Both the position numbers and the translations under genes were made by a program. Source: Bacteroidota bacterium (GTDB lineage Bacteria > Bacteroidota > Bacteroidia > Bacteroidales > FEN-979). Taken from it: a stretch of DNA of 64,000 bases. Shown here one piece after another: positions 1 through 64,000 of this stretch. The first letter of the stretch is position 1. The number at the start of each line of letters is the position of its first letter. The notes beneath the pieces are model-generated. The model did no database searches and was not told where the DNA came from. It saw only the letters and a program-made list of their open reading frames with translations. The stretch lies in NCBI GenBank assembly GCA_037134895.1, contig JBAXLI010000013.1, forward strand, positions 8,668 to 72,667, in the 5' to 3' direction.

Positions 1-258
1 CTGTATGAGACCTGCCCGTTTAAGCTCATTCAGGTGTTCCGACAAGGTTGACCTGGCTATAGGGAGTTCTTCGGCCATATCGCCGCTGTAACAGCATTTA
101 TCAATATTACCGGCCAGGAAATCCAGGATAAAAACCCTTGCCGGGTGAGATAATGCTTTTGCGTACCTTGCTGTTTTCTCCTGGATCTCAGTATATGATT
201 TCTTAAGCTGGGTCACTTCATTTAGTATTTCGTAAAACAACGAAACGAAATTACACAA
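1..258 (-). CDS. ArsR/SmtB-family HTH transcriptional regulator, partial (3' end runs off the left edge)
   Basis: Not in the ORF track (no ATG, edge-truncated). My minus-strand translation reads NEVTQLKKSYTEIQEKTARYAKALSHPARVFILDFLAGNIDKCCYSGDMAEELPIARSTLSEHLNELKRAGLIQ. This shows the ALSHPxR helix, a CC pair at the alpha3 sensing-site position and the STLSxHLxxLxxAGL recognition helix. There is an in-frame stop at 262-264. The start is probably TTG at 258 or 240. Confidence 0.7.
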   Translation of the reverse strand, partial: MCNFVSLFYEILNEVTQLKKSYTEIQEKTARYAKALSHPARVFILDFLAGNIDKCCYSGDMAEELPIARSTLSEHLNELKRAGLIQ

Positions 259-299
259 TTTTTAATCACAGTAATATTTTTTTACAGAATTTTGTGCGG

Positions 300-1655
300 A
301 TGAGTAAACTTCGGGTGGCAGTAACTTGGCAGGTTATCTTTTTACAATTGGTTATTTATACAGCCGGGGTCAACATTTACGCCAGCCCTCGTGATTTCCC
401 GGATTATAGCATTGCAAGATGGCGGGGATTTAAAAAGGCTGCCTATTCCATAACTTTTGATGACAATTACCGCTTCCAGGTTCTTTATGCCGCCCCGGTT
501 CTCAACCAGCATAATTACAAAGCCACATTTTTTCTTGTGACCAATCGGGTGGGCCAGGGATGGGCGCCTGGATGGGATACAGTGAACATGCTTGCCTCCC
601 AGGGCCACGAAATTGCCAGTCATTCAAAAAACCATCCCAATTTTATCACCTTGTCTCAGCATCCTGAATGGACCGACAGCATGGTTCATGAGTTCAGGGA
701 CTCGCGTGACACGATTAATTCCAGGGTCCCTTCACAGTCCTGCGAGACTTTTGCATGGCCCGGAGGGTATGTGAACCAGGTGGCCGGTAATGCAAGCAAG
801 GATTATTATATGGCATGCAGGGGTTCAGTCAATGGATTTGAAGGCCCTTTGCCGTTTGATTTTTATGACATTAACAGCCAGTTCATATATCACGACACCC
901 AACTCCAGGTGGTCGACGGCTACATCGACACGATTCTCTCAAGAAAAGGCTGGCTTGTCGAGCGCTGGCACGGATTTCAGTACGGCAATGATACCAATGG
1001 GTACGAGCCTGTACCAATAACCATTTTCATCAATCATATAAACCATGTCGCCCTGTTTGAAGACAGCCTCTGGATCACTACCCTCGACAGTGTGGTTAAG
1101 TATATCAGGGAACGTCAATCCTCTGTTGTATCATTGGTTGATTCAAGCGGAAGTACTATACTTTTAAGCCTGTCCAATGATCTGCAGAATATTCCTTACA
1201 ATTATAATGTTCCTCTTTCGCTGAAACTCAGAATGTACGGTAAAATGCAGGGAGTGACCCAGGTAATCCAGGCAGGCAATGTTATTCCTTTTATTGTTAC
1301 ACATGAAAACGGATGTAACTATATGAATTTTGATGCCATACCAAACATAGGGCTCATAGAATTACACCTTTTTCCGGTCGGTCTCCCCAAAGGAGTGGAT
1401 CTGCAGGATCACGCCATCTGCTATCCCAACCCATTTCAGCTTTCCTCTGACTTGCTTTTTGATATCACTGAGCCTCAGAATGTCGAAATACTGCTATTTA
1501 GCCCGGCAGGACTGAAAGTACAGACTTATAAAAGATATTGTCTGAAAGGCCTGAACAGCCTGCGTATCGATGGGAACCTGCTATTTTCCGGAACATATAC
1601 CTGCCTGATCAGAACTTCCCGCCGGACAATGACTTTAAAAATGATCAGGAAGTAA
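300..1655 (+). CDS. Secreted polysaccharide deacetylase (NodB/CE4-like) with T9SS C-terminal sorting domain
   Basis: Signal peptide. NodB motifs are present: YSITFDDNY and HEIASHSKNH. The C-terminal ~80 aa (ICYPNPF...GTYTCLIRT...LKMIRK) look like a Por/T9SS type A sorting domain. The track starts at GTG 294; ATG 300 is preferred. Confidence 0.75.
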   Translation: MSKLRVAVTWQVIFLQLVIYTAGVNIYASPRDFPDYSIARWRGFKKAAYSITFDDNYRFQVLYAAPVLNQHNYKATFFLVTNRVGQGWAPGWDTVNMLASQGHEIASHSKNHPNFITLSQHPEWTDSMVHEFRDSRDTINSRVPSQSCETFAWPGGYVNQVAGNASKDYYMACRGSVNGFEGPLPFDFYDINSQFIYHDTQLQVVDGYIDTILSRKGWLVERWHGFQYGNDTNGYEPVPITIFINHINHVALFEDSLWITTLDSVVKYIRERQSSVVSLVDSSGSTILLSLSNDLQNIPYNYNVPLSLKLRMYGKMQGVTQVIQAGNVIPFIVTHENGCNYMNFDAIPNIGLIELHLFPVGLPKGVDLQDHAICYPNPFQLSSDLLFDITEPQNVEILLFSPAGLKVQTYKRYCLKGLNSLRIDGNLLFSGTYTCLIRTSRRTMTLKMIRK

Positions 1656-1789
1656 GAATCATTTGCACAAGCCCTTACCGCTGCCATACTATTACAGTCT
1701 CCCCGATATAAATAAAAGTACTATTTTCGCGCTTCAGAAAAAGAAAAACAAGGATAAATTTAATTCAGAACTATCACCAAATCCGAAAC

Positions 1790-2731
1790 ATGAAAATCAT
1801 TACCACCGCTGTTTTATTGGTTGTCACGCTTCTCGCCCTGCCTTTGTTCTCTTACTTTTTCGGAACTTCGCCCGGTCCATCTGAATGGCAGGCCATGCAT
1901 ACGCTCATGATTATTGTAGCAGCAGTCATAGCCTTTTCATTCATCACGGGTGAACTTACAGGCAACAACAGCCAGGTTGATAAACTCTGGAGCATTCTTC
2001 CCATAGTGTATACCTGGATGGTAACAGTTTATGGCGGGTATTCTCCAAGGCTTTTACTGATGAGTGTTTTGGTTACGCTTTGGGGAGTCAGGCTGACTAT
2101 TAACTTTGGAATGAAAGGCGCTTATCAGTGGCGTTTCTGGACCGGTGAAGAAGATTACCGCTGGCAGGTACTCCGTCAGAAGCCCGAGTTCAATCCAAGC
2201 TGGAAATGGACCCTGTTTAATCTCTTCTTTATTTCAGGATACCAGAATATGCTTATCCTGTTGTTCACATTGCCTGTCATTATTGCAATGCAGTTCAATT
2301 CCCAACCCCTTGGAATTATAGATTATATCGCAGCCGGACTTATGATCTTCTTTATACTCCTCGAAACCCTGGCCGACATCCAGCAGTGGAACTTTCAGAG
2401 TAAAAAGTGGGCTATGATAAAAGCCGGGAAGGAATTATCAGGAGATTACAAAAAAGGCTTCCTTGACAAAGGATTATGGGCACTCAGCCGGCATCCGAAC
2501 TACTTCGCAGAACAGGCAATATGGATAAGCTTCTACCTGTTCAGTATAGCTGCCAGCGGTGAATGGTTTAACTGGAGTATTGCAGGCTGCCTTCTGCTGG
2601 TTGTACTTTTCCAGGGCAGTTCAAACTTCAGTGAAGAAATAAGTGCAGATAAATACCCTGAATATGAGACTTACCAGAAAAATGTACCGAGATTTTTACC
2701 TGTTGGAGCTAAAAAGAAAAATAACACTTAA
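1790..2731 (+). CDS. DUF1295 / steroid 5-alpha-reductase-like membrane protein
   Basis: Multi-TM protein with the SRHPNYFAEQAIW motif characteristic of DUF1295/ICMT-like enzymes. Confidence 0.65.
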   Translation: MKIITTAVLLVVTLLALPLFSYFFGTSPGPSEWQAMHTLMIIVAAVIAFSFITGELTGNNSQVDKLWSILPIVYTWMVTVYGGYSPRLLLMSVLVTLWGVRLTINFGMKGAYQWRFWTGEEDYRWQVLRQKPEFNPSWKWTLFNLFFISGYQNMLILLFTLPVIIAMQFNSQPLGIIDYIAAGLMIFFILLETLADIQQWNFQSKKWAMIKAGKELSGDYKKGFLDKGLWALSRHPNYFAEQAIWISFYLFSIAASGEWFNWSIAGCLLLVVLFQGSSNFSEEISADKYPEYETYQKNVPRFLPVGAKKKNNT

Positions 2732-2732
2732 A

Positions 2733-2782
2733 AATACCGAGTAATGAGTATAATTATTCCATTTTCTTTTTTGTTACATTTG
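2733..2782 (+). promoter_or_regulatory. Candidate operator plus -7 box (site S6): AATACCGA-GTAA-TGAGTATA, then 22 nt, then TACATTTG
   Basis: The palindrome is at 2733-2752 and a TAnnTTTG-type box at 2775-2782, upstream of the OMP/DUF4136 gene cluster. It shares its architecture with six other sites in this window. Confidence 0.4.
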
Positions 2783-2951
2783 CACTACAATCAAAGTATT
2801 AAAATTGTCCAGAAAGCGTTTATTCATAAACAACATCAACACTCTATCAATAAATTTAACTGATACATGTTTTGCCCATTGAATTAATTACATTTGGTCC
2901 ATTCAATCCAGACAACATATTAAACCATGTCTCATAACTAAAATCGATACT

Positions 2952-3608
2952 ATGAAACAACGATTACTTTTATTAATAACTGCGGTGTGCACCACACTGA
3001 TTGTTGGGGCTCAAACAGTTGAAATTACTCCCATGGGCGGATATGTATTTGCATCGAAAATGAGCGGTGCCGATGGTTATATCCGGTTCAAAGACAATGC
3101 TATTTATGGGGGAATGGTCTCTATCGGGGTAAGCCGGGCTTTTGATGTTGACCTTATTTACAACCGTATCGACACCAAAGCCGAGGTGAACCTTTATAAT
3201 GCCATTGCCGGTAGCACATACAAGGAATCTCCACTCAGCATAAATTACATGAACGTTGGTTTTACTAAGAATTTCAGGATTAACAATACAATCGCACCTT
3301 TTATTGGCTTCAGTCTGGGCGCCTGCCTGATGGCTCCGAAAACAGATAACAGTTATGATTATTGGTTCTTTGATTTCGGTATCAGCGGTGGTGCCAAAGT
3401 TTATTTCGGTAAACGTATTGGTTTACGACTACAGGCGCAGATGTTTGTTCCTATGCAGGCCGCTGGTTATACTTTCTATTTCGGAACCAATGGTTACAAT
3501 AATGGTGTTTCGGTTTATTCAACCATGGTTCAGTTCGGTTTTACAGGCGGCCTCATTTTCAGACTGGGCCATGTTCCCGACATGAACAGTCCAAGGGTAA
3601 ATTATTAA
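2952..3608 (+). CDS. Outer-membrane beta-barrel protein (OmpW/porin-like small barrel)
   Basis: Signal peptide, alternating Gly/aromatic beta-strand pattern, and a C-terminal aromatic-rich strand. Confidence 0.55.
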   Translation: MKQRLLLLITAVCTTLIVGAQTVEITPMGGYVFASKMSGADGYIRFKDNAIYGGMVSIGVSRAFDVDLIYNRIDTKAEVNLYNAIAGSTYKESPLSINYMNVGFTKNFRINNTIAPFIGFSLGACLMAPKTDNSYDYWFFDFGISGGAKVYFGKRIGLRLQAQMFVPMQAAGYTFYFGTNGYNNGVSVYSTMVQFGFTGGLIFRLGHVPDMNSPRVNY

Positions 3609-3645
3609 ATTAATCACAATTAATTATAATCTAAACTCACAAATT

Positions 3646-4254
3646 ATGAAAGTTTTAAAACTATCATTTATCGCTTTGGGGATCTTTGCCATGGTTTCAT
3701 GTTCAAAGTATCCCGATGCTTCCAGCCGTCTGCTTGAGGACCTGACCGTTGTCACTCAGTATGATACGAAAGCTGATTTCGGGACCTACAAAACCTACAG
3801 TATTGCCCCCACTATCAAAAAAGTAACTGACAAAGACACCACCAACATCACGGGTTCCACAGCTACCGCAATCCTGCAACAAATCGAAGGGAATATGAAT
3901 GCAAGGGGGTATGTCAAGGCCGCTTCAGGTGACACAGCCGACCTGGGAATCACAGTAACCTACTACGAGAATACCTATGTATACACGTATTATTACAATT
4001 ATTGGGGGTATTATTATCCTTATTATCCTTACTACCCTTATTATCCAACAACCTATTATGCATCCTATACAGCAGGCCTGGCCATGATCGAGATGCAGGA
4101 CCTGAAGAATTACAATCCTACTACTCAGAAACTATATATCAGGTGGACGGCATTTATCAGGGGACTTCTCACCGGGACTCATTCAACAGGGGATATCACG
4201 AATGCAATTAACCAGGCATTTACTCAGACACCCGCTATAAAGACAAGCTTATAA
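3646..4254 (+). CDS. Lipoprotein, DUF4136-like, with an extreme Tyr-rich tract
   Basis: Lipobox (AMVSC). The overall layout resembles DUF4136 lipoproteins. Contains the tract YYENTYVYTYYYNYWGYYYPYYPYYPYYPTTYYASY. Confidence 0.5.
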   Translation: MKVLKLSFIALGIFAMVSCSKYPDASSRLLEDLTVVTQYDTKADFGTYKTYSIAPTIKKVTDKDTTNITGSTATAILQQIEGNMNARGYVKAASGDTADLGITVTYYENTYVYTYYYNYWGYYYPYYPYYPYYPTTYYASYTAGLAMIEMQDLKNYNPTTQKLYIRWTAFIRGLLTGTHSTGDITNAINQAFTQTPAIKTSL

Positions 4255-4276
4255 TTAATATTAAACTGTACAAGCT

Positions 4277-4936
4277 ATGAAGAAAATATTTATAATGCTT
4301 ATGATAGGCTTGCTTTTTGCAGCGGCTGTCAATGCACAGGAAGAAACCCAAAAATCATCTTTCGGATATAAACCATCATCATATTATTCCTTTGGCTGGA
4401 ACACTCTCTGGAGTGTAGGTAATTTCAATAAATGGGTTGCCAACGGCAGTCCTGCCGGTTTTAACCTCGGCGGACGTTATTTCATTCCCGGCACTAACCT
4501 GGCAGCCGGTTTCAACATTCAGTGGCAAAACGTATGGCAGGAATATCCTGCCCAGACATATTATGGAAGTAATGGCCTTGCCATTACGGCGATGAACTAC
4601 CGTTCAACCTGGATGGTACCCTTCCAGGCTGCTATCGATTATTATTTTATACCGTCCAAAATGATTTCCCCTTATATCAGTCTTGGTATAGGTGGAGATT
4701 ACATGGAACATCACCTGCTTATCCAGGAATTTGACATTTATAAAAGCACCTGGGATTTCTCACTTACGCCTGAGATCGGAGCCCTCATTAAGTTCGGGGC
4801 TTTCAGCAACTGGGGTGCAAATGTCGCATTCAACTATAAATGGACAACCAACAAAATCGAGTTTTATAATGGTAACTCATTAAAAAACCTGTCTATGATA
4901 CAGCTCAGGGTTGGGCTGTGCTACATCCTCAGGTAA
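4277..4936 (+). CDS. Outer-membrane beta-barrel protein
   Basis: Signal peptide (AAAVNAQ), beta-strand periodicity, aromatic-rich C-terminal strands. Confidence 0.5.
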   Translation: MKKIFIMLMIGLLFAAAVNAQEETQKSSFGYKPSSYYSFGWNTLWSVGNFNKWVANGSPAGFNLGGRYFIPGTNLAAGFNIQWQNVWQEYPAQTYYGSNGLAITAMNYRSTWMVPFQAAIDYYFIPSKMISPYISLGIGGDYMEHHLLIQEFDIYKSTWDFSLTPEIGALIKFGAFSNWGANVAFNYKWTTNKIEFYNGNSLKNLSMIQLRVGLCYILR

Positions 4937-4954
4937 GCTTTTTTTCCTGTTTAA

Positions 4955-4995
4955 AAAGCGCCTTCAGATTTTGCTTTTGAAGGCGCTTTTATTTT
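4955..4995 (+). terminator. Rho-independent terminator
   Basis: Stem AAAGCGCCTTCA (4955-4966) pairs with TGAAGGCGCTTT (4978-4989) and is followed by TTTTATTTT. Confidence 0.75.
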
Positions 4996-5038
4996 AATTT
5001 CGTTCCCTGCTACAAAGAACTTGTTTACAAAAAACCTC

Positions 5039-6967
5039 ATGAAGATCTTGCTGATCAGCCCCGGCACCTCTGAAGATATAGATGGAAAGATAACCCGGGA
5101 GATTCCCTACCTTTTCGCCAAAACCCTCTTTGCTCCGCATGCGGTTGCTGCCGTGGCAGCCCTCACACCCGATGGTTATGAAGTGGATATCCATGATGAA
5201 TATGCCAGGGGGCCTGCCGATCCTGTGCTTCAAAAGAACGGGCATGACATTATCGGGATTTCCATTACATCCAACCAGTTAAAAAGATCCCTTCACCTCG
5301 CAAGTGTCGCTAAAAAAAGTAATCCTAAGGCCCTGGTTGTCGTTGGTGGTATTGGTGTTGAACACCTGGTCACCAAAAATCCTGAAGATATAGATGTTGT
5401 CTTTCACGGTGAAGCAGAAGATACCTGGCCGGTATTTCTGGAGGACCTTAAAACAGGAAAATGGCTGCCTGTTTACAAGCATCATTCGAAACCGGATATG
5501 ACTAAGACGCCTGCACCGCGATGGGACCTGATGAAAGAAGACCTTGCATCCTATACTGCAGCCCTGGTTCAGACAACCCGGGGATGCCCGTTTGATTGCA
5601 GCTTTTGCGATGTTATTTATACTTATGGGCGGAAACCAAGGAGTAAAACCATCCCCCAGGTGCTCGAAGAGGTCAGGAAATTGAATGATCTTGACACCCG
5701 TTTGATTTTTATTGCTGACGACAATTTTGCCGGTGATAAAAAATACACAAAAGCACTTCTGAAGGAACTCATTGTGCTTAATAATTCCTTTGCCATTCCT
5801 ATAGGTTATCTTACCCAGATCGATATTACCATTGCCACGGATGAAGAACTCCTTAAGATGCTGGCTGACTGCAACTTTCAGGCCGTGATGATAGGTATAG
5901 AATCTGTGAGTGAAGCCTCGCTTAAGGATCTTAACAAACAACAGAACCTTCGTATTTCGATATGCGAGGCAGTTCGCAAGATCCAGTCATACGGCATAGT
6001 CGTTCTGGCACATATGATCATCGGCGCTGATTCCGATGATAAAAATGTGTTTAAACTGACTGCGGATTTCATTGCCGAGGCCAACATCGTACACCATCTT
6101 TGCCATCCGCTTGCTGCGCCTTACGGCACAAAAATGTGGTACGACCTTAAGCGTAAAGGCAGAATCATCTCCACTGAAAACGAGGAGATTAAGGACAAAC
6201 TCGATATTGTCACCAACATTATCCCGAAACAATTAAGCCGTGTAGAGCTTTTTGAAGGGCTGGCTGATTATTGGGAAGGGATATATGACCTGGAAAAGTT
6301 CAGGCAAAGGGCTTTATCTTTCATAAAGGATATAAAGTATAAGCCGAAGATCAAAACAGGAGGAATAGCAGCGCTCAGGGCACAATATAAAATGTTGTGG
6401 AGGGTTTTCACCTTCTTTATGTTTGATGCCGGGAAAGCACACCGAAAGACCTTTTTCTCAGTACTATTCGCTGCCGGACGAAAAGGAATGTACCTCCTGC
6501 CAAAGATCATATATATTTACAGCTGTTACCTTGTAGATTCAAAACGCTCTCTTCATGATGCTGGAGTGGCCCGCCAACATGCAAAATGGGAACGCGAAAA
6601 TTCAGAAAAGATCCTTATCGATACGGCAGAAATTCCTGTTTCGGAAACGATTAGGGAAGAAGCTTCTCCCCTGTTTACTTTTGCCTACAATCATATCCGC
6701 AAACAGTTCTCAAAAAAAGAAGATGTGTATGCGGCTGTAATATCTGCCATGGTCGATTTTAATGACAGGTTTGGAAAAACCTTTATGCAATTCAACAAGG
6801 CAGAGGAAGACCATCTTTTGAATAGCTGCGACAGGGTTATGTCATCAATGGGGGTGACTGTTACCGACACTTCCGCAGACCTTCCTCAAACCCCTCCTCC
6901 GGGATTCGTGCGTGAGATCCTCGATGCACTTGACAATGCGGTGCGATACAGGAATATGAACAATTAA
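5039..6967 (+). CDS. B12-binding-domain radical SAM protein (C-terminal DUF4070-like region)
   Basis: N-terminal Rossmann-like B12-binding region (KILLISPG...VVVGG). Radical SAM motif TTRGCPFDCSFCDV (CxxxCxxC). Long helical C-terminal domain. The track starts at TTG 5021; ATG 5039 is preferred. Confidence 0.75.
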   Translation: MKILLISPGTSEDIDGKITREIPYLFAKTLFAPHAVAAVAALTPDGYEVDIHDEYARGPADPVLQKNGHDIIGISITSNQLKRSLHLASVAKKSNPKALVVVGGIGVEHLVTKNPEDIDVVFHGEAEDTWPVFLEDLKTGKWLPVYKHHSKPDMTKTPAPRWDLMKEDLASYTAALVQTTRGCPFDCSFCDVIYTYGRKPRSKTIPQVLEEVRKLNDLDTRLIFIADDNFAGDKKYTKALLKELIVLNNSFAIPIGYLTQIDITIATDEELLKMLADCNFQAVMIGIESVSEASLKDLNKQQNLRISICEAVRKIQSYGIVVLAHMIIGADSDDKNVFKLTADFIAEANIVHHLCHPLAAPYGTKMWYDLKRKGRIISTENEEIKDKLDIVTNIIPKQLSRVELFEGLADYWEGIYDLEKFRQRALSFIKDIKYKPKIKTGGIAALRAQYKMLWRVFTFFMFDAGKAHRKTFFSVLFAAGRKGMYLLPKIIYIYSCYLVDSKRSLHDAGVARQHAKWERENSEKILIDTAEIPVSETIREEASPLFTFAYNHIRKQFSKKEDVYAAVISAMVDFNDRFGKTFMQFNKAEEDHLLNSCDRVMSSMGVTVTDTSADLPQTPPPGFVREILDALDNAVRYRNMNN

Positions 6968-7028
6968 CGTCCTCTTACCCGTGCCCGTCAAAGTTTAAAA
7001 ATTAAAGCTGATTATAAGCAGTCAGGAT

Positions 7029-8510
7029 TTAAATTGGCATACCGAATCCGAAAAAGAAACCATTGGTCCCAATGGAGGTGAAGGCATATTCGAAACGGAT
7101 AACCATGTCATAATAGGTGACAAAGTCAATGCCCAGCCCCCAACTCAACAGGAATCTATTGTTATAAGGGTTATCGGTGGTGAATTTGTTTACAACATAT
7201 CCGGCATCCGCAAATGCGTTAAGATAAAAGGCGTACTGAAGAGCCTTGAATTTGTTCTTTTCCTGCCCTTCCTTCACTTTTTTTACATTTGGCTTAACAA
7301 GTTCATATTTGATGTTGTTCCTTGTGTAGTACATCTGGTCTCCCTTGAGAGTGTAAAGGTCATAACCACGTATGAAATTCTTTCCCTGGGTCATGTTCAG
7401 CTGATAATAGTACGGGGCGTCTTCTCCTGCAGAGTTTTCAGCCTTGAACATTTCGGCCACATACCATTTTCGCCCTATGGTTTGGTAAAAATGAAAATCT
7501 ACACCATAATAAAACAGGTTCACGTCTTTGGAAAAGATGCCAAGACCAAGCTTATTCACGAAAACCTTAAGCATATTTCCTTTAAGCGGATAACTTTTCG
7601 AGTTTCTTGAATCATAATAGTAATCAGCATAAAGACTTACTGAAGTATTGGTATGCTGCTTTCCTGCCAGATAGTTCGAATCCAGTTTATACATAGTATC
7701 GGATAAGGCAATATATTCACCTGTCAGCTGAACAGTTCCATAATGATATAGTCCGGGCCTGAGTGTGAGCTTTGCGGTAAGTTTTACTGTTTGCTGACTG
7801 TTCGGATAATAAAGCATCTGGCGCTTATTCTCAACCGAGGCATATTCGACCGTGTACATATTTGCATAGCCTGCCCCTAAGAGTAAGCCCATTTTCTTGC
7901 CATGGCCGATCCAGGGGATCTTGTACCCGGCCGTAATAGCCCAGGATTTACCTAACAGCACGATGATGGATGTCTGATGATTAAGCCCGAAAAGATTATT
8001 ATGGCTGAAGAAAAGACCCATGCTCAGGTCCGACCACTGTATGTCGCGCAGCCATTCGTTAAAATTTGGGGCATTCAGTTTCGCAATGGGGAACAGCCAC
8101 CAGTAATGCCTCTCAGTCACATCGATGAGCAGGATGTATTCTTTATCGGTCACCTTTTTAAGGGACAGGTTCACAGTAAGAAAAAGCTTTGTATTTATCA
8201 GGTTTTCACGGCTGTAATTCATCCGCAGCCTTAATTCACTCGAATCTCCCGGGTAAAAATTCCTGTCGTTGAAGTTGCCGCCTTTACCCTGTTTAAAAGT
8301 AGCCAGTGAATCGTTCACCTTGAAATCAAGTTCCCTGATCAGGATCGGGGCCTTGGTGAGCTTGTTTCCTGTTATCTCAACTCCTGAGATTTTAATATAC
8401 GGAGCGTTGAGTGTATCAGGGACATGGATGGCACCGTCCTTGTTCTGAGCCCGGATTTGCATGGTAATTCCAAGCAAACAAACAGTTAGTAAAGCAAAAA
8501 TAAATTTCAT
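7029..8510 (-). CDS. Omp85/BamA-family outer-membrane protein with N-terminal POTRA domain
   Basis: Signal peptide, POTRA-like segment (IKISGVEITGNKLTKAPILIRELDFKVNDSL), a large C-terminal barrel, and a terminal ...FFFGFGMPI. Confidence 0.65.
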   Translation of the reverse strand: MKFIFALLTVCLLGITMQIRAQNKDGAIHVPDTLNAPYIKISGVEITGNKLTKAPILIRELDFKVNDSLATFKQGKGGNFNDRNFYPGDSSELRLRMNYSRENLINTKLFLTVNLSLKKVTDKEYILLIDVTERHYWWLFPIAKLNAPNFNEWLRDIQWSDLSMGLFFSHNNLFGLNHQTSIIVLLGKSWAITAGYKIPWIGHGKKMGLLLGAGYANMYTVEYASVENKRQMLYYPNSQQTVKLTAKLTLRPGLYHYGTVQLTGEYIALSDTMYKLDSNYLAGKQHTNTSVSLYADYYYDSRNSKSYPLKGNMLKVFVNKLGLGIFSKDVNLFYYGVDFHFYQTIGRKWYVAEMFKAENSAGEDAPYYYQLNMTQGKNFIRGYDLYTLKGDQMYYTRNNIKYELVKPNVKKVKEGQEKNKFKALQYAFYLNAFADAGYVVNKFTTDNPYNNRFLLSWGLGIDFVTYYDMVIRFEYAFTSIGTNGFFFGFGMPI

Positions 8511-8652
8511 TTTTCCCTTTCAAATAAATCAGCCGGATCCGGCTTGACAAAAATAAATTCCCAACCTGGCATTATGCCTTTTCCTTAAATCAGCGGGTCC
8601 TGAATTCACTCAACAAATATATTTCATTAATCCTGCCAAATACAAATTATAG

Positions 8653-8702
8653 TATACCTACCAATGAGTATTTTTAAACGAAATTATCATACAGATGATT
8701 TG
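8653..8702. promoter_or_regulatory. Candidate operator (site S5): TATACCTA-CCAA-TGAGTATT, with a weak box ATGATTTG 22 nt downstream
   Basis: The palindrome is at 8653-8672 in the divergent region between the Omp85 gene and the paralog-pair/sulfatase genes. The -7 box is imperfect and the orientation is ambiguous. This is the weakest of the seven sites. Confidence 0.3.
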
Positions 8703-8862
8703 ATTCATGCTTTTATACGCTAACTTTAAACTTTTAATCAACAACTTCATTATAAACAATAATCAAATAATTCCTGTCCTGCTAATTCTTGCAGGCCATT
8801 TATGACTTTATAAGTATTCCGGATGACCGATTTGATAAAATAATAACCATAACTGATGAAGC

Positions 8863-9528
8863 ATGAAAACTCTGATCAATTTAATCTTAATCATGGTATG
8901 CCTGGTCCCGGAATCTTTCAGCCAGGTTGATAAAACACAGATGAGCCTGGACGTATCAAAAAAGTACGCTCAAAACATCGGACTGCTGTCACAACTTACA
9001 TGGAAAAGAAAGACCGAAGGGTATGTTGGTGGGAATCTTGCGACAATGTCAGTAAGCTCGGTTACTTTGGGCCCTGATGGCAAAATGCAGGCCATTGTGA
9101 TCAGTCAGCAATCTTACACTGAAAAGAAACGCGGCATAAGGGGAGCTATACAGGCTGGTGTTGTTTCTGACATCAATGCGTATGTAAAGTCTGCCGTTGA
9201 ACTGGTAGGGAAATACATTTTCCTCAGCCAGGGCCAAATGGTTGACCTTTTTAATAAAGGTACTCTTTCAATCCTGGGTAGCTCGCTTCAGGCCGAAGGG
9301 TTCAACCTCCTGGTCCAGGGCGACCATCTCAATTATAAGTTTGACCAGTCAACTCTCCTTTACCAATCTCAGGATATATCGACCGTGCTTGGAGGTGAAG
9401 CGGTGACCGCCAAGGTCCAGTATGAAACGTCGAACGGGGTGAACCGTGTGACTTCAGTGACGATAAACATGGCAGGACCAAAAGTGACAATTAAATTAGT
9501 GAACTTTGAATGGGCCAAAAAAATATAA
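8863..9528 (+). CDS. Secreted hypothetical protein, tandem paralog 1
   Basis: Signal peptide. It is colinear with the next gene and shares blocks such as GQMVDLFNKGTLS and GDHL.Y.FD. Confidence 0.6.
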   Translation: MKTLINLILIMVCLVPESFSQVDKTQMSLDVSKKYAQNIGLLSQLTWKRKTEGYVGGNLATMSVSSVTLGPDGKMQAIVISQQSYTEKKRGIRGAIQAGVVSDINAYVKSAVELVGKYIFLSQGQMVDLFNKGTLSILGSSLQAEGFNLLVQGDHLNYKFDQSTLLYQSQDISTVLGGEAVTAKVQYETSNGVNRVTSVTINMAGPKVTIKLVNFEWAKKI

Positions 9529-9556
9529 TCTGTAACCTAAATTAAATGATATACTT

Positions 9557-10198
9557 ATGAAAAAATTATTCTTATTATCCATTGCAGGCTTTGTTTGTTT
9601 ATCAACCTATGCACAGTTAGACAAAACCAAGTTAAGCCTGGAAGTATCAAAAACCAATGATCATAATATTAAACTTCTTTCTTCTTACACCTGGAAAAGA
9701 ACAATTGAAGGGTTCTCTGAAGGGAACCAGGTTGTTTCAATCCTCAGCTCCGTAACAATGGGGCCTGACGGGAAACCTGTAAACCAGATCATCGAGAAAT
9801 CAGGAGCAGGCCAGAAAAAACCATCAAAAAAACAGGCGGAAGCTGCTGAATACATTAAAAATGCTGTAGAACTTATTGGAAAATATGTTTTTATGTCAAC
9901 AGGCCAGATGGTTGACTTGTTCAACAAAGGGACCTTATCGTTGCTGAATGATAATCTGAATGCCGAAGCATTCAATTTTATCACTAAGGGTGACCATTTA
10001 AAATATTCTTTTGATAAAACTTCATTACAATACAAAGGCCAGGAGATTTCTACTATGCTCAACGGTGAGCCTGTTAAAGCAACGGTTACATTTAAGTTTG
10101 TGGATGATGTGAACACGGTGGACAAGGTTGTACTTGACCTCCCTGCAAAGAAAATCAAGGTCAACATGACCAACACGGATTTTGCAAAGAAGCTCTGA
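9557..10198 (+). CDS. Secreted hypothetical protein, tandem paralog 2
   Basis: Signal peptide. Clear paralog of 8863-9528 (QLDKTKLSLEVSK vs QVDKTQMSLDVSK; KYVFMSTGQMVDLFNKGTLS vs KYIFLSQGQMVDLFNKGTLS). Confidence 0.6.
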   Translation: MKKLFLLSIAGFVCLSTYAQLDKTKLSLEVSKTNDHNIKLLSSYTWKRTIEGFSEGNQVVSILSSVTMGPDGKPVNQIIEKSGAGQKKPSKKQAEAAEYIKNAVELIGKYVFMSTGQMVDLFNKGTLSLLNDNLNAEAFNFITKGDHLKYSFDKTSLQYKGQEISTMLNGEPVKATVTFKFVDDVNTVDKVVLDLPAKKIKVNMTNTDFAKKL

Positions 10199-10241
10199 TA
10201 ACAGGATAACTCTGTAAAAAATTCAGTAAACAACACATGAT

Positions 10242-12605
10242 ATGAAACATTTGTTTATACTTATTTTCATTGCCGGGCTCTTAATGTCCTGCAATCAAAA
10301 TCCGGGGGCCGGATCAACGGACTCCCAAAAGATCACTGAAAACAATCTTGACCGCACTGTTCTCCCGATCAAAGAACCTATCCGGCCCACATATAAAGAA
10401 CTTGATGCCCGGAATGCGACACCACCTCCGCGCTTTCATGTTACTGCCCCGAAAGGCGCTCCAAATGTGGTGATTATCTTAATTGACGATATGGGTTTTG
10501 GTGTATCCGAAGCTTTTGGCGGACCAATCACTACTCCAAACATGGACAAACTGGCAGATAACGGTTTAAAGTATAATTGTTTTCACACCACTTCGCTTTG
10601 CTCGCCTACAAGGGTGGCATTGCTTACCGGGTATAACCATCACAGCAACAATATGGGTTGTATCGGGGAAGCTGCTACAACCTTTCCCGGGAATACTTCG
10701 GTAAGGCCTCAGACCATTACACCAATGGCTGAAGTGCTTCGCCAGAACGGGTATAATACGGCAGCCTTCGGAAAATACCATGAAACCCCGCCCTGGGAAA
10801 TATCGAATTCGGGGCCCCAGGACCGCTGGCCGACACGTTCGGGTTTTGAGAAATTTTATGGTTTCATCGGCGGTGAAACCAACCAGTATTCCCCATTGAT
10901 CTATGACGGGGTGACACTTGTTGAAACGCCTGAAGATCCGAATTATCATTTTACCACCGATATGACCAACCAGGCAATTTCATGGGTCAGGTTCCAGCAG
11001 GCTTTATCGCCTGACAAACCATTCTTCCTGTATTATGCTCCCGGTGCTACACATGCACCTCACCATGTTCCAAAAGCCTGGGCCGAAAAATACAAGGGAA
11101 AGTTTGACCAGGGCTGGGATAAATTGCGTGAAATGACTTTGGAACGCCAGAAAAAACTGGGTATAGTTCCTCAAAACACTAAACTTGCACCAAAACCTCA
11201 AGATATCAAAGATTGGGACAAACTGTCGGCCGATGAAAAGAAATTGTTTGCCCGCCAGATGGAAGTGTATGCAGGCTTTGCCGAACAAACCGATTACGAA
11301 GCAGGGAGACTGATTTCGACTATCAAAGATCTTGGTGTTATGGATAACACCGTAATTATATTCATTGCCGGTGATAACGGGGCAAGCGCTGAAGGACAGA
11401 TGAACGGCCTGTACAATGAAATGACTTATTTCAATGCTGTGCCCGAAACCATTGAGGATATGTTAAAGCATTATGACGAATGGGGCGAACCAAGCACCTA
11501 TCCGCACTTTTCTGCAGGATGGGCTGTAGCCCTTGATGCTCCTTTCTCTTATACCAAGCAGGTCGCATCTGATTTCGGAGGTACCCGTAACGGAATGATC
11601 ATCCAATGGCCCGCCGGCATCAAGGCTAAAGGCGAGGTACGCTCGCAGTTCGCCCATGTCATCGATATTGCTCCTACCGTTTATGAAATTTCGAAAATAC
11701 CTCCTCCAAAAATGGTGAACGGTATTCAGCAGGATCCGATTGAGGGAACAAGCCTGGCATATTCATTCGATGATGCTAAAGCAGCCGGGCAACATAAAGT
11801 ACAGTATTTCGAAATGTTCGGCAACAGGGCTGTTTACCAGGATGGCTGGTTTGCCCGCACAATTCACAGGCCGGCATGGAGCCTGAAAATATCCCATCCG
11901 CTAAAGGAAGATCAGTGGGAACTTTACAATACTACTGATGATTTCAGCCTGGCTAATGATTTATCAGCGCAAAATCCTGACAAACTGAAAGACATGCAGG
12001 CATTGTTCATGAAAGAAGCTGAAAAATATCATGTTCTGCCCCTGGATGACCGCCTCCTCGAAAGAACCAATGCCGAGCTGATGGGCAGGCCGACGGTTAT
12101 GGGTAAAAGAACATCCGTCACATACGGAGAAGGTATGAAAGGGATGGGGACTGATATATTCATTGACCTGAGGAACAAATCCTACACCATTACTGCCGAA
12201 GTAACGGTCGATACCAAAGGAAACGGTGTAATAGTATGCCAGGGCGGCCGCTTTGGCGGCTTGTCATTCTATCTTAAAGACGGTAAACCTGCCTTTACTT
12301 ATAATTACCTGGGGCTGCAGTCGACACGGATAATGTCTTCTGAGGCTCTTAAACCTGGAAATTATCTGCTGGTTTATGACTTTAAATATGATGGCGGCGG
12401 CCCTGGCAAGGGAGGCCTTGGAATACTTACCGTAAATACTAAAAAGGTTGCGGAAGTCCGGATTGAAAAAACCCAGCCTGGTATTTTCTCTGTTGACGAC
12501 CTGGCCGACATCGGAATGGATGAAGGTACCCCTGTTGCCGATTACGGAAAATCCTCGAAGTTCAATGGCAAGATTGCAAGAGTGACCATTGAGCAAAAGA
12601 AATAA
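10242..12605 (+). CDS. Arylsulfatase (type I, Cys-type formylglycine sulfatase), lipoprotein
   Basis: Lipobox LLMSC. Sulfatase signature SLCSPTRVALLTGYNHH (C-x-P-x-R), IILIDDMGFG metal site and GKYH motif. 787 aa. Confidence 0.85.
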   Translation: MKHLFILIFIAGLLMSCNQNPGAGSTDSQKITENNLDRTVLPIKEPIRPTYKELDARNATPPPRFHVTAPKGAPNVVIILIDDMGFGVSEAFGGPITTPNMDKLADNGLKYNCFHTTSLCSPTRVALLTGYNHHSNNMGCIGEAATTFPGNTSVRPQTITPMAEVLRQNGYNTAAFGKYHETPPWEISNSGPQDRWPTRSGFEKFYGFIGGETNQYSPLIYDGVTLVETPEDPNYHFTTDMTNQAISWVRFQQALSPDKPFFLYYAPGATHAPHHVPKAWAEKYKGKFDQGWDKLREMTLERQKKLGIVPQNTKLAPKPQDIKDWDKLSADEKKLFARQMEVYAGFAEQTDYEAGRLISTIKDLGVMDNTVIIFIAGDNGASAEGQMNGLYNEMTYFNAVPETIEDMLKHYDEWGEPSTYPHFSAGWAVALDAPFSYTKQVASDFGGTRNGMIIQWPAGIKAKGEVRSQFAHVIDIAPTVYEISKIPPPKMVNGIQQDPIEGTSLAYSFDDAKAAGQHKVQYFEMFGNRAVYQDGWFARTIHRPAWSLKISHPLKEDQWELYNTTDDFSLANDLSAQNPDKLKDMQALFMKEAEKYHVLPLDDRLLERTNAELMGRPTVMGKRTSVTYGEGMKGMGTDIFIDLRNKSYTITAEVTVDTKGNGVIVCQGGRFGGLSFYLKDGKPAFTYNYLGLQSTRIMSSEALKPGNYLLVYDFKYDGGGPGKGGLGILTVNTKKVAEVRIEKTQPGIFSVDDLADIGMDEGTPVADYGKSSKFNGKIARVTIEQKK

Positions 12606-12613
12606 ATTTGGCA

Positions 12614-12652
12614 GTAATACTCAGGCTTTTCGATGCAAAGCCTGAGTATTAC
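12614..12652. terminator. Perfect 16-bp stem-loop after the sulfatase gene (putative terminator or RNA-stability hairpin)
   Basis: GTAATACTCAGGCTTT, loop TCGATGC, then AAAGCCTGAGTATTAC. No clear U-tract on either strand. Confidence 0.5.
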
Positions 12653-12670
12653 AAAGGCCAGTACTACTTT

Positions 12671-12880
12671 TTATGCTTTTTCCTTCCTGAACTTTTTAAA
12701 AACTGCAGGGTCCTTAGCCCTTCCAGGAAGATGGATTTTAATACCCAGGTCAAAACCATAAAACACAGTAGTCAGTCCGATTGGTCTGTCGTGTAACGTT
12801 TTAGTTTGGTAATTAAATCCGTATACATTAAAACCCGCAATTAGATCAATTGCACGTGAAATCGTATAACCTGCAAACAA
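12671..12880 (-). pseudogene. Possible remnant of an outer-membrane beta-barrel gene
   Basis: The 69-aa ORF has beta-strand-like composition (GFNVYGFNYQ, TVFYGFDLGIKIHL) but no signal peptide and no full barrel. Confidence 0.2.
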
Positions 12881-12951
12881 GGATGTGGTTCAGGATATTT
12901 TAGAACCTGCTCCAAACCATCACACATCTGCTCTGAGTGACAAAGCTCCTC

Positions 12952-14694
12952 TTAAGTTCCTTTCCGAAGTGTTTTATTTGCGAGTTCGGGATTAATACTT
13001 GAAACAGCTTCAAATTGAGACAGGTGAACTTTGCCTGTAAGCTCATCGAGAAAATGGGAACGCTTTAACAGATCCATCACCGGTCCCTTGACCTCTGAGA
13101 GATGAAAAGTAATTCCTCCGTCTTTGAGCCTGTGATTTATAGCTTCAAGGCTTTCGAGTGCAGAACTGTCGATTGTATTCACTGCCGGACATTCAAGTAT
13201 TATATGGCGGATGGCAGGGTTCGCTGCCACTGAATCGTTAATAAGATCTTCAAGAAAACGGGCATTCGGAAAATACAGGCTTTCGTCTACTCTCAGCGAT
13301 AGTATCTCCGGATCGGTTATCACCGTATGGCGACTAACGTTTCGAAAACTGGTGGTCCCGGGGATCTGACCAACGACTGCAACATGCGGACGGGAGGTTT
13401 TATAAAGGTGGAGTAAAATTGACAGTCCGACTCCCGCAACCAATCCAATTTCAACACCTTCAACCCAGGTCATGAGGATGGTTGCAGCCATTGCTGCAAA
13501 GTCGGTCTTTGAATAAGCAAATGTTTTCTTCAGTGCTTTCAGATCGACCAGTGAAAACACGGCAACGATAATTGTTGAGGCAAGGACTGCTTTAGGAAGA
13601 AAAAAAAGCAAGGGCGTCAGGAACAAGGTGGCAAGAGCTACACCGATCGCAGTATAGGCGCCGGCTGCCGGCGTTTGTGCTCCTGCATCAAAATTAACAA
13701 CTGAACGGGAAAGAGCGCCGGTTACCGGGAAACTTCCTGATATTGATGATCCGACGTCTGAAATTCCGAGAGCGATCATTTCCTGGTTAGGATCGACCCT
13801 TTGCCTGCGCTTGGCAGCGAGAGTCAAAGCAACCGATATAGATTCTACATAACCCACGATGCAAATCAGGAGTGATGGAACAAGAAGTTTGCTCCAGAGC
13901 ACAGGTTCCAAAGGAGGTATTGAAATCTTAGGTAATCCCTTCGGGATAAGCCCAATAATTGCGACACCCTGGCTGGAAAGACCGAAACCCCAAACGGCGA
14001 GTGTTGTAATAAGTATGGCTAATGCCGGTCCCACTTTTGACAGGATATCGGCCAGTTTCTCATTTATTCCTATTCCAAGTAAAAAAGGCTTGAGCCCCTT
14101 TCTCCCCCAGAAAAGGAAGATCAAAGCAGCGAGTCCTATCCCGGCTGTATATGGATTGATCTTAATAAGATTTGGTCCCATCGAGATCAGCAGATCCAAA
14201 AGATTCTCCCCGCTTCCACGGATGCCAAGCAGAGGTGCAAACTGACCAATACCTATCTGCACTGCAGCAGCAGTAATAAAACCTGAAATAACCGGGTGAC
14301 TGAGAAAATTAGCCAGGAAACCCAGGCGCAACACCCCCATCACGATTAGCAAGAGTCCCGTGACCATGCTTAATGCAATCACTGCTCCCAGATATTCAGG
14401 GGTTCCCTGGGTTGCCACAAGCCCTGCAGCAGCCGCTGTCATGAGGCTGGCGACTGCAACAGGACCAACGGCAAGGGCTCGGGATGTACCGAAAATCGCA
14501 TACAGAAGCAAAGGTGCCATTGAAGCATAAAGACCGACTTGTGCCGGCAGCCCAACCAGCATCGCATAAGCCAGGGACTGGGGGATCAGCATGATCGTGA
14601 CGATCACGGCAGCAATCAGATCGCTGACAAGGATCTGCCGGGAATATGAAGCCCCCCAGTCAAAAATCGGAAAATAGCGGCGAAGCAAACGCAT
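12952..14694 (-). CDS. SulP-family inorganic anion (sulfate) transporter with C-terminal STAS domain
   Basis: 580 aa. N-terminal SulP signature region (DLIAAVIVTIMLIPQSLAYAMLVGLP), multiple TM segments and a C-terminal STAS fold (ILSLRVDESLYFPNA...IDSSALESL). Confidence 0.85.
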   Translation of the reverse strand: MRLLRRYFPIFDWGASYSRQILVSDLIAAVIVTIMLIPQSLAYAMLVGLPAQVGLYASMAPLLLYAIFGTSRALAVGPVAVASLMTAAAAGLVATQGTPEYLGAVIALSMVTGLLLIVMGVLRLGFLANFLSHPVISGFITAAAVQIGIGQFAPLLGIRGSGENLLDLLISMGPNLIKINPYTAGIGLAALIFLFWGRKGLKPFLLGIGINEKLADILSKVGPALAILITTLAVWGFGLSSQGVAIIGLIPKGLPKISIPPLEPVLWSKLLVPSLLICIVGYVESISVALTLAAKRRQRVDPNQEMIALGISDVGSSISGSFPVTGALSRSVVNFDAGAQTPAAGAYTAIGVALATLFLTPLLFFLPKAVLASTIIVAVFSLVDLKALKKTFAYSKTDFAAMAATILMTWVEGVEIGLVAGVGLSILLHLYKTSRPHVAVVGQIPGTTSFRNVSRHTVITDPEILSLRVDESLYFPNARFLEDLINDSVAANPAIRHIILECPAVNTIDSSALESLEAINHRLKDGGITFHLSEVKGPVMDLLKRSHFLDELTGKVHLSQFEAVSSINPELANKTLRKGT

Positions 14695-14725
14695 AATTGA
14701 AAATCTAAATAACTAATGCTTAAGT

Positions 14726-16414
14726 TTAATCCTGGCTGCAATGTGAACGTGAAAGCATTCCGCCGGAGATATTCTTTGCTTTGAACCCCTTCTGTAAAAG
14801 GATTCTTGTGGCATAGTAAGCTCTCTGTGCCGAACGGCAGATCACGAGTATTTCACGGTCGCGTGGGAGTTCGCCGATTCGCGAACGGAGCTCTGGCAGC
14901 GGAATGTTTAAGGCTCCGGGAACTGATTCAACAGCCAATTCCTGGGGATTGCGAACATCGAGGAGGAAACCATCGCCCAAATTGTCCCAATGAGTGAGAG
15001 GCATATCACCATTAAGTACATCAACGGCAACCATCCCGGCAAAGTTGACAGGATCTTTTGCGCTTCCGTAAGGTGGTGCATAGCTCAGTTCCGATTCTTC
15101 GAGATCGTAAATTGTACAACCCATCTGAATGGCCATCGCAAATGAATCTATACGTTTGGCAACACCATCCTCCCCAAGCACCTGGGCTCCTAAAAGACGC
15201 CCATTGGATTTCCGGAAGAGTACTTTGATGATGAGCATCTTTGCCCCGGGGTAATATCCGGCATGAGAATTAGGATATAAATATATTTTTTCATAGTCGG
15301 TATCTCCGAGCTGCTTTAGTACTTTTTCGCTTACACCGGTTTGCGAGATCGTTGCATCAAAGATCTGGCAGATTGAAGTCCCCTGGGTCCCGCGATAATG
15401 TGCATTGCGACCGGCAATCACATCAGCGACTATGCGTCCCTGCCGGTTTGCAGGTCCTGCAAGAGGAATAAGCGCCCATTGTCCGGTCACAAAATCCTTT
15501 ACTTCAATAGCATCTCCAACTGCAAAAATATCAGGATCGGAAGTATGCATCTGATCATCCACGCGAATCCCACCCCTTTTACCTATCTCGAGACCGGCAG
15601 ACTTTGCCAGCGCCGTTTCAGGGCGCACACCTATTGCCATGATCACAATATCGGCCGGATGCGCTTTGCCTGATTCTGTTAAAACCTCAAGCGAACCTTT
15701 GGCCGACTTCCTGAATCCGGCAACTCCGTCGTTCAGTTCGACATGAATACCGTGCTTTGTCATATAACGCTCAACCAGTCGCGCCATCTCGCGATCCAGC
15801 GGAGGCATAACCTGGTCGAGCTTCTCTATCAGCGTCACTTCCAGGCCACGGTGGACAAGGTTTTCGGCCATCTCCAGTCCGATGAATCCTCCACCTACCA
15901 CAACTGCACGTTTTGGTTTTGATACCGTATCGATGCCGGAGTATGGGTTCGTGACCTCATTACGGTCTGAATCCCTTTCAAGCCATTCACGTATATGCCT
16001 TGCATCAGGCACAGTCCTCACCGAGAAGATACCCGGAAGATCAATACCGGGCAAGGGAGGACGGATCGGAGCTGCCCCGGGAGAAAGCACGAGTTTGTCA
16101 TATTTTTCTGTACTGACTTCACCTGTAATATGGTTTTTCAACTCTATAGTTTTCTTTTCCGGCGAAATACTGATCGCTTCACAATTCGTTCTGCAGTCTA
16201 TGGCAAACTGGTTCCGAAACAATTGTTCCGTGGCAACCAGGAGAGAAGATTCCTTTTCAATCGAACCGCCAACATGATAAGGCAATCCGCAGTTCGCATA
16301 AGAAACATAGGGTCCGCGTTCCACCATCAGGATTTCGGCCTTTTCATCCAGCCTCCGCAGCCGTGCAGCACAGGAGGCGCCACCTGCTACTCCGCCAACA
16401 ATAATTACTTTCAT
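14726..16414 (-). CDS. CoA-disulfide/persulfide reductase-like flavoprotein fused to a C-terminal rhodanese domain
   Basis: GxGxxG (IIVGGVAGGASCA), redox Cys motif SYANCGLPYHVGG, a second dinucleotide fold (VVVGGGFIGLE), and a C-terminal rhodanese loop ILVICRSAQRAYY. Confidence 0.8.
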   Translation of the reverse strand: MKVIIVGGVAGGASCAARLRRLDEKAEILMVERGPYVSYANCGLPYHVGGSIEKESSLLVATEQLFRNQFAIDCRTNCEAISISPEKKTIELKNHITGEVSTEKYDKLVLSPGAAPIRPPLPGIDLPGIFSVRTVPDARHIREWLERDSDRNEVTNPYSGIDTVSKPKRAVVVGGGFIGLEMAENLVHRGLEVTLIEKLDQVMPPLDREMARLVERYMTKHGIHVELNDGVAGFRKSAKGSLEVLTESGKAHPADIVIMAIGVRPETALAKSAGLEIGKRGGIRVDDQMHTSDPDIFAVGDAIEVKDFVTGQWALIPLAGPANRQGRIVADVIAGRNAHYRGTQGTSICQIFDATISQTGVSEKVLKQLGDTDYEKIYLYPNSHAGYYPGAKMLIIKVLFRKSNGRLLGAQVLGEDGVAKRIDSFAMAIQMGCTIYDLEESELSYAPPYGSAKDPVNFAGMVAVDVLNGDMPLTHWDNLGDGFLLDVRNPQELAVESVPGALNIPLPELRSRIGELPRDREILVICRSAQRAYYATRILLQKGFKAKNISGGMLSRSHCSQD

Positions 16415-16463
16415 CTTTATGAGAATTTATTTGTTTAATGCATTTCTTTATAACATCAGAAAA

Positions 16464-16493
16464 GGAAGCTAAACCGCTAAGGGTTCAGCTTCC
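16464..16493 (-). terminator. Stem-loop with U-tract downstream of the 155-aa gene (minus strand)
   Basis: GGAAGCT..AACC pairs with GGTT..AGCTTCC. On the minus strand the hairpin is followed by TTTTCT. It sits between the 155-aa gene and the reductase gene. Confidence 0.5.
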
Positions 16494-16512
16494 ATAATCA
16501 ACGGTAAGAGAA

Positions 16513-16980
16513 TTATTGTTTTTTCTCCAGAAATGGAATATTCTGGAGCAGTCGGGCACGAATTGCCGTTAAAATGTAATTTTCGATCTGGTAGAATTGG
16601 GTTGCAACCAAACCGTCTGATATTGCTTTTACCTTCGTATAACAAGTTACAATCAGTGCATCAGTTTTTTTCTGGAGGTCAATCACCTTCATTGTCCAGG
16701 CATCAGCCTGTGCCGCAGTCATTGTCTGGTATTGGCTGGCATACTGCTTTAACAGTTCGATCCTCTGTTTCCCCAGGTTTTTCCGTTGTGTTTCATATTG
16801 GTCATACAACTTCCAGAAAGCATCTTTTTGCGTGGCTGAAGGTTTTACAAAATCGGCTACAACTGCCTTTTTATCCATCCCGAATGCGGCCTGCATCAGG
16901 TCAATCTCTTCCTTATCCGATTGAGTATACGCAAACGATGAAAGGAATAATGCTGCAATAATAAAAATGTACTTTTTCAT
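16513..16980 (-). CDS. Periplasmic helical hypothetical protein
   Basis: Signal peptide (SSFAYTQ) and predicted all-helical composition. Two xTxxQ motifs faintly recall CpxP/Spy-type proteins; I make no firm family call. Confidence 0.45.
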   Translation of the reverse strand: MKKYIFIIAALFLSSFAYTQSDKEEIDLMQAAFGMDKKAVVADFVKPSATQKDAFWKLYDQYETQRKNLGKQRIELLKQYASQYQTMTAAQADAWTMKVIDLQKKTDALIVTCYTKVKAISDGLVATQFYQIENYILTAIRARLLQNIPFLEKKQ

Positions 16981-17016
16981 GATTAAGAGAATTTAGTTAA
17001 ACAATTGTTAGAGATT

Positions 17017-17065
17017 CAAAAATACGCGCATATCAAGTCATGAGCAATAGTTAACGATGAGTATT
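17017..17065 (-). promoter_or_regulatory. Candidate operator plus -7 box (site S1). Minus strand: AATACTCA-TCGT-TAACTATT G, then 20 nt, then TATTTTTG
   Basis: The box is at 17017-17024 (plus strand CAAAAATA) and the palindrome at 17046-17065. It lies about 37 nt upstream of the 155-aa gene start at 16980. Confidence 0.5.
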
Positions 17066-17090
17066 TTATCAAGGGCATCGAATATCACTT

Positions 17091-18053
17091 CTATCCTGCT
17101 GATCCGTCAGTCCGTCCAAAAGCCTCGTCAATCATAACCTGAAAGCGCTGAACAACTTCATTCGAAGGTGTTTTGTAATCGTCAAGTTCGTAAACTACAC
17201 CGAGCGATTCATACTTGCCAAGTCCAAAACGGTGATAGGGCAGCAGTTCATAATCAATCACATTCTTGTGCGGCTTGATAAATTCCAGTACACCCAGGAT
17301 ATGTTCATCATCGGCATTCACACCGGGAATCAAAGGCGTACGGGCAATAAAATCGATGTGAGGAAACGTTTCGTAGGCTTTTTTAAAATTGGCCAGAATA
17401 CGCTCGTTACCTACGCCTGTCCATTTTTTATGCCTTTCGGAATCCATCAATTTCAGGTCGTGAAGCATGGTATCAACATGTGGAAGTACTTTCTCGAGGA
17501 AGGACCAGGGAGCGTTACACGCTGTTTCGACGGCTGTATTGATTCCCCGGCTATGGGCTTCCTGCAGCAAAGCTGCTGCGAAGTCGGGTTGCAGCATAAC
17601 TTCACCTCCGCTTATCGTCATGCCGCCTCCGGTATTGCGATAGAAGGAAGCATCTTTTTCTACTTCTTCCATTACTTCGCCAACCGTCATTGTTTTGCCA
17701 AACATTTCGAGGGCGCCGGTGGGGCAAAGTGAGGTGATTTCTTCCGTAATGCCTTTGGCCAGCTGCCAGTTGACTTTTACCTTTGAATCGTCTCCCTCCA
17801 CAAAATAAAAAGCGCCTTCAGGAAATGGAGACTTAAGGCATATGCTGCATTCTTTTCCTTTGCACTTTTTGGGATCATAAGAAACCTCAGGCTTCATCCC
17901 TATGCTTTCAGGATTGCCGCACCATTTGCAACGCAGGGAACAACCTTTTATGAACACATTTGTGCGGATACCGGGGCCGTCGTGGCTGCAATACCGCTGG
18001 ATATTTAGTACACGGCCTGTTATATCCAATCTGTTATTTGTCTGATTTGTCAT
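17091..18053 (-). CDS. Glycyl-radical enzyme activating protein (radical SAM activase with ferredoxin-like insert)
   Basis: N-terminal GRE-activase fingerprint CSHDGPGIRTNVFIKGCSLRCKWCGNPES (CxxxCxxC). Extra Cys-rich region (KCKGKECSIC ... LCPTGAL). ATG 18053 is preceded by GGAGGG with a 7-nt spacer. The track starts earlier, at 18089. Confidence 0.9.
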   Translation of the reverse strand: MTNQTNNRLDITGRVLNIQRYCSHDGPGIRTNVFIKGCSLRCKWCGNPESIGMKPEVSYDPKKCKGKECSICLKSPFPEGAFYFVEGDDSKVKVNWQLAKGITEEITSLCPTGALEMFGKTMTVGEVMEEVEKDASFYRNTGGGMTISGGEVMLQPDFAAALLQEAHSRGINTAVETACNAPWSFLEKVLPHVDTMLHDLKLMDSERHKKWTGVGNERILANFKKAYETFPHIDFIARTPLIPGVNADDEHILGVLEFIKPHKNVIDYELLPYHRFGLGKYESLGVVYELDDYKTPSNEVVQRFQVMIDEAFGRTDGSAG

Positions 18054-18066
18054 GATTCTTCCCTCC

Positions 18067-19224
18067 TTATTTTCCAAGGTAAATACCAAGTGAATCCGCT
18101 ACCTGGAAAAACATGCTTTCAGAGGGTATCGTTCTTACTTTGTTGATGGCCTCGGCAAGTGGAACGAACTTAATATCCGGAGGAACAAACGCCACCATTA
18201 CCCCGTTTTTACCGGCTTCGAGCGCCTGAATGGCTCCTGCGCCGTAAGCCACACCCAACTGGCGATCGACTGCCGATGGTGCGCCACCCCTGACCCAGGG
18301 GCCGATTACCATTGGAAAAGTTTCTTCGGCTATCCTCAGTTGCAAGCCATCGGCAACTGCCTGTGCTGCCTGGCCTGACTTATGAATAACGAATTCACTA
18401 TTGGAATCACTGGATGCCAAAGGCGATAAAGAAGCTTTGAGAGAGGATACTTTTTCTTCTTGTTTCTTCTGATTCAAAATTTTTGCACCTTGAGCCACTA
18501 CTACCAGGCCCCAGGATTTTTTACCAAGCATTTTATTTTTAAGATGTGTTGCCACATTTTTCAAATCCACCGGAATTTCAGGAATCAGCACTGCATCGGC
18601 AGCAACGGCAATACCGGCCTGTAAGGCAATCCATCCGGCTTCCTCTCCCTGCACTTCGACCACTGCAATTTTATGGGCGGCCTTTGCTGCCAAACGCGCA
18701 CGGTCGAGCATGTCGATAGTAAAAGTAAGCGCCGTGTTGAACCCGAATGACACCGAAGTGGATGCAATTTCATTTTCGATAGAGCGTGGTACGCACACCG
18801 CATTCAATCCTTTTTTGTGAAGCTGGTAAAGAATACTCAGTCCTCTTCCGCCAACTATCGAAATTACAGCATCAATATTTTCTGCTTTTAATTTTACCAG
18901 CAATTCATCCGACATGTCAACTTCCTCCACCATTTCAAGTTCATTGATGGTGCGGACATTGAACGGATCTATCCTGGAAGACTGGCCGAGAACACTGCTT
19001 GTGTTCGGATCCATATTCAATACCCGCGGATCGATTGGAATTAATCCGCCATTGGGGTATTTTTCGGGATGAAGCAAGCCTTCAAATCCATCGCGGATGC
19101 CGACAAGTTCCCATCCCAATTTTCCGGCAGCAAGAGAGGCTCCTGCAACAACGGCATTTATCCCGGGAATGTAGCCGGCGCCTACCATAATGGCAATGCG
19201 TTTTTGTCCTGTATCTGTACTCAT
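18067..19224 (-). CDS. Phosphofructokinase-fold (PfkA family) protein with substituted catalytic residues
   Basis: Colinear with PfkA, but GGDAPGMN is GAGYIPGIN, GGDGS is GGRGL, GTIDND is RSIENE, MGR is QGE and GHxQRGG is GPWVRGG. The comparison is made from memory of E. coli PfkA. Confidence 0.7.
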   Translation of the reverse strand: MSTDTGQKRIAIMVGAGYIPGINAVVAGASLAAGKLGWELVGIRDGFEGLLHPEKYPNGGLIPIDPRVLNMDPNTSSVLGQSSRIDPFNVRTINELEMVEEVDMSDELLVKLKAENIDAVISIVGGRGLSILYQLHKKGLNAVCVPRSIENEIASTSVSFGFNTALTFTIDMLDRARLAAKAAHKIAVVEVQGEEAGWIALQAGIAVAADAVLIPEIPVDLKNVATHLKNKMLGKKSWGLVVVAQGAKILNQKKQEEKVSSLKASLSPLASSDSNSEFVIHKSGQAAQAVADGLQLRIAEETFPMVIGPWVRGGAPSAVDRQLGVAYGAGAIQALEAGKNGVMVAFVPPDIKFVPLAEAINKVRTIPSESMFFQVADSLGIYLGK

Positions 19225-19260
19225 AATTATTTATGATTGATTACTTCTCGTTCTTATGAA

Positions 19261-19293
19261 AAGTAAGGCATGACATATGGTCATGCCTTACTT
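19261..19293 (-). other. Intercistronic perfect 14-bp stem-loop between the GRE and PFK-like genes
   Basis: AAGTAAGGCATGAC, loop ATATG, then GTCATGCCTTACTT. Only a weak U-tract (TTTCAT) follows on the minus strand. Confidence 0.6.
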
Positions 19294-19311
19294 GTAAATC
19301 CTGGTTTTATT

Positions 19312-21729
19312 CTATTCACAACGCTGCAGGGTACGATCGATGATCTCGTTTTGTACACCTACGTGCAGTTTGGTGAAGAATGCGCTGAAACCGGCAACCC
19401 TGACCACGAGATCGCGGTATTTTTCGGGGTGTTTCTGTGCATCCCTGAGGATTTCGGTGTTCAGTACATTGAACTGGATATGGTATCCACCGTTATCAAA
19501 CAGCGTCTTGACCAGACGCAGCACATTATCCCGGCCTTTGCGGGTATCGAGCTGATCCGGTGGAAGCTTCATGTTCATGTGCGTTGCACAATATGCAACT
19601 GCATCAATTCCTTTTGCTCCAGACATTACCAATGCAGTCGGTCCGTTGACATCGGTGCCCGGCATGGCCGAGATACTTCCGTCGGTGAGCGCCACACCGG
19701 CCTTCTTGCCGTTCGGCAGCGCCCCGGTCACCATACCAAATGGGTTGTGGGCACTCTTGGTATAGGCATCGAGCGAGGTCTTGATGTCCTTGCTGATGTG
19801 GTTACCACCGCCATCCACATTGTTAAATGCATGCAAGATGGTGTTGTAAATCCGGCGGACAAACTTGTTTACTTCAGGGATGTCGTTGCCATGCTTGGGT
19901 GCTTCAAAACACATCTTCCCTATTTTAGCATATTCTCCCTCGAAGTTGGCAGCCAGGGCTTTTTTTAGTTCGGCCATAGTCACCTTCTTGTCGTCGTACA
20001 CCAGTTTCTTCACTGCCATCAGCGAGTTGGCCGCATCCACGCCTCCGATGGAGATCTGGGCAACCGTGTAGTAGTTGGCCCCGCCCTCCCAGACCTCTTT
20101 ACCGGTCTCGAGGCATCCGCCGGTCAGGACGGAGCGCCAGGCGCAAGGGAGGAAATCTGCCTGAAGGATGCTTGCAATCCAGGCTGAACGACGAAGCGTG
20201 TCCTCGCAGGCTTGAAGTTGCTTCTCGAATGCGGTATATAGTTCTTCGAAGCTTTTGAAGCTCTCAGGATCCCCGCTCTTGGGTCCTATCTGCTTCTTGG
20301 TGCGGGGATCGAAGCCGTTGTTCATCGTCAACTCGATGATCTTGCCGAGGTTGGGTTGGCCCTCCACCGGGTGACCAGTCTCATAAGGGATGTAGCTTCC
20401 CACACAGGCTCCGACGCAAGTACGTCGGGCTTTCTCTAACGGGAGATAACCATTCCTTTCGGTCCAGCCCCAAAGGTTCAGGGCCCGCTTCAACATCACT
20501 TCGGCATTCACGAACTGAGGCATGCCCATACCAGTACCTATAACATCGAGTACTTTTTCCAGGAATTTGCCGCTCATCTGCTCTGTATAGGCACACGAAA
20601 GCGGAGGTTGCGGCAGAGCGAGATAGGCTGCTGAATCCAGAATCACGTAGTCCATTTCGGCAGTGGCATCTTCACCATTCCCGGTATAACCGCCGAGGGT
20701 GATGCTCTGTCCCAGATCGGCGGAGTTCTGCTTAGCGATTCTCTCGCCATAGTAGTAGCCGATTTCATTCAGCTTGATGGAGAGATTCTGGAACATGTAG
20801 ACAGCATCGTCATAAGTAACAAGCCCGGCGGCCTTGTCGGCCTGATAGAATGGCTCCAGATTCTGTCCCAGGAAGGCTTCAGAGTACCCGCAGCCGATCT
20901 GCTCGAGTTCTGCCACGAGGTGACTGAAGAAGTGACTTTGGATTGCCTCCCTCAGATTCCGGGCAGGATGCTCGGGAACCCATTCGCAGGTTTCTGCAAT
21001 CGCGATCAACTCGGCTTTCCGGGCTTCATTTTTCTCTTTAGCAGCCATCTCCCTTGCCAACCCGGCATAACGATGGGCAAACCGGATCGCTGCTCTCATC
21101 ACGATGAGGGTTCCCTCATAGAAGTAGAACTTGGACATGTTTGGCATACGCATCTCGAGAGCCATCTGCCGTTCCTCTACCTCCTTGATTATGCTGGCAA
21201 GCCCCTCCCGGTAAACCCGCGGGTAGTTAAGATTGCCACCGCCGGCCGGCCAGTCAGAGAACGATCCAAAAAGGCCGGCGTCGGTAGATAGCTTTGGGTC
21301 GTATCCATATCGCTTCTGAAAAATCTCGTCGACCCGGGGTTTCATCGCACGTTTGCCCCAGTAGTCGAGCGCCCACTGGTTGGCCTTCTTATCTTCCGGA
21401 GTCGGCGACTTTTCTACCGTATTCTCTTCTATCATCCAATCCACCTGCCATTCGGGATAGGGGTACATGGCATTGGTCTTGCCGGCCATGGCGCCGACAA
21501 AGAGGTTGTCGTCGATATACAGTTTCTTACGATCCAGAACGGCTGCCAGGAATTTGGCACGTCGGAGTACCTGGTTATCTCCAGTGGTTTCCCCATAGAC
21601 ATCATGCATGATCCTAACCCGCTCGAAGTCGAGTTCAGGCTCCGTGCTCCTGAGTTGTTCTTTCAGCCGGTCGATACGCTTCGTATCGGTGTTGACCTTT
21701 GCTGTGAAAATGTTGCTTTCATTTGTCAT
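19312..21729 (-). CDS. Glycyl radical enzyme (PFL-fold), unassigned subfamily
   Basis: 805 aa from ATG 21729, with AGGAG 8 nt upstream. C-terminal fingerprint VVRVAGFSAFFTK. Candidate thiyl Cys in RRTCVGACVGSYIPYE. N-terminal IDRLKEQL...RAKFLAAVL...LYIDDNLFVG is typical of non-PFL GREs. The track ORF begins 32 codons earlier (21825). Confidence 0.9.
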   Translation of the reverse strand: MTNESNIFTAKVNTDTKRIDRLKEQLRSTEPELDFERVRIMHDVYGETTGDNQVLRRAKFLAAVLDRKKLYIDDNLFVGAMAGKTNAMYPYPEWQVDWMIEENTVEKSPTPEDKKANQWALDYWGKRAMKPRVDEIFQKRYGYDPKLSTDAGLFGSFSDWPAGGGNLNYPRVYREGLASIIKEVEERQMALEMRMPNMSKFYFYEGTLIVMRAAIRFAHRYAGLAREMAAKEKNEARKAELIAIAETCEWVPEHPARNLREAIQSHFFSHLVAELEQIGCGYSEAFLGQNLEPFYQADKAAGLVTYDDAVYMFQNLSIKLNEIGYYYGERIAKQNSADLGQSITLGGYTGNGEDATAEMDYVILDSAAYLALPQPPLSCAYTEQMSGKFLEKVLDVIGTGMGMPQFVNAEVMLKRALNLWGWTERNGYLPLEKARRTCVGACVGSYIPYETGHPVEGQPNLGKIIELTMNNGFDPRTKKQIGPKSGDPESFKSFEELYTAFEKQLQACEDTLRRSAWIASILQADFLPCAWRSVLTGGCLETGKEVWEGGANYYTVAQISIGGVDAANSLMAVKKLVYDDKKVTMAELKKALAANFEGEYAKIGKMCFEAPKHGNDIPEVNKFVRRIYNTILHAFNNVDGGGNHISKDIKTSLDAYTKSAHNPFGMVTGALPNGKKAGVALTDGSISAMPGTDVNGPTALVMSGAKGIDAVAYCATHMNMKLPPDQLDTRKGRDNVLRLVKTLFDNGGYHIQFNVLNTEILRDAQKHPEKYRDLVVRVAGFSAFFTKLHVGVQNEIIDRTLQRCE

Positions 21730-21805
21730 TTTGTTTTCTCCTTTGAATGTTTTTCTTATTTTTTTAAGGATTCTATTGCTTTTTAACTGCTTACTTTGGA
21801 TTTCA

Positions 21806-22345
21806 TCATCTGAGCAATTCTTCAAAATGGATGGCTGTTTGAGCCTGTTTCTCCAGAAGAGTATTTAATTCATTGGCCGTTCTGATCCGCCTTGCAACAA
21901 CCTCGGTCAACCCTTTACGGAAACTCTGGATGGTGTATTTGAAATTATTTTGATCGAAAATTTCGCACTTTACTATATGATCGGTTGGATTATCGCTTTC
22001 CTGTTTACATTCGTGACATGCCCCGTAAAGAGTTGTTATTTCATCTTTAACCGTCTGTGAAGTCCACGTGATCTCTCCATAACCTCCGAATTCATTGTGC
22101 CATAACTGGACCCACCTGCGGAGATCACAGCGCCAGCCTGAAATGGCTACCTGTATAGTATCGTCGATAACTCCTTCCCCCACAGGGACAATCAATCCAG
22201 GTTCGGTTCCCAGGGATGAAAATGTTCCCTGTGTTTTCGGCCAGTTGAAAACAACCTCACGCTGAAATTCCCCGTTTTTGGTAAGTTTGGCAATCCAGCT
22301 TCCCCCAAAAAAGTCACGAAATAATTTTGCCGTTAATTCAGCCAT
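21806..22345 (-). CDS. Hypothetical 179-aa protein with four Cys, first gene of the GRE operon
   Basis: Best start is MAELTAKLF at 22345; the track ORF extends to 22486 across the promoter region. Cys are at residues 73, 110, 113 and 127 (GACHEC). I recognise no family. Confidence 0.5.
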   Translation of the reverse strand: MAELTAKLFRDFFGGSWIAKLTKNGEFQREVVFNWPKTQGTFSSLGTEPGLIVPVGEGVIDDTIQVAISGWRCDLRRWVQLWHNEFGGYGEITWTSQTVKDEITTLYGACHECKQESDNPTDHIVKCEIFDQNNFKYTIQSFRKGLTEVVARRIRTANELNTLLEKQAQTAIHFEELLR

Positions 22346-22398
22346 AATCCTGTATTTATCATGTGTAATCGTAAAAAACAGTATCGATTCCCTTTTGT

Positions 22399-22447
22399 CA
22401 AATGTACCGTGATCTAATACCAGGAACAATACTGACAGTTCTGTATT
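22399..22447 (-). promoter_or_regulatory. Candidate operator plus -7 box of the GRE operon (site S7). Minus strand: AATACAGA-ACTG-TCAGTATT G, then 20 nt, then TACATTTG
   Basis: A perfect TAnnTTTG box is at 22399-22406 (plus strand CAAATGTA) and the palindrome at 22428-22447. Spacing is identical to S1-S4. It lies 54 nt upstream of ATG 22345. Confidence 0.5.
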
Positions 22448-22452
22448 TTTAT

Positions 22453-22460
22453 TACATTTG
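22453..22460 (+). promoter_or_regulatory. Candidate -7 box (TACATTTG) for the LuxR-family regulator gene
   Basis: Matches the Bacteroidota TAnnTTTG consensus. It lies 37 nt upstream of ATG 22497 and only 5 nt from the S7 palindrome. Confidence 0.4.
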
Positions 22461-22496
22461 CAAGAAGTCAAAAGTAGAATAGGCAAATTTCATCTT

Positions 22497-23255
22497 ATGC
22501 ATAATACTCCCTATAGTTACAGCATATTTTTTGATTTTATTGAATCCTACCTGCCATCGGGGTTCCTTGATATTCATGCTGACGATCCTATCATGCTGAA
22601 GCTCGGGAATCTCATGGAAGAGAATGACCAGTTCTTCACTGTTTCAGATCTGGGGCAGATTAAATTCCTGTTTGCCAGTGAACGGATCCGGCAAATGATC
22701 GGGGTAGAGCCAAAAGAGCTTAATCCAGGGCATTTTGTGGAAGTCACCCACCCGGATGATCTGAGCCGGATGGGTTTGTTAAGGGCACAGACATTCATTG
22801 TGGAAAAGGAGGTATTGCAATCAAACAAGGGGAGTGCATTGGTGTCATTCACAATCAGGTTGCGCAATCCGGCCGGAATTTATTCTAATCATCTATGCCA
22901 GGCCTATTTTTTTTATTCTCCGGTTCCACGCCAGGTAGTTTATCTGATCCAGGTTATCAGCAATGTTGGCTGGTTCAAAATGAAAAAACAGGACTATCAC
23001 TATTATAAAGGAAAGGACTTATCCTATTTTAAATATCCTGATGAGGAATTGTTGAAGATGGGACCTCCTTTTTCCCAACGCGAGCTGGAAATCATCAAAT
23101 TGATTGAGGCGGGCCTTAGCAGTAAACAAATCGGGGAAAAATTATTCCTGAGCATGCACACCGTGAATACACATCGTTCCAATATTTTGGAGAAGTCAGG
23201 TAAATCACAAATTTCGGATCTGATTTACCACCTTAAGGAACAGGGACTGCTTTAA
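22497..23255 (+). CDS. LuxR/GerE-family transcriptional regulator with N-terminal PAS-like sensor domain
   Basis: C-terminal HTH: FSQRELEIIKLIEAGLSSKQIGEKLFLSMHTVNTHRSNILEKSG. The N-terminal ~170 aa have a PAS-like pattern (HPDDL...). The track starts at TTG 22458, inside the -7 box; ATG 22497 is preferred. Confidence 0.8.
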   Translation: MHNTPYSYSIFFDFIESYLPSGFLDIHADDPIMLKLGNLMEENDQFFTVSDLGQIKFLFASERIRQMIGVEPKELNPGHFVEVTHPDDLSRMGLLRAQTFIVEKEVLQSNKGSALVSFTIRLRNPAGIYSNHLCQAYFFYSPVPRQVVYLIQVISNVGWFKMKKQDYHYYKGKDLSYFKYPDEELLKMGPPFSQRELEIIKLIEAGLSSKQIGEKLFLSMHTVNTHRSNILEKSGKSQISDLIYHLKEQGLL

Positions 23256-23276
23256 CTATACTCAGTTTTAAAATAA

Positions 23277-24338
23277 TCAGGCTTGCTTCACTTCATTATT
23301 CGAATTAATCCATCCGACAAATAATCTGTATCCAAGCGACATCACAATTGCTCCTGTAAAGAGCCCGATAAATCCGGAGAATATGAATCCGCCGATCACA
23401 CCGATGAAAATTACCACCATGGGAACCGGAGCGCCTTTGCCAAGCATTATAGGAGTAAGTACGTTGTCTGAAAGGGCAACCAGCACCAGGGCAATAGTCC
23501 ATAATATGGCCGGCAGAATGGCTTTCACTGCGAAAAAATAAATAATGATGGGTACCGTGACAATGAATACAGGTAGTTGAAGGACTGCAAAAATAAATGC
23601 GATCAATGCCCATATCCCGGCATAGGGAACCCCTGCCAGAAAGAACACTATTCCATTTAACAAGCCCATCACGAGAGACTCTCCAAGGATCCCTTTTACA
23701 ACGCTTGATACTGTCTTCAGGGTCAAATCAGCAAATTCATCCCCCCTGTCACCTCCAACTTTCCTGAAAAATTTACGAATATTCTCACCTGTGCCACCAA
23801 TCGCCAGCAGAATCCCTGCAATGAAAAGCGAAACCATGATCTGGATTATGCTGCTAAAAGCGCTTAGGAGACCTTGTGCCATTTTTTTACCGAATTCCAG
23901 AAGCTGGTCCTGGTATTTTAGCACGATTGGTTTGATGTCGGTGTCTACATCCTTCCAGAAAGCATAAAATTTTTCCCCGATGACCGGCCATTCTTTTACC
24001 TTTTCTGGTGGGGGAGGAATGCTCAGAGTACCGCTATCATAGCTTACTTTGAGTGCTTTCACTTCATCAAAAAGAGAATCTACCAGTAACCAGGTGGGAA
24101 GGATAATAATGACAAGGATAGAAAAAACAATAATGAAAGAGGCCAGTTTAGGCTTTTCTCCCATCTTCTTTGAAAGACTGCTGTGGAGCGGATAAAGCGC
24201 AAGGGCGAGTACCATACTCCACAGCATGATACTTACAAACGGATACATAATCGCCAGGCACCAGGCAATGATGAGCAAAAGGATGAAAAGCCTGATTGTG
24301 GTGTCGTAAACGGAATTATTTGAAGATTGATTATTCAT
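23277..24338 (-). CDS. AI-2E family transporter (PerM/UPF0118 permease)
   Basis: 353 aa with about 8 TM segments. The characteristic layout has a soluble insertion between TM clusters, and the N-terminal LFILLLIIAW...PLHS region is typical of the family. Confidence 0.7.
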   Translation of the reverse strand: MNNQSSNNSVYDTTIRLFILLLIIAWCLAIMYPFVSIMLWSMVLALALYPLHSSLSKKMGEKPKLASFIIVFSILVIIILPTWLLVDSLFDEVKALKVSYDSGTLSIPPPPEKVKEWPVIGEKFYAFWKDVDTDIKPIVLKYQDQLLEFGKKMAQGLLSAFSSIIQIMVSLFIAGILLAIGGTGENIRKFFRKVGGDRGDEFADLTLKTVSSVVKGILGESLVMGLLNGIVFFLAGVPYAGIWALIAFIFAVLQLPVFIVTVPIIIYFFAVKAILPAILWTIALVLVALSDNVLTPIMLGKGAPVPMVVIFIGVIGGFIFSGFIGLFTGAIVMSLGYRLFVGWINSNNEVKQA

Positions 24339-24444
24339 AAATGCAAGATCAGGTTTCAGGGTTAAATCATTCTTTTATCAGTCCTTTTTGTATCAGTTCA
24401 CTGCGGATGGCTATTATGATTTCATCATTTGTGAATACTACCGG

Positions 24445-25665
24445 CTATCCAATCCGCATTCCAGATGCCAAAGGATCTGCTGCCTGTGGAAGTTTCGATG
24501 TAGTCCTCTTCTTCCATTCATCTTCCAGCAGTTCCCTGGCAGCCTGTTCCAGGAATTCGGGTGCGGACCATTTTCGCACATCGAAATTGTTCTTAATGTA
24601 ACCGTGACTCAGCATGAAGTCCTTCCCTATCTCAACTGAAACCAGGTTCTGCGATGACAGGTTCGGCACCATATCGACAAGCCTGATCCCTTCATAGGTA
24701 TCTTCAACATCACGATAGAAGGTCTGTTTGTCCAGGATGGCTGCTGCAGCATGTTTGTGCTCATTGGCCCAGCGCCCGACTTTGATCATGCCTTTCAGGA
24801 AGGCAACAGCTAATTCAGGGTGCTTTTCTGCCATAACATCGCTGCAGGTGATGGCAGCAGGGATATTGGCCACCTGCAAGGTCCAGTCAGGATACCTCGA
24901 GAGGTCTTCAATGGATTTAAATTTTCCTGTTGTTTCGGAGAGTATACTAAGCACCTTGCTCTGGCTGTACATGGCATCGATTACTCCTTTTTCAAGAGCT
25001 GTTTCCAATGGGCGGAATGCCAGGTCATGTTTATGATCGCGGCGAAGCCATAATTCTGACGGATTTTCCATTTCAGGGCCCATCATTTCAGGTATGTCAT
25101 ACCAATCATCCGGATAAGGGAATTCAACGATCTGAACATCATTCCTTGTCATACCATTTACTCTCAGCATCAGCTCGATTCCCTGCTCTTCCTGGATGCC
25201 CCACCAGTCGGTCTTTATTTTATTCTGGCTCCTGGATAAACCTATCTTTTTACCTTTCAGGTCAGCCATGCGGTATATATCGTCCCTTGAGCGTACGATC
25301 ATCACTCCGCCTTCTTTTGGCACATGTGTCACTCCTAAAAGCCTGGTTCTGCGAATATCTGCCTGTACGTGAATCGGAGGGAACAAGCCGCCAAAGCGGA
25401 TAATATTATCCATATTATGTATGTAGTGAGGATACCAGTCGTTTTCTTTGCGAGCCCGCAGATAAAGGTACTTCACATCCATCTTCTTATATATTTCCTT
25501 GGTCCAGCCCAGTTCCTGGTCTACATTGCTTGCTGAAACCAGCGGACAATTAGTGTAATAAACCTCATTCCAATCCAGCGGCACTGTTTTGAGTTTGCCT
25601 GCCTTTTTCGCATTGGCAATAATTTCTTCCATGGTCGGAGCCGTTCTTGTTGTTTCGTTTGCCAT
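24445..25665 (-). CDS. Cytoplasmic NMT1/SsuA-fold protein resembling DszB (2'-hydroxybiphenyl-2-sulfinate desulfinase)
   Basis: No signal peptide. Blocks match my recollection of Rhodococcus DszB: YTNCP vs YSNCP (catalytic Cys), HYIHNMDNIIRFGG vs HFTYDQPAYTRFGG (His...Arg with the same spacing), RTRLLGVT vs RTRLLGIT, ADLKGKKIGLS vs ADLAGRRIGVS, and WSAPEFL vs WAAPEFL. Confidence 0.6.
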   Translation of the reverse strand: MANETTRTAPTMEEIIANAKKAGKLKTVPLDWNEVYYTNCPLVSASNVDQELGWTKEIYKKMDVKYLYLRARKENDWYPHYIHNMDNIIRFGGLFPPIHVQADIRRTRLLGVTHVPKEGGVMIVRSRDDIYRMADLKGKKIGLSRSQNKIKTDWWGIQEEQGIELMLRVNGMTRNDVQIVEFPYPDDWYDIPEMMGPEMENPSELWLRRDHKHDLAFRPLETALEKGVIDAMYSQSKVLSILSETTGKFKSIEDLSRYPDWTLQVANIPAAITCSDVMAEKHPELAVAFLKGMIKVGRWANEHKHAAAAILDKQTFYRDVEDTYEGIRLVDMVPNLSSQNLVSVEIGKDFMLSHGYIKNNFDVRKWSAPEFLEQAARELLEDEWKKRTTSKLPQAADPLASGMRIG

Positions 25666-25736
25666 AACTGCTTTGCTAGATAATTAGTTACTATATCTTA
25701 TAATACATTGTAATAGTCCACAAACTTTTCCAAAGA

Positions 25737-25785
25737 TAAAAATACGCTCATATGCTGTCATTGACAATACTTAACACTCAGTATA
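25737..25785 (-). promoter_or_regulatory. Candidate operator plus -7 box (site S2). Minus strand: TATACTGA-GTGT-TAAGTATT G, then 20 nt, then TATTTTTA
   Basis: The box is at 25737-25744 and the palindrome at 25766-25785, upstream of the DszB-like gene. About 50 nt are nearly identical to S1. Confidence 0.5.
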
Positions 25786-25832
25786 TTTCTAAATCTTTGA
25801 CAGTCAAACCTATGTAAAAACCATAACAATGA

Positions 25833-28343
25833 TCATTCAGGGGACCTTTTGATTATATGATCTCCATCTTCTTTTTTATCTCCCTTGCCGTTAACTTCCT
25901 TGCGAATATGTACATCCTGCTGAGGAAAAGGTATGATGATCCCTCGTTCCCTGAAGAGGCTGTCAATTGAAACAATCAGATCACTCCTCACATCGAAGCC
26001 GATATCGAAATGCGGCACCCAGAATTTTAAGCTGATGTGTACCGAACTGCTGCTGAATTTGGTTACAAATGCAAGAGGTTGCGGATCCTTCAAAATCCGG
26101 GAATCATTTTGCATCAGGTCAAGTAAAAGGCGTTTTGTCTTGTCAAGATCCGTTCCATAGGCAACACCGAGTAGCAGTTCAAATCTCCTGTGACTGCTTC
26201 CCAATGTCCAGTTCACAAGGTGCTGGTTTAATAAATCACCATTGGGAATTATGACGTCGGCACCATCCCAGGTAGTGACGACGCTGCTTCGGATCCCGAT
26301 CGATTTCATCCTCCCTGTCTGCCCTGCAAATTCCACGATGTCTCCAACATTTACAGGCTTTTCAAAGGCAATGACAAGCCCGCTTATCAGGTTATTGACC
26401 AGGGTCTGTAAGCCAAAACCGATACCTACACTCACAGCTCCCAGGATTATGGCAAAACGGTCCATGGGGAATCCTGCTGCAATAAATGCCACCAAAACCC
26501 CTGCAGTGATTATGGCAATCCGAATCAGTACCAGCCAACTGCCAAGTCCACCTTTTTTAGAGTTTTTATGTATAGACATATTATCAGACGACAGGAACAG
26601 GACAATCCGGGAAATCAAGGCTGAAAGGAAGATAACCAGCATGAAGATGAGAATACTTTGGTAATTGAAAGAAAACATGCCAATCGTGCGGGTTGTTGTC
26701 AATGAATCTCGAAATGGCAGGAACAAAGTTTGAAAATAATAGGTACTCCGTAAGATCAGGACAAACCAGCCGGCGAAACAGATCAAATAATAGAAGAATG
26801 GTAGATCTTTACTGGCTTTTTCATCGGGTAATAAGCGTGTTTTTCCTTCAGATCCCTGGTAAAAATAAAAGGAGATAAGCAGGGTTTCGTTTACAAAGCG
26901 GGCAGTCCAAAAGAGTAAAACAACAATGAAAGTAAATATTCCATTGGTCATGAAGATTTTGGCTAGGTTAAAACCGCCGGTAAGATTAAAATAGATAGCC
27001 GGAATCTGAAGCAAGGCCAGCAATCCGATTAGCACAAAAATGATCCTGTCTTTGATTTCCTTTTTTTTCTTTGATACAAGGAAGAAGATACCTGCTGAAA
27101 CTCCTGAAAAACTCAGTAAAAGCATGCTACACAATTCGAATGATGAATGCCGTAAAATCAAATTACTGATCAGGGCAAGAAGGAATAAAAGAATGAAAAA
27201 CAACCAGGTTTTGAACAAGAACGGTGTGAACGATTTTTTTAAAATCAAAATAAGCGAAAATGTGATGAGAATCCAGATAACACAATTGAAAATAAAAGGT
27301 GGCAATGGAAGAAAAAACTGTGAAATGGTCAGGGAGATCAGGATTGCAGACGCCAAGGGGTTTCCTAACACATGTCCGCTACCGGTGAGGTGCCCATGGG
27401 ATCCCTCGTTGTTCACTTTTCGCCTCAGCATGAGCAGGTACAAGTAGAGTCCTAAGGCAAAAACAAGTATCAGAATAATTTTATCACGATGATTTACGCT
27501 ATAAAAAAATATTGCAAGTTTAGCCTTTCCGTATGAATAGGTAATGATCTGACCGAAAGGCCTGTCATTGATGAGGTTTTCTCCAAAAAAGCCGAGTTCG
27601 TTTGTCCTGAATTGCTGAAATACTTTTGAATGTAATGATTCCGTTTCAATAATATCTGATTCAAGTTCGAATTTAAGCAGGTTTACCTGGATCTCAAGTT
27701 TCTGAATGCTATCCAATGAAGTCTTGAGTTTCGTGTTAACGGGGTTGATATCCCGGGTCAGAAAGAGGAGTTTCTGCAGATAACTTGTCATGGAAGCTGA
27801 ATCGACCGGGACCTGGTATATTATACTATCCATGGCAAGAGAATCAAGCCTGGACTGTGAGTGACCTAATGATCTGTGGTAAGCCAATATTTGCTGCAGG
27901 CGGTTGTCCGTTCTCTTCAACAATTCGTTCAGGAGGCGGCTGGTTGTCGTAAGGTTAGGCACCGTCTGAATTTTGTCCTCATTTGTAATAACGCCATCAA
28001 CAGCCTGCTCTCTCCAGCGCGTTAACTGAATTAATTCATCCCTGATCTCATGATATTTAAAGCCGATCCTGAGAAAATTCCTTGCTTTCTCGATTTCATT
28101 TTTAAGCAGAAAGAAATTCCTGCTTTGTTTAAGAACCAACTGGTGTTGCCGGTAGTTTGCCTGGCTTTGTTTTAAACCCAGGTCAGCCAGATCTTTAGCC
28201 TTGCTTTGTTTGGCGTGCATTTCAAAATCCAGGGCATGGACCGAATCCACAAGAGGGATGCTTACCTGAGCAAAGCAAGTGAAGCAGTAAAATGCAAGAC
28301 AGAATGCGAAAATGCTGAAAAATAATTTACCAGGCTGGCTCAT
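25833..28343 (-). CDS. Large mechanosensitive channel, MscS family (MscK/KefA-like)
   Basis: 836 aa. Signal/periplasmic coiled-coil N-terminal domain and about 11 TM segments. C-terminal MscS core: LISGLVIAFEKPVNVGDIVEFAGQTGRMKSIGIRSSVVTTWDGADVIIPNGDL. Confidence 0.85.
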   Translation of the reverse strand: MSQPGKLFFSIFAFCLAFYCFTCFAQVSIPLVDSVHALDFEMHAKQSKAKDLADLGLKQSQANYRQHQLVLKQSRNFFLLKNEIEKARNFLRIGFKYHEIRDELIQLTRWREQAVDGVITNEDKIQTVPNLTTTSRLLNELLKRTDNRLQQILAYHRSLGHSQSRLDSLAMDSIIYQVPVDSASMTSYLQKLLFLTRDINPVNTKLKTSLDSIQKLEIQVNLLKFELESDIIETESLHSKVFQQFRTNELGFFGENLINDRPFGQIITYSYGKAKLAIFFYSVNHRDKIILILVFALGLYLYLLMLRRKVNNEGSHGHLTGSGHVLGNPLASAILISLTISQFFLPLPPFIFNCVIWILITFSLILILKKSFTPFLFKTWLFFILLFLLALISNLILRHSSFELCSMLLLSFSGVSAGIFFLVSKKKKEIKDRIIFVLIGLLALLQIPAIYFNLTGGFNLAKIFMTNGIFTFIVVLLFWTARFVNETLLISFYFYQGSEGKTRLLPDEKASKDLPFFYYLICFAGWFVLILRSTYYFQTLFLPFRDSLTTTRTIGMFSFNYQSILIFMLVIFLSALISRIVLFLSSDNMSIHKNSKKGGLGSWLVLIRIAIITAGVLVAFIAAGFPMDRFAIILGAVSVGIGFGLQTLVNNLISGLVIAFEKPVNVGDIVEFAGQTGRMKSIGIRSSVVTTWDGADVIIPNGDLLNQHLVNWTLGSSHRRFELLLGVAYGTDLDKTKRLLLDLMQNDSRILKDPQPLAFVTKFSSSSVHISLKFWVPHFDIGFDVRSDLIVSIDSLFRERGIIIPFPQQDVHIRKEVNGKGDKKEDGDHIIKRSPE

Positions 28344-28378
28344 GCATCAATTGTTGGCATATAATCCTCTGTCTTTTA

Positions 28379-28903
28379 TCAGGCCGACGGCTTTCCCTTC
28401 AGAAAAATGTCGAGAACCACTTTGGGCCCAAGCACTCTGGAAAGTTCGTGAATGGCAAAAAAAGGAATAAAGGCGGTGAACACGATCAGTGAACCACCGA
28501 AGTACTCGTAAGTTCCGATATGAGATAAGGAATCCGTAATACCCTGCATTGTGTAGGTATGAAAAAAACCTTTTACCGATAATTCTATTGCATTAAAAAT
28601 TGCAAGCCAGACTGTAAACATTAATGATCTGCCAAGTATTGACCAGATCAGCGGCCTGTTTTCAAACCAATGGCCAAGCCTCATCATACTGCCTATTGAA
28701 ACAACTTTACCAAGTACCAATGCATTGATAAGCCCGAAACCCCATTCTGTATAAACAATGTTTTGTTCAGCAAGGACCAGACGTTTATAAGTGATAAATA
28801 CCGCAAAAAAAACCGCAAGGTATGCCACGTTGATCCAATATTCAATAAATTCTTTTTTAAATTTTTCTTTAAAGGTTTTCTTTGTTTTGACTTCTGCATC
28901 CAT
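28379..28903 (-). CDS. Hypothetical integral membrane protein (about 4 TM)
   Basis: Lys-rich N-terminus followed by four hydrophobic segments. No recognised family. Confidence 0.45.
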   Translation of the reverse strand: MDAEVKTKKTFKEKFKKEFIEYWINVAYLAVFFAVFITYKRLVLAEQNIVYTEWGFGLINALVLGKVVSIGSMMRLGHWFENRPLIWSILGRSLMFTVWLAIFNAIELSVKGFFHTYTMQGITDSLSHIGTYEYFGGSLIVFTAFIPFFAIHELSRVLGPKVVLDIFLKGKPSA

Positions 28904-28926
28904 TGTTTTAAATATTTAAAACACAT

Positions 28927-28975
28927 TAAAAGTACATTCTTTCCTTACAATGTACAATACTTAATACTGAGTATT
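28927..28975 (-). promoter_or_regulatory. Candidate operator plus -7 box (site S3). Minus strand: AATACTCA-GTAT-TAAGTATT G, then 20 nt, then TACTTTTA
   Basis: The box is at 28927-28934 and the palindrome at 28956-28975, 24 nt upstream of ATG 28903. Confidence 0.5.
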
Positions 28976-28990
28976 GTATGCCATCTGATT

Positions 28991-29932
28991 TTATTTCCTT
29001 TTTAACAAGTCCCTGCCCCAGCGATATTGCCAGGCTATTCCTATCGTATTGAAATCACTTCCTGTGCGTGTTGAAACACCGGTACTAAGGTATAATTTCA
29101 GTGAGTTGTGGATGTTTAACGGCAGTGCAAAGGTAAGGCCGAGGCGGGTGTTCTTCTGCATAGCGTTTCCCTCAGCGCCATTCACTGAAGGCCGGCCACC
29201 CCAATAATAGGTGCCATCAATTGCTGCCCAGATGCCAGACCTGAAGTTGTAAATCACATGTCCCTGGATATATCCTATTGGAGATAAGGACAAGGAATTC
29301 CCCTGGTAAAATTCATGGTCAACAGTGTAAAATGAAGCTCCTACAGCCAATTCCATAAACAGGGGGCCGAATTTTTTGGATGCGCCTATTTCGGGTTTAA
29401 AGGTAAACCTGTTCGTTCCGATGTTAACAAGTCTTTCAGGATCGTATTGACTGAAAGGCAAATTAATCTGAAGGCTCGCACCAACGACTAGATTCTGTTT
29501 ATAATTCTTAAAGCCAGATAAAGGCAATGCCGGAGCTCCAATGAAATTCACTGTTATCCGAACACGGGGATCAGCAAATCCTTCAACATTCCGGGTTAAC
29601 TGTTGTCCCTGGAAATCTGCAGAACCACTAAGCCATGCAAAGGGTATGATCACGTCGATCTTGCCTGAAATACCTCCAAAATCAATGGAACGGGCATAAG
29701 CTAATACAGGACCATGAACCTGAATATGTGCATTTTCAAGTTGAATTGCAGGGTCAAATAAAACACTTCCCTCCTGGTATATATAACCAGCGATCAAAAA
29801 ATTCAATCCGACTGGGGTGTTTGAATAGGCTCTGGGCTCAAGATCCTGGGCCCGGACAAGGGATGATTTTGAAACAAAAAAGATAGCAACGAATAGAATT
29901 AAACACTTTATCTTAAATCCTTGCAGGGTCAT
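28991..29932 (-). CDS. Outer-membrane channel of the 'MetA-pathway of phenol degradation' transporter family
   Basis: Signal peptide, then QDLEPRAYSNTPVGLNFLIAGY, the typical N-terminal motif of this barrel family. Terminal ...WQYRWG. Confidence 0.6.
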   Translation of the reverse strand: MTLQGFKIKCLILFVAIFFVSKSSLVRAQDLEPRAYSNTPVGLNFLIAGYIYQEGSVLFDPAIQLENAHIQVHGPVLAYARSIDFGGISGKIDVIIPFAWLSGSADFQGQQLTRNVEGFADPRVRITVNFIGAPALPLSGFKNYKQNLVVGASLQINLPFSQYDPERLVNIGTNRFTFKPEIGASKKFGPLFMELAVGASFYTVDHEFYQGNSLSLSPIGYIQGHVIYNFRSGIWAAIDGTYYWGGRPSVNGAEGNAMQKNTRLGLTFALPLNIHNSLKLYLSTGVSTRTGSDFNTIGIAWQYRWGRDLLKRK

Positions 29933-29938
29933 ATTCCA

Positions 29939-30721
29939 TCAGGATTTGGTTCTTCGCAACAAGGCATCACCATCGCTGTGGCTGTCGAAATAATACAGTT
30001 TGGCTACGGTTATGCGCTTTGCGAGAAGGCTGCAGGCAAGGCTTGCAAGGAAGGCGCCTGCAAACGGACCGATCCAATAGATCCACCATCCCGTCCACTC
30101 ACCGGATATAATTGCCGGGCCAAGACTACGTGCAGGATTTGTACTGGTTCCTGAGATTGCTGCTTCCAGGGGAACCATTATCGCATAGAGAAACGGAATC
30201 ATAAACGGAGTAAACTGCCGGAGGTGTCTGAATCCAATAAAAATTACAAGAAGTGAGACCAAGGCAAAAGTTGTGATAACCTCGCCAAACAAAACGGTAT
30301 AAACGGAGTATCCTTCTCCCGGCACGGTTGCACCGAACAAAACACTCCGCCCCATATCACCCCAGAGGAGGAGGGGCAGACAGCCAGCAACAGCACCGGT
30401 CAATTGTGCCAGTATGTATGTGATTGCCAGGCGTGGTTCAATCTTACGAAACAACAGGAATACCATTGTAACTGCCGGGTTGATATGCGCCCCGCTGACT
30501 TTTCCTATCGGGGATAGTGCAATCGATGCGCCTATAGATCCAAAAAGGAAACCGGTGATCATTTGTCTTACTTTAACATTCGGGATCAGCTGCCCTAAAG
30601 GACTACCATTCCCGAACATAATAATAACGAGTGACAGGCCGCCCAGCAATAACAGAGCAGTACCAATGAATTCGGCAACAAAAAACTGAACGCGGTATCT
30701 TAGATCATTTACATCATTCAT
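29939..30721 (-). CDS. MIP-family channel (aquaporin/aquaglyceroporin-like)
   Basis: Two NPA boxes (SGAHINPAVT and GTSTNPARSLGPA) and six TM segments. Confidence 0.85.
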   Translation of the reverse strand: MNDVNDLRYRVQFFVAEFIGTALLLLGGLSLVIIMFGNGSPLGQLIPNVKVRQMITGFLFGSIGASIALSPIGKVSGAHINPAVTMVFLLFRKIEPRLAITYILAQLTGAVAGCLPLLLWGDMGRSVLFGATVPGEGYSVYTVLFGEVITTFALVSLLVIFIGFRHLRQFTPFMIPFLYAIMVPLEAAISGTSTNPARSLGPAIISGEWTGWWIYWIGPFAGAFLASLACSLLAKRITVAKLYYFDSHSDGDALLRRTKS

Positions 30722-31868
30722 ACAATGTAAAATTTATGCAAACAGGAGAAACTATTTTGACCGTTTGAGATGTTTGACTCAACTGGCCGCTGGCCTGATC
30801 GATCCTGAAGAGAACAATATTATCCGAGTTCTGGTTTGCTACAAAGAGCCAGTGACCTGTTGGATCGATTTCAAAACTGCGCGGGGTCTCACCCCCGGTT
30901 GAAACCCATTCGACCGGTGTCAGGCTTCCATTTTTTGAATTAATACTGAAGAGTCCGATATTATCAGCCCCCCTGTTCGAAACATAAAGAAATTTTCCTG
31001 TGGCGTCCAGAGCTATCTCCGCCGCAGTATTTTCACCGTGGAAGATTTTGGGAAGCGTTGAGATGGTTTGCTTCGCCAGCATCCTACCGGTTTCTGATTC
31101 ATATGAAAAGCTGGTAATTGTTGAGCTTAACTCATTCAATACGTAAATAAATTTCCCTGATGGTGGAAACGCAATATGTCTTGGACCTGAGCCGGGATCC
31201 AACTTTACAAACCCTGAGTCTATGGGGAAAAGAGAACCATTGCCGGCATCGAACCGGTATTTTAAGATTTTGTCAATTCCAAGATCGGCTATCATGACAT
31301 ACAGGTTGTCGTTGGTCACCCTGATATAATGAGCATGCGGTCCGGTCTGCCGTTTAGGGTTAGGACCTGACCCCGTATTTTGAATGAATGCTGTATGCTC
31401 ACCAAGTTTACCATCCCTTCCTACCGGGAACACAACTGAATTACCACCGTTGTAATTTGCGACCATCAGGTATCGGGCTGATTTGTCAAGTGACAAATGT
31501 GCCGGAGCTGCTCCCAGTGAAGAAATCTGCTGAAGCAATGTCAGCTTACCCGACTCCTTGTTGATTGCAAATACACTAACTGCCCCGCTTTGCTTATTAT
31601 GAAAAGAATCTGTCTCATTAACTGTATATAGGAATCGTCCTTTTGAATCAATGGTGATAAAGGATGGGTTTTCCGTTTTTGCGACAAGCCCTAAAGGTTT
31701 CATGTTCCCTTTTGCAGGATTGAAACTGTAGGCATAAATTCCTTCACTGCCCTTCCCGGTATACGTTCCTACAAAAACAAGGCATTTATGATGGGGTTCG
31801 GAGCACGCATGTAGAAACAGGATCGGAAATAGTATAAATGCCAGATTTAAAATCCGATTGTGCTTCAT
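30714..31868 (-). CDS. Lactonase, 7-bladed beta-propeller family (6-phosphogluconolactonase-like), lipoprotein
   Basis: Lipobox (LHAC). Repeated propeller motifs include GAAPAHLSLDKSARYLMVANY, GPRHIAFPPSGKFIYVLNE and PRSFEIDPTGHWLFVANQ. Confidence 0.75.
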   Translation of the reverse strand: MKHNRILNLAFILFPILFLHACSEPHHKCLVFVGTYTGKGSEGIYAYSFNPAKGNMKPLGLVAKTENPSFITIDSKGRFLYTVNETDSFHNKQSGAVSVFAINKESGKLTLLQQISSLGAAPAHLSLDKSARYLMVANYNGGNSVVFPVGRDGKLGEHTAFIQNTGSGPNPKRQTGPHAHYIRVTNDNLYVMIADLGIDKILKYRFDAGNGSLFPIDSGFVKLDPGSGPRHIAFPPSGKFIYVLNELSSTITSFSYESETGRMLAKQTISTLPKIFHGENTAAEIALDATGKFLYVSNRGADNIGLFSINSKNGSLTPVEWVSTGGETPRSFEIDPTGHWLFVANQNSDNIVLFRIDQASGQLSQTSQTVKIVSPVCINFTLYE

Positions 31869-31920
31869 TCTCTTGGGGATAATGTTAAAATCTTCTTTTG
31901 AAATACCTTAAAAAAAACTG

Positions 31921-32976
31921 CTATATTTCCGAGAACTGGATGACAACTTTGATGTCCTCAGGCCGTCTTTGCAAGGCAAGCGTAAAATCCTCAGGTTTTT
32001 CCCGCCTGCTGATGAGTTTTGCCAGCCAGTTTTTATCAGCTTTTGCAAGCGTTTGACCGGCTCGGTACCATTGGCGCTTATTTGCATTCACACTACCAAC
32101 GATTACAGTATTTCTTAAGACTGCGGAAGCAGCCATATCAGCAGTTGCGGCCTTTGTCATATGACCTCCATGGCCGACGCCTGTCAGACATAAAATTCCA
32201 TTTGCAGCTAATTGCTGGATACAAGCTTCAATTACTGGTCCCACTCCCGTACATTCTACAATTGCATCCGGTTCAAATCCGATATCAGCGACATTGCCAG
32301 AGTGATAGATAGCACCCAGTTCTCTAACCAGGTCAGGTTTGGACCCTGACTCCATCCTGTCAAGGACATGGATTTCTTCTATCCCCCAGATCTTCAAACT
32401 GAGGGCCGCCAGCAGTCCTATCGGACCTGCACCTGTAACCAGCACTCTGGAAGGCTCCCAGAAAGAACGGCGGCTTATCATACCTATCTGCTCCAATGCT
32501 TTAGTTACAACCGTTGTAGGTTCAAGGAGAACACCCAGGATACCCAGTGAAGAATCGACTTTAATAGCGTATTCAGGCTCTATCCTCCATCGTTCCGACA
32601 TATATCCGTGGATCTCTTTGATCCCCCGTTCTGTATAAAGTCCGTTACGGCACATGTCCCATTCCCCCACCGCACAATTCGGACAAGGGACAGGATCGGG
32701 ACGGCGCACGATCCCTACAACCAGGTCCCCTTTTTTGAAACCGCCTGCAGTGCCGGGATCTATTACCCGGCCCAGGGATTCATGCCCCAAAATAAGATAC
32801 TGCTGGCCCGGAGGGGCCCAGCCATACTTCCCTTCGACAATTTCGACATCTGTACCGCATACTCCGACGGCAATAGCCTCCACGAGGATTGACCCATCCC
32901 TCAAATCCGGCTCCGGCATATCCATAAGCCTCGCCGTTCCCGGCTTTTTAGGTTCGACAGTAATTGCTTTCATCAT
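31921..32976 (-). CDS. Zn-dependent MDR-family dehydrogenase, glucose 1-dehydrogenase-like
   Basis: MKAITVEP...VGVCGTDVEIVEGKYG...LGHESLG, a structural-zinc Cys cluster (PDPVPCPNCAVGEWDMC) and a GAGPIGLL Rossmann motif. Resembles archaeal-type glucose dehydrogenases. Confidence 0.65.
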   Translation of the reverse strand: MMKAITVEPKKPGTARLMDMPEPDLRDGSILVEAIAVGVCGTDVEIVEGKYGWAPPGQQYLILGHESLGRVIDPGTAGGFKKGDLVVGIVRRPDPVPCPNCAVGEWDMCRNGLYTERGIKEIHGYMSERWRIEPEYAIKVDSSLGILGVLLEPTTVVTKALEQIGMISRRSFWEPSRVLVTGAGPIGLLAALSLKIWGIEEIHVLDRMESGSKPDLVRELGAIYHSGNVADIGFEPDAIVECTGVGPVIEACIQQLAANGILCLTGVGHGGHMTKAATADMAASAVLRNTVIVGSVNANKRQWYRAGQTLAKADKNWLAKLISRREKPEDFTLALQRRPEDIKVVIQFSEI

Positions 32977-33006
32977 GACGCTTAACGTTTGTATTGATAA
33001 AGATTC

Positions 33007-34482
33007 CTAAACACCAATCTCAAAGATGTGATACCCCCATGCAGGCAGATCAATAAAAATACCTTTTGACACTACCTCACTGCCTTCCCAATCATAAAAA
33101 GCAGGGCTCATCATTTCACTGAACCTGACCGGTTTGCCTCCCAGCTCAGAAAAGGGCAGACGGACAAGGCACTGACCGGCATGGCATGAATAGTTTATTA
33201 CAACCAGGACCCGATCGTTATCCTTTCCCTCCCAGGCAAATGCCAGGAAGAAATCCGAACTTCCATTCCCGTCCCAGGCCGATTTGCATTCGAGCTGTTG
33301 CCAATGTCCGTCTCGAAAAACAGGTTTTTTTATTAGAGAAAGAAAGTTTGTGTAAAACTTATGCAATGCCGGTTCTGTTGGTTCCTGCGGGGCTCGCACC
33401 AGGTGAGGGGAAATCCGTTTTTTCCGCCCTTCAAATTGTCCCTGGTGGAAAAACCTTAAGCCGGGTGATAAGAATGTTATCACGGCTGCAGCTTCATGCT
33501 TTTTCAGATCGAACGTTGCAGCCGCGCGCGGTTCGTCATGATTTTCAAGGAAGCGGGCAAGTTTATCCTGGTAATCCGGTACTGCAAACAAATGTTCTCG
33601 TACAGCTTTCGTATGGCCTTCTCTCAAACGGTCATATAGCCGTTTATCATAAGCATAATCAAACCCCAGTTGCTGCATGTCCCACTCCATTTCCCAATAT
33701 ACTTCGGCCATGAAGCAGAAACCGGGAACTTTTTCGCGAACTGCTTTTATAGCGGATGACCAGAAGGCTTGAGCCTTGCGTCCCCATGTCTTTTCAAAAA
33801 CCTCGGGGAGGATAAGCATCGCCATATCGCAACGTACGCCGTCACACTGTCCTGAGATCCGAAGAAGTTCCTTGGTCATTGCTTTCACGGTTGCAGGATT
33901 ACTATAATCCAGCTGAAGAGTATCGGGCCATCCTGCAAAATAAGGGTCCCTGCCGTATGCGAGTATCAATTCACCCTGATTACGTTTTACCCTTATGTAA
34001 TTCTGCGGATAATGTTCAAGGTCACTCTCAGTTCCTGAAACAAAATAATCAGGGTGGTCCTCAAGCCAGGGATGGTCGGGTCCCATATGATTCGGTACAA
34101 AATCGAGCATGAGTTTAAGTCCACGCTTTTTTAACCTGGCACGGAGTTTCTTCAGGGCGGGATCTCCGCCAAGTTCAGGATGTACATGATAAGCTGCGAT
34201 TGCAAATCCGGAACCAGCTATATCCTCCTCGTGAAGATCCGGCAATGTATTCTCAAAATCACCAAGCCATTCAGGGTTTTCGCGGGAAATTTTCCGCCCA
34301 AGCTCACCTGTGGTCCACACGCTAAGAAACCAGATCCAGTCAAAACCCAGATTTGCCAAGCGATCCAGTTCGATATCGGGGATATCATCAAGAGTGGCTT
34401 TCCGGCCAAGGTCCTGTGACAGTTCTGTGAGCCAAACCCTGGTGTTCACCTGGTACAAAGATGGATACTTCGGTCTCTTCAT
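33007..34482 (-). CDS. GH13 alpha-amylase-family glycoside hydrolase/transferase (GlgE-like catalytic core)
   Basis: KLMLDFVPNHMGPDHPW (region II-like), DGVRCDMA (nucleophile region), FMAEVYWE and FLENHDEPR motifs. Start MKRPKYPSLYQVN at 34482 is preferred over the track start 34542. Confidence 0.75.
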   Translation of the reverse strand: MKRPKYPSLYQVNTRVWLTELSQDLGRKATLDDIPDIELDRLANLGFDWIWFLSVWTTGELGRKISRENPEWLGDFENTLPDLHEEDIAGSGFAIAAYHVHPELGGDPALKKLRARLKKRGLKLMLDFVPNHMGPDHPWLEDHPDYFVSGTESDLEHYPQNYIRVKRNQGELILAYGRDPYFAGWPDTLQLDYSNPATVKAMTKELLRISGQCDGVRCDMAMLILPEVFEKTWGRKAQAFWSSAIKAVREKVPGFCFMAEVYWEMEWDMQQLGFDYAYDKRLYDRLREGHTKAVREHLFAVPDYQDKLARFLENHDEPRAAATFDLKKHEAAAVITFLSPGLRFFHQGQFEGRKKRISPHLVRAPQEPTEPALHKFYTNFLSLIKKPVFRDGHWQQLECKSAWDGNGSSDFFLAFAWEGKDNDRVLVVINYSCHAGQCLVRLPFSELGGKPVRFSEMMSPAFYDWEGSEVVSKGIFIDLPAWGYHIFEIGV

Positions 34483-34516
34483 GATGTTTTCTACGGTTTC
34501 TGACCGTATCTCCCTG

Positions 34517-37249
34517 TTATTGAATCTTCTTTGTGCCGGCACCCTTTACGAATGCCGCATTTCTCCCGACTTCAAGCGCTTTCCCGGGATCCATAATCCC
34601 ATAAAGCTCTATGATCTTCGCAACTACCCCGGTCCAGCCTGTCTGGTGGCTGGCCCCAAGCCCTGCTCCATTGTCGCCATGAAAGTACTCATAAAACAAG
34701 AGGTAGTCTTTCCAGTGAGGATCAGCCTGGAACTTCTCAGTACCGCCATATACCGGTCTGCGGCCATGTTCATCGCGAAGAAAGGTACTTGCAATACGGT
34801 TGGCAATCTCCTTACTTACCTCGAAAAGGTTCATCAGTTTACCTGAACCTGTTGGGCATTCGATCTTGAAATTGTCTCCATAATAGAGATAGAACTGTTG
34901 GAGCGCTCTTATGATCATGGTATTCACCGGCATCCATACAGGTCCCCTCCAGTTTGAGTTGCCTCCGAACATGCCGTTATTCGATTCGGCAGGCAGGTAA
35001 TCGACCCTGTATTCCTGTCCCCCGAAATGGAGGACGTAAGGATTCTTTTCATGGAACTTTGAAAGGGAGCGAATACCGTGAGGGCCGAGGAATTCGTTCT
35101 CGTCGAGCATCTTTGTAAGAATTCTGCGGAGCCGTTCAGGGTTTACCAGGGCAATGATCCCCCGTTCCGCCACACCAAAGTGGCCAGGTCCCGTGGGATG
35201 GATTGTTTGGAGCAGTTCGGGCATCCTTCGCAAACGTTCCCTGAGACGTGCCATTGCCTGGGGTACCTGCTCCCGTTGCGCTTTCTCTATCACGGTTGTA
35301 GCGCATAACGGCAGCAGCCCAACCATGGACCGTACCTTTAGCCTAGCCGCCCTGCCATCGGGAAGCCTCAGAAGATCATAATAGAAGCCGTCCTCTTCGT
35401 CCCACATGCTGTCTTCACCGGGATGGTTCATGGAGGCTGCAATATAATAGAAATGCTCCATGAATTTTATGACCATGCCCTCGTAGTTGGGATCATGAAC
35501 TGAAAGTTCCGCTGCAAGTTCTAACATATTCTGGCTGAAAAGAGCCATCCAGGCTGTTCCATCGGCCTGTTCAAGATGACCACCGGTAGGAAGGGGAGCA
35601 GAGCGGTCGAAAACCCCGATGTTATCGAGACCAAGAAATCCGCCTTCAAACACATTCTTGCCAAAGCGGTCCTTCCGGTTCACCCACCATGTGAAATTCA
35701 GCAGAAGTTTATTGAAAGTGGTTTTCAGGAAATCCACATCAGTTTCCCCTGTCAATGCCTTTTGTGAGAAATGAAGGAAAAGTGTAGCCCAGGCATGTAC
35801 GGGAGGATTCACATCACTGAAGTTCCATTCATAAGCAGGCATCTGCCCGTTTGGGTGAAGGTATAAGCCGCTGAGCATAAGCTGCATCTGGTCCTTGGCA
35901 AAATCAGGATCAACGATTGCGATCGGGAGAGTGTGAAAGGCCAGGTCCCAGGCAGCATACCAGGGGTACTCCCATTTATCAGGCATGGAAATGATGTCCT
36001 CGTTAAGCATATGGTACCATTCAAAGTTCCTGCTTTGACGGAATCCTTTATGCAGGGGGTTGGATTTATGCTCGTCAAGCCAGTTGTCACCATCGAAGAA
36101 AAAGAATTGCTTGCTCCATAGCATGCCGGCTATGGCCTGCCGCATCACGTTGGCTGCATCTTCACTGACTGAAGGAGGAGTGACGGACTTGTAAAATTCA
36201 TCGGCTTCACGCAGCCTGTCGGCAAATACTTCATCAAATGTTTTACCAAAAGGCCTGGCCTTTTTGCCATCAGCCATTTTAGTTAATCTAAGACGGACCA
36301 CTGCGGACTTACCTGCGTCGATACTTATGTTATAATGCGCAGAGACTTTGGTGCCCTGTTTCTCGGGATTTATTGATTGCTGATTACCCTGTACGATAAA
36401 ATCATTGATACCGTCCTTCGCATGAGGACTTTCATTTTTTGTCCCTAGGAAAAGCCTTTCATGGTTTGTCTCGTTCTCGGTGAAGAGCAGGGGCACATCT
36501 CCTTCACAGGAAAAAATGAATTCACCAAGCAATTTATGAGCAGCAGAAACAACGCTTGAACCTGCCCCGGCCTTTACCTGTTCCAACTTCGGTTTTACTG
36601 AAGCCCTGTTCGATTCATCGATCCAGGACGACCAGTCATTCCTGAACCAGAGGGTTGGCAGTATATGCAATCCGGCCTCCTCAGGTCCGCGGTTGAATGC
36701 AGTGATCTTTACAAGGATGTCTTCCGGTCCGTCTTTGGCATATTCTACAAAGACGTCGAAATAGCGGTCCTCATTGAAGACCCCGGTGTCGAGTAGTTCA
36801 TACTCCATCTCCTCCCGGGAACGCTGACCGTTCGTTTTTACAAGATCTTCATATGGATAGGCTGCCTGAGGGTACTTATATAGGTACTTCATGTAAGAGT
36901 GGGTGGGCGTGGAATCAAGATAGAAGTAATACTCCTTGACATCCTCTCCGTGATTGCCCTGGCTGTTGGTCAGTCCGAAAAGCCTTTCCTTCAGAATGGG
37001 ATCCTTCCCATTCCAGAGTGCAAGAGCAAAACAAAGCCGCTGTTTGTCGTCAGATATACCAGCGATCCCGTCTTCTCCCCAACGATATGCTCTTGACCTG
37101 GCATGATCATGGGTAAAAAAATTCCAGGCATCTCCGCCTTCACTATAGTCTTCGCGAACAGTTCCCCATTGGCGTTCGCTTAAATAGGGTCCCCATTTTT
37201 TCCACGGGCTTGTATTTTCCCTGGCTTCCTTTAATCTGATCTTTTCCAT
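34517..37249 (-). CDS. GH63-like (MGH1/glucosidase-type) glycoside hydrolase
   Basis: About 910 aa. The N-terminus (PWKKWGPYLSERQWGTVREDYS...AWNFFTHDHARSRAYRWGEDGIAG) is typical of the large bacterial GH63-like glucosidases. It has a C-terminal (alpha/alpha)6-type region. Start MEKIRLKE at 37249 is preferred. Confidence 0.65.
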   Translation of the reverse strand: MEKIRLKEARENTSPWKKWGPYLSERQWGTVREDYSEGGDAWNFFTHDHARSRAYRWGEDGIAGISDDKQRLCFALALWNGKDPILKERLFGLTNSQGNHGEDVKEYYFYLDSTPTHSYMKYLYKYPQAAYPYEDLVKTNGQRSREEMEYELLDTGVFNEDRYFDVFVEYAKDGPEDILVKITAFNRGPEEAGLHILPTLWFRNDWSSWIDESNRASVKPKLEQVKAGAGSSVVSAAHKLLGEFIFSCEGDVPLLFTENETNHERLFLGTKNESPHAKDGINDFIVQGNQQSINPEKQGTKVSAHYNISIDAGKSAVVRLRLTKMADGKKARPFGKTFDEVFADRLREADEFYKSVTPPSVSEDAANVMRQAIAGMLWSKQFFFFDGDNWLDEHKSNPLHKGFRQSRNFEWYHMLNEDIISMPDKWEYPWYAAWDLAFHTLPIAIVDPDFAKDQMQLMLSGLYLHPNGQMPAYEWNFSDVNPPVHAWATLFLHFSQKALTGETDVDFLKTTFNKLLLNFTWWVNRKDRFGKNVFEGGFLGLDNIGVFDRSAPLPTGGHLEQADGTAWMALFSQNMLELAAELSVHDPNYEGMVIKFMEHFYYIAASMNHPGEDSMWDEEDGFYYDLLRLPDGRAARLKVRSMVGLLPLCATTVIEKAQREQVPQAMARLRERLRRMPELLQTIHPTGPGHFGVAERGIIALVNPERLRRILTKMLDENEFLGPHGIRSLSKFHEKNPYVLHFGGQEYRVDYLPAESNNGMFGGNSNWRGPVWMPVNTMIIRALQQFYLYYGDNFKIECPTGSGKLMNLFEVSKEIANRIASTFLRDEHGRRPVYGGTEKFQADPHWKDYLLFYEYFHGDNGAGLGASHQTGWTGVVAKIIELYGIMDPGKALEVGRNAAFVKGAGTKKIQ

Positions 37250-37355
37250 AGTTCTTACGGTTTTCCCTGACAAATACATAAGACAAATAGAAGAGAATGT
37301 AAAAACATCCTCTTCTATCTGCAAGGTTTAAAAAACAATGTGTATAATTGAATAT

Positions 37356-37913
37356 TTACTTTTTCTTGGCAGTATCTGCCTTTTTTGGTTGTTCCTTTTT
37401 AACAGCAGCAGTGTCAGTCTTCTGAGGTACAACTGCAGGCACGGCAGCGGCCAATTTCATCTGGAACTTCCCTTCTTTATCAAACAGAAGTGATTGGGCA
37501 TCATTACCTTTTATGATTTTAACTTCATATGCTTCATCGTAGGCATAGGCCTCCGTAAGCTTATACTCCATCTTTTTAATATATTTCGAAATGTCATTAT
37601 CAACATCCTTGACAGCCATAGTGGTTCTGATCTGCACCGGATTTTTTGCCTTATCAGCTTCTGTTTCCGATTTCAGAAACTTCCCCTTCTGATCAAAGAT
37701 AAACCATTCTGAAGCATTACCCTTCTGAGCTTTCATTTCAAAGAAAGGCAGATGCTTGTATGCTTCCACTGCTTTGTATCCATCAAAATTTTTCTTAATG
37801 TATTTCTCAATCTTTGAGTCTAGGTCCTTTAAATTCATGGTTACTTTTTCCTGAGCCTGGATAAGCCCGGTTAACAGAATACCCAAAACGAATAATGTAA
37901 ATGCTTTTTTCAT
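37356..37913 (-). CDS. Periplasmic PepSY-like two-repeat protein
   Basis: Signal peptide and an internal duplication (KYIKKNFDGYKAVEAY...WFIFDQKGKF / KYIKKMEYKLTEAYAY...SLLFDKEGKF). Lys-rich tail. Confidence 0.5.
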   Translation of the reverse strand: MKKAFTLFVLGILLTGLIQAQEKVTMNLKDLDSKIEKYIKKNFDGYKAVEAYKHLPFFEMKAQKGNASEWFIFDQKGKFLKSETEADKAKNPVQIRTTMAVKDVDNDISKYIKKMEYKLTEAYAYDEAYEVKIIKGNDAQSLLFDKEGKFQMKLAAAVPAVVPQKTDTAAVKKEQPKKADTAKKK

Positions 37914-38048
37914 AATTTTTGTATTTAAGGTTTAGTTTATTGTAAAGTTCCAAAAAATCAAGTTCCATTCAGCATACCTGGTAAAATATTTCCTTAGACT
38001 CAAAGGATCATAAACCGAAGAGGACGAGAAAATGAAAAATATTCAAGT

Positions 38049-38097
38049 CAAAGGTATTCCCGCATTGAAGCAGGCACAATACTGATAAATGAGTATT
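38049..38097 (-). promoter_or_regulatory. Candidate operator plus -7 box (site S4). Minus strand: AATACTCA-TTTA-TCAGTATT G, then 20 nt, then TACCTTTG
   Basis: The box is at 38049-38056 and the palindrome at 38078-38097, upstream of the PepSY-like/GH63/GH13 gene string. The flank CAGGCACAATACTGA is nearly identical to S7 (CAGGAACAATACTGA). Confidence 0.5.
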
Positions 38098-38259
38098 TTT
38101 AAAGAACTTTTGTCATATGGCAATATCAAAAAAAATTCATATACTACAGATAATTAAGACGGTACGGATTACAAATTATTCCTTAAGTTCATTGAGACCT
38201 ATACCCCGCCCAGATTCAATGGAACAAATTTTTAATTACATTTACATATAATTTGCAAA

Positions 38260-39543
38260 ATGACCTGGCTTCAGCGATATCGTATTCTAAATTATTTCAG
38301 GAATTCAATCTGGATTCTTCCTTCCCTTGGAATGCTGGTTGCGATGGCAACAGTTCGCATTCTTAACGGAATTGAAGTGGAAATGGGATGGATAGCTGAA
38401 TTCGATCCATCAACCTCCATGACAGTAATGGGTACCCTTGCGGCATCCATGTTCACACTCATTGTATTTGTTTGTTCCGCTTTGCTGATATCGGTGCAAT
38501 TAGCCAGCGCTTCTCTCACACCCCGCTTCATCAGCCTGGTGTTCCGTAACCCTTCCATCAAACTTTCTTTGACCTTATTTGTTTTTACATTCACTCTCAC
38601 ATTGGCTGCTTTGCTGAGAATTAAAAGCACCGTTCCTATGCTTACTGCATATGTTGCTTGTTACAGTTGTGTTCTGAGCCTGGGGGTTTTTATTTATCTG
38701 GTAGATGAGGTTGGAAGAGCCCTCCGTCCAAGCGGGGCTTTGACCCTGGTAGCAAGGATGGGCCGTGATGTTATAAAAAATGTTTATCCACGACTCCTTT
38801 CCAATTTATCCGGAGCTGCACTTCAGCCTCTGCAAATCTTTGACAAGGGACCAAGGGCCACCATTCTGAATCCAAGGGAAGGGGTCATACTGGCTTTTGA
38901 TATTAAAGGACTTGTTTCCTTAGCTCAAACCAACGACTGTGTAATTGAGATGGTACCCCAGGTAGGTGATTTCGTTGCGGCCGACCAACCCCTGTTCAGG
39001 ATTTACGGAGAAGGTGAAATGCCGGCCTCCAAATCACTTTACCAATCGGTTGCTGTAGGGCCCGAGCGAACCTTACAGCAAGACCCCGGCTTTGCGTTCC
39101 GCATTATCGTCGATATTGCATCAAAGGGACTCTCGCCGGCAATCAACGACCCGACTACCGCTGTGCAGGCCATTGACCAGATTCAATACCTGCTTCGCCA
39201 CCTGGGCGGCCGTCGTCTGGATGAGGGATTGAGAATGGATGCAAAAGGCTCATTAAGACTTGTTTACCAGACCCCCGATTGGGAAGATTTCGTTGGGCTG
39301 GCAGTAACCGAAGTACGTCATTTCGGAGGGACAAGCATACAGATCGCACGACGATTAAGGGCAATGCTTGAATCACTTATTATGACGTTAACCGAAAAAA
39401 GAGCTGCTGTTCTTCAACTGGAATTAAGCCTGCTGACGAGATCCGCAAGACGTTTTTTCCCTGACACCGAAGATCAGGAAATGGCTGATGTTAGTGATTT
39501 ACAGGGGGTGGGTAGCAAAAAGTCTTTTAAACACAAAACATAG
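38260..39543 (+). CDS. DUF2254-domain membrane protein
   Basis: N-terminus LQRYRILNYFRNSIWILPSLGML, four TM segments and a large cytoplasmic C-terminal domain, as in DUF2254. Confidence 0.6.
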   Translation: MTWLQRYRILNYFRNSIWILPSLGMLVAMATVRILNGIEVEMGWIAEFDPSTSMTVMGTLAASMFTLIVFVCSALLISVQLASASLTPRFISLVFRNPSIKLSLTLFVFTFTLTLAALLRIKSTVPMLTAYVACYSCVLSLGVFIYLVDEVGRALRPSGALTLVARMGRDVIKNVYPRLLSNLSGAALQPLQIFDKGPRATILNPREGVILAFDIKGLVSLAQTNDCVIEMVPQVGDFVAADQPLFRIYGEGEMPASKSLYQSVAVGPERTLQQDPGFAFRIIVDIASKGLSPAINDPTTAVQAIDQIQYLLRHLGGRRLDEGLRMDAKGSLRLVYQTPDWEDFVGLAVTEVRHFGGTSIQIARRLRAMLESLIMTLTEKRAAVLQLELSLLTRSARRFFPDTEDQEMADVSDLQGVGSKKSFKHKT

Positions 39544-39625
39544 ACAGGTTTCCCGAGATAAAATAATTTCCGGATATTATTATTTTTGACTCCTTTAAGT
39601 TGTTCACTTTACACAGTCAGAAGAG

Positions 39626-40957
39626 ATGAAAGAAACTACAACTAAAGTTTTCAAAGTGGCATCATCTGCCTTCTGTAATTTTGTACTGACGATTACATTC
39701 CTTTTAACAACCTTCCCGATATCCGCCCAGAAAAGCGAAAAAACATTTAAACAGGACGATGTTTTCAGCATTTTTGTTAAAAAAGCGAATCGGGCAAAAC
39801 GCGACAGCATTACGTTTCTGCCTCCTGTAATCAAGAAGCCATATTTTGCCACAACTCCGTTCATTGGCTACAATCCTGCCTATGGAATGCTGATCGGCGT
39901 GGGAACAACCATGGCAATTCACCTGGGTGATTTCAGCACGACGCCAGTCTCTTCAGTATGCGCTGCCATTAACCTTACTACTGCCGAGCAAACAATAATT
40001 ACAGTCCGAAGCAACATAATTACCGAGGATTCAAAATTTATTTTACGCGGTGACTGGAGATACCTGATTTTTTCACAGCCTACTTACGGGCTGGGAACGG
40101 GCATCAAAATGCATACAAACCGTGGGATAATTTTTAATGACGGCGGACAAACTGCCTCACTGCCTCCTGATGCCCAACCTCTTAATTATGAATACATCAG
40201 GCTTTATGAAACATTTTTTATCAGGTTTGCAAAGAACTGGTATTTTGGAATAGGATACTGCCTGGATGATTTTTGGAATATCGTGGATCACAACCTGCAC
40301 CTTGACAGTGTCCCCCCTCAACTCACAAGTCACTACCAATACAGCATTGATAACGGTTTTGATGCGACAAGCTATGTCATGTCAGGACTCAGTTTTGAAG
40401 TTTTGCTGGATAGCAGGGACAATACCATCCGCCCCACAAAAGGATACATGGCAAACATCGCTGTAAGGCCTAATTTCACATTCCTGGGAAGCTCAAAGAG
40501 CAGCTGGATGCTGAATACAGAATTCAGAACCTATATCAGTTTTTCAAAACGTCGTCCTGATCATCTTATCGGGTTCTGGTACCTTGGCCAGTTCAATCAG
40601 AAAGGAGCAGTTCCTTACCTGGGATTGCCTGCTCTTTGCTGGGATATGTATAACCGGGCGGGAAGAGGGTACATCCAGGGTAGTATCAGGGGTGTGAATT
40701 TCGTTTATGGTGAGACAGAATACAGGTTTCCTATCAGTCCGTATTCAGGAATTTTAAGCGGGGTCGTATTTGTGAATGCGACTACAGCCAGCTCTGGTGA
40801 CGATACCCGGAAACTTTTTCAGTATTTTGATCCGGCTGCCGGATTTGGATTACGTATCATGTTCAGCAGGAAGACCCTGTCAAACCTGTGTGTTGACTTT
40901 GGTTTTGGGGCGGATGGCACCAAGGGGATATTCTTCAATCTCAACGAGACTTTCTGA
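39626..40957 (+). CDS. Omp85/surface-antigen-like outer-membrane beta-barrel protein (no obvious POTRA)
   Basis: Signal-like N-terminus. Barrel motifs (GYNPAYGMLIGVG, RGYIQGSIRG, GETEYRFPI, GFGLRIMF) and a terminal ...FFNLNETF. Confidence 0.55.
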   Translation: MKETTTKVFKVASSAFCNFVLTITFLLTTFPISAQKSEKTFKQDDVFSIFVKKANRAKRDSITFLPPVIKKPYFATTPFIGYNPAYGMLIGVGTTMAIHLGDFSTTPVSSVCAAINLTTAEQTIITVRSNIITEDSKFILRGDWRYLIFSQPTYGLGTGIKMHTNRGIIFNDGGQTASLPPDAQPLNYEYIRLYETFFIRFAKNWYFGIGYCLDDFWNIVDHNLHLDSVPPQLTSHYQYSIDNGFDATSYVMSGLSFEVLLDSRDNTIRPTKGYMANIAVRPNFTFLGSSKSSWMLNTEFRTYISFSKRRPDHLIGFWYLGQFNQKGAVPYLGLPALCWDMYNRAGRGYIQGSIRGVNFVYGETEYRFPISPYSGILSGVVFVNATTASSGDDTRKLFQYFDPAAGFGLRIMFSRKTLSNLCVDFGFGADGTKGIFFNLNETF

Positions 40958-40983
40958 TTGTGCCGAACCAGCGATACTGATGC

Positions 40984-42708
40984 TTATTCGTTATCGGTTA
41001 TTTCATTCAAAGAAGCCCTCACCAGCTCATCCAGTGAATCTTTCCTGCTGATATGTCCGAATAGCACTTCCACATCTTCGGCACGAAGCATATCACGCAC
41101 CTGGGCATGGGCCTCGGCAAGCCTCAAAACAACACCCATATTCCTTAAATCCTGGTAAAGGCGCATAATTATTTTCGCCCCTTCCCTGTCAACATAGGGC
41201 GAAGTGCTCATATCCCAGATCACAGTTTTAAGCGATCCGTCAAGGCTCTGGATCCTGGCCATGATCAACTTCCTGAGGTTTTCGGCGTTAAAATAGAGCA
41301 CCGAAGACTCTACCCTGAATAAAAGCATGCCAGGGATCTCCTGGTTATCGGGATGCCTGACCATATCTGAATATCTGTTTGTACCTGGGATTCGGCCAAG
41401 AAACGCGACATACGGGCTTGAGACTGATTTAATAAGTAAAACCAAGGTCATTACTGCAGCAATCAATACTCCTTCGAGTATTCCGAAAACGATAACCCCT
41501 GTAAAGGCGACTATAGCAATAAGGAAATCGAGACGGTGGAATTTCCAGAGATGAACGAATTCTTTTACATCGACCAGGCCCCTGATGGCAACGAGAACAA
41601 CAGAAGCCAGGATGACATTCGGAAGATTCTTCAGTAACCCGGTTAAAAACAGCAGGCAAAATGCGATGGTGACTGATGCCAGGACCAATGCCAGAGGTGT
41701 TTTTGCACCTGCTTTTTCGTTGACTGCCGATTGTGACAGACCTCCGCTCACAGGGTAACCCTGTCCGAGGGCAGTAGCCAGGTTCGCCGCGCCAAGGGCA
41801 AGCAGTTCCTGTCGTGCATCGATGTCATACCCGTTTTTTCGCGCAATCGCCCGGGCTGCAGAAACTGATTCAATATAGGCCAGGAGAAAACAGGCAAACG
41901 CAAGAGGAATTATCCCTTTAACATCGCCTATGTGTAAAGTTGGCAGCCGAAACTGTGGCAGTCCACTGGGAATTATCCCTACCGTTTTAAAACCTTCTTC
42001 TCCCAGTGATGTAAGAGAAACAAGAATTATTGATATGATTACAACGATTATAGCTACAGGTCTTCCCGGCAGGGCTTTCTCCCCTGCGATCAGCACAGCA
42101 ATTGCTGAGATCCCGAATATTAAAACAGCAAGGTTGGTTTGCGGCAACTGGGAGATAACAGCAATGATCCTCTCAAAAAAATTCTCTCCACCTCCGGGGA
42201 CTCCGAAGAGCTTTGGTAGCTGGGTGAGTCCAATAGCCACTGCAGCCCCTGCCTTAAACCCAAGTAAAACCGTCTCACTGATAAAATTAATAATACCGCT
42301 CAGCCTGAGCAAATAGGCAAGAAAACTCATAAAAGCAAATACGATTGCAGTAAGTGAGGCTATTTCGGCCCAGCGCTGGGGATCTCCGTTGGCCATTCCT
42401 GCGATTGTTGTCCCAATCAGAAGGGAAATAGCAGAAGTGGGGCCAATGGCAAGCTGCCTTCCACTTCCAAGCATGGCGTAAAACAGTCCGCCGAGGAGAT
42501 AACCATATATACCATACTGCGGGGGCAAACCGGCAAGCATTGCATAAGCGAGTGAAACCGGGATAGCATAAGCGGCAAGTGTGACCCCGGCGATTGAATC
42601 GCTTGCGAAAGTCTTCAAAGTATACCCTTTCAGCCATTCAGCTGCAGGAAAAAGACTTTTTAACCTGAACTTTGAATTCATATCACAAACAAATTTGTGA
42701 ATACCCAT
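40984..42708 (-). CDS. SulP-family anion transporter with STAS domain (second copy)
   Basis: LKSLFPAAEWLKGY...DSIAGVTLAAYAIPVSLAYAMLAGLPPQYG, multiple TM segments and a C-terminal STAS domain. An alternative start is at 42681. Confidence 0.85.
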   Translation of the reverse strand: MGIHKFVCDMNSKFRLKSLFPAAEWLKGYTLKTFASDSIAGVTLAAYAIPVSLAYAMLAGLPPQYGIYGYLLGGLFYAMLGSGRQLAIGPTSAISLLIGTTIAGMANGDPQRWAEIASLTAIVFAFMSFLAYLLRLSGIINFISETVLLGFKAGAAVAIGLTQLPKLFGVPGGGENFFERIIAVISQLPQTNLAVLIFGISAIAVLIAGEKALPGRPVAIIVVIISIILVSLTSLGEEGFKTVGIIPSGLPQFRLPTLHIGDVKGIIPLAFACFLLAYIESVSAARAIARKNGYDIDARQELLALGAANLATALGQGYPVSGGLSQSAVNEKAGAKTPLALVLASVTIAFCLLFLTGLLKNLPNVILASVVLVAIRGLVDVKEFVHLWKFHRLDFLIAIVAFTGVIVFGILEGVLIAAVMTLVLLIKSVSSPYVAFLGRIPGTNRYSDMVRHPDNQEIPGMLLFRVESSVLYFNAENLRKLIMARIQSLDGSLKTVIWDMSTSPYVDREGAKIIMRLYQDLRNMGVVLRLAEAHAQVRDMLRAEDVEVLFGHISRKDSLDELVRASLNEITDNE

Positions 42709-42723
42709 GCTTTATCTGAACCG

Positions 42724-43722
42724 CTACAGTCCTTGAAACTGAGGGTCGATCTTTTTACACAGATTCAGTGATTCATTCCACAATTTTTCACCTTCAGCCT
42801 CATCATAAACCTTCTTATCCATCTGCTTGAGTTTGAACATATGCAGGTATTCGGCCGTTTTCCCTTCATAATCAGGTGAAATGCTCATATAGATCACAGG
42901 AAGGGCAGCCTTGCCGGGTGATCTGAAGATCAGGCTGAATATCAGGTTGAGCACCATACGTAAGGCAAATGGAGCTGCACGGGTGATATTGGAATGTACA
43001 GGACCCGGACAGATCACGTTCACTCCTACCCTCACCTTATCTTTGTTTATCCTTCTCGACAGTTCCACAGCATAGGTATTCAGAACCAGTTTAAAATAGC
43101 TGTAATTCTCAATCCCTTTGGATACGCCATAATCGTAATAGCGCCCAAATTCACTATAGTCAATAGCTGAACTTCCCTGGTGAGAATCTGAAGAGATAAA
43201 TATTATCCGGGGAAGAAAAACTGAGGCTTTTTCAAAAGGTATAACCCCTTTTTTAAGCATCGCATTTGTAAGGATCACATTCGAGAGATAATTTACCTGG
43301 AACATTTCTTCCTGACCCGATTCCATCTTCCTGGGTTTGGGAAGAGCAACTCCTGCATTCAGAACAGTCGCATCGGGTCTTATACCTTCATTCGAAAGTG
43401 CGTCAACAAAATCATGAATGCTGCTAATCCTTGTCATATCAATGTATCTCAGCTCAACCTTATCGGAACCGCTGAGCCGGCGAACACGTTCGAGGGCTTC
43501 ATTACTCCTGTTGCGGTTGGCCATTATAACCCTCGCACCCCTCCTGGCAAATTCAACGGCCAGGGCAAACCCCAGACCCGAATTGGCTCCTGTGACAATA
43601 CATGTTTTGTTTTCAAAACGATCGGCAGAGCTAAAGCGTGAAGCCCTTTCCTGCTTCCTGAAAAGATCGAGAAAGCCGGCAAGGGAAGCAATTACCGGGT
43701 TATCAAAACGTCCATGCGACAT
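42724..43722 (-). CDS. SDR-family oxidoreductase
   Basis: CIVTGANSGLGFALAVEFARRGARVIMANRN (TGxxxGxG), NAG motif, and a YxxxK-type region (YGVSKGIENY). Confidence 0.75.
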   Translation of the reverse strand: MSHGRFDNPVIASLAGFLDLFRKQERASRFSSADRFENKTCIVTGANSGLGFALAVEFARRGARVIMANRNRSNEALERVRRLSGSDKVELRYIDMTRISSIHDFVDALSNEGIRPDATVLNAGVALPKPRKMESGQEEMFQVNYLSNVILTNAMLKKGVIPFEKASVFLPRIIFISSDSHQGSSAIDYSEFGRYYDYGVSKGIENYSYFKLVLNTYAVELSRRINKDKVRVGVNVICPGPVHSNITRAAPFALRMVLNLIFSLIFRSPGKAALPVIYMSISPDYEGKTAEYLHMFKLKQMDKKVYDEAEGEKLWNESLNLCKKIDPQFQGL

Positions 43723-44005
43723 AGTGAAAATAGTTTTATCAGTTAGTGAAGACCGAACGCAAAAGTAGGCATTCTTGCAAATTAAATTGTATTTTTGGAA
43801 TCACTTGATTACACAGGAAGTAAAATCAAAAAAACAAACGTATGTTCGAAAAACTCAACAAACACAAATGGTGGATCATTATTCCCATAGGAATTGCAAT
43901 AATTCTTTATATCGTTTTTACATGATTTTATTCAGATGAAACCAACAAACGATTATATTGCCGACTTCATTTGTTGTTGCCTGAAATCATGTAACATAGC
44001 GGACT

Positions 44006-46507
44006 ATGGATCAGGATGAAAAAAACACAGTAAAGTCTGAGAACCTGAATGACATCAGGGTTGAAGAGCTTTTCGACCTTGACGACATTCAGCGGATGCA
44101 GGATTTATTCTCAGGAGCTGCTGGCGTTGCGTCATTGATTACTGCTGTTGACGGAAGACCATTGACAAGGCCCAGTAATTTCTGCAGGTTTTATACAAAC
44201 TATATCCTGACTCAGGAAAACGGTCTGACCAAAAACTTCAGACTTCAGCCCCAGGATGAACCACTTTCGGCATCTTTAAAAGAAAAGACTATTTCAAACG
44301 ACCATGGGTTTCTTGACGCCATTGCCCGGATAACAGTGAGAGGATGCCATGTGGCCAATTGGCTTATCGGCCAGGTGCGGACCAAAGATGTGAATTTGCA
44401 ATGGATGATGGAATTCTCCGATAATCTCGGGGCCGACCGTAACAAAGTCATTGAGGCTTTGAATGAAGTCCCGGTGATGACGATACAACAATTTGGAAAG
44501 GTGTCGGAGATGCTTGTCGCCTTTGCCAATGAGCTTGCACGAAACGCAACTGCCACCCAGTTGCTGAAACTTCAGGTTGCCGAGAAGGAGAAAGCAGTTA
44601 AATCACTTAACGAAAGTTTCCAGAGGAACAAAGCACTTCTTGATGCCATTCCCGACCTGATATTTATGTTTGATTCTGACGGCAGGTTTTTAGATTTCCA
44701 TGCCGAAAAGACTGATACTTTATTTGTCGACCCGGAGTTTTTCCTAGGAAAAAAGCCCGATGAAGTTCTCCCACATGAGCTTGCCATGCTTGCTAACAGA
44801 AGCATTAAAGCAGTGCATGAAAGTGGCAAACCTGATTATTGGACTTATAAGCTCGAGATAAGGGGCGACCTCCGCTATTACGAATCCAGAAGCGTTCCAT
44901 ACAGTAACGGGCAGGTGTTATGCATTGCCCGCGACATCACCGATCTGAGGAGATCCACAGAGCAGAAGAGAGAGAGCGAAGAAAGGTACCTGACTGTATT
45001 AAATGCTTCTCCCGATAATATCACGATAACCGACCTTGAAGGAAGAGTCACAATGTTCTCACCGGTTGCGATAAAGATGTTCGGTTATATCCATGAAGAA
45101 GACTATTTAGGTCACCCGGTCTTTGAGTTTATCCATCCCGAACACAGGGAACGTGCAGCCAATAATGTTGCGCTTATGTTTCAGGGAACTATGACTGGTC
45201 CGGCAGAATACCTGGGCCTTCGCAATGACGGCAGTACGTTTTATATTGAGGTAAACGCAGAGTTCATCCGCGGAGCAGATAAGCTTCCAAAACAGATTGT
45301 ATTTATCTGCCGTGATGTTACTGAGCGGAAAAATGCAGAGCTCAGGCAGGCAGAGATGTTTATTAAAATTGAGGAAGCGCGCGAAAAAGCCGAAGCCGGG
45401 AATCGTTTGAAAACTGCTTTCATGAATAATATCTCGCATGAGATCAGGACTCCGCTTAATGGAATCCTTGGTTTTACCGACCTGGTCACACAGCCTGATA
45501 TTAGCGAAGAGGAAAAGGAGAGGTTTTGTTCACTTATTAAAGCGAGCAGCAACAGGCTTCTTGGCACTATCACAAATTACATGGATATCTCCCTTATTGC
45601 TTCCGGGACCACGGAGGTTAAGAGTAAACCATTTAATCTGAACCGCTTTCTGAATCTCTTATTTGAACAATCAAAGCCTGTCTGCAATGAGAAGAACCTG
45701 GATCTCAGGCTTAAAATCCCTGTCCAGGCTAAAGCAGTGATCATTGACTCCGATCCTGAAATCATCCACAAGATAATGTCGCACCTGATTGATAATGCTG
45801 TCAAATTCACGCAGAGGGGAGAAATTTCATTTGGCTATGAGTTAAATAAAGGGATCTGTACATTGTTTGTAAAAGACAGCGGGATTGGAATCGGTAAGGA
45901 TTCACTTTCAGCCATTTTTGAGAGTTTCGTACAGGAAAAACTCTCATCCACAAGCGGCCATGAAGGCAGTGGTTTGGGATTATCGATTGCACAGGGAATG
46001 GTTAACCTGCTTGGGAGCAAGATAGAAGTTGAGTCAGAAAAGCATTCAGGTTCAAGGTTCTTTTTTAAACTTCCATTCAATGAATCTGCAGATGAACAAT
46101 TAAGCAAGCCTGCTGTCAATCACGCAATGACTTCTGCAAGGTCTCAACTCATCCTTATTGCTGAAGATGACGATGCAAATTTTGAATTAAGTCATGCTAT
46201 GCTCCGGAAAAGTAATGTGAAAGTTATAAGGGCAAGGAACGGTTCAGAAGCTGTCGCTCAATGTCGTGCCAATCCTGAAATTTCACTGGTTCTTATGGAT
46301 CTTAAAATGCCGGGACTGGATGGCTTGCAGGCCACCCGCGAGATCAAGTTGTTCAGAAAATCTCTCCTGATTATAGCAATCACTGCCTTTGCCCTCAGCG
46401 GCGATGAAAAAAGAGCTATTGAAGCAGGTTGCGACGATTATATTGCCAAACCCGTCGTGAAGGAAGTTCTGCTCGGAAAACTTAGAAGATACGGCATCGG
46501 TATGTAA
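44006..46507 (+). CDS. Hybrid sensor histidine kinase/response regulator with N-terminal PocR-type sensor domain
   Basis: PocR-like N-terminus (LDDIQRMQDLFSGAAGVASLITAVDGRPLTRPSNFCRF), two PAS regions, H-box FMNNISHEIRTPLNGI, HATPase (GSGLGLSIAQ) and a C-terminal REC domain (LIAEDDD...DLKMPGLDG). Confidence 0.85.
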   Translation: MDQDEKNTVKSENLNDIRVEELFDLDDIQRMQDLFSGAAGVASLITAVDGRPLTRPSNFCRFYTNYILTQENGLTKNFRLQPQDEPLSASLKEKTISNDHGFLDAIARITVRGCHVANWLIGQVRTKDVNLQWMMEFSDNLGADRNKVIEALNEVPVMTIQQFGKVSEMLVAFANELARNATATQLLKLQVAEKEKAVKSLNESFQRNKALLDAIPDLIFMFDSDGRFLDFHAEKTDTLFVDPEFFLGKKPDEVLPHELAMLANRSIKAVHESGKPDYWTYKLEIRGDLRYYESRSVPYSNGQVLCIARDITDLRRSTEQKRESEERYLTVLNASPDNITITDLEGRVTMFSPVAIKMFGYIHEEDYLGHPVFEFIHPEHRERAANNVALMFQGTMTGPAEYLGLRNDGSTFYIEVNAEFIRGADKLPKQIVFICRDVTERKNAELRQAEMFIKIEEAREKAEAGNRLKTAFMNNISHEIRTPLNGILGFTDLVTQPDISEEEKERFCSLIKASSNRLLGTITNYMDISLIASGTTEVKSKPFNLNRFLNLLFEQSKPVCNEKNLDLRLKIPVQAKAVIIDSDPEIIHKIMSHLIDNAVKFTQRGEISFGYELNKGICTLFVKDSGIGIGKDSLSAIFESFVQEKLSSTSGHEGSGLGLSIAQGMVNLLGSKIEVESEKHSGSRFFFKLPFNESADEQLSKPAVNHAMTSARSQLILIAEDDDANFELSHAMLRKSNVKVIRARNGSEAVAQCRANPEISLVLMDLKMPGLDGLQATREIKLFRKSLLIIAITAFALSGDEKRAIEAGCDDYIAKPVVKEVLLGKLRRYGIGM

Positions 46508-46545
46508 TTTCTAACCCTCTAACCCCGGTTAACAGGAAAACTTTT

Positions 46546-46926
46546 ATGCTCAGATTGGTTCTCATTATAGGCAGCGGCAGTTTTGCAGGAGGCGTGGCCA
46601 GGTTTCTGATGTCGAGGTATATTCATAACATTACCGACAGCAGTTTCCCTCTTGGGACTTTAACTGTGAACATCCTCGGGTGTTTTTTAATAGGTATTTT
46701 TTATGGCATTTCGGAAAGGGGCAATTTTTTCAGTCCTGAAATGCGGATGTTTCTGACAGTTGGATTTTGTGGTGGATTTACGACATTTTCATCCTTTGCC
46801 GCCGAAAACATGGTACTTCTTAAGGATGGAAATATCCTGTATTTTTCACTCTATACCGGCCTCAGCGTATTTCTGGGCCTGATTGCAGTATTCATGGGAA
46901 ACATGGTTATCAATAAAATGCTTTGA
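46546..46926 (+). CDS. crcB: Fluoride ion channel CrcB
   Basis: 126 aa with 4 TM segments. Motifs GSFAGGVARF, GTLTVNILGCFLIG and GFCGGFTTFSSF. Confidence 0.9.
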   Translation: MLRLVLIIGSGSFAGGVARFLMSRYIHNITDSSFPLGTLTVNILGCFLIGIFYGISERGNFFSPEMRMFLTVGFCGGFTTFSSFAAENMVLLKDGNILYFSLYTGLSVFLGLIAVFMGNMVINKML

Positions 46927-46929
46927 TAT

Positions 46930-47283
46930 ATGGAGATCCTCGGAGAAGGCAGGCTTTTAAAAATTTTTATCAGTTCCACCGACATGTTCAGGCACAAGCC
47001 TTTATACGAAGTGATAGTGTATGCCGCTAAAAGATACGGACTATCAGGGGCAACTGTTCTTAAAGGATTTATGGGTTATGGCTCAAGCAGTGTTGTTTAT
47101 TCGATGAGGCTTTGGGAAATTTCCGAAAAGCTGCCTGTCGTTATCGAGATCATTGACGAAGAAGCGAAAATCGACGGGTTCCTCGAGACAATCCTTCCAT
47201 ATTTTGAGAAGGTACCTAAAGGAGGATTGATCACTGTTGAAAAAACAACAGTTATCCTGCACAAAACCGGAGGCGTCAAATAA
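46930..47283 (+). CDS. DUF190 (PII-like) protein commonly paired with crcB
   Basis: LKIFISSTDMFRHKPLYEVIVYAAKRYGLSGATVLKGFMGYG...PVVIEIID. Begins 4 nt after crcB. Confidence 0.75.
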   Translation: MEILGEGRLLKIFISSTDMFRHKPLYEVIVYAAKRYGLSGATVLKGFMGYGSSSVVYSMRLWEISEKLPVVIEIIDEEAKIDGFLETILPYFEKVPKGGLITVEKTTVILHKTGGVK

Positions 47284-47330
47284 TCCGTGTCCAGATGCAA
47301 CTAAGTTTAGGCATCAGATACCGGTCCTCA

Positions 47331-49238
47331 TCACAACTGTTTCCTGCCAAAATAATGTCTCCAGTCGAAACCCAGCCTTAATCCCACGAACCAGACCGTC
47401 CTCACCTCAGGTGCTACAGTACTATTTTCGGGGAGGACCACTTTTACCTTACCAGGAATATCAAACCCGCCGAAAATCTGAACAACCAGGCTTGCTGTCT
47501 GATTGGTTGAGAAAGTATGGAATGGCCGGTATTCCACTATTGGAAATTCAAGCTGTGTTGATCTCATGGCAATGAGGGCCTGGTCAGGCAGGTCATTCAC
47601 AGTCATAGGCATAATATACCTGTCAGGATCCTTGGGGAATCCGTACAGATAAACCCCAACTTCCCTTCCCAGGATAAACTGGAACCTCCCGATCGAAGTG
47701 ACAATACCTGATTGCCAGGGGATCAGCCCTCCATTAGCGGCAGTTGTGACCATTTTATTCATTGAGTTCTTGTCGAACAGGTATAGAAAAGGAGCAATCA
47801 GCAGGAGGTCTCCTGGTATTAGGTAGAAGGGGAGCCTCAGGCGAAGAAAGAATGCATCCCTGCTGGGGATGGCCGAGAGTATGCTTCCGTATTGCTTCAG
47901 GTCGGGGTCTGATTCGAGTTTCATTGAAGAGGCCCCGTCCTGCCTCCATCCGAAGTCGAGAAATATTAGTCCATCCCCTGCTTCATTCAGTACACCTTCT
48001 AATCCCAGGCCTACCCTGACAGCAAGCCCCAGTCCTCCAATCATACCTGCCTGGTTCTGCAGTGATCCGAAACCGCTGAAAACCGGGAACGCTCTTGCAT
48101 CGGCTGTAAGCCCAATGAATGGCCCAACCTCGGCCCTGAACCTTGGTAATTGCCCGAGACCTTTTGCCAGTCCCGGAACCGCGGTCGGAAGCAGTATGTT
48201 CTTGTACCAGTCTGCCGAAATGGTATCAATCTTGCGCGAAGGCATGTAATTTGTTGTTGACACATTGAATGTGTCAGGTGTGCTGGGTACAACTTCGGAG
48301 GTCCGGAGAAAGATCCTGCCTCTGCCGGATGCCGCATCGATGATTTCCTCAAGGCTTTTACGAATGGTAATAGCTGCAGTCTCTGCATCTTCAGGTCTCA
48401 TATAGGCATCCCCCATAAGGACCATCTTATGGCCATCCCAGGTTGAAACTTCAAGTCCTTTTTCATCATAATAATCATGGGTTCCTTTTCTCTGTGCTGC
48501 ATTCCCCCATGTTCCGGCCACATGCCCTGATGCAAACATATCCTCAAGAAAATGGATTGCGAATGCTTCATCAGCTAAAGCAGAAAGAATCAACTCTGAA
48601 GATTGCGCTCCCTTTGCTGTGTCTTGTGCGTACTTTTCGGCTTTTAACAAAGCGCTTATATGATACCAGCTATAGGTACCCATGGCATTAAGCTCACAGC
48701 CCGGGGCGAGGCAGGTATTGAAATACTGATCGAGCATTGTATTTACATCAGGCCGGGCAAGCATGAAGTGCACATTATTGGAACCCGCCCTGGTAACGTA
48801 TTCGGGGTCGACACGAAGCAGTTTCAGGTCCGAATCCCTTAGTTTATTAAGTCTTTCACTGTTGTCTCTTGCAGTTGCAATGCCATATTTCAGCTCAGCT
48901 GCCACATCAGAAACCTTCATAATCCAGTTTGTCTCAAGGATATTATGCAGCATATTGGCAGATGAGGTTGAATGGTCTCCTGCAATACCAGGCCAGGATG
49001 CGTAATCAAGATAATTTTGTGTAAGCGAAAGGCTTGTATCAATTGATAATGGATAAAGCCTTAACTCATGCCCTTTACGTGCAATTGCCCAGAACTGCTC
49101 AAGTGCAGAACGATGAGCCGGATCCATCTTCCGAATAGCAAGAACAGCGATGTCCCTGTGCTCAGGATAGATCCACCCGAGAACATAACTATTCGAAAGA
49201 AGTAGTAGAAATATTCCAAGTGACACTTTTTTTAACAT
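47331..49238 (-). CDS. Secreted protein with an N-terminal zinc-phospholipase-C/P1-nuclease-like motif set and a beta-rich C-terminal half
   Basis: Predicted signal cleavage leaves an N-terminal Trp (VLG/WIYPEH). HFLEDMFASGH has the same H-x3-D-x5-H spacing as the HYLGDVNQPMH zinc site of Bacillus PLC (from memory). The C-terminal ~300 aa are Gly/aromatic beta-like. Confidence 0.45.
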   Translation of the reverse strand: MLKKVSLGIFLLLLSNSYVLGWIYPEHRDIAVLAIRKMDPAHRSALEQFWAIARKGHELRLYPLSIDTSLSLTQNYLDYASWPGIAGDHSTSSANMLHNILETNWIMKVSDVAAELKYGIATARDNSERLNKLRDSDLKLLRVDPEYVTRAGSNNVHFMLARPDVNTMLDQYFNTCLAPGCELNAMGTYSWYHISALLKAEKYAQDTAKGAQSSELILSALADEAFAIHFLEDMFASGHVAGTWGNAAQRKGTHDYYDEKGLEVSTWDGHKMVLMGDAYMRPEDAETAAITIRKSLEEIIDAASGRGRIFLRTSEVVPSTPDTFNVSTTNYMPSRKIDTISADWYKNILLPTAVPGLAKGLGQLPRFRAEVGPFIGLTADARAFPVFSGFGSLQNQAGMIGGLGLAVRVGLGLEGVLNEAGDGLIFLDFGWRQDGASSMKLESDPDLKQYGSILSAIPSRDAFFLRLRLPFYLIPGDLLLIAPFLYLFDKNSMNKMVTTAANGGLIPWQSGIVTSIGRFQFILGREVGVYLYGFPKDPDRYIMPMTVNDLPDQALIAMRSTQLEFPIVEYRPFHTFSTNQTASLVVQIFGGFDIPGKVKVVLPENSTVAPEVRTVWFVGLRLGFDWRHYFGRKQL

Positions 49239-49360
49239 AAATACGGGATATCAGTTTAAGAAAATAAAGATAGCAAATCCGGACTAACTGGTATTTTTAT
49301 ATTTTTGTGATGGTTATTAAATTTTGTAAAAATCCGGATATTGATTTTCATACCTGATTA

Positions 49361-52015
49361 ATGGAATACGCACCTGGAATGTTTGACGAGCAAACTGACA
49401 TTATAATCGGAGGAATTCAGTTTTCTGACCTCTTTGACCTTAATGAACTTCAGAAAATCCAGGATCTTTTTTCGGATGCCACAGGCGTTGCTTCAATTAT
49501 TACAAGGCCCGACGGAACACCAATCACCAGACCCAGCAACTTTTGCAGGCTTTGTAACAATATTATCCGTCAGACCGAAAAAGGATTACATAACTGCTTC
49601 AAATCAGATGCCGTGATCGGGCGTCAAAGTACTTCCGGACCTGTTATCATGCCATGCCTGAGCGGAGGCTTATGGGATGCAGGAGCCAGCATTACTGTCG
49701 GAGGCCAGCATGTTGCGAACTGGCTTATTGGCCAGGTCAGGAACCAGGAGCTGGATAAAGAGAAGATCCTGCATTATGCCGATGAGATCGGTATTGAGCG
49801 TGCTGTTTTCATGAATGCCCTGGAGGAAGTCCCTATGATGTCACTGGAGCGGTTTACAAAGATCGCCCACATGCTTTATGCCTTTGCCGCAGAACTGTCG
49901 TCAAAAGCATACCAGACCAAGAAGCTTGAGCAGTTCATAGGTTTCAGGCAGCAGGCTGAGAAAAGCATTTCACGGCTTGAAAGTCGTTTCAGGGCACTTA
50001 TTGAGAATTCTACCGAAGGAGTTGTACTTGTAAGCGCCGGGGGAAAATTTGAATATGTGAGCCCGACGGCCCTTAGACTTTTCGGATATGCTTCCGATGA
50101 CATATTACACAGTGATCCTGATGCAATGACACATCCGGAGGATTTACCGATGGTTCTTCAAACCCTGAATTACCTGCTTCAGAATCCATTAAAAGTTCCA
50201 ACAATACATTACCGCTTCAGGCATCGTGACGGGAGGTGGATCTGGATTGAGAGTACCTTCGGAAACATGCTTCATATTCCTGAAATCAATGCTATTGTAA
50301 TTAACTTCAGGGATATTTCTGAACGTAAGCGCAGTGAGAAGATCCAGGAGATACAATATAATATTGCGAGTGCAGTGGTCACTTCGGGAAATCTCGAAGA
50401 GCTTCTCACTATTGTGCGCCGCGAATTAAACCAGGTCATCGATACTACAAATTTCTTTATCGCGCTTTACGACAAGCAAAAAGACATGCTTTCGAAGGCG
50501 ATATGGGTTGATGAGAAAGATGCCTACACCCGATGGAAAGCCGAAAACTCGTTGTCGGGCCAGGTTGTGAGGAAAGCCCGCACAATATTACTGAACAGGC
50601 AGCAGATCAGAGAATTTGCCGTAACTGAGAATCTGAACCTTATCGGCACAACTGCCGAAAGTTGGCTTGGTGTTCCCTTATGGCAGTCGGGACAGGTGGC
50701 AGGAGTCATGGTTGTCCAAAGCTACACCGATCCTCAGGCATATGATAAAAGCAGTGCCGCGCTCATGGAACTGATCGCCCATGAGTTGAGCATTTTTATT
50801 GAAAAGAAAAAAACTGAAGACGAGCTGGTCAGAGCGAAAGAAAAAGCAGAAGACAGCGACAGGCTGAAATCGACTTTTCTTGCAAACATGTCGCATGAGA
50901 TCAGAACACCCATGAATGCGATTATTGGTTTCTCTGGTATGATTGCCGATTCGGACCATTCTCAGGATGAAAGGATCAAATTCGCCAACATAGTACAATC
51001 CAGGTCAGACGACCTGATGCATATCATCAATGACCTGCTTGAGATATCACGCATTGAATCAGGGAATGCAACTGTAGTCAAAGGAACAGTTGTTCTTAAT
51101 GACCTTATCGATGACCTTGAATCTGAGTTCCGGAGAAGGATTCTTCTGAACAAGGCTGAAACTATCAGGCTGATTGCCGATAAGCCGCTTGACTCTGCTC
51201 AGACCAGGATCTTAACCGACTCGTATATCCTGAAACAGGTATATTCAAACCTGGTCGAGAATGCGATTAAATACACTGATTCGGGTCATATCATTTTCGG
51301 CTACCGCCCGCCTGAGAATGGCACCATCACCTGCTTCGTGAAAGACACCGGGATCGGGATCTCCCCCGAAAACCAGGCTGTGATCTTTGAACACTTCAGG
51401 CAGGCCGACATTTCGGATCCTCACCGTTACGGAGGAACAGGCCTTGGCCTGGCAATCTGCAAAGGCTCGCTGGAACTTCTCGGCGGGACGATCTGGGTTG
51501 AATCCAAACCAGGTGCAGGAAGCACGTTTTACTTTGCATTTCCTTTTGAACCTGCCCCGGCACAGGAGCACAAGCCGGCTCCGAAAGGTATTCAACTTAA
51601 AAAAACACCCGGTTATTCATGGAAAGGCAAGAGGTTGCTGATCGTTGAAGACGAAAGTGCAAATATGGAATTCCTGATGATCATCCTCAGGAACACTGGA
51701 GCCGAAACTGTAGGCGTTACATCAGGCGCAGAACTCAGGAAACATTACAACTCTCTACATTTGTTTGATCTTGTGCTTCTGGATGTGAGATTACCGGATG
51801 CAAACGGATGGGAACTGGCAAGTGAAATCAAGGCGGTCAGACTTGATATCCCGGTTATCGCGCAAACCGCATTCGCCATGTCAGGCGACAGAAGAAAAAG
51901 CGAGGAAGCCTCCTGTGACAATTACATTTCAAAGCCTATTGCCAAACATGCCTTGCTTAAGATGCTCGACGGCTACCTTGATGACGGAGTCAACAAATCC
52001 ACTATTCCTGCCTGA
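49361..52015 (+). CDS. Hybrid sensor histidine kinase/response regulator with PocR, PAS and GAF domains
   Basis: PocR-like N-terminus with Cys motif (LNELQKIQDLFSDATGVASIITRPDGTPITRPSNFCRLCNNIIRQTEKGLHNCFKSD), then PAS and GAF (WLGVPLWQSGQVAGVMVVQSY), H-box FLANMSHEIRTPMNAI, HATPase and REC. Confidence 0.85.
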   Translation: MEYAPGMFDEQTDIIIGGIQFSDLFDLNELQKIQDLFSDATGVASIITRPDGTPITRPSNFCRLCNNIIRQTEKGLHNCFKSDAVIGRQSTSGPVIMPCLSGGLWDAGASITVGGQHVANWLIGQVRNQELDKEKILHYADEIGIERAVFMNALEEVPMMSLERFTKIAHMLYAFAAELSSKAYQTKKLEQFIGFRQQAEKSISRLESRFRALIENSTEGVVLVSAGGKFEYVSPTALRLFGYASDDILHSDPDAMTHPEDLPMVLQTLNYLLQNPLKVPTIHYRFRHRDGRWIWIESTFGNMLHIPEINAIVINFRDISERKRSEKIQEIQYNIASAVVTSGNLEELLTIVRRELNQVIDTTNFFIALYDKQKDMLSKAIWVDEKDAYTRWKAENSLSGQVVRKARTILLNRQQIREFAVTENLNLIGTTAESWLGVPLWQSGQVAGVMVVQSYTDPQAYDKSSAALMELIAHELSIFIEKKKTEDELVRAKEKAEDSDRLKSTFLANMSHEIRTPMNAIIGFSGMIADSDHSQDERIKFANIVQSRSDDLMHIINDLLEISRIESGNATVVKGTVVLNDLIDDLESEFRRRILLNKAETIRLIADKPLDSAQTRILTDSYILKQVYSNLVENAIKYTDSGHIIFGYRPPENGTITCFVKDTGIGISPENQAVIFEHFRQADISDPHRYGGTGLGLAICKGSLELLGGTIWVESKPGAGSTFYFAFPFEPAPAQEHKPAPKGIQLKKTPGYSWKGKRLLIVEDESANMEFLMIILRNTGAETVGVTSGAELRKHYNSLHLFDLVLLDVRLPDANGWELASEIKAVRLDIPVIAQTAFAMSGDRRKSEEASCDNYISKPIAKHALLKMLDGYLDDGVNKSTIPA

Positions 52016-52064
52016 TAAAGAAGCAAAAAATAACAGTACTTTTGCTGTCTTAAAAAAGTTTCGC

Positions 52065-52586
52065 ATGTATACAAAAACTTTCAAACAGCTTGTATTTTTC
52101 ATTTTTGCTATTCTGATATTTCAAAATCTTTCAGCCCAGACGGCCAGGATCAGGGTGGGTACATTCGACTCGAGACTTGTAGCCCTTGCTTATTACAATT
52201 CGAAAGACTACGATAAATTCATTTCTGATTTCAACCGGCAGTATAAAGTTGCAGAATCAAAGAAAGATTCAGTTACTATTAAAAAAATGCTGGTCAGGGG
52301 ACCTGTTTTGCAGAGGATGATGAACGACAGGATCTTCGGTAAAGGCTCAATCAATCTTATCCTTGATAACTATAAAGACAAGCTGGATGCTATTGGAAAA
52401 GCCAATAATGTGATCATGGTAGTTTCAAAATGGGAGGTCGGGTATAAAACTCCTGGGTTAGAATTCGTTGACCTCACCTGGAAGATCATGGCCATTTGGA
52501 ACCCAAGTGAACAGGTCATCAAATGGGCTAAAAACGGAGAAAAAGAGCTCCCGATCAAAGATGCTATCTTCGATAAAGTCGATTAA
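52065..52586 (+). CDS. Secreted hypothetical protein
   Basis: Signal peptide from MYTKTFKQLVFFIFAILIFQNLSAQ. The track ORF start (51798) overlaps the kinase gene and is rejected. Confidence 0.5.
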   Translation: MYTKTFKQLVFFIFAILIFQNLSAQTARIRVGTFDSRLVALAYYNSKDYDKFISDFNRQYKVAESKKDSVTIKKMLVRGPVLQRMMNDRIFGKGSINLILDNYKDKLDAIGKANNVIMVVSKWEVGYKTPGLEFVDLTWKIMAIWNPSEQVIKWAKNGEKELPIKDAIFDKVD

Positions 52587-52588
52587 AT

Positions 52589-53233
52589 TCAGGGAGCCAG
52601 TATTTCGGTAATCCAAACCTTCCCCGATTTCCTGTAAAGAATCCTTTCATGCAGGCGGTTTTCCCTCCCGGTCCAGAACTCCATCCTATTGGGTATAAGG
52701 ACGAATCCCCCCCAGTTGGCCGGCCTTTTCGGTTCATTCTGATTGAGGTCCCGTTGAAAAGCTTCCGCCATAGCTTCAATGAACAACCTGTCGGGGATCA
52801 CAGCACTCTGTGGTGAGACACTGGCGCTGATGCGTGAGCCAAGCGGACGTGAATTGAAATAATTGTCGGAGATCCTTGAAGGACATTTTTTTATGTTTCC
52901 TTCAATCCTGACCTGCCGGTAAAGCCCGGGCCAGTAAAACAACAGGGAGGCATTGGGATTTGATAAAATCTCTATGCCTTTACGACTCTCGTAATTGGTG
53001 AAAAAGCAGAACCCTGAGGGGAGAACATCCTTATAGAGCACCATCCTCAATGATGGCTTCCCCTGGATGTCAGCAGTAGCAAGGGCCATTGCCTCAGGTT
53101 CATGTTCTCCTGATGATTTCGCAAGATGATACCATGATCTGAACAGTTTCAACGGATCCGCAGGTTGTTTTTCACCTGTAATGTTCTGCTGGATTCCTGG
53201 AAGTGATGACTTTATAATGGCTTTTGTTTTCAA
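52589..53233 (-). CDS. pdxH: Pyridoxamine 5'-phosphate oxidase
   Basis: PSLRMVLYKDV, FCFFTNYESRKG, LLFYWPGLYRQVRIEG, NYFNSRP and WGGFVLIPNRMEFWTGRENRLHERILY motifs. Confidence 0.9.
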   Translation of the reverse strand: MKTKAIIKSSLPGIQQNITGEKQPADPLKLFRSWYHLAKSSGEHEPEAMALATADIQGKPSLRMVLYKDVLPSGFCFFTNYESRKGIEILSNPNASLLFYWPGLYRQVRIEGNIKKCPSRISDNYFNSRPLGSRISASVSPQSAVIPDRLFIEAMAEAFQRDLNQNEPKRPANWGGFVLIPNRMEFWTGRENRLHERILYRKSGKVWITEILAP

Positions 53234-53306
53234 TGTATATTCTGCCTTTGAAAATTAAACCAAAAATAATTAATTCCTATCTTTACACAAATTTAAATTT
53301 CCTGGC

Positions 53307-53798
53307 ATGACCAATAAAATCACCAAACCGGAACTCAGTGAAATCAAGGAAAAGAACAAAGGCAGCCGTTCATATACCAATGGTGAGATCACTGTATACT
53401 GGAGACCTGATCATTGCATTCATTCTGCAAACTGCCTGATTGGGTTGCCTAAGGTGTTCAACAACACGGTCAGGCCATGGATCAACCCCCAGGGTTCAAC
53501 AAGTGATGAGATTATCAGGGTTGTAAACACATGTCCTTCAAGAGCGCTTACGTATATGAAAAACTGTGGCAGTGCGGCTTCAGGCACTGAAAAAGCGCAG
53601 CCTGCCAGGGAGCCCGAAGTTAAAATTCAGATCCTTAAAAACGGGCCTGCACTTATCCGTGGCAACTATATCATTACCGGCACTGACGGCACTGAGATCA
53701 AATCTCCTAACCAGGTTGCCGCCATATGTCGTTGCGGAGCATCCAAAAAGAAGCCTTTCTGCGACGGAACCCATCATAAAATAGGATTCATTGACTAA
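53307..53798 (+). CDS. Iron-sulfur protein: divergent 4Fe-4S mono-cluster (DUF1271-like) domain fused to a CDGSH domain
   Basis: ITVYWRPDHCIHSANC...CPSRAL in the N-terminal half. CRCGASKKKPFCDGTH (CDGSH 2Fe-2S motif) in the C-terminal half. Confidence 0.7.
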   Translation: MTNKITKPELSEIKEKNKGSRSYTNGEITVYWRPDHCIHSANCLIGLPKVFNNTVRPWINPQGSTSDEIIRVVNTCPSRALTYMKNCGSAASGTEKAQPAREPEVKIQILKNGPALIRGNYIITGTDGTEIKSPNQVAAICRCGASKKKPFCDGTHHKIGFID

Positions 53799-53847
53799 AA
53801 TATGCTTCTTCCCGGCAGAAGGCATATAGCAGCTAAATTTAGAATTT

Positions 53848-54972
53848 ATGATCATAGGATTACTTAAGGATGAATTGCCCGAACGAAGGGTTGCTCTCTT
53901 ACCTGAAGCTGTCAAGACTCTGACTGATATGAAAGTTACAGTGATAGTCGAGACTGATGCAGGGATGAATGCATTTGCTTCAGACAGGGATTATGAGGCC
54001 GCAGGTGCTTCTGTTAAGCAAAAGGAAGATATCCTGAGCTCCGCTGACGTCCTGATCAAGGTACAGGGGCCAGGTAAGGCTGAACTCGAGAGACTGAAGG
54101 CCGGACAGGTGTTCCTGGGGGTATTCAGTCCTCTGATCAACACAGGCCTGGTCAAGGAATTATGTTCCAAAAGTATAACCAGTTTCAGTCTTGACATACT
54201 GCCTCGTACCACCCGTGCACAGGCAATGGACATTCTTTCATCCATGGCAACTGTTGCAGGATATAAAGCCGTGCTGACTGCTGCAAACAACCTGCCCAAA
54301 TTCTTCCCCATGTTCATGACTGCTGCAGGTACCATTATTCCAGCCAAGGTCCTGATTCTTGGAGCCGGTGTTGCAGGACTTCAGGCACTTGCCACCTCCA
54401 GGAAGCTGGGTGCTGTGGTCGAGGTGTTTGATGTACGTGCAGCGGTAAAGGAAGAGGTCGTGGGGCTGGGCGGAAAATTCATAGATGTTGAAGGAGCTGT
54501 AGAAGATAAATCTGCCGGGGGATATGCCGTTGAACAGGGTGAGGAATTCAGGAAAAGACAGGCGCAGGCTATACATGATCATGCTCTGAAGTCTGACGTT
54601 GTGATTTGCACAGCCCAAATCCCAGGGTGTAAAGCACCTCTTTTGCTGCGCAGGGAGACTGTCGAAGGAATGAAGGCCGGAGCAGTGATTATCGACCTCG
54701 CCTCATCGACCGGGGGGAACTGTGAACTGACAAGGGATAATGAATCCATTGTTCACGGGCAGGTCAGGATAATCGGGAATTCAGCATTTCCGGCCGAGAT
54801 GCCCTCTGATTCCAGCAAGATGTTCGGAAAAAACGTGATCAATTTCCTTAAACTGATGATCAGCAGCAAGGGAGATTTCAATCTGAACTGGGACGATGAC
54901 CTCATAAAGGGAACATGTGTAACCCATAATGGGGAAATCATTAGCGAACGAGTCAAATCTGTTATGAAATAA
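53848..54972 (+). CDS. pntAA: NAD(P) transhydrogenase subunit alpha part 1
   Basis: Alanine-dehydrogenase/PNT fold. E.RVAL.PE start, and ILGAGVAGLQALATSRKLGAVVEVFDVR Rossmann motif. Confidence 0.9.
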   Translation: MIIGLLKDELPERRVALLPEAVKTLTDMKVTVIVETDAGMNAFASDRDYEAAGASVKQKEDILSSADVLIKVQGPGKAELERLKAGQVFLGVFSPLINTGLVKELCSKSITSFSLDILPRTTRAQAMDILSSMATVAGYKAVLTAANNLPKFFPMFMTAAGTIIPAKVLILGAGVAGLQALATSRKLGAVVEVFDVRAAVKEEVVGLGGKFIDVEGAVEDKSAGGYAVEQGEEFRKRQAQAIHDHALKSDVVICTAQIPGCKAPLLLRRETVEGMKAGAVIIDLASSTGGNCELTRDNESIVHGQVRIIGNSAFPAEMPSDSSKMFGKNVINFLKLMISSKGDFNLNWDDDLIKGTCVTHNGEIISERVKSVMK

Positions 54973-54986
54973 TAAAACTCTTGACA

Positions 54987-55298
54987 ATGACCGAAATCTT
55001 GAAATTTTTCATGGAGTACAGGGAGGCAATATTCATCATTATCCTGTCGATATTCCTGGGCATAGAAGTGATTTCTCATGTTCCTTCCGTCCTTCACACC
55101 CCTCTGATGTCTGGTGCCAATGCCATCCACGGAGTGGTCATCATAGGGGCAATCATCGTGATGGGGCATGCACAGAATACTCTTTCAATGATCCTGGGTT
55201 TTATTGCCGTGATCCTTGGTACTCTCAACGTTGTCGGTGGCTTCGTAGTCACCGACCGCATGCTTGAGATGTTCAGCAAGAAGAAAAAACAAAAGTAG
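54987..55298 (+). CDS. pntAB: NAD(P) transhydrogenase subunit alpha part 2 (membrane)
   Basis: About 100 aa with 3 TM segments. HTPLMSGANAIHG motif. Located between pntAA and pntB. Confidence 0.85.
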   Translation: MTEILKFFMEYREAIFIIILSIFLGIEVISHVPSVLHTPLMSGANAIHGVVIIGAIIVMGHAQNTLSMILGFIAVILGTLNVVGGFVVTDRMLEMFSKKKKQK

Positions 55299-55306
55299 GA
55301 GGAGAA

Positions 55307-56779
55307 ATGGGAACTTTGGAAACCTTGACACGAACCTTTGAATTTTCGGAATATATTTCAATTCTTGAGATCTCCTATATTCTTGCCTCAATCCTGTTTA
55401 TCCTGGGGCTGAAAAAACTAAGCCATCCTGATACTGCAAGAAGCGGCAACCTCTGGGCTGCAGCCGGTATGGGACTTGCCATACTCTTCACTATTCTTTT
55501 TCATAAGACTAAGACTGCGGATGGCACATACCAGGGCATCCATAATATCGGCTGGATCTGCGCGGCACTGGTTACAGGCAGCATCGTTGGCTGGATGGCT
55601 GCAAAGAAGGTAAAAATGACTGCTATGCCCCAGATGGTTTCCCTGTTCAACGGCATGGGAGGTGCCTGCGCAGCCCTTATTTCACTGATGGAATTCCCGA
55701 AAATGCAAAACATGCTTGCTGGTACAGGGGCCACAACTATGTTTAATGGTGAAGCCCTTGCCATTTTGCTTGGACTCATGATCGGGGGCGTTTCTTTCGC
55801 TGGCAGCATGATTGCATTCGGCAAACTGGATGAACGCATTGGTGATATCAAAACCCCTCTTCTCAGATACATCAACCTGTTTCTCCTTTTTCTTCTCCTG
55901 GGAATGGTTGTGTATATAATGACCATGACCCCTCAGAAAGACAGCAACATGATGATCTATATTCTGGCTTTGCTTGCTCTGCTTTACGGAATCACCTTTG
56001 TAATGCCTATCGGAGGAGCCGACATGCCCGTAGTAATATCCCTGCTCAATTCATTTACAGGAGTTGCAGCAGCGATGGGAGGTTTTCTATACAGTAACCA
56101 GGCTATGCTAACCGGTGGTATACTGGTCGGATCCTCGGGAACCATCCTTACCATACTCATGTGCAAGGCCATGAACCGTTCACTTCTAAATGTAATCATC
56201 GGAGCCTTCGGCGGAAGCTCAGCAGGGGCTGGTGAAGCAGGAGACAAAGCCGTTAAGGAAATTTCATTGAGCGACGCAGCTGTTCTGCTTAGTTATTCTC
56301 AAAAGGTACTGATTGTTCCTGGTTACGGACTGGCTGTTGCCCAGGCCCAGCATCTATGTCATGAGCTTGAAAATCTCCTCCAGGCCAAGGGTGTTGAAGT
56401 AAAATACGGAATTCATCCGGTTGCAGGCCGCATGCCCGGACATATGAACGTGTTGCTTGCTGAAGCTGATGTGGCCTATGAAAAACTTATGGAAATGGAA
56501 GATGCCAACAATGAAATGAACAATACCGATGTGGTCATTGTGATTGGTGCCAACGACGTTGTAAACCCCGCAGCTGAAGACGACCCCTCCTCTCCTATCG
56601 CAGGAATGCCAGTCATAAGGGTGTGGGAGGCAAAAAACACTATTGTAATGAAACGCAGCATGGCCAAGGGATATGCCGCTATCGAGAATAATCTCTTCTT
56701 CATGCCTAAAACAAGGATGCTTTTCGGGGATGGCAAAACTACAATGCAGAAGCTTGTAGCTGAGATTAAAAACCTCTGA
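55307..56779 (+). CDS. pntB: NAD(P) transhydrogenase subunit beta
   Basis: N-terminal TM domain plus C-terminal NADP(H) domain (VPGYGLAVAQAQH...GIHPVAGRMPGHMNVLLAEA...VIGANDVVNPAA). Confidence 0.9.
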   Translation: MGTLETLTRTFEFSEYISILEISYILASILFILGLKKLSHPDTARSGNLWAAAGMGLAILFTILFHKTKTADGTYQGIHNIGWICAALVTGSIVGWMAAKKVKMTAMPQMVSLFNGMGGACAALISLMEFPKMQNMLAGTGATTMFNGEALAILLGLMIGGVSFAGSMIAFGKLDERIGDIKTPLLRYINLFLLFLLLGMVVYIMTMTPQKDSNMMIYILALLALLYGITFVMPIGGADMPVVISLLNSFTGVAAAMGGFLYSNQAMLTGGILVGSSGTILTILMCKAMNRSLLNVIIGAFGGSSAGAGEAGDKAVKEISLSDAAVLLSYSQKVLIVPGYGLAVAQAQHLCHELENLLQAKGVEVKYGIHPVAGRMPGHMNVLLAEADVAYEKLMEMEDANNEMNNTDVVIVIGANDVVNPAAEDDPSSPIAGMPVIRVWEAKNTIVMKRSMAKGYAAIENNLFFMPKTRMLFGDGKTTMQKLVAEIKNL

Positions 56780-56800
56780 TTCCTACTGTTTGAAAAGATA

Positions 56801-56838
56801 AAAAAAAAGCCGCTCTAACAGGGCGGCCTTTTTTTTAA
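56801..56838. terminator. Bidirectional rho-independent terminator between convergent genes
   Basis: A-tract, then GCCGC, loop TCTAACAGG, GCGGC, then T-tract (AAAAAAAAAGCCGC...GCGGCCTTTTTTTT). Confidence 0.65.
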
Positions 56839-56848
56839 TTGAGTAAGC

Positions 56849-57124
56849 TTACTTTTTCTTAGGAGCTTTAGGAGCTTTTGCTTTCTTGATCAGACCTTTC
56901 TTGATCGAATCTTCGTGTGCAATTGAATCAGCTTTCTTCTTTTCATCAGCTGCCTTTGCAATTGAATCAGCAATTCTCTGCTGTTCAGCCTGGACCATTG
57001 CTAATGAATCAGCTACGCGGATAGAGTCAGCAATTCTTTTTTCTTCCAGTTCTTTTGCGCTTGGGCCGCAAGCATACATGAAAGCTACAGCACCTACTAC
57101 TAATAATGTTGCAAATTTTTTCAT
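56849..57124 (-). CDS. Small lipoprotein with repeated ADSI motifs
   Basis: Lipobox (MYAC). Helical Lys/Ala-rich body with five (I/V)ADS(I/L)-type repeats. Confidence 0.5.
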   Translation of the reverse strand: MKKFATLLVVGAVAFMYACGPSAKELEEKRIADSIRVADSLAMVQAEQQRIADSIAKAADEKKKADSIAHEDSIKKGLIKKAKAPKAPKKK

Positions 57125-57330
57125 CGTTTCGTTTGTTTTTGAATTTGATGCAAAGATAAAGCAACAATATCATACGGACCAAATTTTTGGGTCACTTTTT
57201 TTTAACATTTTTTAACATTTGGCTTATTCCACTGAAAATCAACATGAATAATTTTAACATTTTTTAAGATATTAACAATTATTCATGCGAATAAAGGCGT
57301 TTAGAAGGCATAATTGTACATTTGTTCATT

Positions 57331-58599
57331 ATGCTAATCCCCCTTGCCGAACAATTACGCCCCAATTCCCTTGATGAATACCTCGGGCAGGATCATCTTG
57401 TAGGGCAGGGGGCAATACTGCGGAAAGCGATTGAATCGGGGAATATTCCATCGATGATATTGTGGGGCCCTCCGGGTGTTGGAAAAACAACCCTGGCCTC
57501 AATAATCTCAAAGCAACTATCCAGGGATTTCTATACTCTCAGCGCAGTAAGCTCGGGTGTAAAAGAAGTGAGGGAGGTAATCGCCAGGGCAAAGGAGACC
57601 GGGACCAGTCCGTTCCTTTTCATTGACGAAATCCACCGTTTCAGCAAATCCCAGCAAGATGCTCTTCTCGGCGCAGTTGAGAAAGGGGTGATCACCTTCA
57701 TTGGAGCGACCACTGAGAATCCCTCGTTTGAGGTCATTTCACCCCTGCTCTCACGTTGCCAGATATATATCCTCAAGCCCCTGGAGGAACCTCAGCTTCT
57801 TGCGCTGATGGAGGAAGGACGGAAGATGTTAGAGCGTCAGCTTGGAAAAGAGATAAGCATAGCCGAACCTGAAGCGATCCTGCGCATCTCGGGCGGCGAT
57901 GCCCGCAAATTGCTGAATGCTCTTGAACTAATCGCCACATCCCTGAGCCATGGGGAAGATTCCATCCGCATTGACAATAAAAATTCAATAGGGATCATTC
58001 AGCAAAACCTCGCCATGTATGATAAAACCGGCGAGATGCATTACGACGTGATATCAGCTTTCATCAAATCACTCAGGGGGTCCGACCCGAATGCAGCTGT
58101 ATACTGGCTTGCCAGGATGGTTGAAGCCGGCGAAGACCCGAAGTTCATTGCAAGGCGAATGCTGATACTTGCTTCGGAAGACATTGGCAATGCGAATCCG
58201 AACGCCTTATTGCTCGCGAATACTTGTTTTCAGGCAGTGGATGTGATCGGTTATCCTGAATCCGACCTGATCCTTTCCCAGACGGCCATTTACCTCGCCA
58301 CATCGGTAAAAAGCAATGCATCCTACCTTGCCATCCGCAGTGCACAGAAGGCATGCAGGGAGAAGGGCGACCTGCCGGTTCCTCTACACATCAGGAACGC
58401 GCCTACCAAACTGATGAAAAAGATAGGATACGGCAAAGATTATAAGTACGCTCATGATTTTGACAATAACTTCGCTGAACAGGAATTCCTTCCCGACAAG
58501 ATCAGTGGTTCTGTGTTTTATAAGCCGCAGGAAAACCCGAAGGAGAAAGAAATAAGGGCGAGGTTGAGAGCGCTGTGGAAGGAAAAATACAAATATTAA
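57331..58599 (+). CDS. rarA: Replication-associated recombination protein A (AAA+ ATPase, MgsA/RarA)
   Basis: PLAEQLRPNSLDEYLGQDHL, Walker A LWGPPGVGKTT, Walker B FIDEIHRF, and a C-terminal MgsA domain (HYDVISAFIKSLRGSDPNAAVYWLARM). Confidence 0.9.
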   Translation: MLIPLAEQLRPNSLDEYLGQDHLVGQGAILRKAIESGNIPSMILWGPPGVGKTTLASIISKQLSRDFYTLSAVSSGVKEVREVIARAKETGTSPFLFIDEIHRFSKSQQDALLGAVEKGVITFIGATTENPSFEVISPLLSRCQIYILKPLEEPQLLALMEEGRKMLERQLGKEISIAEPEAILRISGGDARKLLNALELIATSLSHGEDSIRIDNKNSIGIIQQNLAMYDKTGEMHYDVISAFIKSLRGSDPNAAVYWLARMVEAGEDPKFIARRMLILASEDIGNANPNALLLANTCFQAVDVIGYPESDLILSQTAIYLATSVKSNASYLAIRSAQKACREKGDLPVPLHIRNAPTKLMKKIGYGKDYKYAHDFDNNFAEQEFLPDKISGSVFYKPQENPKEKEIRARLRALWKEKYKY

Positions 58600-58664
58600 T
58601 TACGAGTGACGAGTGACAAGTGACAAGTGACAAGTGACAAGTGACGAATGACGAGTGACGAATG
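58600..58664 (+). repeat. Heptanucleotide tandem array A, about 9 units of TGACRAR (TGACGAG/TGACAAG/TGACGAA)
   Basis: Read directly: it starts immediately after the rarA stop codon. Units begin at 58600, 58607, 58614, ... 58656. Confidence 0.9.
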
Positions 58665-58713
58665 TAATTTTAACTTGCATCTATAATTCGTAACTTAGTT
58701 AACTTTACCCATT

Positions 58714-58769
58714 AATTCGCAATTCGTAATTCGTAATTCGTAATTCGTAATTCGTAACTCGTAACTCAT
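58714..58769 (+). repeat. Heptanucleotide tandem array B, 8 units of AATTCGT (= CGTAATT phase), ending at the kdsA ATG
   Basis: AATTCGC, then AATTCGT x5, then AACTCGT and AACTCAT, followed directly by ATG at 58770. The unit is about the reverse complement of array A's ACGAATG units. Confidence 0.9.
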
Positions 58770-59582
58770 ATGATTCCCTCAAACATTCCCCATCTAACCG
58801 TCAAGGACCCGAATATGTTCTTCCTGATTGCTGGTCCGTGTGTAGTAGAAAACGACACAATGCCGTATGAGGTAGCTTCCCGCATAAAACAAATATGTGA
58901 GAGGCTAAGCATACCATATATATTTAAATCATCCTATAAAAAAGCCAACCGTTCACGCAAGGATTCCTTTACAGGGATCGGAAATGAAAAAGCGATGAGT
59001 ATAATAGCATCGGTTGGGAAAAGCCTTCATATCCCCACCCTGACTGATGTGCATACTGAGGAAGAAGCTGCATTCGCGGCTGAGTACGTTGATGTACTTC
59101 AGATCCCTGCTTTCCTTTGCAGGCAAACCGATCTTCTGCTGGCTGCAGGGAGAACAAAAAAAGCGGTCAACATAAAAAAAGGGCAATTTTCTTCACCTTC
59201 ATCCATGAAGTATGCAGTGGAAAAAATACTTAGTACAGGTAATGTAAACGCAATGCTTACCGAAAGGGGCACGACATTCGGATACCAGGATCTTATCGTG
59301 GATATGCGCGCAATTCCTGAAATGCAGAAATTCAATGTACCTGTTATCCTTGATGTAACGCACTCCCTGCAGCAGCCAAACCAGGCCGACGGTGTGACAG
59401 GAGGAAAACCCGAACTTATTGGAACCCTGGCCTGTGCAGGAATTGCTGCAGGAGTCGATGGTATTTTCATTGAAACCCATCCCAAACCTGCTACAGCAAG
59501 ATCAGACGGAGCAAACATGCTAAGGCTCGATCTGCTCGAGGGCCTGCTTGAAAGACTTGTGAAAATCAGGAAAGCCCTTTAG
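58770..59582 (+). CDS. kdsA: 3-deoxy-8-phosphooctulonate (KDO8P) synthase
   Basis: FLIAGPCVVE, FKSSYKKANRS, QIPAFLCRQTDLL, NIKKGQF, DVTHSLQ and GIFIETHP motifs. Confidence 0.9.
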   Translation: MIPSNIPHLTVKDPNMFFLIAGPCVVENDTMPYEVASRIKQICERLSIPYIFKSSYKKANRSRKDSFTGIGNEKAMSIIASVGKSLHIPTLTDVHTEEEAAFAAEYVDVLQIPAFLCRQTDLLLAAGRTKKAVNIKKGQFSSPSSMKYAVEKILSTGNVNAMLTERGTTFGYQDLIVDMRAIPEMQKFNVPVILDVTHSLQQPNQADGVTGGKPELIGTLACAGIAAGVDGIFIETHPKPATARSDGANMLRLDLLEGLLERLVKIRKAL

Positions 59583-59587
59583 CAAGG

Positions 59588-60781
59588 CTATTCAATGCTG
59601 AGACTCTTGATACCCCCGGTTTCCTTATGATATAAGACTTTCCAGTTTGAAGACGGCAGGTTGGTAATAAGGCCTAACTGGCTTATCAGGCATTGCTGCT
59701 CTTCCTGTGTATTCTCGTCCACTTTTACTGTCACCCTTGCATATTCAGGGATACGATAGAAAAACCCATTTGATTTCTCAAATTTCCCTGCTTTCTGAAG
59801 GTAAGCCGAAACTGAATTGGTATTACCCACTCTCTGAATTTTAATGGTAATCACCTTTCCTCCGCCAGCAGCGTCAAGATCCTGAACTCCCTTAGATTTG
59901 TTGAATTTCAGGACAGGGATCTCGGTATTGATCTGATTCGGTGTAGGGATATACTTGTATGAGAACGTCATGGTTTTATGAATCCTCACCCCAGTAAACA
60001 GTTTAAGGTATTCTCTTTCGAGATTTTTCAGCTGGGCATCCATGAACTCAAGGGTTTCCTTATTGTAATTCACTTCCTGGAAACCGGTGATCAGGTTAAA
60101 GCGGTTATCCTTGATCTTCGAAAGAAAGTCGGCTGCTTCCTTTGCCTTCTGTTCCGGGGTTTTTTCCACCATGGTTTTCTTCAGATACTGCCTTTCGAGG
60201 GTCATCGTATCTATGTTGACTTTACGGCGGATGGTATCGATCTTTTCAAACACGCTTACATCGGTATAATTTCTGAATAGTTCACCAAAAGCATCTTTAT
60301 CAAGCTCCAGCGGAGGTTCCTCAGAATTAAGCAGCTTATTCACCAACGTGACTGTATCGGCAGGTACCGGCAAAGTTCCCAGAATGATCCCCGCATCAGT
60401 GAGGGAGAGCAGCCCCGCCTTGACTCCCTTGCTTGCTTTACTGCCCAGTTCCACAAAATAATACTGATCGGGATCAGGCTCAAACGAGGTAGAGATGTTA
60501 ATGTCTGAAATTTTATATTCAATGGTATTGGCCTGAACAACATTCTTCAGGCCCAGGTACCTTAGTGCATAATCGGCATAAGGGCCCTGGTAGTTCTCGA
60601 TTCGGTCGATCTTCACAGTAATGTTGACAACGGTTCTGGGAAGACTGTAGAAGATACCCTCATTGGTCTGGGGGAAAGTATTATTGTCGATATGAACAAC
60701 GCTGATCTGCGCATAAGCAATACTACTTCCAAGCAGCATTAAAACGAGCGTAATCCTTTGAAAAAAAACTCTGAAAGACAT
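59588..60781 (-). CDS. Secreted hypothetical protein (possibly DUF4831-like)
   Basis: Signal peptide (SSIAYAQ) and a 397-aa soluble body. The family assignment is from weak memory only. Confidence 0.4.
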   Translation of the reverse strand: MSFRVFFQRITLVLMLLGSSIAYAQISVVHIDNNTFPQTNEGIFYSLPRTVVNITVKIDRIENYQGPYADYALRYLGLKNVVQANTIEYKISDINISTSFEPDPDQYYFVELGSKASKGVKAGLLSLTDAGIILGTLPVPADTVTLVNKLLNSEEPPLELDKDAFGELFRNYTDVSVFEKIDTIRRKVNIDTMTLERQYLKKTMVEKTPEQKAKEAADFLSKIKDNRFNLITGFQEVNYNKETLEFMDAQLKNLEREYLKLFTGVRIHKTMTFSYKYIPTPNQINTEIPVLKFNKSKGVQDLDAAGGGKVITIKIQRVGNTNSVSAYLQKAGKFEKSNGFFYRIPEYARVTVKVDENTQEEQQCLISQLGLITNLPSSNWKVLYHKETGGIKSLSIE

Positions 60782-60796
60782 AGCTTCGGAATAAAA

Positions 60797-62986
60797 TTAA
60801 TGTATAAATAACAACTCCCTGTACTTCGGCAATGGCCATACTTCATCATCGACCATCAGTTCAAGTTTATCGGAATGATAACGGATCTTCTCAAAATACG
60901 GGAACACATGGTGGCAGTATGATTTGGCTTTTTCTTCGGGATCCTGCACCCTGTTGGCTGTTTTACGGGCTTCAGTCATATCATTCACATAGGTCATGAT
61001 TTTATCGATATGTTCGGATATCTCGGTGATCTGCTCCATCTGGTTCTGGGAGATCTTGCCATACGTCTTCAGGTCAAGCACAAGTTTAAGTCCTTTTACA
61101 TTGTCGACCAGGATATTCTGGTACCTGATCGCCACCGGGATCACATGGTTTGAAACCAGGTCGCCAAGCACCCTGGATTCGATCTGGATCTTTTTAGTGT
61201 AATTTTCCAGTCCGATCTCATAATGGGCATGCACTTCCCTTGGTGTAAGAACCTGTGTACGTTCAAAAACATCAACGAATGTCTGATGTATAAAGGCTTT
61301 AAGAGCATCGGGTGTGTTTTTATGGTTTGAGAGTCCGCGTTTTGCGGCTTCCTTCAGCCATTCAGCACCGTAATTATTCCCTTCGAAGCGGATAGCTTTG
61401 GATTCCTTGATATACTTCTTGAGCAGGCCGATTATAACCTCATCCACCTGGGCCCTTTTCTTCATTGCTGTCTTGAGGTCTTTCATGAAATTATTCAGCT
61501 GGTCGGCAACGATCATGTTCAGAACGATCATGGCCGGGGCGCAGGAATGGGATGAACCTACAGCGCGGAATTCAAATTTGTTTCCCGTGAACGCAAAAGG
61601 TGAAGTCCTGTTGCGATCGGTATTGTCGAGAAGTATCTCGGGGATCTTCGGAAAATTCTTGAGAAGACCAGTATCACTGTCAAGGTTGAATTTAAAGTTT
61701 TTATCACTTTTTTCGATTGTATTCAGCCAGTGAGTAAGCTGGGCACCGATGAACACCGATATAATTCCCGGGGGAGCTTCGTTGGCTCCAAGACGATGGT
61801 CATTGCCGGGTGTAGCGATAATTGCCCTGAGAAGGTCAGCGTTTTCATGCACCGCTTTGACAATGTTGACAAGGAAGATTAAAAATCTCAGTTCTGATTT
61901 CTGGGTGTCGCCCGGACTAAGAAGATTTTCCTTGGTATTGGTTGCCAGGGACCAGTTATTATGCTTGCCTGAGCCATTTACACCGCTGAATGGTTTTTCA
62001 TGGAGCAGGACGGTAAAATTATGACGGCTGGCAACTTTCTCAATAAGGTGCATCATTAGCTGGTTGTGGTCAACCGAAAGGTTGGCTTCCTCGAACACAG
62101 GAGCACATTCAAACTGGTTAGGCGCAACTTCGTTGTGTCTTGTCTTTACCGGGATCCCAAGCCGGTGTGCCTCGAGTTCGAACTCCTGCATAAATGCAAT
62201 GACCCTCTGGGGGATAGTCCCGAAATAATGATCTTCAAGCTGCTGGTCTTTGGCCGAAGAATGTCCGAACAAAGTGCGGCCTGTAAGAACGAGGTCAGGA
62301 CGGGCGCTGAACAAAGCCTTGTCAACCAGAAAATACTCCTGTTCCCACCCCAGGGTGGAGAATACCTTGGATACGCTTTTGTCAAACAGCTGGCAAACTT
62401 CAACAGCAGCCTTATCAACTGCATGAAGGGAACGCAGCAATGGAGTTTTATAATCAAGGGCTTCACCGGTATAGGAGATGAAAACCGAAGGTATGCAGAG
62501 GGTCCTGTCCATGATAAAAGCCGGTGACGAAGGATCCCAGGCTGTATATCCCCTTGCTTCGAATGTGCTTCGTATCCCCCCGCTTGGGAAGCTTGAGGCA
62601 TCCGGTTCTTGTTGGGTAAGTTCGATACCCCTGAATTTCTCTATTCCCGATCCGCCCTCAACCGGGCTCACGAATGCATCATGCTTTTCAGCTGTGGCCC
62701 CGGTAAGTGGAAGAAACCAATGTGTATAATGGGTAGCTCCCTTGCTCATAGCCCAGGCTTTCATTCCTGCGGCTACCTGGTCGGCAATGCGCCTGTCAAT
62801 CTTCTCACCTTTTTCAATAGAATTTATTACTGCTGTATATGCTTCTTCGGTAAGGAATTCCTTCATGGCAGCCCTGTTAAACGTAAGTTCGCCAAAATAC
62901 TCCGAAGCTTTTTTATCGGGGAACGGGACAGCCCTGGGTACTCTGTCCATCGTCAATTCCAATGCTCTGAACCTGATATTTTCCAT
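60797..62986 (-). CDS. glnN: Glutamine synthetase type III
   Basis: 729 aa, the length and architecture of Bacteroides-type GS-III. Motifs: N-terminal FGELTFNR..M, HYTHWF.PLTG, EQEYFL and NGSGKHNNWS. Confidence 0.9.
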   Translation of the reverse strand: MENIRFRALELTMDRVPRAVPFPDKKASEYFGELTFNRAAMKEFLTEEAYTAVINSIEKGEKIDRRIADQVAAGMKAWAMSKGATHYTHWFLPLTGATAEKHDAFVSPVEGGSGIEKFRGIELTQQEPDASSFPSGGIRSTFEARGYTAWDPSSPAFIMDRTLCIPSVFISYTGEALDYKTPLLRSLHAVDKAAVEVCQLFDKSVSKVFSTLGWEQEYFLVDKALFSARPDLVLTGRTLFGHSSAKDQQLEDHYFGTIPQRVIAFMQEFELEAHRLGIPVKTRHNEVAPNQFECAPVFEEANLSVDHNQLMMHLIEKVASRHNFTVLLHEKPFSGVNGSGKHNNWSLATNTKENLLSPGDTQKSELRFLIFLVNIVKAVHENADLLRAIIATPGNDHRLGANEAPPGIISVFIGAQLTHWLNTIEKSDKNFKFNLDSDTGLLKNFPKIPEILLDNTDRNRTSPFAFTGNKFEFRAVGSSHSCAPAMIVLNMIVADQLNNFMKDLKTAMKKRAQVDEVIIGLLKKYIKESKAIRFEGNNYGAEWLKEAAKRGLSNHKNTPDALKAFIHQTFVDVFERTQVLTPREVHAHYEIGLENYTKKIQIESRVLGDLVSNHVIPVAIRYQNILVDNVKGLKLVLDLKTYGKISQNQMEQITEISEHIDKIMTYVNDMTEARKTANRVQDPEEKAKSYCHHVFPYFEKIRYHSDKLELMVDDEVWPLPKYRELLFIH

Positions 62987-62995
62987 ATGATAAGG

Positions 62996-63058
62996 ATTTA
63001 CGAATTACGATTTACGATTTACGAATTACGAATTACGAATTACAATTTACGATTTACG
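62996..63058 (-). repeat. Heptanucleotide tandem array C, 9 units (minus-strand reading CGTAATT/CGTAAAT), just upstream of glnN
   Basis: Plus strand reads ATTTACG AATTACG ATTTACG ATTTACG AATTACG AATTACG AATTACA ATTTACG ATTTACG. It ends 9 nt from the glnN ATG (62986) and overlaps the symporter stop codon (63054-63056). Confidence 0.9.
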
Positions 63059-64000
63059 GCTCATGGTTCACGACTAATGTTTTCCGGCTAACCATAAGCA
63101 GTCCAACAAATGTAATAAATCCGTTAAGAATCAGCAGCTCAAAACCGAATTTATATCCACCAAATATCAACACCGAGTAGTTGCTGAGTACATAGCAGAT
63201 GCAAGGCGAAAGTACGGCTATACACGGGACCATTTTATCCCTGACCTGCCTGTGAGTAAAGAGCCCGAAGGCATATAAACCTAACAGAGGGCCATAGGTA
63301 TACCCCGCGACAGTGAACAGTTTATCGATAACTGCCCTGTCATTTATCGCCCTGAAAAGGATTATCACGCCAAGCAGGACCAGGGCAAAGGATACATGGA
63401 CCAGATACCTGATATTCTCCTTTTTTTTCTCATTGAGATTCTCTTTTTTCGGTAGACCAAGGAAGTCAATGCAGAAGGAGGTAGTAAGCGATGTGAGCGC
63501 ACCGTCAGCGCTTGGGTAAGCTGCAGAAATCAGCCCGATAATAAAGATAAGTGCAGCAGCCGGACCCAGATAATTAATGGCGACCATCGGGAACAGCTCA
63601 TCAGATCGGGCAGGCAGGGTTATTCCCCTGAAATCGGCGAAAAGAAAGAGTGTTGCACCGAGAAACAGGAAAATGAAATTAACGATCACGAGTACCCCGC
63701 TGAAAGTAAACATATTTTTCTGCGCATCTCGAAGGTTGCGGCAACTCAGGTTTTTCTGCATCATCTCCTGGTCAAGGCCGGTCATTACTATGGTGATGAA
63801 CATGCCGCTGAAAAACTGTTTCACGAAAAACCGGCGGTCACTCCAGTCATAATTGAAGATTTTTGTAAAGCCGTGGTCGACGGCTTTCTGAAAAAGCCCT
63901 GGCAGACTCAGGTCCATATTCCTGGCAATCAGGAAAACAGACAGGATCACGGCAAGTAACATAAAGGTGGTCTGAACTGTATCAGTCCAGATGATGGTCT
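63054..64000 (-). CDS. Sodium:solute symporter family protein, partial (5' end beyond the right edge)
   Basis: Multi-TM C-terminal portion. The reading frame stays open upstream of the track Met to position 64000 (...TIIWTDTVQTTFMLLAV). Confidence 0.7.
   Translation of the reverse strand, partial: TIIWTDTVQTTFMLLAVILSVFLIARNMDLSLPGLFQKAVDHGFTKIFNYDWSDRRFFVKQFFSGMFITIVMTGLDQEMMQKNLSCRNLRDAQKNMFTFSGVLVIVNFIFLFLGATLFLFADFRGITLPARSDELFPMVAINYLGPAAALIFIIGLISAAYPSADGALTSLTTSFCIDFLGLPKKENLNEKKKENIRYLVHVSFALVLLGVIILFRAINDRAVIDKLFTVAGYTYGPLLGLYAFGLFTHRQVRDKMVPCIAVLSPCICYVLSNYSVLIFGGYKFGFELLILNGFITFVGLLMVSRKTLVVNHEP

Follow-up and report, generated by a model that had tools for sequence, protein, structure and literature searches.

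A PAS-LuxR regulator as candidate binder of a conserved 20-bp palindrome next to a glycyl radical enzyme operon in Bacteroidota

Which protein acts on the 20-bp palindrome that stands between a glycyl radical enzyme (GRE) operon and a divergently oriented regulatory gene, and what would its binding mean for the genes on either side? We addressed this question in a stretch of 64,000 nucleotides of Bacteroidota DNA (the window), in the genome it comes from and in homologous loci of other genomes. Judged from sequence, the PAS-LuxR regulator encoded next to the palindrome is very probably its binder. The original prediction had named this protein as the candidate, and comparative genomics now supports that choice through the conservation of the box, its spacing and its partner genes.

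Layout of the divergent locus

The regulator gene (22497..23255, plus strand) encodes a PAS-GerE (LuxR-type) one-component protein of 252 aa, and the gene order, read directly from the sequence, places it divergently from the GRE operon—as had been described. The regulator ATG at 22497 and the start of the first operon gene at 22345 (minus strand) delimit an intergenic region of 151 bp. This first gene, o21806 (21806..22345, minus strand), specifies a 179-aa protein with no Pfam or NCBIfam family, and 'hypothetical protein' clusters were its only matches in the ESM Atlas. The other operon genes, all on the minus strand, encode a GRE of the PFL2/glycerol-dehydratase type (19312..21825; Pfam PFL-like 1.7e-140, Gly_radical 1.2e-27) that scored below every NCBIfam equivalog cut-off, a PFK-family protein (18067..19224; Pfam PFK 1.6e-58) and a radical SAM GRE activase (17091..18089; NCBIfam TIGR02494, 316.9 bits with a cut-off of 174).

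The palindrome, termed S7 (AATACTGACAGTTCTGTATT, 22428..22447, not assigned to a strand), is a candidate operator recognized by reading the sequence, with complementary bases at seven of its ten position pairs (1-5 with 16-20, 7 with 14 and 8 with 13). Two 7-mers set 2 bp apart are marked by TAC (box positions 3-5) and GTA (16-18), a feature found in 13 of the 14 half-sites of the window; by virtue of this TAC-N10-GTA core, S7 has the form of a 7-2-7 inverted-repeat operator of the NarL/FixJ type. On the operon side, a gap of 21 nt (22407-22427) separates S7 from the -7 element of the o21806-GRE promoter (22399..22406, minus strand; CAAATGTA in the forward reading, TACATTTG on the minus strand), and S7 adjoins a TTG in the position expected for the Bacteroidota -33 element. 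Towards the regulator gene, 5 nt separate S7 from the -7 element of that gene's promoter (TACATTTG, 22453..22460, plus strand). Both distances had been predicted, and a script confirmed them. Nothing in Rfam matched the intergenic and leader region (E up to 1), and the leader fold was not stable (z-score 0.53); neither offers a competitor for the region. Contigs from RNA runs scarcely covered o21806, the regulator and the sequence between them.

The regulator belongs to the LuxR/GerE-type HTH superfamily (PF00196), as indicated by a Pfam GerE match over residues 191-242 (E 9.4e-15, 54.4 bits with a cut-off of 23.5), and its recognition helix reads HTVNTHRSNIL. The N-terminal domain had been called PAS-like, a description that stands: Pfam PAS_3 matched at E 8.2e-5 with 23.2 bits, slightly below the cut-off of 25.6, while residues 38-234 matched the solved chain 3clo_A in a profile search (E 3e-15) and structural neighbours in the ESM Atlas, retrieved with the Atlas's own model as query, were labelled PAS_3 (TM 0.65-0.71). 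The chain match and the Atlas neighbours support the PAS fold despite the sub-cut-off Pfam score. The profile search of solved chains also returned weak ARNT/HIF PAS matches and many GerE domains. The protein thus has the PAS-LuxR one-component architecture, namely an N-terminal PAS and a GerE domain in a single chain of about 200-260 aa. Response_reg was absent from its Pfam matches at E up to 0.01, which sets it outside the receiver-domain regulators of the NarL/FixJ type, and so was the autoinducer-binding domain (PF03472) at the same limit; NCBIfam response-regulator models hit the HTH part only, far below their cut-offs. A homodimer prediction scored 0.11 relative to a mark of 0.42, a value that counts neither way. 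In a protein of this build, the PAS-type domain would serve as sensor and the GerE/LuxR HTH would contact the DNA.

Box, spacing and partner genes across genomes

A tblastn survey returned 75 matches of at least 200 residues in 43 loci of other genomes. The set analysed comprised 60 proteins of 200 aa or more; 13 matches were left out because no usable in-frame ATG was present or the match lay at the locus edge, and most of the genes concerned also have a box just upstream. A box scoring 15 or more was found within 120 nt upstream of 41 of the 60 homologues and within 250 nt of 42, compared with a background of 27 such hits in 4.7 Mb of the source genome. The 18 homologues with no box of this score within 250 nt include second genes of tandem arrays. 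The conserved form of the box across homologues is AATACYGA-N4-TCRGTATT, and its placement recurs as well: in 38 distinct boxed regions, a -7-like element lies 21 nt from the box on the divergent side in 30 (14 exact, 16 with one mismatch) and 5 nt from it on the regulator side in 22. Moreover, a homologue of o21806 is the divergent neighbour of 33 of the 60 regulator homologues, with the GRE, PFK and activase genes coming after it wherever the contig continues, and the PFK-family gene sits between the GRE and activase genes in most related loci. These 33 homologues fall in a single clade of 37 rows (SH-aLRT 100), designated clade A, which includes the window protein. The check suggested with the original prediction—on the joint occurrence of regulator orthologues, motif and GRE operon—therefore turned out largely in its favour.

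Could the boxes instead be bound by another factor, either a different GerE protein or an unknown one encoded elsewhere, with the PAS-LuxR gene being a conserved member of the regulon? Paralogue arrays speak against this: they hold up to four genes, and each of these is preceded by a separate box, roughly 50 nt from the ATG. In addition, the boxes gather around the regulator gene both in the source genome (G000) and in G007. Within the genus, box matches exceeded controls in the source genome (19 versus 2) and in G006 (14 versus 2), the two genomes with an orthologue and the only two with an excess; the other nine genus genomes gave 0-7 matches versus 1-6 controls, so that members lacking the family show no surplus. 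In G006, the orthologous box (AATACCGACCATTCTGTATT) lies 50 nt ahead of the regulator ATG, and a further box (AATACTCACAAATAAGTATT), which lacks a -7-like element at 21 nt, precedes a homologous beta-barrel gene. G009 and G004 each contain one good intergenic box and no full-length regulator, the count lying within the control level of both. The source genome itself encodes only two members of the regulator family, and its ten other GerE proteins differ from them in the recognition helix.

Three observations point the other way. Related boxes of the form AATACCWA-N4-TWGGTATT, with -7-like elements 20-21 nt away, occur in G099 and G189 upstream of feoB, a ferredoxin-domain gene, DUF2249-like genes and outer-membrane genes; no family member was detected in either genome at E 1e-30, where matches were at the HTH level only, which implies that other proteins may use such boxes. 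Across 201 genomes of the order, pattern counts that are too noisy for a co-occurrence analysis did not separate holders of the family from non-holders, the excess over control being +4 to +7 in G107, G118, G176 and G179 and +15 in G099 and G189. Finally, box and recognition helix show no covariation, as relatives with N or Y in the helix (TVxTHR) share the same box. The expectation that the motif goes with the regulator is borne out within the genus as far as box excess is concerned; the related boxes of G099 and G189 run against it. With both sides taken together, we consider binding by another factor very unlikely.

The original prediction had also named a Crp/Fnr-type protein as an alternative, and here the fit is poor. 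CRP and FNR sites carry TGA and TCA triplets 6 nt apart; in the present box (TGA-N4-TCA) the gap is 4 nt, a geometry unsuited to such a binder, and the TAC-N10-GTA core corresponds to the NarL 7-2-7 arrangement. No Crp-type domain was found among the 43 window ORFs scanned.

A local set of boxes and the predicted mode of control

S7 is one of several such sites in the window. The pattern AATAC-N10-GTATT, with up to one mismatch, matched 10 times there, compared with a mean of 1.67 (sd 1.26) in shuffled sequences, none of which reached 10 in 100 shuffles. Matches at 36225 and 46852 lie inside ORFs and one at 49276 is intergenic with a score under 12; these were not counted. Seven strong boxes include S7 and six others, none assigned to a strand. 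The box AATACCGAGTAATGAGTATA (2733..2752) stands upstream of outer-membrane beta-barrel, DUF4136 and B12-radical-SAM genes, with TACATTTG 22 nt off on the plus side. TATACCTACCAATGAGTATT (8653..8672) lies between a 493-aa BamA-like gene (minus strand) and genes for a 221-aa protein, a 213-aa protein and a sulfatase (plus strand). Upstream of a gene for a 155-aa protein and of the CoA-disulfide reductase/rhodanese and SulP operon we found AATAGTTAACGATGAGTATT (17046..17065), with TATTTTTG 21 nt off on the minus side. Two boxes have an element with one mismatch 21 nt away, namely AATACTTAACACTCAGTATA (25766..25785), upstream of an SsuA/NMT1-like gene, with TATTTTTA, and AATACTTAATACTGAGTATT (28956..28975), upstream of a gene for a 174-aa membrane protein, with TACTTTTA. 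The last, AATACTGATAAATGAGTATT (38078..38097), is located between a gene for a 185-aa protein (minus strand) and DUF2254 and Omp85 genes (plus strand), with TACCTTTG 21 nt off on the minus side; homologues of the 185-aa gene in G006 and G007 are also preceded by a box, at the same 21-nt spacing.

A -7-like element thus occurs 21 or 22 nt away at six of the seven strong window boxes, that at 8653..8672 being the sole exception. By chance, an element of this kind would be expected at 20-22 nt in 1.6% of cases, and an exact one in 0.09%. Genome-wide, nine sites score 19 or more, and the seven that are intergenic all lie in the window, within 36 kb around the regulator. Two hits with scores of at least 19 were rejected as sites: C44:12611, inside secY, and C171:1792, which overlaps the region where a TetR-like gene starts. 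Matrix hits on contigs C136, C15, C1, C17, C123, C63 and C26 were likewise discarded, as they fall within long open frames and lack a -7 element 19-23 nt away. In a genome-wide ranking by a matrix derived from 32 boxes of other genomes—not fully independent, since those boxes were first picked with a window-trained matrix—the window sites took positions 1, 2, 3, 5, 7, 9 and 17, with S7 second. This distribution suggests a local regulon comprising outer-membrane proteins, a sulfatase, SulP, the CoA-disulfide reductase-rhodanese and the SsuA-like protein.

Whether one protein would serve all seven boxes is a separate matter. The source genome encodes a paralogue on contig C73 that is 47% identical to the window regulator, and labour could be split, with the clade-A window protein acting at S7 only and the six other boxes served, alone or jointly, by the C73 paralogue. 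In other genomes, SsuA/NMT1-like and DUF2254 genes are divergent from clade-B paralogues, with a box between the SsuA/NMT1-like gene and its divergent clade-B partner. G007, which gave clade-B paralogues and no clade-A protein, has boxed homologues of the 155-aa and 185-aa genes, and most of the six boxes share the ending ATGAGTATT with clade-B boxes, the GA...TC form of S7 being common in clade A. Such a division is nonetheless rather unlikely in our judgement. The TVNTHR helix is common to both clades and the C73 paralogue alone has TVYTHRR, the box of that paralogue (TATACTCGACGTTAGGTATT) scores only 13.3-16.7, position 7 of the box is C or T in the nearest clade-A relatives too, and the six boxes flank the window regulator rather than the C73 gene. 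At positions 6-9, clade-A and clade-B boxes are too similar to be told apart.

Regarding the mode of action, the reading we consider fairly probable from these sequence data is that the protein, a one-component regulator, activates the GRE operon and the local regulon and represses its own gene. A regulator dimer would bind S7 in the divergent region. With 21 nt between S7 and the -7 element of the GRE operon, the centre of the box would lie near -43.5, and binding would most likely bring about class-II-like activation of the o21806-GRE-PFK-activase operon. On the regulator side, the centre would lie near -28; as S7 ends 5 nt before that -7 element and covers the -33 region, repression of the regulator's own gene is the most likely outcome there.

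The same protein could instead repress both the GRE operon and its own gene from S7, with a ligand bound by the PAS domain releasing it. In five of the seven strong boxes of the window, the final bases together with the one that follows spell TATTG, whose TTG would be a -33 element 20 nt before the -7; a protein bound there would overlap the would-be -33 and could block sigma, and S7 overlaps the regulator's own -33 region. However, the strict spacing (21 nt in the 30 regions of other genomes, 21 or 22 nt at six window sites) is typical of activators that touch RNA polymerase. NarL activates yeaR from the same centre (-43.5) with the same abutment on the -35 (PMC10853779), and Streptomyces PAS-LuxR proteins are described as having their site in the -35 region of the controlled genes (PMC9774167). 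On balance, we regard pure repression as unlikely. As an observation on the spacing itself, the fixed 21 nt may partly reflect the box end and the following G doubling as a -33 element, which would also suit a repressor.

Beyond this locus, activation of the GRE operon coupled to autorepression may be one instance of a wider scheme that we put forward tentatively: a Bacteroidota-wide PAS-LuxR one-component family whose paralogues stand up to four in an array, each with a 20-bp 7-2-7 box variant of its own, and form a cross-talking or cascade circuit that, in anoxic freshwater sediment, would switch on an uncharacterized GRE pathway together with envelope and sulfur-related genes. Of 862 candidates from a database search, 610 matched the regulator at E up to 0.001; these proteins are named in their sources only as 'hypothetical', 'CsgD family', 'PAS domain-containing' or 'LuxR C-terminal-related', and the literature we searched held no description of the regulator family, its box or its link to a GRE in Bacteroidota. 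An uncharacterized family is hereby paired with a precise candidate operator and a fixed promoter geometry, which renders testable the trigger of an unassigned GRE operon, the contact of an activator with RNA polymerase at Bacteroidota -33/-7 promoters, and the separation of targets by paralogous regulators with near-identical recognition helices. If true, the invariant 21-nt distance between box and -7 would represent the first defined class-II-type activator geometry for these promoters; given the signal, box and regulator could become a compact inducible part for Bacteroidota.

Relation to known regulatory systems

LuxR and TraR combine a GerE HTH with a 20-bp inverted repeat, the lux box, near -42.5 and activate a divergent or adjacent operon. 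The regulator described here shares the HTH type and the length of the inverted repeat with them and differs in giving no match to an autoinducer-binding domain. A close relative of solved structure is 3clo_A ('Transcriptional regulator', 258 aa), presumably from a Bacteroides species: the match spans the sensor part as well as the HTH, and its helix TVNRHRQNIL is near the regulator's TVNTHRSNIL. The listing of this chain names no function, operator or ligand.

By architecture, an N-terminal PAS domain with a C-terminal LuxR HTH, the regulator resembles PimM, PteF and CfaR of Streptomyces, which bind a palindromic operator in the -35 region (PMC9774167). These proteins belong to another phylum and to antibiotic gene clusters, and the PimM-type operator is the 16-bp CTVGGGAWWTCCCBAG (PMC9774167), a sequence to which the AT-rich 20-bp box does not conform.

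NarL and NarP of E. coli offer the parallel in operator and promoter geometry. The NarL 7-2-7 site consists of two 7-bp elements 2 bp apart, and a single NarL site centred at -43.5, just upstream of the -35, is enough to activate yeaR (PMC10853779). Like these proteins, the regulator has a GerE HTH and a candidate operator with a 7-2-7 core, a single site near -43.5 that abuts the upstream promoter element, as at yeaR (PMC10853779). In contrast to theirs, the palindrome here extends to 20 bp (AATAC...GTATT) and the promoters are of the Bacteroidota -33/-7 type. Unlike NarL and NarP, moreover, the regulator has no receiver domain, which points to control by its PAS domain rather than by phosphorylation.

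The regulator and its divergent spacer

The window lies on contig C13 (8668-72667) of a 4.7-Mb genome (G000, 191 contigs), and the PAS-LuxR regulator, a protein of 252 aa, is encoded at window positions 22497-23255 on the plus strand. A Pfam search returned a clear GerE/LuxR helix-turn-helix (E 9.4e-15) and a PAS_3 match falling slightly below the cut-off, with neither a receiver nor an autoinducer-binding domain found. A profile of 47 homologues matched the solved chain 3clo_A across residues 38-234 (E 3e-15) and, weakly, ARNT/HIF PAS domains, and structural neighbours of the regulator's Atlas model are labelled PAS_3. This PAS-LuxR architecture is of an already known kind. Elsewhere in the window, two hybrid histidine kinases (44006-46507 and 49361-52015) flank a crcB-DUF190 pair; in each, an N-terminal PocR sensory domain is combined with PAS and/or GAF domains plus a receiver, and neither has a DNA-binding output.

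The 151-bp divergent spacer upstream of the regulator contains the palindromic box AATACTGACAGTTCTGTATT (22428-22447, termed S7), with the promoter -7 element TACATTTG 21 nt to its left on the minus strand and again 5 nt to its right on the plus strand. Re-reading the sequence confirmed the coordinates originally proposed for regulator, palindrome and -7 elements. In this spacer, Rfam returned no match and no stable leader fold was found.

On the other side lies the glycyl radical enzyme (GRE) operon (17091-22345, minus strand), which opens with o21806, encoding a 179-aa protein without a family in the Pfam/NCBIfam scan (21806-22345). A PFL-like GRE below all NCBIfam equivalog cut-offs (19312-21825) follows, then, first after the GRE, a PFK-family protein (18067-19224) and, as fourth gene, the GRE activase (17091-18089). 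This GRE is always accompanied by the 179-aa and PFK-family proteins. Contigs from RNA libraries (four runs, two sediment studies) span most of the GRE frame (19300-21711) with 90-99% likeness; GRE-like sequence, mostly from relatives, thus occurs in these libraries, which does not show that the window locus is transcribed. A sulfur theme was also observed among putative regulon genes near the operon, comprising a sulfatase, two SulP proteins, a CoA-disulfide reductase-rhodanese and an SsuA-like protein.

Boxes in the window and the source genome

The pattern AATAC-N10-GTATT (at most one mismatch) occurs ten times in the window, against a shuffle mean of 1.67, and none of 100 shuffles reached ten matches. 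Seven matches are intergenic (2733, 8653, 17046, 22428, 25766, 28956 and 38078) and also have inner positions in common, giving the consensus AATACTnA-N4-TnAGTATT. When a scoring matrix built from these seven was run over the whole of G000, nine sites scored at least 19—the seven window boxes, a site within secY and another overlapping the start region of a TetR-like gene. A -7-like element (TAnnTTTG, at most one mismatch) stands 21 or 22 nt from six of the seven boxes, on the downstream-gene side, and is exact in four of them; at random positions, the chance of such an element at this spacing is 1.6%, and of an exact match 0.09%. The six boxes other than S7 are among the best G000-wide matches to a matrix derived from regulator-proximal boxes of other genomes, a matrix that is not fully independent because its boxes were first picked with the window matrix. 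A Crp/Fnr-type protein, an alternative binder named in the original prediction, fits the box poorly, since its TGA and TCA are only 4 nt apart, compared with 6 nt in Crp/Fnr sites, and no Crp-type protein occurs among the 43 window ORFs scanned.

Three further observations concern G000. A weak box-like palindrome, AATCCGGACTAACTGGTATT (49276-49295; score below 12, uncounted), lies between a 635-aa gene (minus strand) and the second PocR kinase (plus strand). Outside the window, intergenic AATAGTGATTCATCACTATT on contig C4 (25971-25990), with TAATATTG (one mismatch) 21 nt rightward, may mark a further regulon member. The 7-mer AATATTS forms head-to-tail runs on many contigs (e.g., C13:229, C45:78-85, C6:113, C86:2150), several near contig ends, suggesting that a dispersed repeat causes the assembly to break.

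Linkage of box and regulator across genomes

Full-length homologues were found in few of the 40 relatives searched: G006 holds an 86% orthologue and a 47% paralogue, G007 two full-length homologues and a partial one, and G011 a single homologue, with weak or broken homologues in G013 and G023. In species-representative genomes, a scan yielded 38 loci with homologues (40-86% identity). The homologue set comprised 75 matches of at least 200 aligned residues at 43 loci; 13 matches without a usable in-frame ATG or at an edge were left out, and the retained proteins, all 200 aa or longer, numbered 60. A box scoring at least 15 lies within 250 nt upstream of 42 of these 60 and within 120 nt of 41, usually 45-55 nt ahead of the ATG, and most of the 13 left-out genes have one directly upstream as well. 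The background is 27 such boxes in 4.7-Mb G000; among 27 comparison loci around ordinary LuxR-type genes (L004-L030), only two matched, one of which (L016, in G033) in fact belongs to the family as a distant member and shares its divergent layout. A -7-like element lies exactly 21 nt off on the divergent side in 30 of 38 distinct boxed regions, and 5 nt off on the regulator side in 22.

The 60 proteins fell into two clades (SH-aLRT 100 each) in a maximum-likelihood tree (quick search, LG+G4), the window protein lying in the clade of 37 rows. The divergent neighbour is an o21806 homologue for 33 of the 60, followed by GRE, PFK and activase wherever the contig extends; the co-occurrence of orthologue, motif and GRE operon that the original prediction proposed to check was thereby found. 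Across 25 distinct o21806-linked regions, the column profile is tCAAAnTTA-(21)-C-AATACtGAc.t.TCaGTATt-TTT.tTA.tTTtg. Members of the other clade are divergent from an SsuA/NMT1-like gene or DUF2254, or lie downstream of another paralogue, and each of its subclades has a particular box variant. Two to four paralogues per locus are common, each with its own box. Variant forms include a 19-bp box, AATACTGAATATCAGTATT, upstream of 5910 in L045, its centre one base shorter and the 5-nt distance to the -7 element kept, and tandem pairs in G007 with a 32-bp start-to-start distance (L035 7925-7976, L036 953-1004) and half-sites AATACCTA and AATACCCA.

G000 has exactly two family members, the second (C73, 3374-4199, L089; 47% identity) lying outside the window; its box TATACTCGACGTTAGGTATT precedes TAATTTTG by 5 nt and the ATG by 50 nt. 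A metagenome scan with this paralogue added 32 loci, and a box (up to two outer mismatches, within 140 nt upstream) was present in 21 of the 27 analysed, in most cases 38-68 nt ahead of the ATG. Both clades share the recognition helix TVNTHR(S/R)N, TVYTHRRN is restricted to the C73 subclade, and the helix differs in the ten other GerE proteins of G000. No box change matching the N-to-Y substitution was found in that subclade.

Genus-level counts of pattern against reversed-pattern control were 19/2 in G000 and 14/2 in G006, and 0-7 versus 1-6 in nine other genomes. In G007, no more than 13 kb separates five of seven matches from the three paralogues. Boxes in G006 precede homologues of window targets (a beta-barrel gene, the 185-aa gene, CoA-disulfide reductase and an NMT1-like gene), those in G007 precede homologues of the 155-aa and 185-aa genes, and the 21-nt spacing is retained at most of them. 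In an even sample of the order, only five of 201 genomes hold the family at E 1e-30, and a box (at most one mismatch) lies 34-50 nt upstream of four of six full-length genes, in three of those five holders, which may overlap the species-representative genomes. The excess over control was largest in G000 (+17) and +4 to +7 in four holders; it was +15 in G099 and G189, which lack the family, and at this scale whole-genome counts carry too much noise to be of use.

The original prediction treated the motif in regulator-free genomes as evidence against its assignment. The genus-level excess is confined to G000 and G006, as that prediction would have it; the related boxes of G099 and G189 (L079, L080, L082-L085) go the other way. 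The latter read AATACCWA-N4-TWGGTATT, have -7-like elements 20-21 nt away and precede genes named from their translations as FeoB-like, ferredoxin-domain, DUF2249-like and outer-membrane; at E 1e-30 no family member was found in either genome, where the family profile matched at the HTH level alone. A single good intergenic box lies in an unrelated gene cluster in each of G009 and G004, and the G004 regulator is a remnant (residues 8-32 and 203-252 in adjoining frames; L010, G004:C312, about 1501-1721) that looks like an internal deletion. Given these boxes and the lack of helix-box covariation, a GerE-type factor outside the PAS-LuxR family could in principle be the binder. Comparative genomics—box-gene linkage, spacing, partner gene and genus counts—nevertheless supports the regulator as the palindrome's probable binder, and the assignment to the window protein is of good confidence for S7 and weaker for the six other window boxes.

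Promoter geometry and comparison with known systems

If the -7 element covers positions of about -12 to -5, as in Bacteroides promoters, the box centre falls near -43.5 at the targets and near -28 at the regulator's own promoter. A -33 element is expected about 20 nt before the -7 element, as TTG; at five of seven window sites a G follows the box, making a TTG at that distance. The main alternative to activation is a repressor in competition with sigma for an overlapping -33 element. Because the 21-nt spacing is invariant, the sequence evidence favours activation, in which a GerE dimer on the box would activate target promoters from near -43.5.

Literature searches found no published account of this family, its box, the fixed 21-nt geometry at Bacteroidota promoters or the link to an unassigned GRE operon. 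The box itself, with TAC at positions 3-5 and GTA at 16-18, forms two 7-mers 2 bp apart, the same 7-2-7 layout as that of NarL. At yeaR, a single 7-2-7 site, TAACCAATAAATGGTA, centred at -43.5 directly upstream of the -35 element is enough for activation (PMC10853779), and the palindrome bound by Streptomyces PAS-LuxR proteins is 16 bp long and lies in the -35 region (PMC9774167). An operator logic in which a 7-2-7 site adjoins the upstream promoter element is already known.

Follow-up and report, generated by a model that had tools for sequence, protein, structure and literature searches.

The locus examined here raises the question of whether a reading frame whose family is annotated in public sources as an ABC-transporter binding protein encodes an enzyme of the DszB type, and what such an enzyme would do in its genomic setting. 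The window, the whole stretch of 64,000 nucleotides of a Bacteroidota contig that was analysed, carries this reading frame on the minus strand at 24445–25665. It begins with an ATG codon and encodes 406 amino acids, as originally predicted. DszB chemistry is an ipso-protonation of an aromatic carbon and, to our knowledge, the enzyme has been studied almost solely as the slow final step of aerobic fuel desulfurization.

Relation of the window protein to DszB

DszB (2de2_A) is the best PDB sequence match of the window protein in a phmmer search (E 3.5e-11), residues 35–375 of the query aligning onto residues 22–360 of the chain; the identity between the two proteins is 25%. The blocks that the original prediction had put forward are all reproduced in this alignment, with YTNC40P on YSNC27P, H80-x9-R90FGG on H60-x9-R70FGG at identical spacing, RTRLLGVT on RTRLLGIT, DLKGKKIGLS on DLAGRRIGVS and WSAPEFL on WAAPEFL, and the Cys codon placed at 25546–25548 is indeed that of Cys40. 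C40, H80, R90, G92 and G93 are invariant among 32 relatives of 26–94% identity, the Cys/His/Arg-x-Gly-Gly set stays unchanged in relatives down to 25% identity, and 72 of the 78 subfamily reading frames carry the Cys in its S/T-N-C-P context. Together with T38, these residues correspond to the catalytic residues named for DszB, in which the Cys acts as a proton donor and not as a nucleophile (PMC6100217). The dyad hydroxyl is retained, since T38 aligns with S25 of the His60-Ser25 dyad whose role in DszB has been described (PMC6100217).

Comparison of profiles and folds leads to the same placement. The family profile matches DszB over its full length (4e-38) and SsuA far more weakly and with partial coverage (1e-10). 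In a Foldseek search with an AF2 model of the window protein (pLDDT 89) the top three matches are DszB chains (E 6e-20, TM 0.66/0.77), ahead of SsuA and Thi5. By sequence, profile and fold alike, DszB is the best match, and the protein does not fall firmly among solute-binding or THI5-like proteins. The 2'-hydroxybiphenyl-2-sulfinate desulfinases DszB, TdsB and BdsB (2DE2, 2DE3) are likewise cytoplasmic and cofactor-free with a type II periplasmic-binding-protein fold; their catalytic Cys, R-F-G-G motif and dyad of His with Ser or Thr have counterparts at aligned positions in the window protein, which also has the flanking motifs RTRLLG, DLxGxxIG and WxAPEFL and differs in its N- and C-terminal extensions of ∼30 residues each.

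The public annotation would make the protein an ordinary substrate-binding subunit for sulfonate, nitrate or bicarbonate. It finds some echo in the overall fold, which is common to SsuA/TauA/NrtA and NMT1/THI5, in a marginal match to Pfam NMT1 (PF09084, 20.9 bits against a cutoff of 20.5) confined to residues 121–182, and in a weak match to TIGR01728 (SsuA_fam) whose 56.5 bits lie below the cutoff of 163.5; neither the taurine model nor that for SaoX matched the window protein significantly. However, SsuA, TauA and NrtA are secreted and their genes lie beside those of a permease and an ATPase, whereas neither a signal peptide nor a lipobox was found in the window protein, and genes of those two kinds do not adjoin its own. 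Its N-terminus and those of 77 orthologs are hydrophilic (median maximum 10-residue hydropathy 0.5), which leaves no signal peptide, as had been proposed for the window protein. An ABC-ATPase-like reading frame occurs within 6 kb at only 1 of 77 loci, and SsuA structures match far less well than DszB does. The signal peptide, ATPase and SsuA_fam evidence effectively refutes the annotation, which we reject; the window protein is a cytoplasmic member of the DszB family and not a transport binding protein.

The substrate site, on the other hand, has changed. The hydrophobic biphenyl contacts of DszB are not kept: F61 is replaced by Y81, W155 lies within a DszB-only insertion that is absent from the window protein, and the F203 region aligns with a charged lid, RRDHKHD. 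These alterations imply that the substrate differs from that of DszB and that the chemistry might differ too. F91, R106 and A368, which adjoin the catalytic residues, are common only to the window clade and DszB and are Asp or Glu in 19 intermediate relatives; the loss of acidic charges at these positions fits an anionic substrate.

Phylogeny and distribution of the subfamily

The predicted desulfinase-like identity holds as far as membership of the DszB family and the catalytic set are concerned, but it does not extend to orthology. In a neighbour-joining tree DszB forms a deep branch, 24–31% identical to all members, and the window clade emerges from within the remaining relatives and is not sister to DszB. 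This is also consistent with a comparison of sites, 41 of which are common with the other relatives as against 9 with DszB, and the window clade is a derived paralogous clade that contains no ortholog of DszB. The sister lineage (P0125, P0127) is found on contigs of ∼2–3 kb, whose gene context is uninformative. More distant relatives occur in ssu/sfn/dsz-like sulfur-scavenging clusters with SsuD/DszA-type and DszC-type genes. The ‘YTICPV...RDGG’ paralogs among them, of 30–46% identity, likewise lack a signal peptide and have the identical Cys/His/Arg-x-Gly-Gly set, and they lie beside genes for an ABC permease/ATPase, a luciferase-like monooxygenase, an acyl-CoA-dehydrogenase-like protein and a nitroreductase. 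They differ from the window clade in being acidic at residues 91, 106 and 368 and in their ordinary rates of divergence. Flavin monooxygenases of the DszA/DszC type, which supply DszB with its sulfinate, are found only near such distant relatives, with none in the window or in 87 related loci.

The subfamily itself is 72–94% identical across many bacterial phyla, archaea of the Methanomassiliicoccaceae, the aerobe Eudoraea and plasmids of Rhizobium. A scan of a genome collection with the single window protein as query placed the subfamily in at least 566 species genomes from many phyla, aerobes and archaea among them. The view that such a protein is unexpected in an anaerobic Bacteroidota is not borne out, and the idea of an anaerobe-specific protein is rejected, as aerobes are among the carriers. 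Carried within a gene island for sulfur handling, the subfamily passes from one phylum to another among bacteria and archaea, and it therefore probably marks an undescribed sulfur-compound pathway. No literature on the subfamily, or on a link between a desulfinase and a glycyl radical enzyme (GRE), was found.

Sulfur genes, radical enzymes and a shared operator

In the window, the DszB-like gene is followed by that of an AI-2E family transporter (23277–24338, minus strand), as had been noted, with no terminator-like site found between the two, and they are probably co-transcribed. A second minus-strand operon encodes a 155-residue protein with an N-terminal signal-like segment (16513–16980), conserved in 11 loci; a CoA-persulfide reductase/Npsr-type flavoprotein with a C-terminal rhodanese domain (14726–16414); and a SulP-STAS anion transporter (12952–14694), found in 31 related loci. 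With its structure matches (3ICR, E-168; 3NTA, E-158; 8A56, E-144), the reductase corresponds at ortholog level to characterized CoA-persulfide reductases. Ortholog-level counterparts of the reductase-rhodanese occur in the CstR/cst-type systems of Enterococcus faecalis and Staphylococcus aureus and as Npsr of Shewanella loihica. Like the island, the CstR/cst-type systems bring rhodaneses and anion transporters together; unlike it, they are without a DszB-like protein, a GRE or a benzoyl-CoA-reductase (BCR)-like enzyme, and CstR-type regulators stand in place of the PAS-LuxR or histidine kinase/response regulator (HK/RR) proteins of the island. A GH63/MGH1-like glucosidase (34517–37324, minus strand), 77% identical to a Rhizobium plasmid copy, also travels with the island. 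A small Cys-x-Cys peptide reading frame found upstream at three close loci only (L001, L003 and L004) is absent from the window and was discarded as a candidate component.

The GRE operon, also on the minus strand, begins with u226, an orphan gene for a 179-residue protein (21806–22345), a homologue of which heads the DszB-like operon in Eudoraea; the u226 model is poor (pLDDT 65), with a weak lipocalin-like match. It continues with the GRE (19312–21729, about 805 residues from the ATG at 21729), a PFK-fold protein with altered catalytic motifs (18067–19224) and the GRE-activating radical SAM enzyme (17091–18089). A GRE and its activase within a sulfur-related gene set recall the anaerobic desulfonation carried out by the isethionate sulfite-lyase IslA and by HpsG and HpfG. 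These enzymes, however, have a general-base Glu two residues past the catalytic Cys, where the window GRE has Gly, and their systems are without the PFK-fold protein. The non-canonical A-C-V-G loop, in place of the catalytic C-V-E of the 1,2-eliminase GREs, makes IslA/HpsG-like sulfonate cleavage doubtful, and a role as a sulfite-lyase of that type was downgraded. HypD and glycerol dehydratase resemble the window GRE more closely than IslA does, and the NCBIfam HpsG model, at 417 bits against a cutoff of 1000, is among the weaker matches of this GRE.

A regulon motif common to the DszB-like gene, the GRE operon and the reductase-rhodanese-SulP operon had been claimed, and it is real. The palindrome AATACT-N8-AGTATT occurs 11 times in the window against 2.9 expected, a count that none of 100 shuffles reached, and its five copies with at most one mismatch all lie in promoter regions. 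One of these, with one mismatch, overlaps a promoter-like −35/−10 pair upstream of the DszB-like gene (25766–25785); others lie in the divergent promoter that separates the LuxR gene from the u226-GRE operon (22428–22447) and upstream of the 155-residue protein operon (17046–17065). Two perfect copies precede genes for a 174-residue membrane protein (copy at 28956–28975; gene at 28379–28903, minus strand) and, in an intergenic position, a DUF2254 membrane protein (copy at 38078–38097; gene at 38260–39543, plus strand). A longer block of 38 nucleotides (25738–25775, minus strand) has two matches in the window against none expected, upstream of only the DszB-like gene and the 155-residue protein operon; it was not found in other genomes, in which the palindromic core alone is conserved. 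These observations support, at the level of sequence, co-regulation of the DszB-like gene with both operons. The PAS-LuxR/GerE regulator encoded divergently from the GRE operon (22458–23255, plus strand) probably binds the palindrome; we infer this from related loci, where LuxR genes flank the operator 22 times. In Bacteroidota the conserved palindrome, beside a PAS-LuxR gene, lies ahead of both the DszB-like gene and the GRE operon.

Regulators adjoin the DszB-like gene in 34 of 55 well-flanked loci. This, the periplasmic-binding-protein fold and a very high conservation that would suit a protein with many contacts (median identity 85%) could speak for a non-catalytic cytoplasmic ligand-binding protein, acting either as a sensor for the LuxR protein or histidine kinase, for which AmiC with AmiR is the model, or as an accessory or delivery subunit of the radical enzyme or SulP. 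Such a role is unlikely, as the full DszB catalytic set, the Cys included, is invariant. The type of regulator moreover varies with the phylum (LuxR or HK/RR), identity among the regulators is only about 50% as against 85% for the DszB-like protein, and the gene also occurs at loci with neither a regulator nor a radical enzyme nearby.

The partnership with a GRE, stressed in the original prediction, exists here and is co-regulated, but the constant partner is another: a rhodanese-domain gene, encoding a rhodanese or a CoA-persulfide reductase, lies within 8 kb in 36 of the 55 loci and a GRE near the gene in only 14, while a SulP, SBF, DUF202, MarC or AI-2E transporter is near it in 39. The variable neighbours are a GRE set, as in the window, or a BCR-like ATP-driven enzyme. 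Metagenome contigs link a BzdNOPQ-like operon to the DszB-like gene, a rhodanese and SBF, and on a Rhizobium plasmid the gene lies inside such an operon, where it separates the catalytic subunits of the BCR-like enzyme from its ATPase subunits, a position that would also suit an accessory subunit. Class I benzoyl-CoA reductases act by reducing aromatic rings and DszB by protonating an aromatic carbon, a parallel in favour of a desulfinase-type enzyme. Partners of the BCR-like and GRE kinds typically belong to the anaerobic metabolism of aromatic carbon. These partners, together with weak matches to a decarboxylase (9jp7, E 0.01) and to Thi5 (Foldseek E 6e-13), enzymes that have this fold but a different chemistry, bring to mind a lyase that shares the fold but attacks a group without sulfur, for example an aromatic decarboxylase or dehydratase in the manner of 4,5-dihydroxyphthalate decarboxylase, MqnA or THI5. 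We consider this quite improbable, given that DszB is far closer in profile and fold, that its specific catalytic residues are kept and that sulfur enzymes and SulP make up the constant surroundings of the gene.

The rhodanese linkage points to sulfane sulfur, of which a pure desulfinase has no need. In archaea and Eudoraea the DszB-like and rhodanese genes form a minimal pair with no radical enzyme. It is possible, though somewhat doubtful, that the protein acts on sulfur oxyanions, either inorganic or bound to a thiol, such as thiosulfate, the polythionates or S-sulfonates (R-S-SO3−). In that case Cys40 would attack sulfur as a nucleophile while the His/Arg/Gly pocket stabilises the sulfite as it leaves, and the persulfide or mixed disulfide so formed on the enzyme would be handed to the rhodanese or CoA-persulfide reductase for reduction. 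The minimal pair, the charged lid and anion-friendly site, and the fact that the tightest and widest linkage is to rhodanese, CoA-persulfide reductase and anion transporters would all be explained. Rhodaneses, however, use thiosulfate unaided, so that an extra enzyme is not obviously needed; a nucleophilic Cys40 would depart from the proton-donating role of the DszB Cys (PMC6100217), and the carbon-radical enzymes of the island, GRE or BCR-like, would be left unexplained.

A proposed role in organosulfur cleavage

As our best explanation, advanced tentatively and at somewhat short of even chances, the DszB-like protein may be a desulfinase-type lyase whose substrate is a sulfinate or thiosulfonate, small and polar and possibly aromatic, from which it frees sulfite. 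We infer the chemistry, the class of substrate and the order of steps largely by analogy with DszB. Arg90-Phe-Gly-Gly93 and His80 would hold the -SO2(−) group of an organosulfur compound that is small, polar and anionic, and Cys40, tuned by the His80-Thr38 dyad, would give a proton to the sulfur-bearing carbon, upon which the C–S bond breaks with release of SO2 or sulfite. A sulfinate is the probable substrate, or else a thiosulfonate once the neighbouring rhodanese has stripped off its outer (sulfane) sulfur. The CoA-persulfide reductase-rhodanese would turn sulfane sulfur into H2S or, with sulfite, into thiosulfate, and the SulP, SBF and AI-2E transporters would carry the anions. At loci that have one, a radical enzyme sensitive to oxygen (the GRE set in the window, the BCR-like enzyme elsewhere) may make the substrate or use the carbon product under anoxia, and the PAS-LuxR regulator would turn the gene set on from AATACT-N8-AGTATT. 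A pathway of sulfinate or sulfonate cleavage, as first proposed for this locus, is accordingly a reasonable hypothesis, if an unproven one. It speaks against this explanation that soils and sediments are not known to be rich in natural sulfinates and thiosulfonates.

A wider reading, which we regard as rather unlikely, is that the island as a whole constitutes an undescribed, oxygen-independent route of C–S bond breaking for aromatic or otherwise stabilised organosulfur compounds. The GRE set and the BzdNOPQ-like ATP-driven reductase would be interchangeable in it, preparing the substrate or consuming the product, while the DszB-like lyase would perform the protonating C–S cleavage to SO2 or sulfite and the rhodanese and CoA-persulfide reductase would handle the inorganic sulfur. 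If true, this would be the first physiological role of DszB chemistry beyond aerobic 4S desulfurization, in a module spread over bacterial phyla and methanogenic archaea.

Bacteria of soil, sediment and root nodules carry the sulfur island, as do archaea, and the DszB-like gene is among the most conserved in it; its annotation is always that of a ‘transporter binding protein’. In contrast to DszB, the subfamily occurs in anaerobes, aerobes and archaea in the company of rhodanese or CoA-persulfide reductase, SulP or SBF, and radical enzymes. The physiological role of CoA-persulfide reductases is still debated in some organisms, and a desulfinase-type lyase would provide them with physiological partners. 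Cultured carriers, Rhizobium leguminosarum ATCC 14479 (protein WP_112908153.1) and Eudoraea adriatica DSM 19308, make direct testing possible. If the protein is such a lyase, the subfamily would offer naturally diverse and possibly faster DszB-type catalysts, and it would represent a widespread, unrecognised oxygen-free step in the organic or intermediate sulfur cycle.

Relationship of the DszB-like protein to DszB

The open reading frame at 24445–25665 (minus strand) is genuine and encodes 406 residues with a hydrophilic N-terminus. Searched against the whole PDB with phmmer, it finds its best match in DszB (2de2_A, E 3.5e-11), over query residues 35–375 and DszB residues 22–360, and the blocks that the original prediction had compared with DszB all fall into register: YTNC40P with YSNC27P, H80-x9-R90FGG with H60-x9-R70FGG, RTRLLGVT with RTRLLGIT, DLKGKKIGLS with DLAGRRIGVS and WSAPEFL with WAAPEFL. 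The proposed Cys/His/Arg set is likewise conserved, C40, H80, R90, G92 and G93 being invariant in full-length relatives of 25–94% identity. In DszB, C27 is the essential proton donor, H60 and S25 form a dyad, R70 and G73 belong to a conserved RXGG motif, and F61, W155 and F203 make hydrophobic contacts (PMC6100217). S25 corresponds to T38 here. The hydrophobic contacts are not kept: F61 is replaced by Y81, W155 lies within an insertion confined to DszB, and F203 aligns into a charged lid, RRDHKHD. With the catalytic residues invariant, a binding, sensor or accessory protein devoid of catalysis is unlikely.

The Pfam NMT1 score is marginal (20.9 bits, cutoff 20.5). The existing annotation as an ABC binding protein is hardly tenable: NCBIfam SsuA_fam, with a cutoff of 163.5 bits, scores 56.5, and an ABC ATPase is nearby in just 1 of 77 loci. 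A profile of 32 relatives matches DszB over its full length at 4e-38, compared with partial matches of 1e-10 at best to true SsuA/TauA binding proteins. The top three Foldseek matches of the AlphaFold2 model (pLDDT 89, pTM 0.88) are DszB chains (E 6e-20, TM 0.66/0.77), with SsuA and Thi5 ranking below. In a neighbour-joining tree DszB branches deeply, and the window protein belongs to a derived clade that lies within the other relatives. In a three-group site comparison it sides with the other relatives at 41 positions and with DszB at 9; the latter adjoin the catalytic residues and do away with acidic charges, F91, R106 and A368 standing where 19 others have D/E. Together, the profile, predicted fold, invariant catalytic residues and site comparison argue for an enzyme of the DszB family whose active site is DszB-like and anion-friendly. 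Judged from its sequence, it is no ortholog of DszB, nor is its substrate biphenyl-like.

Gene neighbourhood and shared operator

ORFs were called and clustered in 87 loci carrying the DszB-like gene. A CoA-disulfide-reductase-like flavoprotein with a rhodanese domain occurs in 38, SBF transporters in 33, SulP in 31, LuxR regulators in 25, PAS histidine kinases in 22, single-domain rhodaneses in 19 and DUF202 in 15; a glycyl radical enzyme (GRE) is found in 18, its activase in 17 and a PFK-fold protein in 16. Restricting the count to the 55 loci flanked by at least 5 kb on each side leaves 39 with a transporter, 36 with a rhodanese-domain gene, 34 with a regulator and 14 with a GRE. The window reductase (14726–16414, minus strand) matches CoADR-RHD of B. 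anthracis (3ICR, E-168), Npsr of Shewanella (3NTA, E-158) and CoA-persulfide reductase of E. faecalis (8A56, E-144) at what, by sequence, is ortholog level. Beside such partners, a lyase of the same fold acting on a non-sulfur group is very improbable; an enzyme acting on sulfur oxyanions, either inorganic or bound to thiols, in which Cys40 would be the nucleophile, is possible, if somewhat doubtful. Relatives at 30–46% identity lie instead in sulfur-scavenging clusters with ABC transporters, luciferase-like monooxygenases and acyl-CoA-dehydrogenase-like proteins.

A 38-nt block is common to just two promoters, those of the DszB-like gene and the 155aa-reductase-SulP operon. Its core is the palindrome AATACT-N8-AGTATT, which has 11 matches with up to two mismatches (2.9 expected; 11 reached in 0 of 100 shuffles). 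Copies with at most one mismatch precede the DszB-like gene and the reductase operon, the u226-GRE operon, whose divergent neighbour is the PAS-LuxR gene, and the genes for a 174-aa membrane protein and a DUF2254 protein, which bears out the predicted motif shared with the GRE, reductase-rhodanese and SulP genes. Of 18 related loci, 17 carry a Bacteroidota-type label, and Eudoraea and a Sphingobacteriales MAG are included; in these 18 the palindrome is almost always intergenic and stands upstream of DszB-like (12 occurrences), u226 (8) and LuxR (22) genes. No terminator-like site lies between the DszB-like and AI-2E (23277–24338, minus strand) genes.

Several other features were observed. A second SulP-STAS transporter (40984–42708, minus strand) lies beside a short-chain dehydrogenase, with no operator copy of up to two mismatches nearby. 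A formylglycine-type sulfatase (10242–12605, plus strand) is near the module, as are sulfatase genes in 10 related loci. In three Bacteroidota loci that are closely related to one another (L001 9796–9990, L003 9651–9869, L004 9746–9964) a small ORF immediately upstream of the DszB-like gene encodes a peptide with 'GP(A/T)CACGKGDLYEEWLK'; it is missing from the window. Two ORFs of 126 and then 117 aa (46546–47283, plus strand), under the 150-aa listing threshold, are unrelated to the DszB-like finding; from its 'GGFTTFSSF' motif we take the former to be a CrcB-type fluoride channel.

Distribution and alternative radical or low-potential systems of the island

A protein database search gave 2951 clusters at E < 0.001 among 8000 scored candidates (the best 120 all at least 85% identical to the DszB-like protein), and an exhaustive 50%-identity library 924 representatives. 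With one genome scanned per species, relatives occur in at least 566 genomes (72–94% identity in the best 80), covering Bacteroidota, Acidobacteriota, Nitrospirota, Ignavibacteriota, Planctomycetota, Actinomycetota, Verrucomicrobiota, several Proteobacteria, Methanomassiliicoccaceae archaea and the aerobic isolate Eudoraea adriatica. Plasmids of Rhizobium leguminosarum and R. johnstonii carry orthologs of 67–71% identity. Given this spread, the protein is not peculiar to anaerobic Bacteroidota, where the original prediction had thought it unexpected. We found no publication on the subfamily.

Median identities to the window copies run from 90% (PFK-fold protein) and 87% (activase) through 85% (DszB-like protein), 76% (GRE) and 73% (reductase) to 70% (SulP), and drop to just 50% for LuxR regulators; a large GH63-like glucosidase (34517–37324) is 77% identical to a copy beside the module on a Rhizobium plasmid. 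This pattern indicates, at the sequence level, a strongly constrained module spread horizontally and wired to local regulators. The GH63/MGH1-like glucosidase, a zinc alcohol dehydrogenase (31921–32976) and a lactonase-family gene (30714–31868), all on the minus strand, accompany the island in several phyla, with MIP and MscS channels nearby.

The GRE (19312–21729, minus strand) is nearest to HypD, glycerol dehydratase and CutC, with IslA weaker. Its catalytic Cys aligns, yet the Cys loop reads A-C-V-G, whereas HypD and the glycerol and propanediol dehydratases have G-C-V-E; this Glu, two residues past the Cys, acts as general base in the 1,2-eliminases, IslA included. With Gly in its place, a sulfonate-cleaving role of known type is doubtful, and the reaction may differ from those of known 1,2-eliminases. 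The PFK-fold protein (18067–19224, minus strand), encoded between GRE and activase with a 23-nt overlap into the activase ORF, shows 90% conservation from phylum to phylum and has altered nucleotide and catalytic motifs: GAGYIPGIN, GGRGL and RSIENEI versus SGGDAPGMN, GGDGS and GTIDNDI in a solved PFK. It is unlikely to be an ordinary phosphofructokinase and may be a repurposed kinase or an accessory subunit of the GRE. The operon's first gene, u226 (21806–22345, minus strand), belongs to an orphan 179-aa family with 294 database matches, all 'hypothetical', and no Pfam; its model is a beta-barrel weakly similar to lipocalins, and it heads the DszB-like operon in Eudoraea.

On the R. leguminosarum ATCC 14479 plasmid, MscS, a kinase and response regulators come first. 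Then follow two subunits of the '2-hydroxyacyl-CoA dehydratase family', the DszB-like gene and a pair of 'acyl-CoA dehydratase activases', and after these SBF, two rhodaneses, SulP and a glucosidase. The catalytic subunits are nearest to BzdO and BzdN of class I benzoyl-CoA reductase (8S02; E 8e-23 and 1e-40) and the two ATPase subunits to BzdQ-type subunits, all four scoring well under equivalog cutoffs. This BzdNOPQ-like ATP-dependent reductase operon (9496–14924 of plasmid locus L091; also in L093–L161) is present in an aerobic rhizobium; the contigs with it come from soil and wetland. The BzdO-like subunit was found on 69 metagenome contigs (43–94% identity, most 73–94%), with the DszB-like gene on 11 (including 5 of the 7 longer than 12 kb), a small rhodanese on 16, SBF on 12 and the reductase-rhodanese on 5; none of the 69 has a GRE next to the operon. 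The island thus carries one of two oxygen-sensitive radical or low-potential systems, the DszB-like gene and rhodanese being constant. Archaeal loci and Eudoraea have the DszB-like gene, then rhodanese and membrane proteins, without a radical enzyme.

Proposed role

We tentatively regard the protein as a cytoplasmic DszB-type lyase that would set free SO2/sulfite from a sulfinate or thiosulfonate that is small, polar and anionic. Its proposed partners would do the rest: sulfane sulfur and sulfite would fall to rhodanese and CoA-persulfide reductase, and anion transport to SulP, SBF and AI-2E. The benzoyl-CoA-reductase-like partner and, by analogy, the aromatic ipso-protonation chemistry of DszB hint that the substrate may be aromatic. 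The observation behind the original prediction is confirmed, and its interpretation as anaerobic organosulfur cleavage is supported in part. Within a known enzyme family, the protein represents an uncharacterized subfamily of unusual conservation, and its genomic setting is new; cultured carriers exist, and experimental follow-up is worthwhile.
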